Origin: Mobula hypostoma
Taxonomy: Eukaryota
DNA: 64,000 nucleotides
Reading direction: 5' to 3'
NCBI RefSeq assembly: GCF_963921235.1
Contig: NC_086097.1
Coordinates: forward strand, 87,298,001 to 87,362,000
Part shown: positions 1 to 64,000 of the stretch, piece by piece
Layout of the letters: each line of letters opens with the position of its first letter
How positions within the stretch are numbered: the first letter of the stretch is position 1
Translations under genes and position numbers: made by a program
Notes under the pieces: generated by a model
The model's input: the letters and a program-made list of their open reading frames with translations, nothing else
Database searches by the model: none
What the model was told of the DNA's origin: nothing

Positions 1-247
1 TTGCACTCCAATCAGATTCCTTCTTCTCCAACCCTTCAGCTTTCCCACCTACCTGGCTTCACCTATCACCTTCTAACTTGTCCTCCTTTCTCTCCCCCAA
101 CTTTTTATTCTGGCATCTTCCCCATTCCTTTCCAATCTTGTTGAAGGGTCTCAGCCCGAAACAATGTTGTCTGACCTGCTGAGTTCCTCCAACATTTTGT
201 CTGTGTTGCTCTAGATTTCCAGCATCTGTAGAATCTCTTGTCTTTAT
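1..247 (+). mobile_element. Penelope-like element 3' end (pLTR), degenerate
   Basis: Pyrimidine-rich tract, decayed hammerhead (ttgttgaagggtctcagcccgaaac) and tail gatttccagcatctg; homologous to the end of the PLE at 7781-9646. Confidence 0.75.
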
Positions 248-454
248 GATTGGTGTAAGTTTTTACTTTGCTTACTTAAAATAGTGATGGCAAACAGACA
301 CACAATTTTACATCTCTCTCAATTTGTGTTTCCATTGTCTTCTATGAAGATAAGCACAACAATTCATCACCACACACTTTAAATTTCATTTATAGATTAC
401 AGATTTCTTTTGAAATTCAACTTGGTCAAGAAAAAGGATTAAGCCCATGGATGC

Positions 455-550
455 TTCTTCTTCCTATGGACGCTGTCTGGCCTGCTGCGTTCCACCAGCA
501 TTTTGTGTGTGTTGCTTGAATTTCCAGCATCTGCAGAATTCCTCGTGTTG
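455..550 (+). mobile_element. Penelope-like pLTR 3' fragment with tail
   Basis: tggcctgctgcgttccaccagcattttgtgtgtgttgcttgaatttccagcatctgcag, matching 11950-12030. Confidence 0.8.
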
Positions 551-639
551 AAGCTTTAAAGCATCACTATTCTCTTCATGTTCACTAATGAATCACAGAA
601 ATTTTGATACAGGTCAGTACAAAGGTAACTGAGTTGTTC

Positions 640-1170
640 ACATTACAGCAAAATGGACGGAGAACAACACTAGGGCAATTGTGGCACAGCTATGCAGAGA
701 TCTGGTGAGATCACATCTGGAGTACTGTGTATTTACGATCTCCTGATTTATGGAGAGATGTTGGAGGCAGAAAAGAGAGGGTTCACTAGGTTACTTCCTG
801 CAATGAAAGTATTGTCTAATGAGGAAAGGTTCTGCAGGACTGGCCTTTACTCACATGGTTCAGAAGAAAATGTTTCTCCCCATGGGGGAAAATTAGGAGG
901 GGGTGTATTTTAAGAATAAGGGATTACCCATTTAAAATGAAAAGGAGGAGGAATTTCTATCAGAGTGTTGAGTATTTTTGGAGTTTACTACTCAGAGAAT
1001 TGAGTCATTGAATATATTCAAGACTGAGAAGGCTTTGTGGCTGTAGGGAGTTGAGAATCATGGGGAACAGGCAAAAATTTGGAGTTGGTCCCAAGACTAG
1101 ATCTGTCTTGATCTTGTTGAGTAGCTAGAAGTACTGTATGGCCTACTGCCATTCCTTTTACAATATTCTT
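640..1170 (+). mobile_element. Old CR1 LINE 3' fragment
   Basis: Degenerate ORF2 C-terminus (RGFTRLLPAMKVLSNEERF) similar to other CR1 3' ends in the window. Confidence 0.6.
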
Positions 1171-1631
1171 GTGAAATCTTTACCTTGTCTTCCTTATGCC
1201 TGACTCTGCCAGTGTGATAAATTTCTCTAACTCTGAATTGCCTCAAAAGCTAAGGGCAGTTGGACGTGAGGAATCTTTTTACTTGTTACATACACCTGTT
1301 AGGGTGCATTCTCCAGTTACCTTATAAGGTAACCATAGCCTTCAGCCAGGAGCAGATGTCATCAGGTGGTTCCCAACCTTCACCGAGTGTTTCGACCTTT
1401 AACCATGACACTCTCCAGTTGGTGGGCTGGCAGTGGTGGCCAAATCACTGCCCATCTAAATAATAGTGTAGGCTTTATTCCTACATCCCATGAAGGAAGT
1501 AAAGAAAATGATGAATCCAAAATTTGGATCTCACTGCTGATCGGTAGTTCTTAGGATTTATAAAGTACACGCGACTAAGCTACACCAACGTTCTTGATTG
1601 GAGAGGAGAAGATGATTTGTAAATGTACATT

Positions 1632-1864
1632 TGCTGTTATTTAATATTTCAGTAATATTGTAAATATACTGTTTGACTAAGCATTCTTTGTTGTTTAAAT
1701 AATTCATTATGGTTATATGTAAAAGTACGTGAATGGCATACGTCATAATGTCACCACAACATAAGTGAGTACCTCAGTAAAGTAAAAATGAAATACACAC
1801 GTTATTCCCAGCTCTGTGTTTTTCTTCTGATTTGTTTTATGTTTTGGAGTTAGAAAATGTAACA
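1632..1864 (+). mobile_element. Solo LTR of Gypsy family A
   Basis: Shares taagcattctttgtt...gtgaatggcatacgtcat with LTRs at 3113-3958 (-) and 46541-46745 (+); ends ...gtaaca. Confidence 0.75.
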
Positions 1865-2199
1865 GCTTCCAAGTATAAATTGTCTAGCAACAGGCCTTTA
1901 TTTCCTCCTAAATTTAGATTATTCCATTTCTGATTACCTTACATCAAAACTGGAATCAATCCAGACATCCAAACATAAGTGGTGATCTTAACCTGGAGTG
2001 GGTGTTATCTTTGTTCTTTAACATAGGTCACAAAGCTGACCTGGACAAGCTCCAAAATGTTGTATCATGAAAAAGTCACCAGAGAGAAGCAGCTGGTAGA
2101 TATGAAATAGTCTTTTATTCGAGACACATGCATGCACGCTGAAAGCCTTTTGAGAGAGCTAAAATTACATCTGTATGAACCTATGTGAATATATGCAGC

Positions 2200-3099
2200 A
2201 TCTGCTGACCCTGTAACCTCTGTCCCGTAAACCGACGTCAAAACATCTTTCAAGAAGGTCAACCTTTGCAAGGCGTCAGCTCCTCATGGTGTACCTGGTA
2301 GGGCTCTGAAAACCTCTGCCAACTAACTGGTGGGAATGTTCAAGGACATCTTCAGTCTCTCACTCCCGCAGCCGGAGGTTCCCACCTACTTCAAAAAGAT
2401 GACAACGTACCAGTACCCATGAAGAGCAAAATTAGCTACCTCAATGAATATCACCCAGTGGCACTTACATCTACTGTGATGAAGTGTTCTGAGAGGTGGG
2501 GCATGTCCAGAATCAACGCCTGCCTAAGCAAGGGCCTTGACCCACTGCAACTTGCCTATCATCACAATAAGTCTATAGCAGATAGAATCTGCAGTCAGCT
2601 TTAGATCACCTGGACAACAGTATTACTTAAAACAGGCTGTTGTTTATTGACTGCAGCTCACTGTTCAACACAATCATACCCTCATTTCCAATCAATAAGC
2701 TCCAAAAACTGGACCTCTGCACCTCCCTCTGCAAATAGATCCTTGACTTCCTCATTGGAAGACAACAGTCTGATTGGAAATAACATCTCCTGCTCATTGA
2801 CAATCTACATTGGCGCACATCAAGGATGTGAGCTTAGCCCATTGCTCTACTCTCTCTACATCCACAACTGTGTGGCTAGGCACAGCTCAAATGCCATCTA
2901 TAAATTTGCCAATGACTCAACTATTGTTGGCAGAATTTCGGATGGTGATAAGGAGGCGTACAGGAGTGAGATAGATCAGCTGGTTGAGTTGTGTCACAGC
3001 AACAACCTTGCACTCAATATCAGTATGACCAAGGAATTGATTTTGGACTTCAATAAGGGCAGGTTGCTGGACCACACGCTAGTCCTTATTGAGGGATCA
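2200..3099 (+). mobile_element. Rex1/Babar LINE RT region (5' part of split copy)
   Basis: LNEYHPVALTSTVMKC, GAHQGCELSPLLYSLY, YKFANDSTIVGRI; continues at 5949. Confidence 0.85.
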
Positions 3100-3112
3100 T
3101 AAATAGAAAATC

Positions 3113-5948
3113 TTATGTTTTGTAGCTGCAGAAATTAATTGAAAGAAAAATACAGGTGCCCAGGAAAACATGTCTACTTAGTCTTACATACGAGGGGTGA
3201 TTGATAAGTTCGTGGTCTAAGGTAGAAGGAGTCAATTTTAGAAAACCAAGCACATTTATTTTTCCTACATTTACACACTTAGTCCAGCAGTCGTAGAGCA
3301 TACGGATCCCTTCTTTGTAGAAGTCAGCGTCTTGGACCTCCAGAAGTGGTCCACAACAGGGCTGAATGATAAGTTCATGGCCTAAGGTAGAAGGAGATAA
3401 GTTATTAACTTCAAACTTTCTGCATTATGACTCAAAGAGTTGAACTGCACGTGCCTGTAACAAGAGCTGTATAACTCATCTCCTTCTACTTAAGGCCACG
3501 AACATATCAATCACCCCTGCGGTGGGCCACCTGGAGGTCCAAGACACTCTTGTTACATGCACGTGCAGTTCAGTTCCATGAGTGATAATGCAGAAAGTTT
3601 GAAAATAGCTCATCTCAGGCCACAAACTTATCAATCACCCCTGCTGTGGACCACTTCCACAAAGAAGGGATCCGTATGCTCCACGACCGCTGGACTAAAT
3701 GTGTACATGAAGGAGGGGACTATGTTGAAATATAAATGTGCTGGGTTTTCTAAAATTGACTCCTTCTACCTTGGGCCACAAAGTTATCAATTGCCCCTCG
3801 TAAGTGAGGCACTCACTTATGATGTGGTGGCATAATTACGTATGCCATTCACATACTTCTTACATATAACTCATGATGAATTATGTAAACAAAGAATGTT
3901 TAATCAAACAATATATTTATAATATTACTTAAATATCACTGAAATATTAAATACACTACCCTCCTCTCTGCTTAGCTATAAAATCCAACTCAGTATACAG
4001 TGCATCTCATCTCAAATATGTAATGTATTGCTCTCTTGTCATATATATATACATACACACACATAAAATCACACATACATAGTTTGGATTACTATTTAGA
4101 CACCATAGTAAATTTTAAATTGTCCCATTCATACCTAAAAATTTAGTCACTGTGGAGAATTTCCTACTCTTGTGAGATAACAATCTTTCCTGACAAAGTG
4201 GTGTGGGGGTCTCTGCTTAACAGAAGAGACTTGTGGATGCGAAACAATCTCAGATTCTGGAGCCTCCTCCATGGTGGTTGTAGGAGTCAGCTCGAGTGTT
4301 TCAGGAAGTGGTTCTGACAGCTCTGGACATCTTTCTTCTCTAACAATTGACTCTGCTCTTCTCAACTGTTCAATGTGTCATCTCCACATGATATCAGATG
4401 CAATCTCCACTGTGTGGGAGAGTAGTCTGGCTCTGTCCTTAATCTTTCCTAGTATTTACTTTTATCATCATTGTAGTCCCTCACCAGGACTGCTTGTCTA
4501 GGAGTGAAACATTGAAATTCTTTGTATGAGGAGCCCTCAATTCGTCTAATCAGTTTGTCGTGCATACTCCTTCTCAGACTGGGTTTGTGGAGATCCAAGT
4601 GTGAGCATGAGGGACAACCCAGGAACAGCATAGCTGCTGAGTTGTGGGTCATGCTGCGTTGTGATATGCAAGGATGAAATTGGGTTCTTTTTCAGTGTTA
4701 ATGTAGTGTGTAATGCTGACATTCCTCACAGTATGTTCTTTAGACTCTGGACAAATGTTTCTGCCAAGCCAGGTGGTACAGTGCAGATATAATATGGCCT
4801 ACTCCATACATTTTCATGGATAACTGAAACTGTTCTGAAACAAACTGTGGTCCGTTGTTACTGACTATGTGCTCTGGAAGAGGCTTTTTAACACATCAAT
4901 AGTGTACAAGCCTGTAGTGGAGGCTGTTGGGAACACTTCTGGCCATGTTGTAGCTGCATCCGCTACTATCAAGAAACTTGTGCCCGTGAATGGACCAGCA
5001 AAATCCACATGAATCCTCAGGCAGGGCAATGCAGGCCAATCCGAAGGATGGAGAAGTGCTATTCTTGGCATCTTCTGGACATCTGTTTGGCATCCCAAAC
5101 AGATGCTTTAAATCTGGAGCAACACACACAAATGCTGGAGGAACTGAGCAGGTCAGGCTGCTGAATCTGCTGATCTATCCCAGACCATCAGACATAGTGT
5201 CCTACATTATGGCATCTTCTGGAAGTTTCTCCTTTAAACCTGTATTGGTCTTGTGTATGTGAGCCCCTGCCATAATGGTAACACAATTTGTTTAGCCAGG
5301 CAGGTTTCAGTTTAGACGCTACAATTTTGTTCACATGAGCTTTCATTTCCTGGCTGCAATTCAATTGTGTCTCTGGCTTCTGTTTCAATTAATACAGCAA
5401 TTTCAACTGCTCTTTTAAATATGAATTGTGCTTCAGTTTGGAGCCATTTTCGAATGCTTTCTTGCGAGATTCCACAAACTAAATGTTCTCTCGGTGCATC
5501 ATTAAACTCATCACTGAACAGAAAATGTTGAGACAATTTCTTCCATTCCATGTTAGCTGAAACTGATTCTCCTCCCTTTTGTTTCCATTTATGAAACTTA
5601 AAGGTACTGCAGTCAACAGTGGTTTCAGTTCTAAATGTTCCTGCGTTACGTTTACAAAATCAGCAAAACTTATTTCTCTGGTTTAGCAGTTAAACTTCTA
5701 AACAAACTCTATGCTTTTCCACCTATTACACTCAATAACACTGGCACTCGGTTTTCGTTGGCTATTTCATTTTCTTCAAAATACTGCTCTATTCATTCAG
5801 TATACACCATCCAGTTATCTGCTGTGAATCAAACATGTCTATATTTCTGATGTGTTCAGTTACTTCTGCTTTTTTAATTTATTATTTTATCACCCAATAA
5901 TCATTGATTATGAATCTGTGAAACATCCATTTTCGACCTTTTCTTTAC
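3113..5948 (-). mobile_element. Gypsy family A deletion derivative (gag fragment, integrase fragment, PPT, 3' LTR)
   Basis: Integrase RIHVDFAGPF; gag remnants (HLVCGISQESIRKWL, zinc-knuckle remnant); purine tract near 3959-3970; LTR 3113-3958 interrupted by a MITE; no 5' LTR seen. Confidence 0.85.
3191..3800. mobile_element. Mariner-type MITE
   Basis: TIRs cgaggggtgattgataagttcgtgg... / ...aagttatcaattgcccctcg, flanked by TA at 3189-3190 and 3801-3802. Confidence 0.9.
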
Positions 5949-6585
5949 TTGAGGGATCAGAAGTGGAAAGGGTGAGCAATTTCAACCTTCTGGGTGTCAA
6001 CATTTCTGAGGATCTATCCGGGGCCTGACATACTGAAGCAATTATAAAGAAGGCACGACAGCAGCTATATTTCATTAGGAGTCTGAGGAGAATTGGTTTG
6101 TCACCAAAGACACTCAGAAATTTCTACAGTTGTACCATGGAGAGAATTCTAACTTGTACATCACCATCGGTTTGGAGGGGCCATTGCAGAGGATCAGAAA
6201 ATGCTGCAGAAATTTGTAAACTCAGCCAGCTCCATCATGGGCACTAACCTCCTCAGCAAAGGACACCTTCAGAAGCCAATGCCTTAAAAAGGCAGCGTTT
6301 ATCATTAAGGATTTCCATCAGCTAAGACATGCCCTCTTCTCATTGCTAAATCAAGGCGGAGGTATAGGGCCCTGAAGACACACTCAATATTTCAAGAGCT
6401 GCCTCTTCCCCTCTGCCTTCAGATTTCAGAATTGACAATGAACCCTCCTCAGTACTTTTTCCTCTCTTTTAGCACTAATTTTTGTATTGTATTACTTTTA
6501 TTACTATGTATTACAATGTAATGCTGCTGCAGTGGATCAAACTTCATGACTTATGCCGGTGATATTAATTCTGATTCTGATTCAG
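5949..6585 (+). mobile_element. Rex1/Babar LINE 3' part (continuation of 2200-3099)
   Basis: Resumes at gagggatcagaagtgg; ends in (attctg)n tail. Confidence 0.85.
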
Positions 6586-7780
6586 ACTTAAGTTCTAACT
6601 CTAATTCTCCTTAGCCTTTAAGTATACAGTCCAATTGAGATTTATTTGTAAGCTGTGTAAAGTTTTTTTCCTTGTGGATATATTTCAGAAGCATGAAGTA
6701 TTTTAAAGCCAAGAATTTCTTTAAAATTCTGGAAGCTGTAAGAGGCTTTTAAAAAAACACACATATGAAGTTAGTTCCCTTGAGTAATTGTCTGTTATGC
6801 CCTAAAATACTTGCAAGATAAATCAAACTAAGCAAGATATTTTGTGTTGCCATTTGACTGTTTCAAATCTAAACATTATCACCACAACTGTATTTACATT
6901 AATAATGATGGAAAGTGTGGTTGAGTAAAAAAAGAGTTATGTGACAGGGGATGAAGAAGAGCTAGAAGCCTGCCCAGAGCAATCAAAGCATATAGCACTG
7001 ATGCAAAAGTTTATTCATGGGAATCACTGGGGAAGGAACCAAATATACTATGATCACCATGGTGATAATTGAGGTACTTGAATACGGCGGGGGGGGGGGG
7101 GGGAAGGCTTAAGCATTATCTGTGTTGTGTGTCCACAAGAGAAAGAACACATAATTTGGACTATGCAATATCATTATCAATTTCCAGGTCTATGTGCATT
7201 TCCTGATGACCTGAACATTGAGTAAACAAAAGAAAACATCTTACTTCTGCTTTTGTCATTGTGGAAGGTCATTGATCATGATTGACCATCTTATAATGGT
7301 TCCAAATATTTTAGAATGAGTTGTGCGAGGATGTAATGCCCAAAAGTACTTCAGCTTTCCCCGTGGAAGACTAAAATGATGGATGGAGTTATTTTAATTG
7401 GAATTAGACAACAAATAGAAAAAAACACTAACTATCATTTCATATATTGTATGTTACAGCATGCAGTGGCACGGTTCTGTTATTCCAGGCTTGTAAAAGA
7501 GATTTAAAAGTTAATGTTTCATTTCAGTGCTGTCTTCACCAGGACCTGTTCTGCTGCTGCTACTTTGTAGGCTTCATCTGTCAGTTCTGCTTGCTATTGT
7601 TAATGACGGCTCGTGAAAGGATGATTCCTTTCTTTGCAAGAGCTCTGTTAGATCCTGGACCAAATGTTAGCTCAAGGTGTCGCTACATTTTCCAATTAAT
7701 TTCAACAATGTATAGAATGTTATATCTACAGGTGTTGTATTCCTGAGTATTTGTTCCCAGACAGTGTCTTGAAAAAGATA

Positions 7781-9646
7781 GGCAACACACACAAAATGCT
7801 TGTGGAATGCAGCAGGCCAGGCAGCATCTATAGGAAGAGGTACAGTCGACGTTTCAGGCCGAGATCCTTCATCAGGACTAACTGAAAGAAGAAATAGCAA
7901 GAGATTTGAAAATGGGAGGGGGAGGGGTAGGGGGAGATCCAAAATGATGGGAGAAGACAGGAGGCAGAGAGATAGAGCTAAGAGCTGGAAAGTTGATTGG
8001 CAAAAGGGATACAAGGCTGGAGAAGGGAGAGGATCATGGAGCGGGAGGCCTAGGGAGAAAGAAAGTGGGAGGGGAGCCCAGAGGAAGATGGAGAGCAGGC
8101 AAGGAGTTATTATGAGAGGGACAGAGAGAAAAAAGAGAGAAAGAAAGAAAGAGAAAGTGGAAAAATAAAAAATAATAAATAAATAAGGGATAGGGTAAGA
8201 AGGGGAGGAGGGGCATTAACAGAAGTTAGAGAAGTCAATGTTCATGCCATCAGGTTGGAGGCTACCCGGACGGAATATAAGGTGTTGTTCCTCCAACCTG
8301 AGTGTGGTTTCATCTTGACAGTAGAGGAGGCCATGGATAGACATATCAGAATGGGAATGGGACATGGAATTAAAACGTTTGGCCACTGGGAGATCCTGCT
8401 TTCTCTGACAGACAGAACGTAGGTGTTCAGTGAAACCATCTCCCAGTCTGCGTCAGGTCTCGCCAATATATAGAAGGCCGCACCGGGAGGACCGGACACA
8501 GTATATCACACCAGCCAACTCACAGGTGAAGTGTTGCCTCACCTGGAAGGACTGTCTGGGGCCCTGAATGGTGGTGAGGGAGGAAGTGTAAGGGTAGGTG
8601 TAGCACTTGTTCCGCTTACAAGGATAAGTGCCGGGAGGGAGATCGGTGGGAAGGGATTAGGGGGACGAATGGACAAGGAAGTCGCGTAGGGAGCGATCCC
8701 TGCGGAAAGCAGAAAGGGGGTGGAGGGAAAGATGTGCTTGGTGGTGGGATCCCATTGGAGGTGGCGGAAGTTACGGAGAATTATATGTTGGGCCTGGAGG
8801 CTGGTGGGATGATAGGTGAGGACAAGGGGAACCCTATTCCTAGTAGGGTGGCGGGAGGATGGGGTGAGAGCAGATGTGCGTGAAATGGGAGAGATGCGTT
8901 TGAGAGCAGAGTTGATGATGGAGGAAGGGAAGCCCCTTTCTTTAAAAAAGGAGGACACCTCCTTCATCCTGGAAAGAAAAGCCTCATCCTGAGAGCAGAT
9001 GCGGCGGAGACGGAGGAATTGTGAGAAGGGGATGGCATTTTTGCAAGAGATGGGGTGGGAAGAGGAATAGTCCAGGTAGCTGTGAGAGTCCGTAGGCTTC
9101 TAGTAGACATCAGTAGATAAGCTGTCTACAGAGATAGAGACAGAAGAGACAGAAAGATCAAGAAAGTGGGGGGGGCGGGGGGGGAGGTCTCGGTAGTGGA
9201 CCAGGTAAATTTGAGGGCAGGGTGAAAGTTGAAGGCAAAGTTAGTGAAGTCAACGAGCTCAGCATGCGTGCAGGAAGCAATGCCAATGCAGTCGTCAATG
9301 TGGCGAAGGAAAGTGGGGGACGGATACCAGTATAGGCTTGGAACATGGATTGTTCCACAAAGCCAACGAAAAGGCAGGCATAGCTGGGACCCATACGGGT
9401 GACCATGGCTACACCTTTAGTTTGGAGGAAGTGGGAGGAGCCAAAGGAGAAATTATTAAGAGTAAGGACTAATTCTGCTAGACGGAGGAGAGTGGTGGTA
9501 GAGGGGAACTGGTTAGGTCCGGAATCCAAAAAGAAGTGGAGAGCTTTGAGACCTTCTTTGTGGGGAATGGAGGTATATAGGGACTGGATATCCATGGTGA
9601 AAATAAAGCAGTGGGGGCCAGGGAACTTAAAATCATTGAAAAGCAT
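7781..9646 (-). mobile_element. Penelope-like retroelement, 5'-truncated: RT, GIY-YIG endonuclease and pLTR
   Basis: FTMDIQSLYTSIPH...QTKGVAM.TRMGPSYACLF (PLE RT); my translation near 8400-8545 gives FTCELAGVIYCVRSSRCGLLYIGET*RRLGDGFTEHLRSV (GIY-YIG); frameshifted. Confidence 0.92.
7844..7879 (-). ncRNA. Minimal type-I hammerhead ribozyme motif in PLE pLTR
   Basis: Minus strand AGTC-CTGATGA-AGG-atctcgg-CCT-GAAA-CGTC-GACT: stem I AGTC/GACT, intact core, stem II AGG/CCT, palindromic ACGT, GUC cleavage triplet. Confidence 0.8.
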
Positions 9647-11020
9647 GCTAGCTTTTGAACTTAAGGGGTAGAAATTTGGCAGCAGAATAAATCATACCTA
9701 TGTATGTATGTTGCAGTTTTGTTTGAATCCAATTTTTCCCCACAACTCATTCCAGGGGACTCTGAAGCAAGGAATTCTGTGAAATAAACCATATTTTACA
9801 AAATCTTTCAAAATCTTTAAATGTACACCATTTATGCCTCACCATTCATTTTCTTTACAAAAATTGCAAAGGCAATTTGATACACATTGATTTTACTCTG
9901 GGAAAGTAGAATTATGGCTAATTGCAGAGGAAACAAGTAAAAAAAGAAACATGTTACTTCAGGGACTATCCTGGAACTGGTACATTCAGAGGAGAGCTTA
10001 AAATGGCCTGGTCCCAAAGACAAAGTGAAACATGAAGATGTCGGAACAAAATGTACTTGATGAAGGGGATCCATCACTCATGAAAACTGACATTTAATTA
10101 GAACTTGCATGAGCAAAATGAGGTTCTGAGTGAATGTTTAACTGGAATTGCGAAAAACTGGCACGACTGGTGAGGTAAAAAATCAGAAAATGCTGAAAGC
10201 TCTCATCAGATCAGGCAGAAGGCTTAGAGAGAGAAACAGAGTTGAAGTCAAATACTTTATCCAGAACAGGGAAATTGAGAAAACCAGTTGGTTTTAAGCT
10301 ATAGTGGGTGACCGATATGGCCAAAGGAATATCTCTGATAAGGTAAGGCCTGATTAAATCAAGTAATTCCAATGTTTGTGGAGCTTTCTGGTTAATAGAT
10401 TAATAGGACCATAAGATATAGGAGCAGAATTAGGCCATTTGGCCCATCGAGTCTACTCTACTCCAACTGGATCGCGGCTGATCCAATTTCCTCTTAGCCC
10501 CAATCTCTTGCCTTCCCCTCGTATCCCTTCATGCTCTGACCAATCAAGAATCTATCAAACTCTGCCTTAAATATACATAAAGGCTTGGCCTCCATAGCTG
10601 CCTGTGGAAAAGAATTCCCCAGATTTGCCACTCATCTCTGTTCTAAAAGGTCGTCCCCTTATTCTGAGGCTGAGTCCTCTAGTCTTAGGCTCTCCCACCA
10701 TAGGAAACATCCTCTCCACATCCATTCTATCAAGGCATTTCACACTTCGATAGTTTTCACCCCTCATTCTGCTGAATTCCAATAAATACAGTCCCGGAGC
10801 TATCAAATGCTCTTCATATGACAAGCCATTCACCCCAGAATCATTTTTGTAAACTTCCTTTGAACCCTCTCCAGTTACAGCACATCCTTTCTAAGATAAG
10901 AGGCTCAAAGCTGCTCACAATACTCCAAGTGAGACCTCACCAGTGCTTTATAAAGTCTCAACATTACATCCTTGCTTTTATATTCTAGTCCTCTTGAAAT
11001 TAACGCTGACATTGCATTTG

Positions 11021-11755
11021 CTGTTCGGAGGTCAGAGCTTAGTCAAGATGGCACTAAACAGCAATTCCTTTCCTTGCATCTTCAGAAACAGCTCTATTTT
11101 CATCTTTAATATCTCTAATTTTCCCTTTCAGCGTTCTTTTGAAGACCCTGACCTGGAGCTTAACATTCTTTGCAGGAATGGGACCCACTCCTGGGGCGTC
11201 ACAACTGGCTGTTATCTGACATGACGGGCGCAGCCTAAGAGTTTGGCTCGCCTTTGGAGGGCTAGGATCTCGAGACTCTGGAGACGGGCGGATCAGAGGT
11301 TGGTGTCCCGGATCGGTGTGTTGTGGGAGCTAGAAGATCTTTGGCTGTGTACCCAGAGATCTGAGAACTTTGGGTACGAAGCTCAGAGAAAGCAACACAA
11401 CAGGCTTTTAACATCGTAAGCCAGCGAGTTTGTTTGTTATGTCTCCCCTCTCGCTGTGAAATGGAGACATCTCTTTCTTCCTTTTTAGGGAGGGAGAGAA
11501 CCTGTGCTATGTCGAATACCAGGTGAACTCATAGTCTTTGGAGTACTGCAAATCTGTGCCTTTGCTGTTGCTTTTGCTGCACGCTTGAATGCTCGGTGGT
11601 GGGTGCTGATGCTTTTTTTTGCTGCTGGGGGGAGGGGGGATTGTTGCTTGCTGCCGCTTATGTGGAGGGAGGGAAGAGAGCTGGGGTGGACTTTGGGGTT
11701 CTGACATTTAACTGTCATTCATTTTTTGGGGCACTCCTCTGTTTTCATGGATGGT
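11021..11755 (+). mobile_element. Non-coding SINE-like or non-autonomous retroelement inside CR1
   Basis: Interrupts CR1 between ttgcatttgc and tcttcctcaccacag; has caagatggc near its 5' end; no credible ORF. Confidence 0.55.
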
Positions 11756-11853
11756 CTTCCTCACCACAGACTCAACCTGCAAATTAACCTACAACACACA
11801 TCAAAGTTGCTGGTGAACGCAGCAGGCCAGGCAGCATCTCTAGGAAGAGGTAC

Positions 11854-11889
11854 AGTCGACGTTTCAAGCCGAGACCTTTCGTCAGGACT
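11854..11889 (-). ncRNA. Minimal hammerhead ribozyme motif (intact core)
   Basis: AGTC-CTGACGA-AAG-gtctcgg-CTT-GAAA-CGTC-GACT. Confidence 0.75.
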
Positions 11890-11900
11890 AACTGAAGAAA

Positions 11901-11936
11901 GGTCCTGACAAAGGGTCTCAGCCTGAAACGTCGACT
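11901..11936 (+). ncRNA. Minimal hammerhead motif with core mutation
   Basis: GGTC-CTGACAA-AGG-gtctcag-CCT-GAAA-CGTC-GACT; core G8 changed to A. Confidence 0.6.
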
Positions 11937-13880
11937 GTACCTCTTCCTAGAGATGCTGCCTGGCCTGCTGCGTTCACCAGCAACTTTGATGTGCATTGCT
12001 TGAATTTCCAGCATCTGCAGAATTCCTGCTGTCTGCAAATTAACCTTTAGGGAATGCTGCACAAGCACTCCCAAGTCCTCTGCACCTCAGTTTTTTTTGT
12101 ATTTTCTCTCCATTTAGAAAATAGTGAACCCTTTTATTTCTTCTACCAAAGTGAATGACTATACTCTTCCTGACACTGTATTCCATCTGCCATTTCTCTG
12201 CCCATTCTCCTAATCTAAGTCCTTCTGTATCCTCTCTAAGTCCTCAAAACCACCTGCCCCTCCACCTATCATCATATTAGCTACAAAATTTGCAACAAAG
12301 CCATCAATTCTATCATCCAAATCATTGACATATAATGTTAAAAGAATCGGTCCCCACACAAGAACCCTATGGAACACCACTAGTCACCGGCAGCCAATCA
12401 GAAAAGGCTTCTTTTACTCCCACAATTGCCTGCTGCCAATCAGCCACTGCTCTATCCATGCTAGAATCTCTCCTGTAATACTATGGCCTTGTAACTTGTT
12501 AAGCAGCCTCACGTGTGGCACCTTGTCAAAGGCCTTCTGAAAATCCAAGTACACAACATCAACGAATTCTCCTTTGTCTATCCTGCTTGTTATTTCTTCA
12601 AATATTTCCAACAGATTTGGACTAATGAAGGGTTCCCAAGTGAAAGACAGAGAAAGATAACAAAGAGACATGTTAAAGCTGTACAGCACAGCCCAGAGTC
12701 AAAAGCAGAAATGCTGGAAATGCCGAGCAAATCAGACAATGTCTGAGGAAAGAACTAAGCTGAGTTTGTATTACAGATTAGTAACCTTGCAACACTTCTG
12801 GCTGGTTCTGATATGAATGGAAAAACTGGAAGATGCCCAACTTTAATGATCTCTTGCAGGCTGATGTCTGCATCATTGAGGCTTTAAATGTGCTTTGTCA
12901 GCTCCTGTGGGTAGGCCACATTATTTTCATGACTCACACCAGACTTCTGAAACAGATATTCTGCCCTGAGTTCCATTATGCAAGCGATTATCAGATGGAC
13001 AGAAAAGGCAATTCAAGAATTTTCCTACGAAATTCAAGAATGTGCCCTATTGCCTTATTGAACACTCTTGCACTAACTAGTCGAGATGACAGCAATTTAT
13101 CCTTATCTCTATGGGACTGTCTGAGAAGTAGGAGAAGAATATGGCTGATGATGCAATTGCATACTCACACCACAGTGCATGCTGGGAGATTGTGTTCACA
13201 GCACATTAGTGGATTGAAATTTACAGACAGCATAGATCCAGTTTCCTACTGTGTGCACCCAAAGGGCAAGGCTCAGGGCCAACAACATGCATCGGAGATA
13301 TTTGTTCTGATCTTCAATGCGCAGAGAAAATAAGCAAATTTGAGACAGGCACATTAATGAGGAGTCTGGCAACTATCTATCAACTGACTTCTCTGTTTAC
13401 CATACGAATATAATGTGTTGTCTTGGGAACTATTAATACAAAGATTAAACTGTCAAAATCATAAGTTATACTGATGTGATACTATAATCTCATGCCAACA
13501 AGCATTACTGCTCTATATTAACCTAACTCTGTAACTTTTGTGGACATGCTTGAACCACTTAGCATTTCTTGTGATTTTTTTCAGCGGTTTTCCCCCTTCT
13601 GCTGAACCTGAATCCATCAATAAGATGATCTTGAAATTAATTTGAGAAATGAATACATTCTCCCATAGGTAAGCCCTGCTACTGATTCTCTTGTTTCTCT
13701 GCTGTTGGATCAACTTTTCCTGCTATTTCTCTCTAACAAATGCATTCCAGCTGTGCATATTGCTCACATTCCTATGACTGGAAAACTTTGAATTGAATTG
13801 AAGAATTAAATATGTGTATTATTGCAGGTGACACTTCAGGAGATAATGCTGAGGCTATAAAGTGATCCACGAATGATGCA

Positions 13881-13962
13881 ACACACATACAAAATGCTGG
13901 AGGAACTTTTTTGTGTTGCTCAGATTTCCAGCATCTGCAGATTTTCTCTTGTTTGTGATTTG
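13881..13962. mobile_element. Tiny Penelope-end insertion with inversion
   Basis: Inverted acacatacaaaatgctggaggaact followed by direct tail; TSD tccac(g/t)aatgatgca at 13866-13880 and 13963-13977. Confidence 0.75.
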
Positions 13963-16339
13963 TCCACTAATGATGCAGTCCATTTGTAATAACTATCTGG
14001 AATTGTTTGGTTTATTTTAGAAAAAAAACTGCTGTTTTATAATTATCAACATTTCAAAAAAGTCTATGCTGCACCTGAAATTGTTTCTGCTAAATTTTCA
14101 GTATACAAGGTAAATAGTGTTTATTAACACTGAATTATCTTCATGTCCATTGATCATCTCTGTAGCAATAATAATACTACATGATGTTTAAAATAATATT
14201 TATTGGCTCTAATGGTATAATCTATGTTAAGTGATGATAGAATCTTTTAGCAGAGATGAAAGAGGAAGAAAGAGTTAATGAGAAAAAAATGGAGGAAGAG
14301 CCAAAATAATTTTCCCTGTTTCAAAAATGCATTCTTATTACAGTAAGGTAGTATCAAGAATAGCAGAGGCCTAATTTAGTCCATTTTCTTGCATAAGTTG
14401 GTTGTTTTCCTTTTAATATGCTACCTTCATAGCTTTTGTGGTTGCAACTTGGACCAGGGTCTGGACACAACTGTTCCTGGCAGTGCATAAGTTCCTTAGT
14501 GTTCAGCTGCAGGAGTTAAGTCTTGGCCTTCCTTACTACTGGCTTTCAGTGTAAGAGGATCAAGGTGTCGAACTCCACTCTCCATATGAAAGTTTCTATC
14601 TTCCTGGTTTTGCATCAAGAGAAGTACAACTCCAGCTGACCTGGATTACCAACCCATGGGTGTGAGGACCAACTTTTCAATATGGTCATGGACGCACTGA
14701 TCTAATCTTCCTGGGAGTGTTGGCATGTAGTCAGAAAGCCCTCTGTCCATAAGTAGTTTTTCACTTCTTCATTAGAGTTACCTGCCCCTCAAACAGGCGA
14801 GGAGAACTAATTATGAACTATTATAGGTCTTGTGTCTTCCTTTTCCTAATCTGAAGCATTACATATATAGAATATAGAAAACAAAACTCATAGTTGTAGA
14901 AAGGCAAACTGGCCCGTCAGTTCGAGACATCCCCATCCCACCACACCTCCACCTACAGCCCAGCATTCATTTTCCACATAATCTAATGGAAGAGGAAATA
15001 AAGCAGCCAGCCAGCAACATTCCATAACCTGTCAGTCTCTGGGAAACGAGCAGCCTGTCATCTAAGAATTCTATACTCTTGAGCTTAACTCATTTCCCAA
15101 TAATTTCCATGACAGTCATAAAAAAAAGATTAAGAACCTGAAACCACAGCAATGCTTTTATTACATGGCATTTGTGACTCCCTGAAGATAAGCAATGAAG
15201 ATTTCAAGTGGCTCATATCAGTGTTTTAGAAAAGCATCAGATCCCAATGGATCCTTGTATAATTCTTCTCAGATAACATGTAAACACCAGCCAATTTCAC
15301 ATGGGCCCTTTCCTATCAGGATCACGGAGAAGTAAGCAGGAAGGTGGTTGATTCTAACATCAAAGAATAAACAATGTACTCCTATGTTGTTGTCCGCAGA
15401 TGATTGGCCGTCACTTGCCAGTGCAGGTCAGGCACCAGGGCTGAAAATTGTAATAAATATAGTACTATAAATGCACAACAGGCAGCATCTGAAGTGAGCG
15501 AAGGTTGACATTTCAGGTTGGTGACATGAAATAATGATATTTGATAGCTTAAGGAGTGCTGTCCACAGTTTCTTTAATGTAAGGAGAAACGTAAGCTACC
15601 ACAGAATTGATGGCAGCCCACAGAACGTGAATAAAATGCATTATTCCATGCAAATTTCATTTGTTACGGTAGCTGTAATGCCATAATCTTTGCTTGAGCT
15701 CTTGGGCCAGATGCATCCAGACCAATAGCTATTGCAGTCTTAAATTAATCTAAGATTCTGTGACTTGGGAGATTACTCACCAGATCAGTTCCTAAGAATT
15801 TCAGGACTTCTTAATGATGCAGAGATCAGATGCATGCCATGTGAGAATTCATTAACTGCATCTTGCTGTCCACAGCACTGTGCCCTGGGAGCACGGAAGA
15901 CCTTGCTGTCGACTGAAGTTGTTGGGCAATGCCACCATGGTCCAGCAGGGGCTGCAATCATACAACTTAAATCGAGCACCACATATACTGGAAACACAGA
16001 GCAGAGAAGTCAGCATCTGTTGAGAAAACAGTTTTATGTTCCAATAAAGCCATTCACAGAACTGTGAGAAATTACAGAGGAGAACAATCAGCAAGGAACA
16101 TAACAATGTAAAGATGGAGATATACACACAGAAACATGTACAATGACCTAGTAAAGGCAAAATGAGAGATAAGAGATGATGACATGTCTAAATTGGAAAT
16201 AATATAATAAAGCATCTATAGATATAGAATGATTATACAGTATAAGTTGGGGATTGAATCAATTTCAATGGAGTATCTGACTGGCACATGCATTGCTAAC
16301 ACTCATTGGAAGCTTTCAAAGTAGACACTTTGGGACTAC

Positions 16340-16763
16340 CTTCTCCGTGGATTGTCACCATGTCGTGATGGAGAAGCTTGTGTGGTCCTGTGATCCCGAG
16401 AGCAATGCCGTCTGGAGCTTTGCTCCTGGGAGGGTCACCCATGACGGTAAGGTCAAGGGTGAGGTCCCTGACAAAGAACAATCCAACCAAGACCTCAACG
16501 GTGGAACAGGCGGGCGAAGTTCCTTTGAATTTAATGGCTGTGAAGGCGGATGAAGGCTGCAACAAATCCATCAGCTCCAATCGTCGTGGTTTCCATGCCA
16601 TTGGAATCAGTTGGTTGATTTGTGAAGTATCGTGTGCTTCTTGGAGTGCAACATCAAGCACACATTAAACAAGCACATGCACAGGCGTCTTCGCTCTGTG
16701 GGCCACTTCTTCAGAACGAAGACCATCATCCTCGACCTCGAAGGATAGCCACGACGACGATGA
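16340..16763 (+). mobile_element. Non-autonomous RTE-clade element (RTE/Expander-like 5'UTR joined to 3' end)
   Basis: tgtcaccatgtcgtgatggag...agggtcacccatgacgg...ctgacaaag resembles RTE (Rex3/BovB) 5'UTRs; (acg)n/atg tail; TSD ttgggactac at 16330-16339 and 16764-16773. Confidence 0.75.
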
Positions 16764-17264
16764 TTGGGACTACAACAAAGAGCCCTGACTCCATGCTTCG
16801 GGAACACTGAAAAGTCCTACCCATCTCTTCAGGCACCTGCTGACCCATGTGTATTGAAATCTGTGAGATCTTATCTGTCATATCACAACACATAAAACTG
16901 GGATAAAGCTTATCATTCTTGATTTCAAGGGACAGCCTAAGATGCAAGAAGTAGGTATCCACCAAAGGAATTCAGAAAGCAATTCACTTATTTGACCTTC
17001 ACGAAGAAATGCTGTGTGAAATGTTTGTTCTCCAATTAACATGTCCTCTCTGAAATGTTCTAACCACAATAGCAGCCTTCAGCTTCCGTACGAATACTTT
17101 CACATGCAGATTCCAACACTTGGCCAGCCTCTATTCACTCTGTGTATCTCAGCTGGTGGCTTATGTTAAACCAAGCTGTGATACGTATTCATAATCACTT
17201 TCCTTTCTTATCCGACAATTGCACGGTCAGGTTTCTGTTCTTATGGTAAATAGAATAGAGCTTT

Positions 17265-17480
17265 CACAAAATGCTGGTGGAACACAGTAGGCCAGGCAGC
17301 ATCTATAGGAAGAGGTACAGTCGAGGTTTTGGGCCGAGACCCTTCGTCAGGACTAACTGAAAGAAGAGATAGTAAGAGATTTGAAAGTGGAAGGGGAAGG
17401 TGGAAATCCATCTGTGTTCCACCAGCATTTTGTATGCGTTGCTTGAATTTCCGGCAACTGCAGATTTCCTCGTGTTTGCG
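17265..17480. mobile_element. Penelope-derived inverted mini-insertion with degenerate hammerhead (17319-17354, -)
   Basis: Inverted pLTR then direct end and tail; TSD tagaataga(g/a)cttt at 17251-17264 and 17481-17494. Confidence 0.85.
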
Positions 17481-17544
17481 TAGAATAGAACTTTATTCTT
17501 AAAATAGAATCAAACTTTAAAATAGAACAGAACTTTAACTTAAA

Positions 17545-18178
17545 AGGTGGGAGGAGAAGATGGCAGTGTGACGCTGCGCGCGCAGATCTCCGGTGAAATG
17601 ATATTGTATCTGTTATATAGGAGAGGTGAACAATTCTGATTTGATGGAGATAGACGTGAGAAGCACAGAGGAACATCTGGAGAAATTTCTGAAATGCCCG
17701 GTTCGCTGACGCTGCTACTGTACGATCGAGAATCTCCGGAGGGAAGGCCCCAAAATCCTCGGCTTTGCCTGCTGTTGGCTACCAAGGCTGGGGTCGAAGC
17801 GTTCGGCAGAGATGCTGCTCGGTACTCGGTGTCAGAGGGCTGATCGGAGCTCGAAGTTTTTCAGATGACTCAGAGTCGGACTGTGGTCGGGCATGGCAGG
17901 GAGAGTTTTCTTCCTTCTCCCGTCTGCGTGAGATGTGGAACTTTCGAGAGACTTTGAACTTTTTTGCTGTGCCATGGACTGCTCTTCATCAAGTTATGGT
18001 ATTGTTGCACTGTTGTAACTATATGTTATAATTATGTGGTTTTTGTTAGTTTTTCAGTCTTGGTCTGTCCTGTGTTTCTGTGATATCACATCGCAGGAGT
18101 ATTGTATCATTTCTTAATGCATGCATTACTAAATGACAATAAAAGCGGATTGCGTATCCTCATAATCTAATCTAATCT
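17545..18178 (+). mobile_element. Non-autonomous Rex1-type SINE-like element, copy 1
   Basis: 5' ggaggagaagatggc, 3' aaatgacaataaaag...(taatc)n; second copy inverted at 39330-39970. Confidence 0.75.
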
Positions 18179-18341
18179 ATTGTCATTGCTCAAGACAACG
18201 AGATTGTGGTGTTACTCTAGTCCATGCAAAACTGATATTTACAATGCACGTGCTAGTTTAAGAGGAAAACTACACATAGTCAAGATTATAGTGAGGACAA
18301 CAGCAGGAGCATACTTGCATCATCAGTTCCTTAAGATTGTT

Positions 18342-18918
18342 ATAGCCAGGGTGGTAATGGGGGCAAGCTCCCATTAAATGTTCCCAATGGCATGTGCCTC
18401 AAATAGCCTCTAACAACCAAGTCCAGCTCATGGTCTTCACGCGTGGCTTAGCTACTAAACCCAGCGGAATTGTTTTTACTGACAGGAGAAGGGGCAAAGG
18501 CAGGCTACAGGCACCTTCAAACCAGTTGCTTCAGGCAGATGGGCTCATCAACTGTGGTTGGCAGCTCATCTAGGAGAAGCAAAACTCTGATCTCAAACCT
18601 CCGCTGCCTTGTGACTATACCCACTCATGGCTATAGAAGGCTTCTGGAGTAAACTCCAAGGCAAAAGTCAGCTGGAGTCCCTAAAGCAGTCCTACACTGA
18701 GTTCAATGCCGACTGGCAACTCCTCCGATGTTGCTGGTACCAAAATGTATCGGTCTCTGCCATTCCTTTGGGTTCATCAGATGCATGGAGAGGGAGAGCT
18801 TGCTATATGGGCAACAGCTTGCTCTCCATATCGTACTGCCTAGGCTTGAGTATCTAGACAGCTAGGACACAGTATCCATAGTCAACTCTGACCGACAGAG
18901 GCCCTCACCTCAACTCAC
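18342..18918 (+). mobile_element. Non-coding retroelement derivative with RTE-like 5'UTR motif
   Basis: ggttggcagctcatctaggagaagcaaaactctgatctcaaacc resembles RTE-group 5'UTRs; short ctcac-type tail; no ORF. Confidence 0.5.
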
Positions 18919-19220
18919 TTGCATCATCAACAACAACTGTGGATTAAGAAGGAAACAGGATTAGAGAAGAAGGATGACCAAAAGAGATATGACCATTCTC
19001 CATTCATGTGGCTTTGTTACTGGCTGTGGACTCTGAATAGGTGGCACTTGAACAATGTGAGAGAGGCAGGAATCGGTACAGCAGTGTGTTTAGATGAGCA
19101 GTAAGCACTGTGAGCAATCTATGAATTGTGAGTACGAGACTTACAGCAGAGCCAGGGAGAAAATATGTGGTGGAACCCATGAAGGTTAAGATTGATTGGA
19201 AATAATTCAGAATATTTTGT

Positions 19221-19480
19221 AAACAGACACGTGGACATCAATCCTATTTGTGAGCCAATGCAGGCAAAATTCCAGACCACAAAGTTCGACACACAACGAA
19301 TCAGCGATGAGTCTTCCTCCCTACATCACGATTGAGTTTCTATAATGACGGCCAATCAACTGATTGATAGGTATATAAAGGCCAACCATTCAGAGGACAC
19401 CACAGTTAACAGCACACTGATGATGTCCACTCATTTGCAAGTAAATTGCCAAGATTGGAAAACAACTCAAACAACCATTA
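19221..19480 (+). mobile_element. Second Penelope-like family: ORF end plus pLTR remnant
   Basis: VNRHVDINPICEPM resembles PLE GIY-YIG C-termini; followed by ccaatc, tatataaa and cactgatgatgtc (hammerhead remnant lacking GAAA). Confidence 0.55.
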
Positions 19481-19670
19481 AGACCTGATTGCTTGAAATT
19501 ATGGATTGATGAAGCGGTATTCTGAGGCTAATAGCACAATTAGTGGGATTTTGGTTTTGACCACTAATAAAATCACTGTACTTATTGCAGCACTGCATCC
19601 AGGTTTTCAAGGCTTAAATTCCACAGCTGCTTCTAACTACAGCCTTCTTGGATGGCCTCTGGGAGTCTTA

Positions 19671-21260
19671 GGCTACATCCACACTGAACCAGATAAATCC
19701 GTAACCGAAGCTTTTTCTCTTCGTTTTGACTCTACGTCCACACTGAAACTGCGTTTTCCTCCCCCGTAAACGGAGCTTTTCAAAAACGCTCTCCAGAGTG
19801 AATAAATCTGAAAACGCCTAGTGGCCAGTGTACCGTGTACGGGGTAACTGGCTCTTTTTAAAACCGCTGTCATGACGTGCCGGAACAGATGGTGGTGCAG
19901 CGCGGCATTTCATTGTTTTCTTGAACGCAGCCTCCAACATCACAACAACAATGGCGGACAGCTTCATGCATGTGTAGTTTACTTTATTGTCTATGTTAAT
20001 TTCATCCTCCCACACAACCCAACAATTTCAGGACAGACGGCAACGAGACTGAAGCCAGAAGAGTTAGAAATGTACTCACCAAATACTTTGACCCATAGCT
20101 TACTGAATACTGAATAAATAAGTATACTCACTTTGCCCTGTTTTCTGTCCTTGCTTGTATGAAGGTGGTTCACCTATTTATGCAAGTACTTCTCTGACAG
20201 TAGATGTGTAACAGCCTAATGTAACATTGTATGGAAATACAAGATAACACTGATGCAGACATGTTTTATACATTTAACAAGGTGTTTTATTAATATATTG
20301 CTAGTGTAAACATTCAATAGATGCAATTGTCACTACTTCCAAAATGTCATTTTTAAGTGGTAGCTTATGTTTGGCCTAGACATGAAAATGTTAAGGCCAA
20401 AAAAGGAAAATTGTAAGTTTCACTTTTACTCAGGTAAAAATAAAATCACTTTTGCCCAGTAACTTGTTTTATTGCACAAGTTAAATACAGCAAAATAATA
20501 CAGAAAGACATGGCAAAAGTAAAGGCAATCAAATGAGGTAACAGCATATTTCACTTTTGCCCAGTAACAAGCCTTATTACATTTAGTTGTAGCTGTCGTC
20601 CCTTTCATCAGTGAAGAGACTATGACTGTAGGAAATGTTTCCAGGGTGACCCCTCTGTGGGTGTGGGGAAGATGTTGGTGGGGCCACCCAGGGGTCTGTG
20701 TGTCCGTACGTGTAGCTGTTGTAGCGGCTGTGAGGCTGGTATTGTGGCAGTGAAAAGTACTGAGGGAGTGCCATCATATTCCTCATCATTGCAAATCCCT
20801 CTGCAACGGAGTAAGTCAGTTTTTCAATGTTCGTCATCATCCGGGTCATACTATCCGTGAACTCCCTGTCGGTTGCCTCCATACGCTCCAGTATTTGTTT
20901 TTTCAGTTTTAAGTCCTCCTGTGTGAGAGCCAAAAGCTGTCCGTTGTTTGACAATTTCCTTTTAAATTTTTCTAGTCTGTAACTGGACAAACACGCACCA
21001 AGTCTTTCACGGTGAGATTCGACACCAAACATGTCGCAGCCATCACCTGTTGCTTGGTCCAAACTGTCAGAGTCGGGCGTACTCGTCGAAGCAGGTGAAT
21101 TCTGTAGATGTGCCCTGCGCATGCCCAGTAGGAGGAGATTCGCCCAAATACACGTTTTAATGAGGATGGAGGTATTTTCAAAATCACCTGGTGTGGAAGC
21201 CTGTCGTTTTTACACGAAACCGGCATTTTCAATATTATCCGGTCTAGTGTGGACGTGGTG
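19671..21260. mobile_element. PIF/Harbinger non-autonomous DNA transposon
   Basis: TIRs ggctacatccacact / agtgtggacgtggtg; TTA TSD at 19668-19670 and 21261-21263; gaaaacg subterminal motifs. Confidence 0.85.
20583..21030 (-). pseudogene. C-terminal coiled-coil part of Harbinger Myb/SANT-like accessory protein
   Basis: Open frame RERLGACLSSYRLEKFKRKL...QEDLKLKKQILERME...IEKLTYSVAEGFAMM inside the TIRs; N-terminus absent. Confidence 0.65.
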
Positions 21261-21524
21261 TTAGAGTGCATTCTGCTTTTCACAGACGTATGTTTGCTTT
21301 CAAGTAACACAAGTTGCCTTTAAGTGCTTCTTAACTCACACAAAAGTTACACCTTGCTGAAGTGGCAAGGCAATGAGTCAGTTCACCAGCAATCATGCAA
21401 AATCAGAATGCTTCCTGCAGATGAAGCAATGAGTTGGTTGTAAAAGAAAATAGCAACTATTGTGCCTGCTTTGGAGGCTATCCAATTTATCCAGGAACAT
21501 TAAAGTGAAATGCTGGTGCCTCCC

Positions 21525-22505
21525 TAGGGCTGCGAGAACAACCCACTGCTGTTCATGTTGCTGATGCATGGTGGTACTGCTGGATCCAGTTCAAACCAAA
21601 TCATCAAGTTCACTGATGATACAACAGTTGCTGGCCTCATCAACAACAATGACGAGACAGCCTACAGAGAGGAGACAGAGCAGCTGGCAGGATGTTGCGA
21701 GCATAGCAACTTGAGTCTCAACGTGGACAAGACTAAAGAGATGATCATGGACTTTAGGAAGGTACAGTCTGACCACTCCTCACTGCACATAAATAGCTCC
21801 TCCGTGGAGAGAGACAGGAGCACCAAGTTTCTGGGAGTGCACATAAAAGGCGATCTCACCTGGTCCCTCAACACCACTTCTTGGGTCAAAGAGGCACAAC
21901 AGCGTCTCCATTCCAGAGGAGACTGAGGCAAACAAAGCAGCCCCTTCCTCATTCTAATCGATTTTTACCGGAGCACCATCAGCATCCTGACCAGCTTCAT
22001 CACCACCTGGTATGGGAATTGCAAGGCACCTGATCCCAAGACCCTACAAAGGATTGCAAGGATTTCTGAGAGGATCATTGGGGTCTCTCTTCCACCCATC
22101 AGAGATATTTATCAAGAGCATTGCATACACAAGGCCCTTAGCATTGTCAATGATCCCTCCCATCCATCGAACAATCTCTTTGACTACTAACCATCAGATA
22201 GGAGATACTGTAGCATTAGTACAAGAGCCATAGTGTGAGAAACAGCTTCTTCCCCTAGGCCATAAGACTACTGAACTCCCTGCCACCACCCAGTTCTCAT
22301 TATGTATGAAATGCCGGTAGCATTACATTGTTTACTTTTTAACTTGCGTCACAAATGAACTTTATTATTTGTTGTTGTATTACTTTATGCGGTGTGTGCG
22401 TGAGTTATATGTACTGTATTATGCAACTTGGTCCGAAGGAGCATTGTTCCATTTGGCGGTACTCCTGTGTATCGTTGAATGACAATAAACTGCACTTGAA
22501 CTTGA
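21525..22505 (+). mobile_element. Rex1/Babar LINE 3' portion
   Basis: IIKFTDDTTVAGLI...LNVDKTKEMIMDFRK; (acttga)n tail. Confidence 0.88.
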
Positions 22506-22597
22506 GATGCTGGGAATTTAACATGATAGCTGAAAGTTGTGGTAATAATTAATGAATGCACAGCATCTTTTGTAAAGAAAAGCAAAATTAATTTTTT

Positions 22598-25500
22598 CAT
22601 AAGACTATAAGACATAAGAGCAGAATTAAGCCATTTGGCCTATTGAGTCTACTCTGCCATTCCATCGTGGCTGATTTATTATCCTTCTCAACCCCACTCT
22701 CCTGCATTCTCCCCATAACTTTTGACACCCTGATTAATCAAGAAACTATCAATCTCTGTTTTAAATATATTCAATGACTTGGCCTGCAGAACCGTCTATG
22801 ACAATGAATTACACAGATTCACCACTATCTGGCTAAAGAAATTTTTTTCTCACCTCTGTTCTAAATGGACATCCCTCTATATTCTCAAGCTGTTCCCTCC
22901 GGTTTTAGAATCCTCCACCACAGGAAACATCCTCTCCATACCCACACTATCTAGGCCTTTCAATATTCGATACGTTTCAATGAGATAACCCTTCATTCTT
23001 CTAAACTCCAGTAAGTACAGGCCCAGAGTCATCAAATTTCTTCATACATTAACCGTTTCATTCCTGGGGTAATTCGTGTAAACCCCCTCTGGACCCTTTC
23101 CAATTCCAGCACATCTTTTCTTAGATAAGCAGCCTGAAAGCTACTCACAGTACTCAAAGTGCAATCTTACCAATGCCTCAGCATTACAACCCCACTTTTA
23201 TATTCTTGTCCTCTCAAAATGAATACTAATATTGCATTTGCCTTCCTTACCACCGACTCAATCTGCAGGAGGACTCCGAAGTCCCTTTGCACCTCTGAAT
23301 TTTGAATTTTCTTCCTATTTAGAAAATATACCATGCCTTCATTCCATCTGAAAAGTGCATGTCCATACACTTCCCTACACCTTATTTCATCTGCCACTTC
23401 TTGGCTAATTCCCCCAGTATGTCTAAGTTCTCCTGCAGACATCCTGCTTTCTCAATACTACCTGCCTCTTCACCTATCTCCGTATCATCCACCAACTTCA
23501 TAACAAAGCCATTAATTCCATCATCCAAATCATTGATATGTAACATGAAAAGATGTGGTCCCAATACCATCCCCTGACGCACACCACTAGTCACTAGCAG
23601 CCAACCAGAAGAGGCCTCCTTTATTCCCACTCTTTGCTTCCTGCCAGTCAGCCAATCTTCTGTCCATTCTGGTACCTTTCCTGTATTACCATGGGCTTTT
23701 AACTTGTTAAGCACCCTCATGAGCAGCACCTTGTCAAAGGCCTTCAGAAGATCCAAATAAACAAACTGTTCTTTGTCTGTACTGCCTGTTATTTCCTTAA
23801 AGAGTTCCAGCAGATTTATCAGGCAAGATTTCCCCTTTAGAAAACCATGCTAACTTTGGCCTATTTTATCATTTGCCTCCAAGTACTCCAAAACCACATC
23901 ATTAATAATAGACTCCAACATCTTTCCAACCACTGAAGTCAGGCTAACTGGCATAGTATTTCCTTTCTTCTCCCTCCCTTCTTAAAGAGTGAAGTGACAT
24001 TTGCAATTTTCCAGTCCTCCGGAACCATTCCAGAATCTGGTAATTCCTGAATGATCACTACTAATGCCTCTACAATCTCTTCAGCTACCTCTTTCAGAAC
24101 CTTGGGCTGTAGTTCATCTGGTCCAGGTGACTTGTCTACCTTCAGACTTTTCAGCTTCCTAGGCACTTCTCCTTAGTAATAGCAACAATGCTCACATCTC
24201 TCCCCTTACTCTCTTGCATTTCCGGCATTCTGCTAGTTTCTTCCACAGTGAAGAATAATACAAAACACTTGTTCAGTTTGTCCAACATTACTTTAGACCC
24301 ATTACTACCTCTCCAGTGTCATTTTCCAGTGAAGCAATATCTACTCTCATCTCTCTTTTACTCTTTATAGATCTGAAAAAATCTTTTGGTATCCTCTTTT
24401 ATATTATTGGCCAGCTTATCTTCATATTTCATCTTTTCTCCCTTTTAGCTTCATTAGTTGCCATCTGTTGGTTTTTAAAAGCTTCCCAATCCTCTAGCTT
24501 CCCACTATTTTTGCTGCATTATATGCCTTTTCTTTTGCTTTTACACAACCTTTGACTTCCCTTGTAGGCCACAGTTGCCTCTTCCTCCCTTTAGAATGCT
24601 TCTTCATCATCTGGATTTCCCCCAGAAACACCAGCTCTTGCCGTTCTGCTATCATCCCCGCTAGTGTCCCTTTCCAATCAAATCTGGCCAGCTCCTCTCG
24701 TATGCTTCTGTAATTCTCTTTACTCCACTGTATACTGGTACATCCGAATTTAACTGTTCCTTCTCAAACTGCAAGGTGAATTCTATCATATTATGATCAC
24801 TGTCTCCTAAAGGTTCCTTTATCGTATGATCCCTGATCAAATCTGGGTCATTATAAAACTTCCAATCCAGAATTGCCGTTTCCCCTAGTGGCTCAACTAC
24901 AGGCTGCTCTAAAACGCCATCTCGTCGGCACTCTACAAATTTCCTCTCTTGGGATCCAGCACCAACCTGATTTTCACAATTTTCCTGCACATTGAAATCC
25001 CCCATGATAACCACATTTTCCTTTTTACATGCCTTTTCTATCTCCAGTTGTGATTTGTAGCCTACATTCTGGCTACCTTTCGGAGGCCTGTATATACTCC
25101 CATCAAGGTCTTTTTTGCCCTTGCTGTTTCTTAACTCTATCTGCAAGGATTTTTATATCTTCTGATCCTCTGTCACATTTTCTAAGGATCTGATTTCATT
25201 TTTTACCAACAGAGCCACCCCACCCACCCCCTCTGCCTACCTGCCTGTCCTTTCAATACAATATGATATTCAAACTATGATATTCTTTCAGCCACAACTC
25301 AGATTTTCCCACAGCATCATACCTCTCAATTTCTAATTGCATTACAAGACCATCTATCTTAGATCTTAGAAATCTATGGAACATTACAGGCCCTTCGGTC
25401 CACAATCTTGTGCCAACCATGTAACCTACTCTAGAAACTACCTAGAATTTCCCTACCGCTTCGACCTCTATTTTTCTAAGCTCCATGTGCCTACCTAAGA

Positions 25501-25810
25501 ATCTCTTAAAATACTCATTGTATCTGACTTCCCCGCTGTCGCCAATAGTACATTCCATGCACCCATCACTCTTTGTGTGAAAAATTTGCCCCTGACATCC
25601 CCCCTGTACCCACTTCCAAGCACCTTAAAACTATGCCTTCTCTTATTCCATATACTGAATGCATTCAAATAAAGCACCTTCAGTCCCGTATTCATTACCC
25701 TTTTTCATTTTGGCTCCCTGTTAACTTTAACTCATCCCATTAACTATAATTTTGCCCTATCATCTGCCTGTCCTTCCTCAGTCTCACTACACAATGCTTC
25801 AACTATACCA
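22598..25810 (-). mobile_element. CR1 LINE ORF2 (APE and RT), decayed
   Basis: YRPP, MGDFN, LGDSDHNMIEF (APE); KSPGPD, KAFDKV, WQMK (RT); ataagac tail. Confidence 0.92.
25360..25640 (-). mobile_element. CR1 3' fragment (family of 58550-61305) nested in CR1
   Basis: HSFKVLGSGYRGDVRGKFFTQRVMGAWN matches 61040-61140. Confidence 0.8.
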
Positions 25811-25954
25811 ACTGCCCATCCTCAGCCAAGTTGATCCTTCACCAAAATGTTAACTTCATTTCTCTTTCCACAGACTCTTGACCACCTAATCATTTCCAAT
25901 ACTTTTTGTTTTTATTTAATTTAACCCTTTGTGACTTCGATCTTTACAATATTT

Positions 25955-26545
25955 CACTAACTTGAGTGGAGCACCAACACACAGTCTGTGTACACGAAGG
26001 GCCAGAGTCACTTCTACTTCCTGAGGAGACTGAGGTCCTTTGGAGTATGCAGGCCTCTCCCTCACATGTTCTACTAGTCTGTTGTCACCAGTACAAAATT
26101 CTACCCAGTGGTGAAGCCATCAGGCTCAATAAACTGATTAGACAGTCTGGTTCTGTTATAGGAGTCAAAATGCACACATGGGAAGCTGTGGTGGAACAAA
26201 GGACACTACAGAAAAGCCTGGCAATTCTGGACAATGTTTCTCACCCTCTGCATCCCAACTTGGCTGAACAGTGAAGCACTTTTAGTAATAGACTAAGACA
26301 ACTGCACTGCTCCAAAGAGTGCTATATGAGACCATTCTTACCCTCGGCCATTAGGCTCTATAATGAGTCAACCTATAGCTGGGGAAGTGATGTTCCCCCC
26401 CCCCCGTTCGATTATTTGAGGTAACATTTTTTTTATTCTTTCTTACTTCTCTCTTAATATTTGTACATTTGTGTATCCATACATTTGTAAAGCAACTGTG
26501 ACACTGTAATTTCCTTTGGGATCAATAAAATATCTATGTATCCAT
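25955..26545 (+). mobile_element. Rex1/Babar LINE 3' fragment
   Basis: RLNKLIRQSGSVIG...AILDNVSHPLH; gggatcaataaa...tatctat end. Confidence 0.8.
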
Positions 26546-28059
26546 CTAATGGAGTGAGCACACCAGCAGGCACTCATGAGATCAAACATTGCGGCAGCGA
26601 GATAGAAATCGACATTACCTGTAAGCTTAAGAAAACTGAAAATGTGGAAAACGTCACTGAGGTAGAGCATGTTAAATTAAAGGAAAAGATGACAAAGTAG
26701 AGCAGCCCTCAGTACCTTGAGGATGTTCAACTGCTTGTCGCGAATAGTTCAATATGGTTGCCTGTGCAGTGTCCTTGCCCAAGTGCAGACTCATTTATCC
26801 TTCTAACAGAATTCAGATACGCCTGTCCTGTAGCTTCCTCCAAAAGAAGTTGAAGCTAACATTAAAGAATAAAGCTTTTAATTGATACTAGCTGCTGCCA
26901 GGATTTTGTCTCTTTGTTTTAGATTCCTAACACTTGCAATATTTGGCTTTTTATGAAACAAACTCTTGCATTCACTCTCTCCCAAATTATAGCATTAGAT
27001 TTGTCCACCCACCGGAATAAGAGTTTTCATGAATAATCATAAACTAATTAAGGAATTATTTGTATTTTGTACTTGCCAATACTGGCTGTGCTTATGCCTC
27101 CCACACATTGCTGTGTATATCTCCCACTTTCTACACATTACTCCAATACTCCATAGTGCAGTGAGCTTCATGGCACATTGATTCGCGTCACTATGGAAAT
27201 GCTCATTTCCAGGATTTGCACTTTACAAGAGAGAAGTGAAGTTAATAAAGATTATTATAAGCTTTCTGTATAAATCCTTTCCTCCATTGTTCTCTTTGCC
27301 GGTATCCGTGCATAATCATGCTTCTTCTAAAATAAACCATGTAATGAGTCAAATTTGGATAAAGTGGTCACTGCAAAATTCACCCTGCAATCAGCTGTTC
27401 TGTTTGTTGTCAGCAACACTGGAGTGTGATAGAAGAATTCAGTTTTTTTGTTGCTCACGGTACAATTGACAAATCCAGTTACAGGCTTTCTACAGGAGGT
27501 TTAGCTAAGGCTCTTATATGTGATAGAATTCAATGTAGAGCCAAGAACTATTCTGTATTCGATCACTATGTTTGGAGTTTGAGTTTTACTGGCAGCAAAG
27601 TGACTTTTATGTTTGCAGAACTAAACACTTTTGAGCCATCTGCTTCTATGAGTTCGGTTTGGTGCAAATAAACTCGTACAACCTTCTCCCCTTTTCTTCA
27701 GTTGATAATTTTGAGCCAGTACCTTTTTGCTTCCCCTCACCGAAGCACTAAAACTAAAGAGTCACTATTTGTCCTTTCGCTGGATTTCCAAAGGGCCATA
27801 TTGATAATCTGTAGAATGTTTGTGAATAAATCACAGCTCTAATCTGTAACTCCATTTTACCATGCTTGGTAAAAATGGTGCTGGCTTGGTTTACAAATCT
27901 AGTTTACTCTACTGCAAACACCTCTCCCTAAATGGGAGAGAATAAACTGCAGAAGGTGTGAACGAATTGTATGGCAGAAAAAGCAGTTTACTGCATGCTT
28001 GACTGGTCTTCTAGTAGAGAAACTTTTAAAGTGTGCCAGACAAACTATGAAGAGGACAT

Positions 28060-30566
28060 TATGATGGGGAAAGGAAATTGGAGTTATTAAGCACCAGATG
28101 CAATATATACAAGGATAGACAATCTTTCAAAAGGACAGGCAAGTAGGCAGATGAGGAGGAGTGGCTCTGCTGGTAAAAAAAAGAAATGAAATCTTTAGAA
28201 ACAGGTGACCTAGGATTGGAAGATGTAGAATCCTTGTGGGTAGAGTTAAGAAACCACAAGGCTAAGACTCTGATGGGAGCTATGTATAGGCCTCTGAAAA
28301 GTAGACAGGATGTGGTTTACAAATTACAATGGGAGGTAGAAAAAGCAGGTCAAAAAGGCAATGGTCATTAGTCATGACAAATTTCAATCTGCAGATTCTT
28401 TGGGAAAATCAAGTTGATGCTCAATCCTAAGAGAGAGAATTTGTGGAATGCCTCCGAGATGGCTTTTGCGGAACAGCTTGCAGTTGAGCCCACTAGGGAA
28501 TCAGCAATTCTCGACTGGTTGTTGTGTAATGAACCAGATATGATTAGGGAGCTTAACGTAATGAAATTCTAAGGTAACAGTGATGATAATATGATAAAAT
28601 TCACCCTGCAATATGAGAGGGAGAAACTAAAGTCAGATGTATCAGTATTGCAATAGAGTAAAGGGAATTACAGACGCATGAGAAAGGAGCTGGCTAAAGT
28701 TGATTGCCTCAACCATCAGGCTCTTGAACAAAAGGGGATACAGTAGCTACACTCATTTAAGGACTCTGTTGTATTGTTATTTCATGCTTGTTATTTATTG
28801 TTATTTATTTATAACTGCAATTGCACAGTTAGTTTACAGTTTATAATTCCTGATGTTTACAGTTTACAGCTACTGTTCTATAGATTTGCTAAGTATGCCT
28901 GCAGAAAAAGAATCTCAGGGTTGTACGTGGTGACATATATGTATTCTGATAATAAAGTATATACAACTTTTTTTTTTGAACTTTGACTGGAAGGGGACAC
29001 TAGCAGGAATGACCATAAAGCAGCAATAGCTGGAGTTTCTCAGAGCAATTCGAAAGGTGCACCCGTACACCCCAAAACAGGAGTATACTAAATGCTGGAT
29101 GAAGCAATAATGGCTGAAAAGGGAAGTCAAAGACAACAGAAAAGCAAAAGAGAATGTTTATAATAGAGCAAAAATTAGTGGGAAATTAGAGGATTGGGAA
29201 GCTTTTAAAAACCAACAGAAGGCAACTAAAAAAATCCATAAGGGGAAAAGGTGAAATATGAAGGTACGCTCGCAAATAATATCAAAAACTGTACCAAAAG
29301 TGTTTTCAGAGATTAAAAAAAGTAAAAGAAAGGGGAGAGTGGATATTAAACTGTTGGAAAATGATGCTGGAGGGATAGTAATGGGGGACGAGGGAATGCT
29401 GGATACGCTGAATATGTATTTTGCATCAGTCTTCACCATGGAAGAAGTTGCCAGATGTTTCAGAGTGTCAAGGGGCAGAACTGAGTGCAGTTTCTATTAC
29501 TGGGGACTTGGGGCTTGGAAAACTGAAAGTTCTGAAGGTAGATAAGTTACCCTGGACCTGATGCACTACACCCCAGGGTTCCAAAAGAGGTGACTGAAGA
29601 GACAGTGGAGGCATTAGTCATGATCTTTCAAGAATCAATAGAGTCTGGCATGGTTCTGTAGGACTGAAAATTTGCAAATATCACTCCTCTTTTCAAGAAG
29701 GGAGGGAGAGAAAAGAAAGGAAATTATGGGCCAGTTAGCCCGACCTCAGTGGTTGGGAAGATGTTGGAGTTGGTTGTTAAGGATGTTGACTAGAGGCACA
29801 TGACAAAATAGGCTTAAGTCAGCATATTTTCTTTAAGGGAAAATCTGGTCTTACAAATCTCTTGGAATCCTTTGAAGAAATAACAAGCAGGATAGACAAA
29901 GGAGAATTGATGGATGTTGCATACTTGCATTTTGAGAACAGCTTTGACAAGGTGCCACACATGAGGTATGAAACAAAATAAGGACCCGGGGTATTACAGG
30001 AAAGATACTAGCATGGATTGTGTATTAACTGATTGGCAGGAAGCAAAGGAGGAATAAAGGGATCCTGTTCAGATTGGCTGCCGGTGACTAGTGGCTTTCC
30101 ACAGGGGGTCTGTGTTGGGGCTACTTCTTTTTACATTGCATGTCAATGAGTTGGATGATGAAATTGATGGATTTGTGGCCAGGTTTGTGGACAATAGATA
30201 GATAAGTGGAGGAGCTGGCAGGCAGAGAGGCTACAGCAGGATTTAGCCAGGGAATCTCGGACCAAAGGGCACAGCCTCAAAATAGAGGGATGTCCATTTA
30301 AAACAGAAATGAGGAGAAATTTCTTTAGCCAGAGAGAGGCAAATCTGTGAAATGCATTGCCACCGGCAGCTGTGGAGGCCAGGTCACCGGGTATATATAA
30401 GGTGGGGGTTGATAGGTTCTTGATTAGTCAGGGCATGAAGGTTATGGGGAAAAGGTAGGAGAATGGTGTTAAGAGGGAAATGGATCAGGCATGATGAAAT
30501 GGCGAAGCAGACTCAGTGGGCCAAATGGCATAATTCTGCTCCTATGTCTTATGATCTATGGTCTTA
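28060..30566 (+). mobile_element. CR1 LINE ORF2, decayed, with internal deletion near 30250
   Basis: VESLWVELRN, YRP (APE); LNMYFASVFT; RT remnants; CR1 3'UTR ...ctatggtctt. Confidence 0.88.
28707..28982 (+). mobile_element. Rex1-type 3'UTR fragment inserted in CR1
   Basis: accatcaggctcttgaac...gataataaa...(tttgaac) tail; flanked by ttgattg / ttgactg. Confidence 0.65.
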
Positions 30567-30861
30567 GGTCAGATGCATGGAATCCCTGAGACTGAAGATT
30601 TTCTATTGTTGGAAGGAAGGTGGTCATATCTGGGGATGAAGTTTACCCACCCAACAATGTACCGATTATCACCAACAAAATGAAGCTCAATCCTTATGAT
30701 AGGTTACCCTCTGTGTTAAATAAGCAGTTTTCAAGCAACGAAAAGATGTTCATTTCACACTTGAAATAGGTTCATCAAGATTATTCTATATTTTTCTTCA
30801 TGTGCCATCTGATTTAATCCCAATTTAAGCCTCTCTTTCATTGCACTCTTTTACAAACAAA

Positions 30862-31240
30862 TATAGAACGTAGAGCAGTACAGCACAGGAAAAGGCTCTT
30901 TGGCCCTTAATGTTGTGCCAAACCAATTAAATTAGTAATCAAACTAATCAATTCTGCCCGCACAACGTCAATATCCTTCCTTTTTCCTCACATTCATATG
31001 CCTATCTAAATGTCTCTTAAAAGCCTCTAATGTTTCTGCCCCTACCACTACCTCAGGCAGTGCCTTCCAGGCACCCACCAGTATCTTCTTTGAAATTACT
31101 TCCTCTCACCTTAAATGCCTGCCCTCTTGTTTTCGACTTGTAACCCTTGGAAAAAGATTTTGTCTGTCTATTCTATCAATACCTCTCATAATCTTACAAA
31201 CCTCTATCAAATCTCCCCTCAGCTTCCGTTGCTCCAGAAA
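30862..31240 (-). mobile_element. CR1 3' fragment
   Basis: LEQRKLRGDLIEVCKIMRGIDRID. Confidence 0.8.
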
Positions 31241-31329
31241 ATATGGTGCTGCTGCTGTTTTGCTGACTAGTATCACTGCGACTGCAACCTGTATTTTCTC
31301 CTTAAGTAATGTACCTTTAAACCGGCTTA

Positions 31330-33670
31330 ACAAAACACGCAGTTTTACAATCTCCTGAAGGATTCAACAGACATAACTCTGAAAAATGCAGGTACGGCAC
31401 CTTTATGCAGACGAAGGCACGTCACCATGGCTGGAAGAGAGGGAGGAGGGGAGGACTCAAAGCCAGACTAAAACATCATGGCAGGAAATTTCCTCTACCC
31501 AGTATCTTGTTAGCAAATGTACAGTCTCTGGAGAACAAGGTGGAGGATTAAGGGCAAGACTGCTGTATTGAAGGGAAATGAGGGATTGCTGCATTCTGTG
31601 TTTCATGGAGACATGGCTAACCTCAGACACATTGATACCAAGCCATGATATATCCAGCCAGGATGCTTTACAGCTGAAGGTGCCGCTGAATTCACTGAAA
31701 TTTAATGGTGAATGACAATTAAACTTGAACTTGAACTTGAATGTAGCTCACATTTGCTTCACCTGGCTGTACCACACAATCTGGGGACTCCTCAATTCAC
31801 CCAATGGACACCATGGTTTCCTTGAAAAATTTTGAGGTGGAGGGGTTTGCTTCCTAATCAATAACTCGTGGTGCTTACGGTGATGATCCTGGTGAGTTGC
31901 TGCCCACCCGACCTGGAATATTGAACAGTGAAGTGTTGTCCATACTGCCTGCCAAAGGAGTTCAACAGTCTACATCCTACCCAAGGCATACATGAATCCC
32001 ACAGTTAATGAACTACGTTCCTTGGTCAATAATCTTGAAACAGGATATCCTGAGGTTTTCTTCATCATTGCCAGTGACTTCAACTAGGTCAAGAATGTGT
32101 TATGAAAATATTACCAGCATTTCCTATTTCACCAGGGATCACCTGCAAAACTGACCCGCACCACCCCCCCACCCCATCCACACTTTGGTGAATCAGACCA
32201 TAAGACTGTACTCCTTCCTGCAAGCAAACAGAAGCCAAAATGTGACAATACAGAAAGTCAGTACAGAAGAGACAGAGGAGCTTGTACACAACTACCGTCA
32301 GTCAGTAGACTGGTCCATGTCTAGCACCCAGCCTAGATGAATAGGTCACCATCATCACAGACTTTATCAACAAGTGTGGTGAAGACTGACTACCAAAGAA
32401 GACAACCGGACGTTCCCAAACCAAAACCCATGGATGAACCAGGAGATGCAGTCCTTACTGAAGTCATTTAAATTAGATGACTCTAATCTATATGAGAAGT
32501 CGAAGTACAACCTCCATAAAGCTGTCAGGGATGTCAAGAGATGAGAGAAGTCCAAAATAGAGTCCCATACATGCTGTCAGTTGGGGTAGGGCTTAATGCT
32601 ATAATGGGCTGCCAAACAAAGTCAGACAGCATTGCCAGCAAAGGCATATCCCTTTCCAATAAGTTATGCTATTTTTAAACAGAAGTCATCTTCTGACAAC
32701 CTCCAGTGGACCTAAACCAACAATCACTTTTGCAGATGTTTGATCAGTCTTCTGGAGACTTCTGGAGATGCAACACTGGAAACCATCTGGCCGGGTTGAT
32801 GTGCCTCATTGTGTCCTTACCTCTGTACACTTGCTCTTTAGCCTCTACCTGTATGCAGGTAGGAGGAGAACTGCCAGATGGTCAAATTTCATGAAAAGTG
32901 GTCTAGCGAGCAAATGGTAGGCATTCCCTGTGGTAGTATAGCGGTGGTCAATTGTTTTGGGACCTCTGGTGCTGGAGGTGATATGTTGATGATAATTAGG
33001 CAGAGATTTCTTCAAGCAAGCCGGATCGAAGTTCTCGGCAATTCTTTGAAAGGTATAAGGGTAGGCTGTTTCTTGTTTGCTTATCACTGGACTCAATACC
33101 TTGAGTGCATACTTAACAACGGCCTTTGGTGGTATGAAAACTGCAGTCAGGATCACAGAGAACTCTCTTAGGAAGTAAAAGTATTGGCACTTAATCATTA
33201 GATGTTCCAGGAAGGGGAAACAGGACCATTACGTCTGAGCACCATGCAGAGTTAATCATGAAACACAGACACATTATTTTGCACTTTTCAAATCAGCAGT
33301 CCAGTCCATCCAGTGCAACAGGAAACCTTGGATCTTACCAATCTTACCACAAGAAACTAAAGAGAGTTGTGGACAGTGCTCAGCACATCACCAAAATCAG
33401 GTCCCCCTCCATGGACTTCTTGCTGCCTCACTAAAGCAGCCAGCATAATCAAAGATCCCACCCACCCTGAACATTCTCTCTTAATCCCCCCTCCCACCAG
33501 GCAGAAGATACAGAAGTCTGAAAGCAGGAACCACCAGACTCACAGACAACTTCTATCCTACTGTTGTTCCCCTTGTACAATAAGATAGACTCCTGTCCTC
33601 ACAATCTACCTTGTTGTAACCTTGTATCTTCATGCCAACATGCACTGCACTTTTACTGTGCTGTAACATT
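31330..33670. mobile_element. Cluster of Rex1/Babar fragments (5'/APE pieces, an inverted APE piece at about 32820-33200, 3' pieces)
   Basis: PSILLANVQSLENKVEDLRARL; REFSVILTAVFIPP...STRGPKTIDH on minus; KAASIIKDPTHP. Confidence 0.7.
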
Positions 33671-33714
33671 TAAGAACTGGTATGTGAACACTTCATTAGT
33701 GATGAGCATTGCTT

Positions 33715-36175
33715 GCACACACATGAGTTCTTAACGGTGAAGTACATGCCTTCTACCAACTGAGGGAGTTCACTGCTATCGTGATAGCACCTGTATACAT
33801 TGCCCCTGTGTTAATGCTGGGGAAGCTCTGCATGAGCTCTACAATGGCATCAGCGACTTGCAAGTCATACATCCTGGTAGTTTCTTTATTGTTACTGGTG
33901 ACTTCAACCCTGCTAACTTAAAAAAACAATCCTGCCTATATTCCATCAGAATGTTAACTTTGCTATCAGAGGTAAGAACACTTTGGACATCGTTTTTTAC
34001 CAATATCCCTGGTGTATATAAAACTACTCCCTGCCTTCACCTCTGATTCTCTGAGCCCTTACCTGTAATGCTAATTTCTGCATACCGCCCATTGATTAAA
34101 AGTGCCAAACCAGTTCAAAGGGAGATAAACACCCGGCCAGAAGGAGCAACCTCAGCATTGTGGGACTGTTTTGGAAACATGGACTGGAGCATGCTATGCT
34201 CAGTGAGGGGCTACCTACGGCCATCACATTAACATCGATGAATATTCAAGATCTGAGACTGGTTGCACAGAGAAATGCATCGAGGACGTCATCATTATTA
34301 AACACATCTATATGAGGGCCATGGCTGACAACAGAGGTCCAGGTGCAGCTGAGAGATCTGGATGCTGCCTTCAGATCAGGGGGATAAGACATCTCTCAGG
34401 TCAGCAGCTGTTGCTTTGCCACGCCATTAGGAAGGCAAAATCGACAGAGAATATACAGCCATTTCTGTGACACCAGAGACAGAAGGGCATTCAGACCATA
34501 ATGGACTCCAAGTCCACCCTGCATATCAACAACACTGATGCTTCTCTTCCTGATAGGCTGAATGTCAGTTTGATGCACGGAACGACCCCCCCCCACCACT
34601 TTCCCCCGAGGAGCAGGCATTCTGTCTGACTGCAGCTGATGTGAGGAAGACCCTAGCTAGGGTGAACCCATGTTAAGCTGCAGGGCCTGATAATGTATCT
34701 GATAGGGTGCTGAGGGACTGTGCAGCCCATTTTTAACAGAGGTTCTATCAAACATCTTCAGCATCTCTCTGGAACAGTCCACCGTCCCCTCAGGCTTCAA
34801 GGTGGCCACCATCATCACAATGCCCAAGAGGGCGACAGTCACCAGCCTAAATGACTGCCATTCAGTGGCATTGACCTCAATGGTAATGAAGTTCTTTGAG
34901 TGGTTGGTTATGGATTGTATTAAATCCCATCATCCTGCACATTGAACCCTTTCTGGTTTGCTTATCACTCAGATCAGCCCACTGATGATGCCATAACCTC
35001 TGCACTCCACTCCTTCCTATCCCACCTGGAAAATGGTGCCTCATATACCAGGACGCTGCTTGTTGACCAGTTCAGTGTTTAATGTGATCATCCCTTGGAA
35101 GTGGGTAAGCTGTCCTGGTTGGGTCTCACTGGATCTTGGACTTCTTGACAGAAAGGTACAGTCAGTCCATGTTGGCAGAAACATCTCTAGCTCCATCACG
35201 CTGAGCAGTGGCGATCTCCAGGTCTGTGCTAAGCCCACTGCTGTTCACACTGCTGACTTATGACTGCACTGCTAGATCCAGTTCAAACCAAATCATGAAG
35301 TGTACTCATAACACAATAGTGTTTAGCCCCATCAACAACAACGATGAAATAGAGAGGAAGTAGAGCAGCTGGTAAAATGGAACGAGACAACAACTTAAAT
35401 CTCAATGTAGATAAGACCAAAGAGATGATTGTGGACTTTAGGAAGGTACAGGCTGGCCACTCCTCACTGCATGTAAATGGCTCCTTCGTGGAGAGAGTCA
35501 GAAGCACCAGGTTTCTGGGAGTGCGCATAACAGACAATCTCAACTGGTCCTTGAAAACCACTTCTTTGGTCAAGAAAGCACAGCAGTGTCTCCATTTCCT
35601 AAGGAGACTGAGGGAAGTGAGACTCTCAGCCCCCTCATTCTAACCAATTTTACAGGGGTAAAATGAGAGTGTCCTGACTAGCTACATCATGGGAACTGCA
35701 AGGCACCAGGCCACAAGTCTCTACAAAGGATTATGAGAACTGCTGAGAATATCTCTCATCAGAGATATTTATCCAGTGTGCTGCCTATGCAAGACCCTTA
35801 GCATTATCAATGATCCCTTCCATTTATCCAACAATCTTTTTGACCCCCCTACCATTATGCAAAAGGTTCCATTGCATTAGGACAAGAACTATTAGGATGA
35901 GAAACAGCTTCTTCCCCCAGGCTATGAGACTACTGAACTCCCTGCCACCACCCAGGTCTCATCACACATGAAGTGCCGGTAGTGTTACACTGTTTACCAT
36001 TTAACATGTGTCATAAATGCACCTTATTCATTGTTGATTTACTCGTGGTAATATTACTTTATATGTTGTGTGTGTGTGTGTGAGTTGTATGTACTGTGTT
36101 GAGCACCTTGGGTCGAGAGGAACAGTGTTTCATTTGGTTGTATACATGTGCACGGTTGAATGACACTATTTATTT
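33715..36175 (+). mobile_element. Rex1/Babar LINE, long decayed copy (APE to 3'UTR)
   Basis: FIVTGDFN, LNVDKTKEMIVDFRK, KKAQQCLHFLRRL; 3'UTR matches 22260-22490. Confidence 0.88.
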
Positions 36176-36264
36176 TAGCTTGTACCTCAAAGCTTGCAGA
36201 ATAAAGTTCAAGTTCAGTTGATAGTCATTTGTACATGTATACTGTGAAATGAATCAATAGGCTT

Positions 36265-36757
36265 GTGATCTCCTGCTGCTGTAGCCCATCTATTTCAAGG
36301 TTCAATGTACTGTGCATCGAGAGATGCTCTTTTGCACATCACTGTTGTAATGCATTGTTATTTGAGTTACAGTCACCTTCCTGTCAGCTTGAACCAGTCT
36401 ATCCATTCTCCTCCAAACTCTCTCATTAACAAGGCATTTTCACCCACAGAACTGCCACTCACTGGATGTTTTTGTTTATTGTACCATTCTCTGTAAACTC
36501 GAGAGACTGTTGTGTGTGAAAATCCCAGGAGATCAGCAGTTTCCCAGATATTCAAACTATCCCATCTAGAACAAACGGTCAAAGTAATGTAAATCACATT
36601 TCTTCCGCATTCTGATGCTTGGTCTGAACAACAATTAAACCTCTTGAACATGTCTGCATGCTTTTATACATTGAGTTACTGCTATATGATTGGCTGATTA
36701 GATATTTGCATTAATGAGCAGGTGCACTGGTGTACCTAATGAAGTGGCCACTGAGTG
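36265..36757 (-). mobile_element. Tc1-like transposon fragment
   Basis: Terminus gtacctaatgaagtggccactgagtg followed by TA; HTH-like ETADLLGFSHTTVSRVYREW. Confidence 0.8.
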
Positions 36758-36969
36758 TATGTGCTGATTTAAGGTAAGTTCCTGGATAACAATTATTGCT
36801 ATAAGGCTGTTATTCCTTAAAGGAGTATGTCATGAGACTAACTGTTTAGTGTGTTGCAACAAGTTAATGTGAAAAAATTCAGAAGCTATCTCTTTGCAAA
36901 AGCTGCAATTGGAAGCTCTTTAAGATCTTCCATTAATGCTGCACTTGTAATGATAGGTTTATTTGAATA

Positions 36970-37540
36970 ATTCATTAGGAGCTTGAGGAGATTTGGTATG
37001 TCACCAAAGATACTTGCTCATTTCTACAGATGTACAATGGAGAACATTCTAACAGGCAGCATCACCATCTGGTACGGGGAGGGTGGGGGGTGGGGGCTAC
37101 TGCTCAGGATCGAAAAAAGCTGCAGGAAGTTGTAAGCTTAGTGAACTCCATCATGGGCACTAACATCTATAGTATTCAAGACATCTTCAAGGAGCGACGC
37201 CTCAAAAAGGACCCCCCTCGCCCAGGACATACCTTGTTCTCATTGCTACCAAAGGGAAGGCGGTACTGGAGCCTGAAGGCACACTCAACAATTCAGGAAC
37301 AGCTTCTTCTCCTCTGCCATCTGATTTCTGAATGGACATTGAACCCATGAACACTACCTCACTACTTTTGTATTTTAATTTTGCACTACTTATTTAATAT
37401 AATATTTAATATATAATATATATACAGTTACTGTAATTTATGTTTTCTCCATTATTATATATTACATTGTACTTCTGCAGCATTGACAACAAATTTCATG
37501 ACATATGCCATTGATATTAAACCTTATTGTGATTCTGATT
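36970..37540 (+). mobile_element. Rex1/Babar 3' fragment
   Basis: Homologous to 6070-6585; gattctgatt end. Confidence 0.85.
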
Positions 37541-37804
37541 ATTTCCAGTAAAATCTAGGTGAGTGGGAGAGGTACTGAGGCAATAAACTAAAGAAAAGCT
37601 TTCAAACTTCTGCTTTAATCTGGCTTTGTTTTTCCCAGCTTTGGGCTCCAATGAAGGTTGTTTTCAAGTTACCTCAGATTTTCTGTTTTGTTACAATTAA
37701 TACCTGTGAGCGTTGTCCTTCAATGTATGGCAAAATTCTCTCAGTAAGCACCACAAGAAATCTGAGCAGGGCTGAAAAGGAACTGAAAGTGAATTTAAGA
37801 AGAA

Positions 37805-38790
37805 GAAGAATATCTTTATTGTCATTGTTGTGGAGCAATGAAACACAGTTTAGCAGCTCAACGTTTTGCAACATGACAAAGAATATATACATAAAATAAA
37901 CTCTAAAACCTCAGGAGTGCAGTCCAAAATTAATAATATATGGATGGGGGGTAGGACTATTGCACACCTACCCTTCCTGGAAGTGTGATGCATTTAGCTG
38001 CCGCTGTCTTAGGAGGGGGGCAGGAGAAGGGAAGGGAGTGTTATACATTTCACTGCTTGTGGGTAGAAGCTGTTAAGGAGTCTCTTTGTTTTCGTCCTTA
38101 ATGCTCTATATCTCTTCCCAGAAGGTAGAGGGGAAAACAGGTGATGTCCAGGATGAGTGGGATCCTTTGAAATACAAGTAGCCTTCTTTTGAAGTCTGCC
38201 AGTATAAATGTCTCTGAGGGAGGGTAATGTTGTGCCAATAACCCGCTCTGCTACCCTCACCACCCGCTGCAAGTCCTTCCTGTTCTGTGCAGCTGGCAAA
38301 CCACACTGCACAGCAATACGTCAGGAGGCTCTCTATAGTTGTCCGATGGAAGTTGATCAGCAGGTGATGAGGGAGGAGAGCGTGCTTTAGCTTCCTTAGG
38401 AAGTAGAGCCTCTGTTGGGCCTTCCCCACCTGATAAGAGATATGGGCAGTCCAGGTGAGGTCAGCCGAGATGTGGACGCCGAGGATCTTGAAACTCTCTA
38501 CTCTCTCCACCTCTTTCCCGTATATGTGCAGAGCAGAGTGCTCGACGCGCTTTGATTTCCTGAAGTCTACTATCAGCTCCTTGGTTTTTGTGATGTTCAA
38601 GTCCAGGTTATTATGACAACACCATTCTATCAAATGCTTTACCTCCTCCCTATAGGCTGTCTCATCACAGTCTGATATGATACCTACTAGGGTGGTATCG
38701 TCAGCAAATTTGACAATGGTGTTGGTGGAGTGAATGGTAGAGCAGTCATGGGTGAAAAGAGAATAGAGGATGGGGCTGAGCCTCACAGAT
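37805..38790 (-). mobile_element. Rex1/Babar LINE 3' portion
   Basis: LSPILYSLFTHDC...VKFADDTTLVGII...KAQQRLYFLRKL. Confidence 0.9.
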
Positions 38791-39329
38791 GCCTTGGTGA
38801 AAGAGTGGTATTTGCAGAAGCGAAGAAGCAGATCCTGTGTCTGATCCCATGAGAAGGAATGGCAAGTATGAGCAACATAAGCTAGGCTACTAATAAGAGT
38901 TCTCCATCTTTCCTTGAGTCAAGCACCAGTTTCCTTATTGATGCCAAGCCACATTTCCCACAAGTGAGATTAGGAAAAGAGCACACTGGAAACATTCTGG
39001 GATAGGATCAGATCTTATCACAGCATGGGGGAAATTATCAATGCACTGTGGCATCATCTTTCACAACATAAGACTCATGCATTTATTAATCTTCACATCT
39101 GTCTGAATGCTATTTCCTTTAGTGATACTGCATCTGACTCATACACCACAATAAGTAGCCCTCTGATATTTATCATTATTTCATCATTTCTACTTACCAT
39201 TATATAAATTAAGAACATAATAACCCGGGAAAATAAGGCAGCTGAAGGCCACACAGACTCAAGCCTACCACACCCTTCATTATAGTCACGGCCTCAGCTC
39301 CTCTCTCTGCCTATTCCAGGTAGCCCTCA

Positions 39330-39970
39330 ATTAGATTATTTTGAGATTAGATTATGAAGAATCACAGTCCTCTTTTATTGTCATTTAGTAATGCATGCAT
39401 TAAGAAATGATACAATATTCCTCCGATGTGATATCACAAAACACAGGACAGACCAAGACTGAAAAAACTAAAAAAAAAACACATAATTATAACATATAGT
39501 TACAACAGTGCAACAATACCATAACTTGATGAAGAACAGGTCATGGCACAGTAAAAGAGTTCAAAGTCTCCCGAATGTCCCACATCTCACGCAGACGGGA
39601 GAAGGAAGAAAACTCTCTGCCATGCCCGACCACAATCCGACTCTGAGTCGTCTGAAAACTTCGAGCCTCCGATCAGCCCTCCGACACCAAGTACCGAGCA
39701 CCATCTCTATCCGAACGATTCGACCTCAGTCTCGGTTGCCAGCAGCAGGCAAAGCCTAGGATTTTGAGGCCTTCCCTCAGGAAGATTCTCGATCGCCCAG
39801 TAACAACAGCAGTAAACCGGTGTTTCAGAAATTTCTCCAGATGTTCCTCTGTGCTTTCATGTCTGTCTCCATCAAATCAGAATTGTCCACGGCCGCTATT
39901 TAACGGATGCAATACCATTTTCACCGGAGAGCTGCACGTGCGCAGTGCACTGCTACCTTCTCCTCCCGCC
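39330..39970 (-). mobile_element. Non-autonomous Rex1-type SINE-like element, copy 2
   Basis: Reverse-complement match over the full length of 17545-18178. Confidence 0.8.
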
Positions 39971-42545
39971 TCTCTCATCTTTCAAAAATATGTTTACTTC
40001 ATCTTTAACTAGCACAATTAATCTGACCTGCACAATCCTCCAGAATGGGGAACTCCAGAGATTCATCAGCACTTGCATGAGGTCCTTAAGCACCTCAGCT
40101 GCCTAATCTTGAAATCAGTTCCTCTTATTCAGGATACTCCCACAGTGGTTACTGCAGAACTTTTGTGATTTTGTATTTGAACAATCTGGTTGCAAATGTA
40201 CAAGACGTATAACACCTGCGTGGCGTTTGTCTTATCTCATGTCACTGGTCACCACACTCTTTATGAGAAAATCAAATTATGTAGTGCTACACTAGGTCCT
40301 AGAAAGCCCGGAAGTTCCAGGTATCAGAAGAAGGCAGTGATTGAAAACACACACATCTGGAGGTAAATTTATTTATAAAAATAGCAATATATACAAAATA
40401 TTGACATGAATAAGAACAATTCAAAATTCCATCATCCTGTTCCAAAGTTCAGATATCAACGGGAAAAAAACCCCTTTTAGTTAAAATCAGTGAGGTTCAT
40501 TAGAATAGCCTTTATTATTTCAGTTTCTCTAACTAATTAGATCTAGAGTTATTCCCTATTTAAAAGTTTACATACTAACAATTGCCTTTCTATTTATCCC
40601 TATTTAGTTGAATTCCTTTTCTTTAATATTGTGGTTAACTTCAGTTTCAGTTCCAGGTCAGTATATCTACAAATTCAAATTCAATCCCAAATATATATGT
40701 TCCAGAAAATTAAACTCAGACCCCTCGAATGAAAAATAAACTTAGACATCCAACCGTACTAAATCCTCCACGTCAATAAACATTTTGTTCCCGTGCTGGT
40801 TCTTCAATCTTGGGTGGCTCGCCATCTTGTTTCTTGGATGAAATTGTTGACCATCCACAGAAAGTCAATTCACAATACTTTCACAAAAAAAAACCTGACC
40901 TGCATACAACAGGATTACAATCCGTAAATTCTTATACACATTGTATTTTCCATTTCAAAATTACTCAATATCTCATTGTCATTTCCAAATATTTCTCAAT
41001 TACAGCACTCCTGAACATATTTCACACACAAATTATACACTTGGAACAGTAAAAGTGTTTTAACTTACCAAATCCCTTGGTATGATTTAATACAACTAAT
41101 TCCCAATTACAAGGTGGGGATCTTGACACTTGCTGCTGTCAATATTGTCTCGTTATTATTGCTACTTGTTATATCAATGTATTACTTGCTTTATCAACAT
41201 TGTCTCTCCTCCAGGGGTTTCACCCTGAGGATTTTCAAGTAAGTAGGGCAGAGATAGTCACTACTAATTCCACTTTTAACAGTTTATATCTTTAGTTTCT
41301 TATAGTTTCCTGTGTTTCTCTCACTTGTCTGCGCCTGCGTCAGCCACACCTCATTCTCGCATAACTTTTTTCCCCAAGTTCTCTTTTTTAAACAAAAATC
41401 AGTTAACCGCAGTTTCATCCCTCCACACATGAAGCTTCCTGATGTTACATTTTTGGGTTTAATTAACCTGGGTTACATTCTTCCCCTCTGAATTTATGCA
41501 ATTCCCTTTGCATACGGCTACAGGTTGCACTATAATTGGTTTGGGATGTTCAACATATGTGAATTCTGGAAGTGACTCTACAATAGCTAAACTCAGATCT
41601 AGGAAAAGGGACTGAACTATTGTCACCAAAGGACATCCTAGCTCGAGATATGTAGGAGTTCTCATTTTTTTTTCTGGTTTAGAAGACCTTCTGAGTTCAA
41701 GCTCTTCTTTGTGAGAATTCTCTTTTATCGTGTCTTTTCAAGTTAACTCTTTATCGCATGTCTCTTTCTTGTTGAATCTCAGAATCATTTGGGATTGACG
41801 AGGTTTCCAGACTTCTTTCATCAGATAGGATTCACTGATTACACATCTCTCATTTGTTGTTCCTTTCACTGGGTTTTTTTCAGGACTCACAGGTAAGTTA
41901 CTTTCTACAGTAGATTCCTCTACATCAGAACTTTCATTTCTTTAGGATTTCAGCACTGCGGCTAGAACCGGAGTGGTTGTAGATGGTTGATTTGGGCTTG
42001 GATTGGAGCCCACATTTCTTTTGTGTAACTGTTCATGGATTTCTTGACTCTTAGAAGATTTGTCTACAATGTCAGGTGTTGATCTGACGTAACAAACCTC
42101 ATCCCTGTCCTTTTCAGAGTCTATTTGATTTTCTTCCTCTTCAACTGACTGTTCATTCTTTGTACTGTACTCCTGCAAGTTCTGTACTTGTGACCAGGGA
42201 CTGGAGAAAGTTGTTTATTGTCTTCAGAAGGAAGAAATCCACAAGGGATCAATAGATCATGGGCCCAGACTGGTTCTCAGGACATACCTTGTAGACAGGC
42301 AGATCACCAGCTTGGCTCATCACTACAGACTATTTCTTCCCATTCATCAGCAAGTTTGTTTTTAGCTCATAGGTGCACATTCCTTACGCGCACTCGGTCT
42401 CCTTCTTTCAGTTCTGAAGCTGTCACATATCTGGTCTTGTTTTGGTCTTCCATTCTCTGTGAGTCCCCCTCAAGGTGAGCTTTTAAATTTTGTATATGCT
42501 GAGAGTGAGATGTACCATGTTTGTCTTTTAAGGGTAGTCTGAAAG

Positions 42546-43740
42546 CTAAGTCAACTGGGAGTCTGAGGACCTAACCTGGTCCCAACATATAAGGAAGGCA
42601 AGACAGTGACTATACTTCATTAGGAGTTTGAAGAGATTTGGTATGTCAACAAAAACACTCAAAAACTCAAAAACTTGTTTTGATATACTATGGAGAGCAT
42701 TCTGACAGGCTACATCACTGTCTGGTGTGGTGTGGGTGTGGGTGGGGGGGCCAACCGTACAGGACCGAAAGAAGCTGCAGAAGGTTGCAAATTTAGTCAG
42801 CTCCATCTTGGGTACTAGCCTCTAAAGTACCCAGGACATCTTCAAGGAGCGGTGTCTCAGAAAGGCAGCATCCATAATTAAGGGCCTCTGGCACCCAAGG
42901 CATGCCCTTTTCTCATTGTTACCATCAGGTAGGAGATACAGAAGCCTGAAGGCACACACTCAGCGATTCAGGAACAGCTTCTTCCCCTCTGCCATCCAAT
43001 TCCTAAATGGACATTGATCCCGTGAACACTACCTCACTTTTTAAATATATATTATTTCTGTTTTTGCACGATTTTTAATCAATTCAATATACATATACTG
43101 TTTACATACATCTACTGATGCCTCTGGACACATCTTCAGTGATGTTCTGGAATCATCGGGTGTTTTGGGTCTTTCAATATCATACACCCTCCTCCAGTTG
43201 ACCCAGGCAGCGCTGATCAGACCCCAGCTTGTGTCCAGATGGCTAGCTACTTATGACTCCATGGCTCCCCTCTTTTGAGCCACTGCCATCTTAAGGCCCT
43301 CTCTGCCACTTTGGTGGTACTGCGGATGGCTCTCCTCTTCCTCTCTCCCTCGATGCCCAAATTGTTGAAGGCTCTAGCTAAAGAACGGGCTGCGAATCCC
43401 CTACAACCACCCTCCACTGGAAGACAACTTGCCCTCCATCCAGCCTGCTGACAGTTGCTGACCAGTCCTGCATACTTGGAGAGCTTCCTTTCAAAGGCCT
43501 CTTCCAAGCGATCTTCCCATGGGACTGTCAGCTCCAGCAGCACCACTTGCTTGGTGGACTCAGACACAAGGACACAATTTTTGCACGATTTTTAATCAAT
43601 TCAATATACATATACTGTAATTGATTTACTTATTTATTTTTACTTTTTTTCTATATTATGTATTGCACTGAACTGCTGCTACTAAGTTAACAAATTTCAC
43701 GACACGTGCAGGTGATAATAAACCTGATTCTGATTCTGAG
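42546..43740 (+). mobile_element. Rex1/Babar 3' fragment nested in Gypsy C
   Basis: Homologous to 5990-6585; (gattct)n tail; 3'UTR interrupted by HERO fragment. Confidence 0.85.
43102..43577 (-). mobile_element. HERO-like (R2-group, restriction-like endonuclease) non-LTR retrotransposon 3' end
   Basis: VVLLELTVPWEDRLEEAFERKLSKY...PVEGGCRGF...WLKR followed by about 145-nt 3'UTR; 41-bp flanking duplication. Confidence 0.85.
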
Positions 43741-44814
43741 TCTGGGTTGTTGTCCAAACATGAATTAATATGAACTAAAACCAGTTGTTTCATTCCTAGT
43801 ACAATTATAAGCATGAACTAAGGGTTTCACAAGTTGTCACCAGTGACTTTTATCTTTCGTCTCCTGGGGTCCCAGCGTATTTAAGAGGGTCCAGGGTTTC
43901 CCTGGGATTATATGACTTTTTGAATTCCAGCTATCTCACACAGTTCTTTAATCAAGTGGAATTCAAAGTCAGGCCCTCTATTGCTGTGTACGCACTTGGG
44001 ATAACCATAAGCAATTCGCAACCAGCTTGGCTTTTTAATTGGGTGTAGGAATAGCCAAAGCATATTTAGTGAAATGATAAATTATTTCTAACGCATCTTT
44101 TGTGTTACTTTGATCGGGTTCTAATATAAGAAAGTTCATGCAGATGAGCTGCAAGGGTTGAGTAGTTACAATATTCTCTAACAGAGTAGCTTCCTCAGGT
44201 AAAGACTTTCTTCTTAGGCATCGATTGCATGTTTTAATCTTGTGTTCCACATCAGAGCCATCTTTGGCCAATAGAATCGGCTTCTGACTAAATGCAGGAT
44301 ACAATCAATTCCCAAGTGTCCAATGTCATCATGAAGACTCTTAAGTCCATCAGATCAAAACTGTTCAGGTAAAACAAGCTGGTATGTTGTCTTATCTCTG
44401 GTTACTCTTTTCCTGCAGAGGATTCTGTCTTCTAGTTATAGACGATCCCATTCTCTAAGAAGGTCGGGTAGTCTGGGGATTGTTTTTCTCACTGAAGGAG
44501 ATGGTTTTTCTCCAATTTCCGTCTGAATTGATGACTTCCCTAATACAACAATCTGCAAACTAGGATTCCATAATTTCAGCATCAGGGAGATGAGGAATGA
44601 CTGGTAATCCCCCACACTGGTTTTCTTGTGCATGACTGTCAGGTATAGCACTTGAGTGCATGGTTAAGGATTCAACAAATGCAACAGTGACATCTACAGC
44701 AGGTTCTGTCTGTTGGATAAGACCACTCTCACATACCGCTTGCAAAACATCAGCGCTAACTTCAACCACAATTAACCTGGGTTACACATGCTAGTAACTT
44801 TGTGGAGTTACTAA

Positions 44815-45612
44815 AATAGGTAATAATGTACACTGTGAAGAAGCTTATCCAAAATTACAGGGGATTTTGATCAACTGAGTAAGTGGTCTGAGGAATATCA
44901 AATGGGTTTCAATTCAGATTAACACAAAATGCTGATTTTGAGAAATTAAACCAGGGTAGGATGTTATACAGTGAATGGTCAAACCCTGGGAAGTCTGTGG
45001 AACACAGGGACCAAGGCATACAAGTAAATAGTTTTCTCAAAGCAGCATCACAGACAGGGTTATGAAGAGGGCGTTTAACATACTGGCCTTCATCAGTCAG
45101 GGTATTGAGTATAGGAATAGTATGTTACCTTTGAAGGTAGTTGCCTTATGTGTGGAAAGGGTACAGAGGAGATTTACCAGGGTGCTGCCTGGTTTAGAAA
45201 GTATGCATTATGATCAGAGATTAAGGGAGCTAGGGCTTTATACTTTGGAGAGAAGGAGGATGAGAGGAGACATTACAGAGGTGTACAAGATATTAAGAGG
45301 AATAGATAGAGTGGATAGCCAGCGCCTCTTCCCCAGGGCACCACTGCTCAATACAAGAGGACATGGCTTTAAGGTAAGGGGTGGGAAGTTCAAGGGGGAT
45401 ATTAGAGGAAGGTTTTTTACTCAGAGAGTGGTTGGTGCGTGGAATGCACTGCCTGAGTCAGTGGTGGAGGCAGATACACTCGTGAAGTTTAAGAGACTAC
45501 TAGACAGGTATACGGAGGAATTTAAGTTGGGGGGTTATATGGGAGGCAGGGTTTGAGGGTCGGCACAACATTGTGGGCCAAAGGGCCTGTACTATTCTAT
45601 GTGCTATGTTCT
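44815..45612 (+). mobile_element. CR1 3' region (older 5' piece plus well-preserved 45150-45612)
   Basis: ERVQRRFTRVLPG...RRRMRGDITEVYKI...TRGHGFK; (ttctatg) tail. Confidence 0.88.
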
Positions 45613-46745
45613 TAAACTGCTGGAGCAGCTACATGCCGGGCATCTTGGCATGGCGAAAATGAAAGCATTGGTTCAAAGCTTTGTCTGGTGGCCTGGGGTA
45701 GATCAGTAGATTGAGCAGCTTGCCATGCACTACTCGGGATGCCAACACAACCAGAAGATACCAGGACATACACCACTATATCCCTGAGAATGGCCTGCAT
45801 TGCCCTGCTAGAGGATTCATGTGGATTTTGCTGGACCATTCAACACACAAATTTCTTAATGGTAGTAGATGCAGCTATAAAGTGGCCAGAAGTTTTACCA
45901 ATACTACAGCCTCACGCACTGTTGATAGATTGAGACGCCTCTGCTCAAGGACTTGTGTTCCAGAACACTAAGTCAGTAACAATGGACCACAGTTTGTTAT
46001 AGAACTGATTCAGTCATTCCTGAAAATGCATGGAATAAGTCATATTACAACCGCACCGTTCAACCAAGCTGCAAATGGCTTGGCGGAAAGGTTTGTCCGG
46101 AGTCTAACGAACGCAATGCGAGCAATGTCAGCGAACACTCTGCACTAACAGTGAATCAGAAGCTCACTAACTTCCTCATTGTATATCACAATGCCACACA
46201 CTTCACAACCAACAACTCACCTACTATGCTGTTCTTGGCTGGTCCCTTGGACTCACACTTGGATTTCCTCAAACCCAATCTCAGAAGGAGTATGCAGGAC
46301 AAACAGCTGAGACAAACTGAGAGCTCCTCAAACAAGGGGGTTTAATGTTTCACTCCTGGACAAGCAGTCCTGGTGAGGGACTGCAGAGGTGATCAAAAGT
46401 GGGTCATTGGAAAGATTAAGGACAGAACTGGACCATTCTTTTACACAGTGGTGATTGCACCTGATGTCATCTGGAGATGACACATCAGTCAGCTGAGGAG
46501 AGCAGAATTAATTGTTAGAGATGGAAAGTGTCCTGAGCTATGTCAAATATATTGTTAGATTAAGCATTCTTTGTTTACATAATTCATTCAGGTTATATGT
46601 AAAGTATGTGAATGGCATACGTCATTAAGCCACCACGTCATAAGTGCGTGCCTTACTAAAAGGTAAAACAAAGAGTAGACACAACTGTCCCCTGCCCAGT
46701 GTTTTTCTTTTGTATGGTTTTATGTTTTTGATTTACAAAACTTAA
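45613..46745 (+). mobile_element. Gypsy family A fragment (integrase plus partial LTR)
   Basis: Homologous to 4300-5230 (-); VVDAAIKWPEV; LTR about 46541-46745. Confidence 0.85.
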
Positions 46746-46749
46746 CCCC

Positions 46750-47600
46750 CTAACCTTCTCGTGCTCATCTCATCTGACCTCAGTAGAAAAAGCCTGCTAG
46801 TATTTGCACTATCAATACCCTTAATATTTAGTATACCTTTATCAAATCTGCCTCACTCTCCTATGCTCCAGGGATTAAAGTCACCATCTATTCGGCCTTT
46901 CCCTATAACTCTGGTCCTCAAGTCAAGCAACATCTTTGTAAATTTTCTATGTATTCTTTAAATCTAATCCTGTAGGTAGGTGATCAGAACTGCACACAAT
47001 ACTGCCAATTTGTCCTCAACAACATCTCATACAATTTCAATATTCAGTACATCGATCTATGAAGGCCAATGTGCCAAAAGTTCACTTTACAACCCGATCT
47101 ACCTATGATGCCACGTTCAAGGATGCCTTTCTTCTCTGCACTCCTCAGTGCCTTTCTGTTCACTGTGCAAAGTTCCACCCTGCTTTGTCCCCCCAAAGTA
47201 CATCTCACAATTGTCTACATTCAATTCCATTTTCCATTTTCCAACCCGTTTTTCTATTTAGTCAGCTCCCACTGCAAGCCTTGATAGCTTTATACTTCCT
47301 CCAAATCATTGATTAAATCGTAAGTAACTGAACACCAGGAACTATCCTGTCAGCGACTAGCCTTCAATCTATGCTAACACATTTACCCTAATAATAGATC
47401 ATGTCACTTGCCTTTTATGTGGGAGCTAATCAAATGCCTTCAGAAGATCCCAAGAAAGGATATCTGCATGTTGCCCTCTTATCAACTCTGCTTGTTACAT
47501 TTTTGGAGAACACTAACAAATTTGTCAGGCTTAATTTCCCTTTCATAAAACCAGATCCATTTGATTACACCATTCTGTACTCTGAAATTTTCAGAGCAAT
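46750..47600 (-). mobile_element. Old CR1 fragments
   Basis: Degenerate similarity to other minus-strand CR1 copies (aaatgccttcagaagatcc, ccctttcataaaacca). Confidence 0.6.
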
Positions 47601-48159
47601 ATAATTTGTATTAAAGAAAAGAACTGCTGGGAATGCTTAGCATGTCAGACAGCATCATTGGAAAGTGAAATTAGGTTAATATTTCAACTGGACAACATGA
47701 TTTACATAGAACTATTAATGTAGAAAAATGACTATTTATTTTAAAAAGTTGTTCTGCCATATTTCTCATATAGTTTCAAAAATATATTTTGTTGTAACTT
47801 TTATCCCTAGAAACCTTTCACAGAAGTAAGTAGAACGAAACACATGGTGCAAGTGGAAACACCCACAGAGCTTTAATTGTCAAGCCATACTATCACTTAC
47901 CTATGAGAGCAATGCCTAATTAATGAGATCAGTGAACAGCACAGGTGTCTGATAGCTCTCTGTACAGGAAAACTGAATTAAACCTTCCTCACTAAGAACC
48001 TTACATTATATTTCCTTATATTTAAGGTCTTCACTAGAGCCCCACTAACTTCCATAAATTGTTGGAAAGGCCAGGCCAAACTTGCAGAGTCCACGTTTAG
48101 AAATCCTGAAAGATTGCAGCACTAGTTAATAAGGCAGATTGAAAAGCAAATGAACTTTG

Positions 48160-49425
48160 AGACATTGGTCATTGCCAAAATCAAATCCTGCCTAAGCAAT
48201 GATCTGGGCCCACTGCAATTTGCCGATCCCCACAATAGATCTAAAGTGGATGCAATCTCTTTGGGTCTCCACTAAGTCTTGGATCACCTGGACAACAGCA
48301 ATATCAACGTTAGGCTGCAGCTTATTGATTACAGCTCAGCGTTCATACCTTCAGTTCTAATCAACAAGCTACAAAACCTGGGCCTCTGGAACCTCCCTCT
48401 ACAACTGGACCCTTGAGTTCCTCATCAGGAGACGACAGTATTGGAAATAACATCTCCTCCTCGCTGACAATCAAAGCTGACTCACTTCAAGGATGTGTGC
48501 TTAGCCCACTACTCTTGTCTCTCTACAGCCACGACTGTGTGACTAAGCTCAGCTCAAATGGCATCTTTAAATATGCCGATGATGCAACTACTATTGGAAG
48601 AATTTCAGATGGTGATGAGGAGACATACAGGAGTGAGATAGATCGGCTGGGGTGAGTGGTACTTCAACAACAACCTTGCTTCAGTAAGACTAAGGAATTG
48701 ATCGTGGACTTCAGGAAGGGGAAGTTGAGAGAACACACACCAGTCCTCGCGAGGGATCAACAGTAGAAAGGGCGAACAGTTTCAAGTTCCTGAGTGTCAA
48801 CATCTCAAAAGATCAATTCTGGGCCCAACATATTGATGCAATTACAAAGAAGGCAGAACAGCAGCTGTATTTCAATAGCAGTTTGAAGAGACTTGGTATG
48901 TCACTAAAGATCCTGGCAAATTTCTACAGGTGTACCATGGGGGGCATTCTAACTGGTTGCATCACCATCTGGTATGGAGGGGCCACTGCAAAAGAATGGA
49001 AAAGGCTGCAGAAAGCTACAAATTCAGCCAGCTACATCATGGGCACTAGCTTCCATAGCACTGAGGACATCTTCAAAAAGATGATGCTTCAAAAAGGCTG
49101 TATCTATCATTAAGGATCCCCGTCACTCAGGACATGACCCTTTCTCATTACTACCATCAAAGAGAAGGTACAGGAGCCTGAAGGCTCAATGTTTTAGGAA
49201 AAGCTTCATCCCCTCTGCCATCAGATTTCTGAATGGACAATGAACTCATATACACTAAATCAACATTTTTTTCTTTTTTTGCTCCCTTTTTGCACTTTCT
49301 ATGTTTTCTATTGTATTGTTTCTTATTATAATTATGTTTTTATTATTGTGTAATGCACTGTACAGCTGGCGCAAAACAACGGATTTCACAACCTATGCCA
49401 GCGATATTAAACATGATTCTGATTC
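48160..49425 (+). mobile_element. Rex1/Babar LINE RT plus 3'UTR
   Basis: QGCVLSPLLLSLYSHDC...FKYADDATTIGRI; gattctgattc tail. Confidence 0.9.
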
Positions 49426-50423
49426 GCGATTACTTGTGTGTGTTGAAGAATATAACTAAGATAAAAGGACTCATGTTAGAGGTTTATAAATCACTTGTCA
49501 GGCTCAGTTAAGGTATCCTCAGCACTACACATCTGAAAAGATGTAAAGGCCTTTGAAGGATATAGAAGAGGCTTGTCAGTCTTGAAACTGAAGAATGTCT
49601 TTGGCTTTGAGGAGACTTTGGAACATATAGGACATCTCATAAAACCGGGAAACCAAGAGTTGAGAAGATTTCAGGGGATCCTTAACCAGAAACCAGACTT
49701 AAGCCCATTAGCAAAGGTCTAGTGGAGATGAGTTGATCTTGTATTCATTCAGGGAACGTTTAAGAGTCTGAAAGTCTTTGCCTATAAAGGTAAAAATATT
49801 TTTAAACGTTGAACAGATGATTGAAGATGAGACGCTTAAAAGATTACAGATGTAGGGAAACTGAAATTGTACACAACTGGACGAGCAAAGGCATTACAGT
49901 CTATATGGTATGTTTAGGTGCTTTTAGTTTCTATGACATGATTGTACTTGCACTATTCAGTGTTCAATTAAATTGATGTTTTACTCAACTTCACAAAGAA
50001 AATTTCTAAAACAAGAGTACTATTTTAAGATAAACACAATGAAAATGTTCTCACTAAGGTTGAACATCCTGACCTCTGTGTTATACCTGCACTGTCATCT
50101 ACATCAATACATAATATTTTGATACTATAAGGAATATAATACTTTGGCAGAACTCTAGCACAGGTTTGATGAGGAATAAGCTACCTCACTCATCCATTCA
50201 TCTAATCTGGTCACAGGTCATTATTTCTAGAGTTATTGTAATATAAATACACTGGATAGGATTAAACTCTCCATTAGTGTTCAGGATTAATTTTCCATCA
50301 GCAGCTCAGATTTCTGCTTGTGGAGAGTCTAAAAGCAGAGATGATACATATATACCGGTAGCCAGTTAATCCAATAAGTGATTCAAGAGAAACTCTTTGC
50401 TAGGATGTCGACAGCGTGTAAGA

Positions 50424-53400
50424 GCATAAGACTTTAAGACATAGGAGCGGAATTAGGCCATTCAGTCTGTTGAGACTGCTCCACCATTCCATCATGGCTG
50501 AACGCGGATCACACTCAACCCCATACACCTGCCTTTTCACCATATCCTTTGATGCCATGACCGATCAGGAAACTATCAAGTTTGCCTTAAATATACCCAC
50601 AGACTTGGCTTCCACAGCTGTCTGTGACAAAGCATTCCAAGATTCAGTACTCTCTGGCTAAAAAAAAATTTGTCCTTACCTCTTTTCTAAAGAGTCACCT
50701 TCTATTTTGAGGCTGTGCTCTCTAGTTCTGGACATCCCCACCATAGGAAACATCCTCTCCACATCCATCTTATCTAGTCCTTTCAACATACGGTAGGTTT
50801 CAATGAGATCCCCCCAATGTCCTTTTAAATTCCAGTGAGTACAGGCCCAAAGCTGCCAAACATTCCTCATATGATAACCCCTTCATTCCCAGAATCATCC
50901 TTGTGAACCTTCTCTAGACTCTCTCCAATGAAAACTCATCCTTTCTGAGATATAGGACCCAAAACTGTTGACAACATTCCAAGTGTGGCCTGACTAGTGT
51001 CTACAAGTCCTCGGCATTATCTCCTGGCTTTTATGTTTAATCCTCCTTGAAATAAATGCCAACATTGCATTTGTCTTCTTTACCACAGACTCAACCTGTA
51101 AATTAAGCTTCTGGGAGTCTTGCACAAGGACTCCTAAGTCCCTTTGCATCTCTGATGTTTCAATTTTCTCCCCATTAAGATAATAGTCTGCACTTTTGTT
51201 CCCTTAATCAAAATGCAGTAGTATACATTTTCCAACACTGTGTTCCATCTTCACATTTTTGCCCATTCTTCCAATTTGTCTAAGACTTGCTGCAATCGCA
51301 TTGCTTCCTCAGCACTACCTACCCCTCCAGCAATCTTTGTATCAACTGCAAACTTTGCCACAAACTATCAATTCCACTATCTAAATCAATTGACAAATGA
51401 TGTGATAAGTAGTAGTCGCAATGCTGACCTCTGAGGAACACCACTAGACACTGCCAGCCAACCGGAAAAGGCCCCCTTTATTCCCACTCTCTGCCTCCTG
51501 CCTGTCAGCCATTCCTCTATCCATGCCAGTATCTTCCCTGTAATGCCAGAGGATTTTATCTTGTTAAGCAGCCTCATGTGTGGCACCTTATCAAATGCCT
51601 TCTGAAAATCCAAGTAAATGACATTCACTACCTCTCCTTTGTCCACTCTGCTTGTTAATTCTTTGAAGAATTCCAACAGTTTTGTCATGTAAGATTTTCT
51701 TTACAGAAACCATGCTGACTTTGATTTCATCATTAGCCTTCAAGTACCCCAAAACCTCATCCCTAATAATGGACTCTTTGCACTGTCTGCATTTGTACCC
51801 AATCATTGGCTTGTCCTTCCTTGCGTTCATATTACATCCATTATCTACTTGCAAACCTACTGGCTCATCCTCAGGTCTATCATAACTGAATCCCATCACC
51901 CCCCCCCCCCACCATATTAGTTTAAACCACTTTGAACAGCTCTAGCAAACCTTCCCACAAGGATATCGGTCCCCCTCGGACTCAAGTGCAATCCGTCCCT
52001 TTTTGTACAGGTCACACCTGACCCAGAAGAGCTGCCAATGATCCAGAAAGCTGAATCCCTACTCCCTGCTCCAATTCTTCAGCAACGCAATTATCTGCCA
52101 CCTCATTCTATTCCTATCCCCACTCTCACACAGTAATTCCAAGATCACTACCCTTGAGGTTCTGCTTCTTAACTTCCTTCCTAACTCCCTGTGGTCTGTT
52201 TTCAGGGCCTCTTTCCTTTTTCTACCTATGTCGTTGGTACCAATATGTACCACAACTTCTGGCTGCTCACCCTCCCTTTTCAGGATACCGTGGATATATC
52301 CAGAAACATCGCAGATTGTGACAGAACAAATTGGCAATGCTAATTCTCCTGCTACCCTTACCACTTTGCCCAGTTGGTCGCTCCTTCTCATTCTGTGCCT
52401 GGTCTAATTGCCCCAGTGGTTCACACACTTTGATATCCCATTCTGCAGTTCTTGGGAGTTCACCATTTACACACCCCAACAGTAAAACAATCACTAGCTT
52501 GGCTAATCAATACAATCCTCTCAGTTAATGTGCTCTACTGGTTTATAATTCATAATAATAAGGATTCTAGACACAAGCATTACAGTTCCACGTGTTTTCA
52601 TTCACACCTTTACATTGGGTTGTAAACAGCAGAACGGACCCAAAAGACTGTAGGAACAGCTTGGGGTGACCTAAAATAATGCCTGGGTTAGTGAGAGGAG
52701 GCGCACCACACCCTATGCAGGCAGATTTAAGGCCCCCAGTTTGGCTTTGCTGAGAGGTGTGGTGGTTGAATTTGACAGTTGGTGAATAGATATATTGGAA
52801 AGTTAACGACAAAGTGTGTCATGCAGAAGGCCTCTGTATATTTGTATATTTTTGTACATTTTGTTTTCATTTGGCTATTTGTAACTACCTTTTTCTTCAC
52901 AACTTTTGGACAGCTTTTGCTTTTTTTCCCACCTGGCACTAAATAAAAACCCCTTTGCACCAACGTGCTGTTGCAGTTTACCATCTGTTTTTGTTTCAAC
53001 TGGTGACCCTCTAAAGGCATGCTTACCCACATCTGATAGCAAGCTGTGACACAGACACTGGCACCTGAGAGGCAAACTACCATCCGTGTTTCTTATTCGC
53101 GTCCACAGAATTGTCTACCTGTCCCCTGACTATAGAGTCCCCTATTACTGCTACCCTCCTCTTCAGTTCCCTACCCTGCTGAACCACAGAGCCAGACACA
53201 GTGCCACAGGCACAGCTGCTCTTGCTTCCACCAGGTAGGTCGAGCCCCCCAGCAGTTCTCAAAATGGAGTGCTTATTGTTAAGGGGGATGGCCACAGGGG
53301 TGCTCTCCACTATCTGATATTTTCCCTTCGCTTTCCTGATAGTCACCCATTTATCTGTCTCCTGTTGCCTTGGGGTGACTACCTCCTTGTAGCTCATCTG

Positions 53401-53580
53401 TCACCTCCTCACTTTCCCTAACATGCCAAAGGTCATCGAGCTGCAGCTCCAGTTCCCCAACACGGTCTCTAAGGAGCTGCACCTCAATGCACCTGGTGCA
53501 GATGTGCCATTGGGGAGGCTGGAAGTCTTCTGGAAATCCCACATCTAACAACCAGAACAGAACACTGGCCTTGCCGATGT
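50424..53580 (-). mobile_element. CR1 LINE with ORF1 (zinc finger/leucine zipper and SGNH esterase-like) and internally deleted ORF2
   Basis: HICTRCIEVQLLRDRVGELELQL, VIGDSIVRG, VVVHIGTNDIG (ORF1); YLDFQKAFDKVPH (ORF2); ataagac tail. Confidence 0.88.
52317..53051 (+). mobile_element. Solo LTR inserted in CR1 ORF1
   Basis: TG...CA ends (tgtgaca...tgtgaca); 5-bp TSD cagat/cagac; aataaa near 52942; CR1 resumes on both sides. Confidence 0.75.
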
Positions 53581-53671
53581 GTGGAAATCTGTGCTACAGG
53601 AAGTTTTTGAAGTAAACAATGCATTTACAGAAAAGTCAGTAAGTGCTTCAGGAAGAAAGGAATCCCTTTAC

Positions 53672-54684
53672 AGTGGACTGGCAGACCACAGTATGTGTGC
53701 TTGCAACACTGTGTGTCTGACAGAGTGATCAGCGGCACTGGGGCTCCACAGGGAACTGTCTTGTCTCCCTTTCTCTTCACTATTTACACCTCGGACTTCA
53801 ACTACTGCACAGAGTCTTGTCATCTTCAGAAGTTTTCGGATGACTCTGCCATAGTTGGATGCATCAGCAAGGGAGATGAGGCTGAGTACAGGGCTATGGT
53901 AGGAAACTTGTCACATGGTGTGAGCAGAATTATCTGCAGCTTAATGTGAAAAAGACTAAGGAGCTGGTGGTAGACCTGAGGAGGGCTAAGGCACCGGTGA
54001 CCCCTGTTTCCACTCAGGGGATCAGTGTGGACATCGTGGAGGATTACAAATACCTGGGGATTCGAATTGACAATAAACTGGACTGGTCAAAGAACACTGA
54101 GGCTGTCTACAAGAAGGGTCAGAGCCATCTCCATTTCCTGAGGAGACTGAGGTCCTTTAACATCTGCCGGACGATGTTGAGGATGTTCTACGAGTCTGTG
54201 GTGGTCAGTGCGATCATGTTTGCTGTTGTGTGCTGGGGCAGCAGGCTGAGGGTAGCAGACACCAACAGAATCAACAAACTCATTCGTAAGGCCAGTGATG
54301 TTGTGGGGATGGAACTGGACTCTCTCACGGTGGTGTCTGAAAAGAGGATGCTGTCCAAGTTGCATGCCATCTTGGACAATGTCTCCCATCCACTACATAA
54401 TGTACTGGTTGGGCACAGGAGTACATTCAGCCAGAGACTCATTCTACCGAGATGCAACACAGAGCGTCATAGGAAGTCATTCCTGCCTGTGGCCATCAAA
54501 CTTTACAACTCTTCCCTTGGAGGGTCAGACACCCTGAGCCAATAGGCTGGTACTGGACTTATTTACTGGCATAATTTACATATTAGTATTTAATTATTTA
54601 TGGTTTTATTACTATTTAATTATTTATGGTGCAACTGTAATGAAAACCAATTTCCCCCGGGATCAATAAATATGACTATGACTA
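53672..54684 (+). mobile_element. Rex1/Babar LINE 3' portion, relatively young
   Basis: TGAPQGTVLSPFLFTIYT, LQKFSDDSAIVG, one frameshift, then a 199-aa open frame; (tatgac)n tail. Confidence 0.92.
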
Positions 54685-54696
54685 ATAGAAGCATAT

Positions 54697-55020
54697 TAGA
54701 ATCAGAATCAGATTTATTATCAGTAACTTGAATAACATAAAGTTTGTTGCTCTGAGGCAGCAAGGCAGGCAAAGACATAAAATTGTTATAATTACAAAAA
54801 AAATTGTGCAAACCAAAGGAATAGCAAAATAGTGTTCATAGATTCATGGACTGTTCTGAATTCTGATAATGGAGGGGAAGAAACTGATCTTGAATCATTG
54901 AGTTTGAACCATCTGGGTCCAGTATCTTCTCCCGATGGACGAAACTAGGAGAGGGCATGTCCTGGTTGCTGAGGCCACTTAGTGATGGATGCAGCTTTCC
55001 TGAGGCACCAATAGCTTTGA
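54697..55020 (-). mobile_element. Rex1/Babar 3' end
   Basis: (agaatc)n tail and 3'UTR, tail-to-tail with the previous copy. Confidence 0.7.
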
Positions 55021-55756
55021 ATGTTATAAATTCATGTGTCATGATCTCTGGTATTGACCAAGTTGGCCAAATTACAATTTCAATGGTGTAAAATCTAAGT
55101 CATTCTACATAATTAAATTCTTGGAGAATGTTTTTGATATTTGTTGCAAAATGCAACACAATTGGGCCTGATTTAATGTAATTAGTATCAGTACTGTTCA
55201 GATTTGCTTTTGATACAAAATACTAAAAGGTTTTCAGTTATTTCAAACCTTATCCTCATTAATTCAGTTGACTACTCTGAGAATGAAAGCACAAACTGAG
55301 CTGGCTCCTTAAATTTGAAGTCTCCTACCCCATCACCAGAGCACCACAGTAATATGGCCAATATTATTTATTCTTGGCTGTGAACCTTTGAATTACCTAA
55401 GATATTTTTAAATTTGGATGAAGGTTACTGATAATTACATTTGTATTTTCAGTTAATTGAATATTAAAGAAAGCAAACCAACAGGCAGACGTTCAAATCT
55501 CTGTTTGTAATTGCAGTCATATTTCCAATGTTTGGCCTGTCACTTAGCTGTGTCCACTTGGCAAGTGAGGTAGGAGGAGGTTTTCTTGGCCTGCATGTGT
55601 CCTTCATAGCCTTTGACTGATGAGGCTTTTCAGCAATGCTCCTTGGCCACAATGTTAATAGAAGTTACTAACAGCAGCTATTATGCCAATGATTTAGTGG
55701 GTAGATGGAGGTTTGGCCTCTTACAAGCAAATCAAAATCTCTCGAGAACAAAGTTA

Positions 55757-56131
55757 CATAAGACCATAAGACCATAAGACAAAGGAGCAGAAGTTGGCCA
55801 TTCGACCCATCGAGTCTGCTCCGCCATTTCATCATGAGCTGATCCATTCTCCCATTTAGTCCCACTCCCCCGCCTTCTCACCATAACCTTTGATGCCCTG
55901 GCTACTCAGATACCTATCAATCTCTGCCTTAAATACACCCGATGACTTGGCCTCCACTGCTGCCCGTGGCAACAAATTCCATAGATTCACCACCCTCTGA
56001 CTAAAAAAATTTCTTCGCATTTCTGTTCTGAATGGGCGTCCTTCAATCCTTAAGTCATACCCTCTCGTACTAGACTCCCCCATCATGGGAAACAACTTTG
56101 CCACATCCACTCTGTCCATGCCTTTCAACAT
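55757..56131 (-). mobile_element. CR1 3' fragment, young
   Basis: RPFRTEMRRNFFSQRVVNLWN; (cataagac)n tail. Confidence 0.9.
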
Positions 56132-56150
56132 TAGCTACAGCTAAAGACCA

Positions 56151-56975
56151 CAGGGTACCAACTTTTCTTCTATTTGTTTTTGTTTTACAGTTGCACAGAC
56201 CAACCATTACTCTCAACAGAAAATTTTTACACGGACTGAAAACCGCACGGCACTTAAAATTTTTTTTGTAATATGCCTACTAAAATATTTAGAATGAAAA
56301 TTGAAATATCACATACTTTTGATTTTATTTATTATTTGAGGGCTATAATGAAATACAGTACAACAAAGAAAATGTTCCACGTTTTGTAAACATTTTGTCT
56401 GTCTTTATTACAAGTCCATTGCCTATAAACACTGTTCAGATTAATTTCGCATCCAGATGAAAGATACATCTTAATCTTCATTAGATCATCCAAATGTTCC
56501 ATTTCTAGTCTGTTTCTGGATTTGCATTTGATTGAATTCGAAAGACTGAATCCACATTCACAGTCAGCACAGAAGCTTGAAGTTTCCCAATGATGTCAAC
56601 AAGAATTGACAGTTCAACAAATTCTTCATTTCTAAGCATGTTCAACATATCAGTGAACGTTTTAATTGCACCAGACTTGACTTTCTCAGAAATGACAAAT
56701 TCAAAATCACAATATTGCTGTGATATTCTTGAGTCAGCACTATTGTCGTGGTTCGTAATATTAGCTGAGTATCTTTTGTCAATCACACACCATTCTGTTC
56801 TCCAAATTCAAAATTGGTTGGGTTTGCAATATCAACAGGGCCAAAAGCTTGCCATTCTCCTAACTCATCATCAGAAAATCTATTATTCAAGAGATTACAC
56901 ACACGTTGAATGAATCAAACGCAGTATCAATGTCAGAATTTATAGTTGCGAGCAGATCTTTCACTTTGTCGCTCC
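56151..56975 (-). mobile_element. hAT transposon 3' part (transposase dimerisation domain)
   Basis: My translation ADCECGFSLSNSIKCKSRNRLEMEHLDDLMKIKMYL (hATC-like); terminus cagggtaccaac. Confidence 0.8.
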
Positions 56976-59900
56976 TGTAATGTAGACATCTATTTCTTTT
57001 AGGGCAATAGCTCCCCTTAGCCACTACACATGATCTATTGTCTATGCATACACATTGTTCCCTCCTTCTCTTGCTGCAATATGAATACACCAGTTAAAGC
57101 CATCTCCCGCATGCGTGCTTTTATTTAATTGATATGTAGTTGCACAGACATAACAAATTGGTGATGAGTACGAACCTGAACTTCAGAGAATATCACCTAC
57201 TGCATCGACAGTTACAGGATAATTACAGGACAGTGAGAAGAAAGAGTTAAACAATACAGAGAAAGCTGTCATGGGTGCTAAGAAAGGGATGTGTGAGTAA
57301 CAGTGCATTGCACATAGTGAAAATCGCAACTGGCAAAGTTAAAGTGAAAATAATGTAGTGATGGATTTAGTCTGGAAAGCTGATGAATTTGACAATTCTA
57401 CTGAAGGCTTGGAGTTGTAAATCAAGAGGGTTTAACTGTATTGTAAGAGGAACAACATGGATGAGCAGAAGAAAGTATGCACACTTCTTAGCTTAGTGGC
57501 TGTGAGAACGTGCAGTCTCTTATGCAACTTAGTAACCCTTGAAAAGCCAGCAAGCAAGATGTCCAATGAAATAGTTACAATTTTTAGAAAATATTTGAGC
57601 CCTAAATCACTAGTAATAGTCGACAGATTTAGATTTCACAAAAGGAACCAGTTAAAGGATGAAAACATTTCTGAATAGATTGCAGAACTGTATGAACTTT
57701 GCCAGTACTGTGACCTTAGAGATGGACTTTCTGATGCATTAAGGGATAGGGTGGTATGGGGCATGCATAGTCAAAGCATTCAAAAACAGGCTACTGACCA
57801 GAACTTAGAACAGGCATTGACCATTGCAACATCATTAGATACTGCAGCAAAGGATATAGTGGAACTACAGACAAAGAGTTTAGAATGTGAAATGCACAAA
57901 ATGTCCTTGAATGGTGCAAAAAGTCAAAAATGTTATCAATGTGGCAAATCCTCCCATGATGTAAATGACTGTAAGAAAAGGTTTGCAGAAAGTGTCACAG
58001 ACAAGGTCACAGAAGTGTGCAAGACAGACAAAAAACATAACCGAGTGAAAAGTTTCAAACACAGAAATAAGCAAATGCATAAAGTCACCAAATGTGAAAC
58101 AGAGTCTGATAAAGGTGAGCTGAAATGCCAAGAACAGCATAATATTACTGAAGCAGGTCAGAAAACCATATGGATTACAATAGATGTGTCTGATGTAAAA
58201 ATGACAATGCAGCTGTTTACAGGGTCTCTTTTGTCTATAATTCCAGAGGCTGACTACAACAGACTGTTTTATCAGCTACCATTAGACAGGACCTCGGTGA
58301 TGCTAAAAACCTACATAGGGATAAAAGTGTCTGGCAAAGGCAAACTGAAAGTGAATGTGACATATAGAGGCCAAACACAGCAATTAGAACTTCATGTGTT
58401 GAAAAGTGGAGGGCCAAGAGTCTTTGGACGGGAATGGTTGAAAAATCCAATTAGACTGGCACTCAATCAAAGCTCTCGATGTGTAATCAACAGGCAACTG
58501 CAGCCCAGATGGTAGCAATAACCAGACAGTCTCACAGCTGCTTAATGCTGTTGATGTTATGGTCATTACAGAGACTTGGATGGCTCAGGGGCAGGAATGG
58601 TTACTTCGAGTGCCAGGCTTTATATGTTTCAGAAAGGACAGGGAAGGAGGCAAAAGAGGTAGGGGCATGGTGCTGTTGATCAGACATAGTGTCACGGCTG
58701 CAGAAAAGGAGGAAGTCATGGGGAGATTGTCTGCTGAGTCTCTGTGGGTGGATGTTAGGAACAGGAAGGGTTCAATAACTCTACTGGGTATTTTTTATAG
58801 ACCAGCCAATAGTGACAGGGACATCGAGGAGCAGATGGGAGACAGATTCTGGAAATGTGCAAGAATAACAGGGTGGTCGTGGTTGGAGATTTTAATTACC
58901 CAAATATCAATTGGCATGTCCCTAGAGCGAAGGGTTTAGATGGGGTGGAGTTTGTTAGGTATGTTCAAGAAGGTATCTTGACACAGTATGTAGATAAGCC
59001 AACAAGAGGAGAGGCTGTACTTGATCTGGTATTGGGAAATGAACCTGGTCAGGTGTCAGGTCTCTCAGTGGGAGAGCATTTTCGAGATAGTGATCACAAT
59101 TCTATCTCCTTTACCATAGCATTGGAGAGGGATAGGAACAGACAAGTTAGCAAAGTGTTTAATTGGAGTAAGGGGAAATATGAGGCTACCAGGCAAGAAC
59201 TTAGAAGCATAAATTGGGAGCAGATGCTCTCAGAGAAATGTACAGAAGAAATGAGGGAAATGTTCAGGGGATGTTTGTGTGCAGTTCTGCATAGGTACGT
59301 TCCAATGAGACATGGAAACGATGGTAGGGTACTGGAATCATGCTGTACAAAGGCTGTTGTAAATCTAGTCAAGAAGAAAAGAAGAGCTCACGAAAGGTTC
59401 AAAAAACTAGGTAATGATAGAGATCTAGAAGATTATAAGGCTAGCAGGAAGGAAGGAGCTTCAGAAAGAAATTAGGAGAGCCAGAACGGGCCATGGGAAG
59501 GCCTTGGCGGACAGGATTAAAGAAAACCCCAAGGCATTCTACAAGCATGCGAAGAGCAAGAGGATAAGACATAAAAGAATAGGACCAATCAAGCGTGACA
59601 CTGGAAAAGTGCGTATGGAACCAGAGGAGATAGCAGAGGTACTTAATGAGTACTTTGCTTCAGTATTCACTATGGAAAAGAATCTTGGCGATTGTAGGGA
59701 TGAGTTACAGTGGGTACATGTAGATATTAAGAAAAAGGATGTGCTGGAGCTTTAGGAAAACATCAATTTGGATAAGTCACAAGGACCAGACGGGATGTAC
59801 CCCAGGCTACAGTGGGAAGTGAGGGAGGAGATTGCTGAGCCTCTGGCGATGATCTTTGCATCATCAATGAGGACTGGAGAGGTTCTGAAGGATTGGAGGG

Positions 59901-62900
59901 TTGCAGATGACATTCCATTATTCAAGGAAGGGCGTAGAGATAGCCCAGAAAATTCTAGACCAGTGAGTCTTACTTCAGTGGTTGGTAAGTTGATGGAGAA
60001 GATCCTGAGAGGCAGGATTTATGAACATTTGGAGAGGCATGATATGATTAGGAATAGTCAGCATGGTTTTGTGAAAGGCAGGTTGTGCCTTACAAGCTTG
60101 ATTGAATTTTTTGAGGATACAACGAAACACATTGATAAAGATAGAGCAGTAGATGTAGTGTATATGGATTTCAGCAAGGCAGTTGACAAGGTACCCCATG
60201 CAAGGCTTATAGAGAAGGTAAAGAGGTATGGGATCCAAGGGGACATTGCTTGTGGATCTGGAACTGGCTTGCCCACAGAAGGCAAAGAGTGGTTGTAGAT
60301 GGATCAAATTCTGCATGCAGATCGGCCACCAGTGGTGTGCCTCAGGGATCTTTTCTGGAACCCCTATTCTTTGTGATTTTTATAAATGACCTGGCTGAAG
60401 AAGTGGAGGGATGGGTTAGTAAATTTGCGAATGACACAAAGGTTGGAGATGTTGTGGATAGTGTGAAGCGCTGTCAGAGGTTACAGCAGGACATTGATAG
60501 GTTGCAAAACTGGGTTGAGAAGTGGCAGATGGAGTTCAACCCAGATAAGTGTGAGGTGGTTCATTTTGGTAAGTAAAATATGATGACAGAATATAGTATT
60601 AATGGTGTAGAGGATCAGAGGGATCTTGGGTCCGAGTCCACAGGACACTCAAAGCTGCTGTGCAGGTGGACTCTGTGGTTAAGAAAGCATACAGTGCATT
60701 GACCTTCATCAACCGTGGGATTGATTTTAGGAGCCAAGAGGTAATATTGCAGCTATATAGGACTCTGGTCAGACCCCACTTGGAGTACTGTGCTCAGTTC
60801 TGGTCACCTCACTATAGGAAGAATGTGGAAACCATAGAAAGGGTGCAGAGGAGATTTACATGGATGTTGCCTGGATTGGGGAGCATGCCTTATGAGAATA
60901 AGTTGAGTGAACACACCCTTTTTTCCTTGGAGCGACAGAGGATGAGAGGTGACCTGATAGAGGTGTATAAGATGATAAGAGGCATTGATCATGTGGATAG
61001 TTAGAGGCTTTTTCCCAGGGCTGAAATGGCTAGCATGAGAGGGCACAGTTTTAAGGTGCTTGGAAGTAGGTACAGAGGAGATGTTCGTGGTAAGCTTTTT
61101 ACGCAGAGGATGGTGAGTGTGTGGAATGGGCTGCCGGCGACGGTGGTAGAGGCAGATATGATAGAATCTTTTAAGATACTCCTGGACAGGTACATGGAGC
61201 TCAGAAAAATAGAGGGCTATGGGTAACCCTAGGTAATTTCTAAGGTAATGACAGCTTTGTGGGGTGAAAGGCCTGCATTGTACTGTAGGTTTTCTATGTT
61301 TCTAATGTTAAGGTGTTTGAGTAGGGGATTGCTAATCTCAAAGGCTTGAAGGCCAGAACAAAATTGAATGAAGCAGCAACACCAAGACTCAATAAAGCTC
61401 ATTCAGTGCCTTACGTACTCTGTCCGAAAGAGAATGTTGAACTTCAGAGCTTGGCGGCATCTGGAATTCTCTCCAAAGATGAATGGAGTTACTGGGCAAC
61501 GCCCATTTTCCTGGTGATCAAGAATGGGAAGACTGGAGCCGTTTGTGTATGTGGGGATTTCATGGTGAGCATCAAACCAGTGCTGCATACTATGCAGTAT
61601 CCCCTGCCATGAATACAAGACATTTTTGCATCTTCGGCAGGCAGTGAGAGGTTTTCACCAAGGTTGACTTGTTACAAGCCTAGTTGCAAATGGAGATTGA
61701 GGAGTCAAGCAGGAAGTTCCTCGCAACCAACTCTCACAAGGAACTGCTCCAGTATAATCACTTCATCTTCGGCACCGCATCAGCTCCAGCAATTTGGCAA
61801 AGAGCAATGGTTCAAGCACTCTAACGTATTCCAGGGGCATAATGTTAACTTTATGACATCATCATGAGTGGCAAGAATGATGAAGAGCACCTCCAGAATA
61901 TTGGCAAAGTGGGCATGGTCTGCACACAAAGAGAGAAATGTGAGTTTTTCAAGAACGAAATCTCATATTGTGGACATGTCATTGACAAGCATGGCTTATA
62001 TAAATCACAAGAGAAGATTGAAGCAATGCTACAGGCACCCAAACCAGAAAATGTGTCACAATCTATGTCATACTTGGGCCTTGTAAACTACTCCCCAACT
62101 TTGCGACAGTACTGCATCCATTGAACGCTCTGTTGCAGGCAGAAGCAAAGTGGGGGTGGTCAGAAAGATGTGAAACAGTATTAAAAGAAAGAAAGAGACT
62201 AATAACATCAGATGAACTGCTCACCGACTATGACCCATCCCTGTCCATCAGACTGGTGCGCATTACGTCCCCTTAAGGCATTGGAACTGTTTTGTCACAC
62301 TCTATGAAAGATGGATCTGAACATCCGATTGCATTTGCTTCAAGATCACTGAAGAGCGCAGAATGTGACTAAGCACAGATGAACTGAGAGGCCCTTAGTC
62401 CAGTATGGGGAATAAAGAAGTTCCACCACTACCTCTATAGACAAAAGTTTACACTAGTAACAGATCACCTGCCCCTTGTGTCTATTTTTAGTCTCAGCAA
62501 GGGAATTTCAAAGCTGTTCACTACCCGGTTACAATGCTGGGCACCATTCCTAGCAGCCCACTCTTATGCCTATGTGTGGTGGTCGGGAATAAACAAACAG
62601 ATTGAAGACTTGGTTAAAGCTGTCAAGATGCCAAAAAGGTCAAGATGCACCCCCATCGGAGTGGCTGTCATCACCATGGCAAAGAGTACATATTGATTTT
62701 GCTGGACAATTTATGGACTTTATGTTTCTGATTGTTGTGGACGCTCATTCAAAGACGCCAGAGGTCATACCAATGAAATCAACCACCTCAGCAAAGACTG
62801 TTTCCTCCCTGAGGACTACCTTCACCAGAAATGGCTTACCAGAACAAATTGTGAGTGACAATGGACCACAGTACACATTAGAAATTTCTGATTGTTCATG

Positions 62901-63948
62901 AAGGAAAATGGCATCAGACATTTCAATTCAGTTCCTCACCACCCAGCTACAAGTGGGTTAGCTGAAAGGTTTATCCAAACCTTCAAGAAGTCAATGAAAG
63001 CTATGGACAAGGAGAACATTTCTCTAAAGCACAAGGAGGACATTTTCCTTTTTGTGTATTGGGACTCTGTTCATGCGATGACAAATCGAACACCTGCAAT
63101 GCTGTTCATGAGCAGAAATCTGATATCTACCATTGACCTCCTGAAAGCAGATCTCCAGAGGGAATTTCGAATAAACAGTTCAACCAGTTGCCAAGTAAAT
63201 CAGCAAGGAGCTTCAAGGTTGGACAGGAAGTCCTAGCGCATGATTACCGAGAAGGCAACTGGACACCCGATTAGATAGCTACAAGAACTGGACCACTGAT
63301 GTACACAGTAGATGTTGGAGATCATACATGGAGACATCATGTGGACTATATACTGGATGCTCAACTGAAGAACACACCTGAGTCGATTGCATCCAACAAA
63401 ATGGACACATTACAGACACTGGACTTACCTCTCAACGATGATTGTGTCACTGACAGCAACATGACACCGGCAACTGACATCATTGTCTTAGACAAGACAC
63501 CTGCCAAACCTGATGCCACTCCACAGGTCCAAAGGCAATATCCTGGAAATATCAAAGTACCACTTGAAAGACTGAATCTTTCAAACAGTGAGGTTAGTTA
63601 TGGACTGTTATTGTGAAAGCATATTTATTTGAATTTGATTTGTGAAAGGGAAATTGAATGTTTTGTACATATACATTTTCATGTTACATTAATCTAAAGA
63701 GGGAGGAAGTGTAATGTAGGGATCTATTTCTTTTAGAGCAATGACTCCCTTAGCACTACATATGATGTGCTGTCTACACATGCGTATTGATCTGTTTTCC
63801 ACACATATACATTGATTTATTGCTTGGGCATGGGCATTGTTTTTCCTCTCTCTCTCTCTCTCTCGCTGCAATGTGAATACACAAGTTAAAGCCATCTCCC
63901 GTGTAACATGCTTTTATTTAATTGATATGTGGTTGTATAGACACAACA
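56976..63948 (+). mobile_element. Full-length decayed Gypsy family B (LTR-gag-pro-RT-RH-IN-LTR)
   Basis: LTRs 56976-57155 and 63710-63948; PBS-like tggtgatgag; PPT aagagggaggaag; CYQCGKSSH knuckle, SYWATPI..V, WQRVHIDFAGQF, IVSDNGPQY, HPATSGLAERF. Confidence 0.92.
58550..61305 (+). mobile_element. CR1 LINE ORF2 (APE and RT) nested in Gypsy B
   Basis: ITETW, YRP, GDFNYP, SDHN, RPVSLTSVVGK, YMDFSKAVDKVPH, WQMEFNPDKC; (ttctatg) tail. Confidence 0.93.
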
Positions 63949-64000
63949 ACACCAATATACAGTATTGCCAAGATACTGTGACCGTACTTGTTAATTCTTG
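63949..64000 (-). mobile_element. hAT transposase continuation beyond Gypsy B
   Basis: Joining across the Gypsy gives RSQYLGNTVY-W-SDKVKDLLATIN in frame. Confidence 0.55.

What the first reader, a model, noticed from the sequence alone, without database searches (positions are those of the whole stretch)
11777..12046. Foldback PLE insertion carrying two hammerhead motifs on opposite strands
Seen: 242-bp insert between perfect 14-bp TSDs, made of about 95-bp inverted arms and a 13-nt spacer. Each arm has a minimal hammerhead; the minus-strand core is intact and the plus-strand one has G8A. Known: PLE pLTRs carry minimal hammerheads with palindromic stem III that cleave as dimers, and PLE insertions often have inverted 5' pLTRs. 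Inference: a protein-free ribozyme-bearing unit whose transcript from either strand would fold into a long hairpin sequestering the ribozyme. It could be a dsRNA/siRNA source or a non-autonomous family.
Basis: partly seen in the sequence, partly recalled or inferred. Interest (0 to 1): 0.7.

Follow-up and report, generated by a model that had tools for sequence, protein, structure and literature searches.

The report
Head-to-head Penelope retrotransposon stub
This 242-base hairpin is two back-to-back copies of the ribozyme-bearing end of a Penelope-like jumping gene, likely laid down in one insertion into an old LINE of a probable ray; the layout is already described and both ribozyme motifs are damaged and predicted to be buried in the hairpin, so it is likely an ordinary fossil.

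Summary
In detail: a 242-bp insert between perfect 14-bp duplications, 97-nt arms 94% complementary, 13-nt spacer, one minimal hammerhead per strand, G8A on the plus strand. A paralogous LINE copy shows the empty site. The arms are the end of an endonuclease-bearing Penelope-like element; a longer copy with RT and GIY-YIG remains lies 2-4 kb away. Only the right arm carries the ~34-nt tail. This is the published inverted-copy-plus-tail layout (PMC3846280, PMC8557442). The window holds three such insertions with three different junctions, and public contigs show further different joints, which argues against a copied foldback family. The minus-strand core letters are intact, but stem II has lost G10.1-C11.1 and is predicted unstable; both cores are paired in the hairpin. 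Likely origin: both cut target strands primed reverse transcription and the two cDNAs were joined (inferred). No whole genome or small-RNA data were available. The scan has noted this kind many times in this genome and others. Ordinary.

The parts
11777..11790 (.). left target-site duplication (14 bp), part of the host LINE
   Evidence: single copy in paralogous LINE 51070-51175
11792..11896 (-). left arm: tail-less, 5'-truncated copy of the PLE 3' end (may extend to 11901 if the apex is a blunt join)
   Evidence: aligns to the end of the long PLE copy at 7783-7890
11854..11889 (-). minimal type I hammerhead motif; core letters intact (11885-11858), extra A after A9, palindromic ACGU in place of stem III, stem II weakened (A10.1-U11.1, G.U)
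   Evidence: motif features as in PMC4209133
11889..11901 (.). 13-nt apex between the arms; mostly left-arm element sequence. 11897-11904 is an exact 8-nt reverse complement of 11873-11880 (possible snap-back copy)
   Evidence: (I1, I3)
11902..11998 (+). right arm: 5'-truncated sense copy of the PLE 3' end
11901..11936 (+). second minimal hammerhead motif, G8A at 11910 and C11.1U, both CpG-type transitions
11999..12032 (+). 34-nt PLE tail, present on this arm only
   Evidence: matches the tails of window copies at 459-549 and 17409-17480
12033..12046 (.). right target-site duplication (14 bp)
10392..12619 (-). old host LINE (CR1-type by recalled peptide motifs, not tested), interrupted by an unrelated ~733-bp insert (11022-11754) and by this stub
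   Evidence: 69-74% matches to 50426-51073 and 51096-51684; loose ends at 11754-11756 and 11790
7783..9645 (-). longer, broken, 5'-truncated copy of the same PLE family: part of RT, linker, GIY-YIG endonuclease, pLTR with hammerhead; no tail
17251..17494 (.). second two-armed PLE insertion: 14-bp TSD (1 mismatch), long left arm, short right arm plus tail, different junction
13866..13977 (.). third two-armed PLE insertion (related subfamily): 15-bp TSD (1 mismatch), ~25-nt left arm, very short right arm plus tail, no hammerhead, different junction

Best explanation
The insert is two head-to-head, 5'-truncated copies of the 3' end (pLTR) of an endonuclease-bearing Penelope-like element between one 14-bp target duplication, likely made in a single abortive insertion and likely dead since. 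Shown: the duplication and its empty site, the identity of both arms with the end of an RT/GIY-YIG element, the tail on one arm only, and different junctions in sister insertions. Inferred mechanism: the element's protein nicks both target strands 14 bp apart; each 3' end primes reverse transcription on element RNA, one at the inner start site (no tail, left arm) and one at the outer start site (with tail, right arm); both stop after about 100-130 nt, just past the hammerhead; the two cDNA ends are then joined, possibly after the left cDNA folded back on a 4-bp local hairpin and copied 8 nt whose last 3 nt match the other end. The two hammerheads are passengers: the motif lies 67-94 nt from the element end, so any arm over about 100 nt carries it. 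In head-to-head geometry the antisense arm is always transcribed before the ribozyme arm, so any read-through RNA would bury the core. Confidence about 0.85 for the one-off fossil and about 0.55 for the two-primer route.
For: TSD and empty site (213-302 contigs per run in 4 of 4 runs continue from 11790 into LINE sequence, table 7). Parent element in the window, whose endonuclease region is 87% identical to a Mobula protein bearing YIDD, CX4CX2C and a GIY-YIG-type motif. 3 of 3 two-armed, TSD-flanked insertions in the window have the tail on one arm, TSDs of 14, 14 and 15 bp, and different turning points: left arms reach about position 104-108, 143 and 25 of the element end, right arms about 96, 25 or a little more, and under 25. 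In run X5, six different arm-to-arm joints are listed (11819>11911, 11846>12002, 11856>11911 with 1-2 contigs each; 11813>11996, 11839>11951, 11862>11939), among 15 of 725 joints and 12 of 419 inserts shown. At the apex, contigs continue into ordinary element sequence (88, 142, 98 and 29 loose ends before 11902 in X1, X2, X5, X15). Decay pattern: G8A and 11920 are CpG transitions; CpG counts 5 and 3 in the two arms. Cores predicted paired on both strands (unpaired probability <=0.01 for the minus core). Literature: inverted 5'-truncated copy plus one-sided 30-40-bp tail is typical (PMC8557442, passages; PMC3846280, passages); min-HHR pairs 100-700 bp apart on opposite strands were seen in Schistosoma (PMC4209133, parts 1-2 of 4); a PLE protein nicks and extends both strands, is predicted dimeric, starts RT at two sites that bound the tail, and does not need HHR cleavage in vitro (PMC11167929, parts 1-2 of 4).
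Against: No whole genome was held, so junction uniqueness was not counted in this assembly. The runs used hold only 0.51 and 0.40 of the locus words and may be related species. Two short X2 contigs cross an apex at nearly the same place (11878-11928; 2 differences plus 2 gaps, and 5 differences; depth 11 and 28), so similar junctions exist; this may be a favoured turning point or a few descendants. All 6 arm differences lie at the arm ends, with 70 contiguous identical bases (post hoc P 0.002-0.006), which simple neutral decay does not predict well. The two-primer route is not stated for PLE inversions in the texts I read; PMC3846280 proposes self-priming instead. Pfam matches of the window's own broken ORF pieces are weak (E 0.21 and 0.11; none).
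Confidence: 0.78

Rival explanations
1. Same dead stub, different route: one cDNA (or an antisense transcript) folded back and self-primed, so the second arm is a copy-back of the first, as proposed for PLE inverted junctions by Arkhipova et al. 2013.
For: PMC3846280 (passages) reports palindromes at inverted junctions and reads them as self-priming. Here a local palindrome sits at the apex (13 nt, 92%; exact 8 nt), and 70 contiguous bases are identical between arms.
Against: The right arm runs 34 nt beyond the start of the left arm into the tail, which has no template in the left arm. The right arm has the family letter at 11913 and 11923 where the left arm has its own changes. The 8-nt apex match can also be read as left-arm sequence to 11901 with 1-2 changes and a blunt join.
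Confidence: 0.3
2. A non-autonomous foldback family: the whole 242-nt hairpin is transcribed and re-inserted by the PLE protein, with its ribozymes held silent in the hairpin.
For: It keeps the element end and tail where RT starts (PMC11167929); non-autonomous PLE derivatives exist (MRC1, PMC8557442 passage; retrozymes, bioRxiv 10.64898/2026.07.22.740005, part 1 and passages). Two X2 contigs show a similar, not identical, apex.
Against: Junction found once in the window; three window insertions, three junctions; six other joints in X5; apex loose ends lead into ordinary element. A ~-190 to -202 kcal/mol duplex would also bury the RT start region (inference).
Confidence: 0.05
3. A co-opted or incidental dsRNA source: read-through transcription makes a ~90-bp hairpin that is diced into small RNAs against this PLE family.
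For: Predicted near-perfect duplex on both strands; the 70-nt identical core would suit it; PLEs give rise to mostly antisense small RNAs in Adineta (PMC3846280 passages, there piRNA-like, 25-32 nt).
Against: No promoter, host gene or transcript is shown for this locus; the ORFs listed for the window look like mobile-element debris (read by eye). The geometry is a by-product shared with sister insertions, so it needs no function to exist.
Confidence: 0.07

Closest known systems
Complex insertions of EN+ Penelope-like elements: inverted 5'-truncated copy, one-sided tail, TSD (Pen2a_Av and Pen2 of Adineta vaga, PMC3846280, passages read; general scheme in PMC8557442 Fig. 2 legend and text, passages read)
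   Same: Head-to-head inverted pLTR copy, tail of 30-40 bp on one end only (34 here), one TSD around the whole unit, palindrome at the inverted junction.
   Different: Here both copies are cut to about 100 nt, so no ORF lies between them; TSD 14 bp versus 8-10 bp in the Adineta examples; host is a probable ray.
Minimal hammerheads of metazoan PLEs (Cervera and de la Pena 2014, PMC4209133, parts 1-2 of 4 read; Lunse et al., PMC5785218, not held, known only through the review PMC6765202, passages)
   Same: Type I, no monomer stem III, palindromic 15.2-16.2, extra base between 9 and 10.1, 4-bp stem I; opposite-strand pairs 100-700 bp apart already reported in Schistosoma.
   Different: The two cores here are only 19 nt apart; one has G8A without U3 compensation, the other has lost the conserved G10.1-C11.1 pair; being on opposite strands they cannot form the dimer within one transcript.
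PAc (Poseidon of Anolis carolinensis), the PLE characterised in vitro (PMC11167929, parts 1-2 of 4 read)
   Same: Hammerhead in pLTR; tail bounded by two RT start sites; AT-rich target (this TSD holds AAATT); both strands cut and extended.
   Different: The ray element has a CX4CX2C linker, which PMC8557442 assigns to Neptune/Nematis and says is absent in Penelope/Poseidon; the paper parts read do not model inverted junctions.
Non-LTR retrozymes (bioRxiv 10.64898/2026.07.22.740005, part 1 of 5 and passages; PMC7229834, search listing only)
   Same: Non-coding, hammerhead-bearing, PLE-related.
   Different: Retrozymes are head-to-tail tandem repeats with same-strand hammerheads; this is a single head-to-head unit.

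Membership tests
EN+ PLE insertion with inverted pLTR | Arms derive from the end of an RT + C-terminal GIY-YIG element | tested here: met
   Arms 86-89% identical to the end of 7783-9645; its translation shows RT and endonuclease motifs; 87% identical ray protein has YIDD and a GIY-YIG Pfam hit at E 4.6e-4, below the curated cut-off
EN+ PLE insertion with inverted pLTR | Inverted 5'-truncated copy adjacent in head-to-head orientation | tested here: met
EN+ PLE insertion with inverted pLTR | 30-40-bp tail at one end only | tested here: met
   11999-12032 on the right arm only
EN+ PLE insertion with inverted pLTR | Target-site duplication with an empty site | tested here: met
   14/14; empty site shown on a paralogous LINE and in family contigs, not on an orthologous allele
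Neptune/Nematis clade of PLEs (parent element) | CX2-5CxxC linker before GIY-YIG, and two Cys inside the GIY-YIG core | tested here: met
   P0001 has both; the window copy has one residue changed in each; definition from PMC8557442 passages
Neptune/Nematis clade of PLEs (parent element) | RT phylogeny places it in Neptune | not tested
   No reference PLE sequences were at hand; no tree built
PLE minimal hammerhead ribozyme | Core C3UGANG8A, extra base, GAAA, palindromic 15.2-16.2, UH, stem I | tested here: met
   Met for the minus-strand motif; the plus-strand motif fails at G8
PLE minimal hammerhead ribozyme | Stable stem II with G10.1-C11.1 | tested here: not met
   Minus motif A-U, G.U, +0.7 to +2.1 kcal/mol; plus motif G.U at 10.1-11.1
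PLE minimal hammerhead ribozyme | Cleaves as a dimer | not testable with these tools
   Predicted cofold of the isolated minus motif is not the hammerhead dimer, but the folding model cannot represent that geometry well
Non-LTR retrozyme | Head-to-tail tandem units, each with a same-strand hammerhead | tested here: not met
   Single head-to-head unit
Non-autonomous foldback family (MITE-like or SINE-like) | Several loci share the same internal junction with different TSDs | tested here: inconclusive
   1 of 1 in the window; other junctions differ; no genome-wide count possible

The most novel reading that the evidence does not exclude
The 242-nt hairpin is itself a mobile, protein-free unit: a PLE-derived foldback RNA that keeps its hammerheads locked by its own antisense arm, is re-inserted in trans by the PLE protein, and doubles as a dsRNA trigger that silences its parent family. 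Not excluded because no assembly-wide junction count or small-RNA data were available, two contigs show a similar apex, and the arms share a 70-nt identical core.
Probability: 0.05. Interest if true: 0.6.

Novelty: new member of a known kind. Interest (0 to 1): 0.14.

Why it matters
As one locus it matters little: it is the shortest form of a described PLE insertion layout. Its modest value is mechanistic. How PLEs make inverted pLTRs is called undefined in PMC8557442, and short two-armed stubs preserve both outer ends and the junction within 250 bp. A catalogue of such junctions from ray genomes could decide between two-primer insertion and self-priming, and would help annotation by stopping these stubs being called MITEs, miRNA precursors or new ribozyme elements.

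Tried and rejected
Whole-genome junction count: no genome held. Rfam: no hammerhead family matched at E<=1; 3 chance-level hits elsewhere. Sequencing runs: no RNA holder listed; X15 is only guessed to be RNA and nothing on expression is drawn from it. No listed contig bridges this apex with 31 or more letters on both sides in X1, X2, X5 or X15 (32 of 23,357 pieces shown, the longest kept; longest 51 positions); this is absence of cover in runs that may be other species, from filtered contigs, and is no proof. No listed piece showed this locus with its own flanks (32 of 204,613 shown), so age and presence in relatives stay open. Summed depths were not used as copy numbers. Metagenome scan with an 18-nt arm motif: 89 loci, 0 of 89 with an alignment of 30 nt or more to the insert or parent: chance hits. 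Pfam on two long ORF pieces: 0 of 2; on three shorter pieces only sub-threshold hits. TSD search found none for 7783-9645, 459-549, the 134-241 stub (one poor 8-mer) or the 733-bp insert. The constrained-fold energy for the 17 kb copy was invalid (core motif changed) and was not used. My first guess of Poseidon clade was dropped after the linker motif was seen. MITE/DNA transposon rejected: arms are PLE ends, the unit is asymmetric and the TSD is 14 bp. Literature: 'twin priming' + 'Penelope' gave 3 papers, none on PLE inversions by listing; Penelope + hairpin + endo-siRNA + inverted repeat gave 3 reviews, listing only; Penelope + elasmobranch + transposable elements gave 4 papers, none describing this family by listing. 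These searches cover open-licence papers only; Arkhipova 2006, Lunse et al. and Repbase/Dfam entries were not seen, and no supplements were opened, so the family may already be named there. Sequence look-up of the apex in earlier scan notes: nothing; nothing near this place.

Full report
Observation. The sequence at 11777-12046 is as described. A perfect 14-bp direct repeat bounds a 242-bp insert; the arms 11792-11888 and 11902-11998 are 97 nt, 94% complementary, 13 nt apart. The RNA fold is -193.4 kcal/mol, z -26, 0 of 200 shuffles as good. The repeat is a real target duplication: the flanks without the insert align without a gap across the site to a paralogous LINE at 51070-51175, which has one copy, and 213-302 contigs per run in 4 of 4 public runs continue from 11790 straight into LINE sequence (table 7). 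That is a paralogous, not an orthologous, empty site.

What the arms are. Both arms match the end of a longer element at 7783-9645 on the minus strand (86-89%). Its three-frame translation shows broken RT, a Cys-rich linker and a GIY-YIG-type endonuclease. Pfam hits on the window's own pieces are sub-threshold, but the endonuclease region, read with X at two stops, finds 10 proteins at E<=1e-10 among 122 candidates, all from Mobula hypostoma or Hypanus sabinus, best 87% identical. That protein has YIDD, CX4CX2C and a GIY-YIG Pfam hit at E 4.6e-4. By PMC8557442 (passages) the linker points to Neptune/Nematis rather than Poseidon; no tree was built. The host is therefore probably a ray. The right arm continues for 34 nt into a tail that the left arm lacks and that other window copies share. 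Inverted 5'-truncated copy, one-sided 30-40-bp tail and TSD are the published layout of EN+ PLE insertions (PMC8557442; PMC3846280; passages).

One-off or family. The apex 21-mer occurs once in the window with up to 3 mismatches. Two other TSD-flanked two-armed insertions lie in the window, at 17251-17494 and 13866-13977 (TSDs 14 and 15 bp, 1 mismatch each). All three have the tail on one arm and turn at different places. Three or four further PLE-end pieces (134-241, 420-549, 5099-5161, and weakly 47622-47665) show one arm only. In public contigs, run X5 shows six different arm-to-arm joints among the few listed (15 of 725 joints, 12 of 419 inserts), which I read as other copies' junctions. 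On a 90-nt apex reference, contigs matching either arm run on into ordinary element sequence (table 7). Against: two short X2 contigs cross a similar but not identical apex at low depth; the runs hold only 0.51 and 0.40 of the locus words and may be relatives; no genome was available for a direct count. A family is unlikely, not excluded.

The hammerheads. A core scan of both strands finds three motifs in the window, two of them here. They have the PLE minimal features given in PMC4209133 (parts 1-2 of 4): extra base after A9, palindromic 15.2-16.2, short stem I. That paper already notes opposite-strand pairs 100-700 bp apart in Schistosoma and very low activity even as dimers. The plus motif has G8A; G8 is needed in the Anolis PLE ribozyme (G8C abolishes cleavage; PMC11167929), and A8 was reported only with U3 (PMC4209133). 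The minus motif keeps all core letters, but its stem II has lost the conserved G10.1-C11.1 pair and is predicted unstable (+0.7 to +2.1 kcal/mol against -2.3 to -3.7 for the less altered copy at 17.3 kb). In the full insert both cores are paired on both strands. Because the unit is head-to-head, the antisense arm precedes the ribozyme arm in either transcript, and the two motifs, being on opposite strands, cannot dimerise in one RNA. Two motifs need no special explanation: the core lies 67-94 nt from the element end, so two arms of about 100 nt carry two.

Mechanism (inferred). PAc protein cuts and extends both target strands, is predicted to be a dimer, starts RT at two sites that bound the tail, and does not need ribozyme cleavage in vitro (PMC11167929, parts 1-2 of 4). 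Applied here: staggered nicks 14 bp apart give the TSD; the top strand primes at the inner start (no tail), the bottom strand at the outer start (tail); both stop near 100-130 nt and are joined. The tail has no template in the left arm, which is hard for simple copy-back. At the apex, 11897-11904 is an exact reverse complement of 11873-11880, including a change found only in the left arm, and its last three bases are also the first three of the right arm. This fits a snap-back of the left cDNA that created a 3-nt overlap, but a blunt join at 11901|11902 with 1-2 substitutions fits too. The rival is self-priming, proposed in PMC3846280. A search for 'twin priming' with 'Penelope' listed no paper on PLE inversions (listings only, open-licence papers only). 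Earlier AI notes reached the same two-primer idea on other DNA; I had searched for it before seeing them, and they are not independent evidence.

Age and decay. Arms differ at 6 of 97 sites, about 3% each if identical at insertion; a perfect 14-bp TSD then has probability 0.41. Two differences are CpG transitions. All six lie at the arm ends, leaving 70 identical bases (post hoc P 0.002, or 0.006 if the adjacent pair is one event). CpG hot spots, gene conversion between arms or two template RNAs could explain it; unresolved.

Function. Nothing shows transcription or small RNAs; these could not be tested. The hairpin is a by-product shared with sister insertions.

Verdict. Interest 0.14.

Noticed in passing
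window 11022-11754: A ~733-bp insert splits the same old LINE just left of the finding; it is repeated in all four runs laid (part from 11450 only) and no TSD was found. Family not identified.
   Followed up: partly
window 11792-11998: All six arm-to-arm differences sit at the arm ends, with 70 contiguous identical bases (post hoc P 0.002-0.006); possible gene conversion between arms.
   Followed up: partly
window 11873-11904: Exact 8-nt reverse complement across the apex that includes a left-arm-only change; possible snap-back templated insertion.
   Followed up: partly
window 7783-9645: Broken Neptune-like PLE copy, 5'-truncated within RT, tail-less, no second arm or TSD found; a 6-bp inverted repeat lies at its truncated end (about 9640-9657); its hammerhead core letters are intact.
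   Followed up: partly
window 134-241: One-armed PLE stub of another subfamily with a ~22-nt internal deletion that removes the hammerhead cleavage site (alignment).
   Followed up: no
window 17545-18173 and 39344-39971: Two copies of a ~630-bp repeat, 88% identical, in opposite orientation; the first begins about 50 bp after the 17 kb PLE stub.
   Followed up: no
window 3183-3808: A ~625-bp stretch that matches its own reverse complement at 69%, like an old palindromic or MITE-like element.
   Followed up: no
window 20583-21319 (-), 57679-58515 (+), 62388-63616 (+): ORF fragments that look by eye like a Harbinger-type DNA transposon and Gypsy-type gag/protease and integrase remains (recalled motifs, untested).
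   Followed up: no
P0003, P0004, P0007: Ray proteins named as isoforms of host genes (divergent protein kinase domain 1C, mucin-2, chitinase domain-containing 1) contain this PLE's endonuclease sequence: exonisation or annotation artefacts.
   Followed up: no
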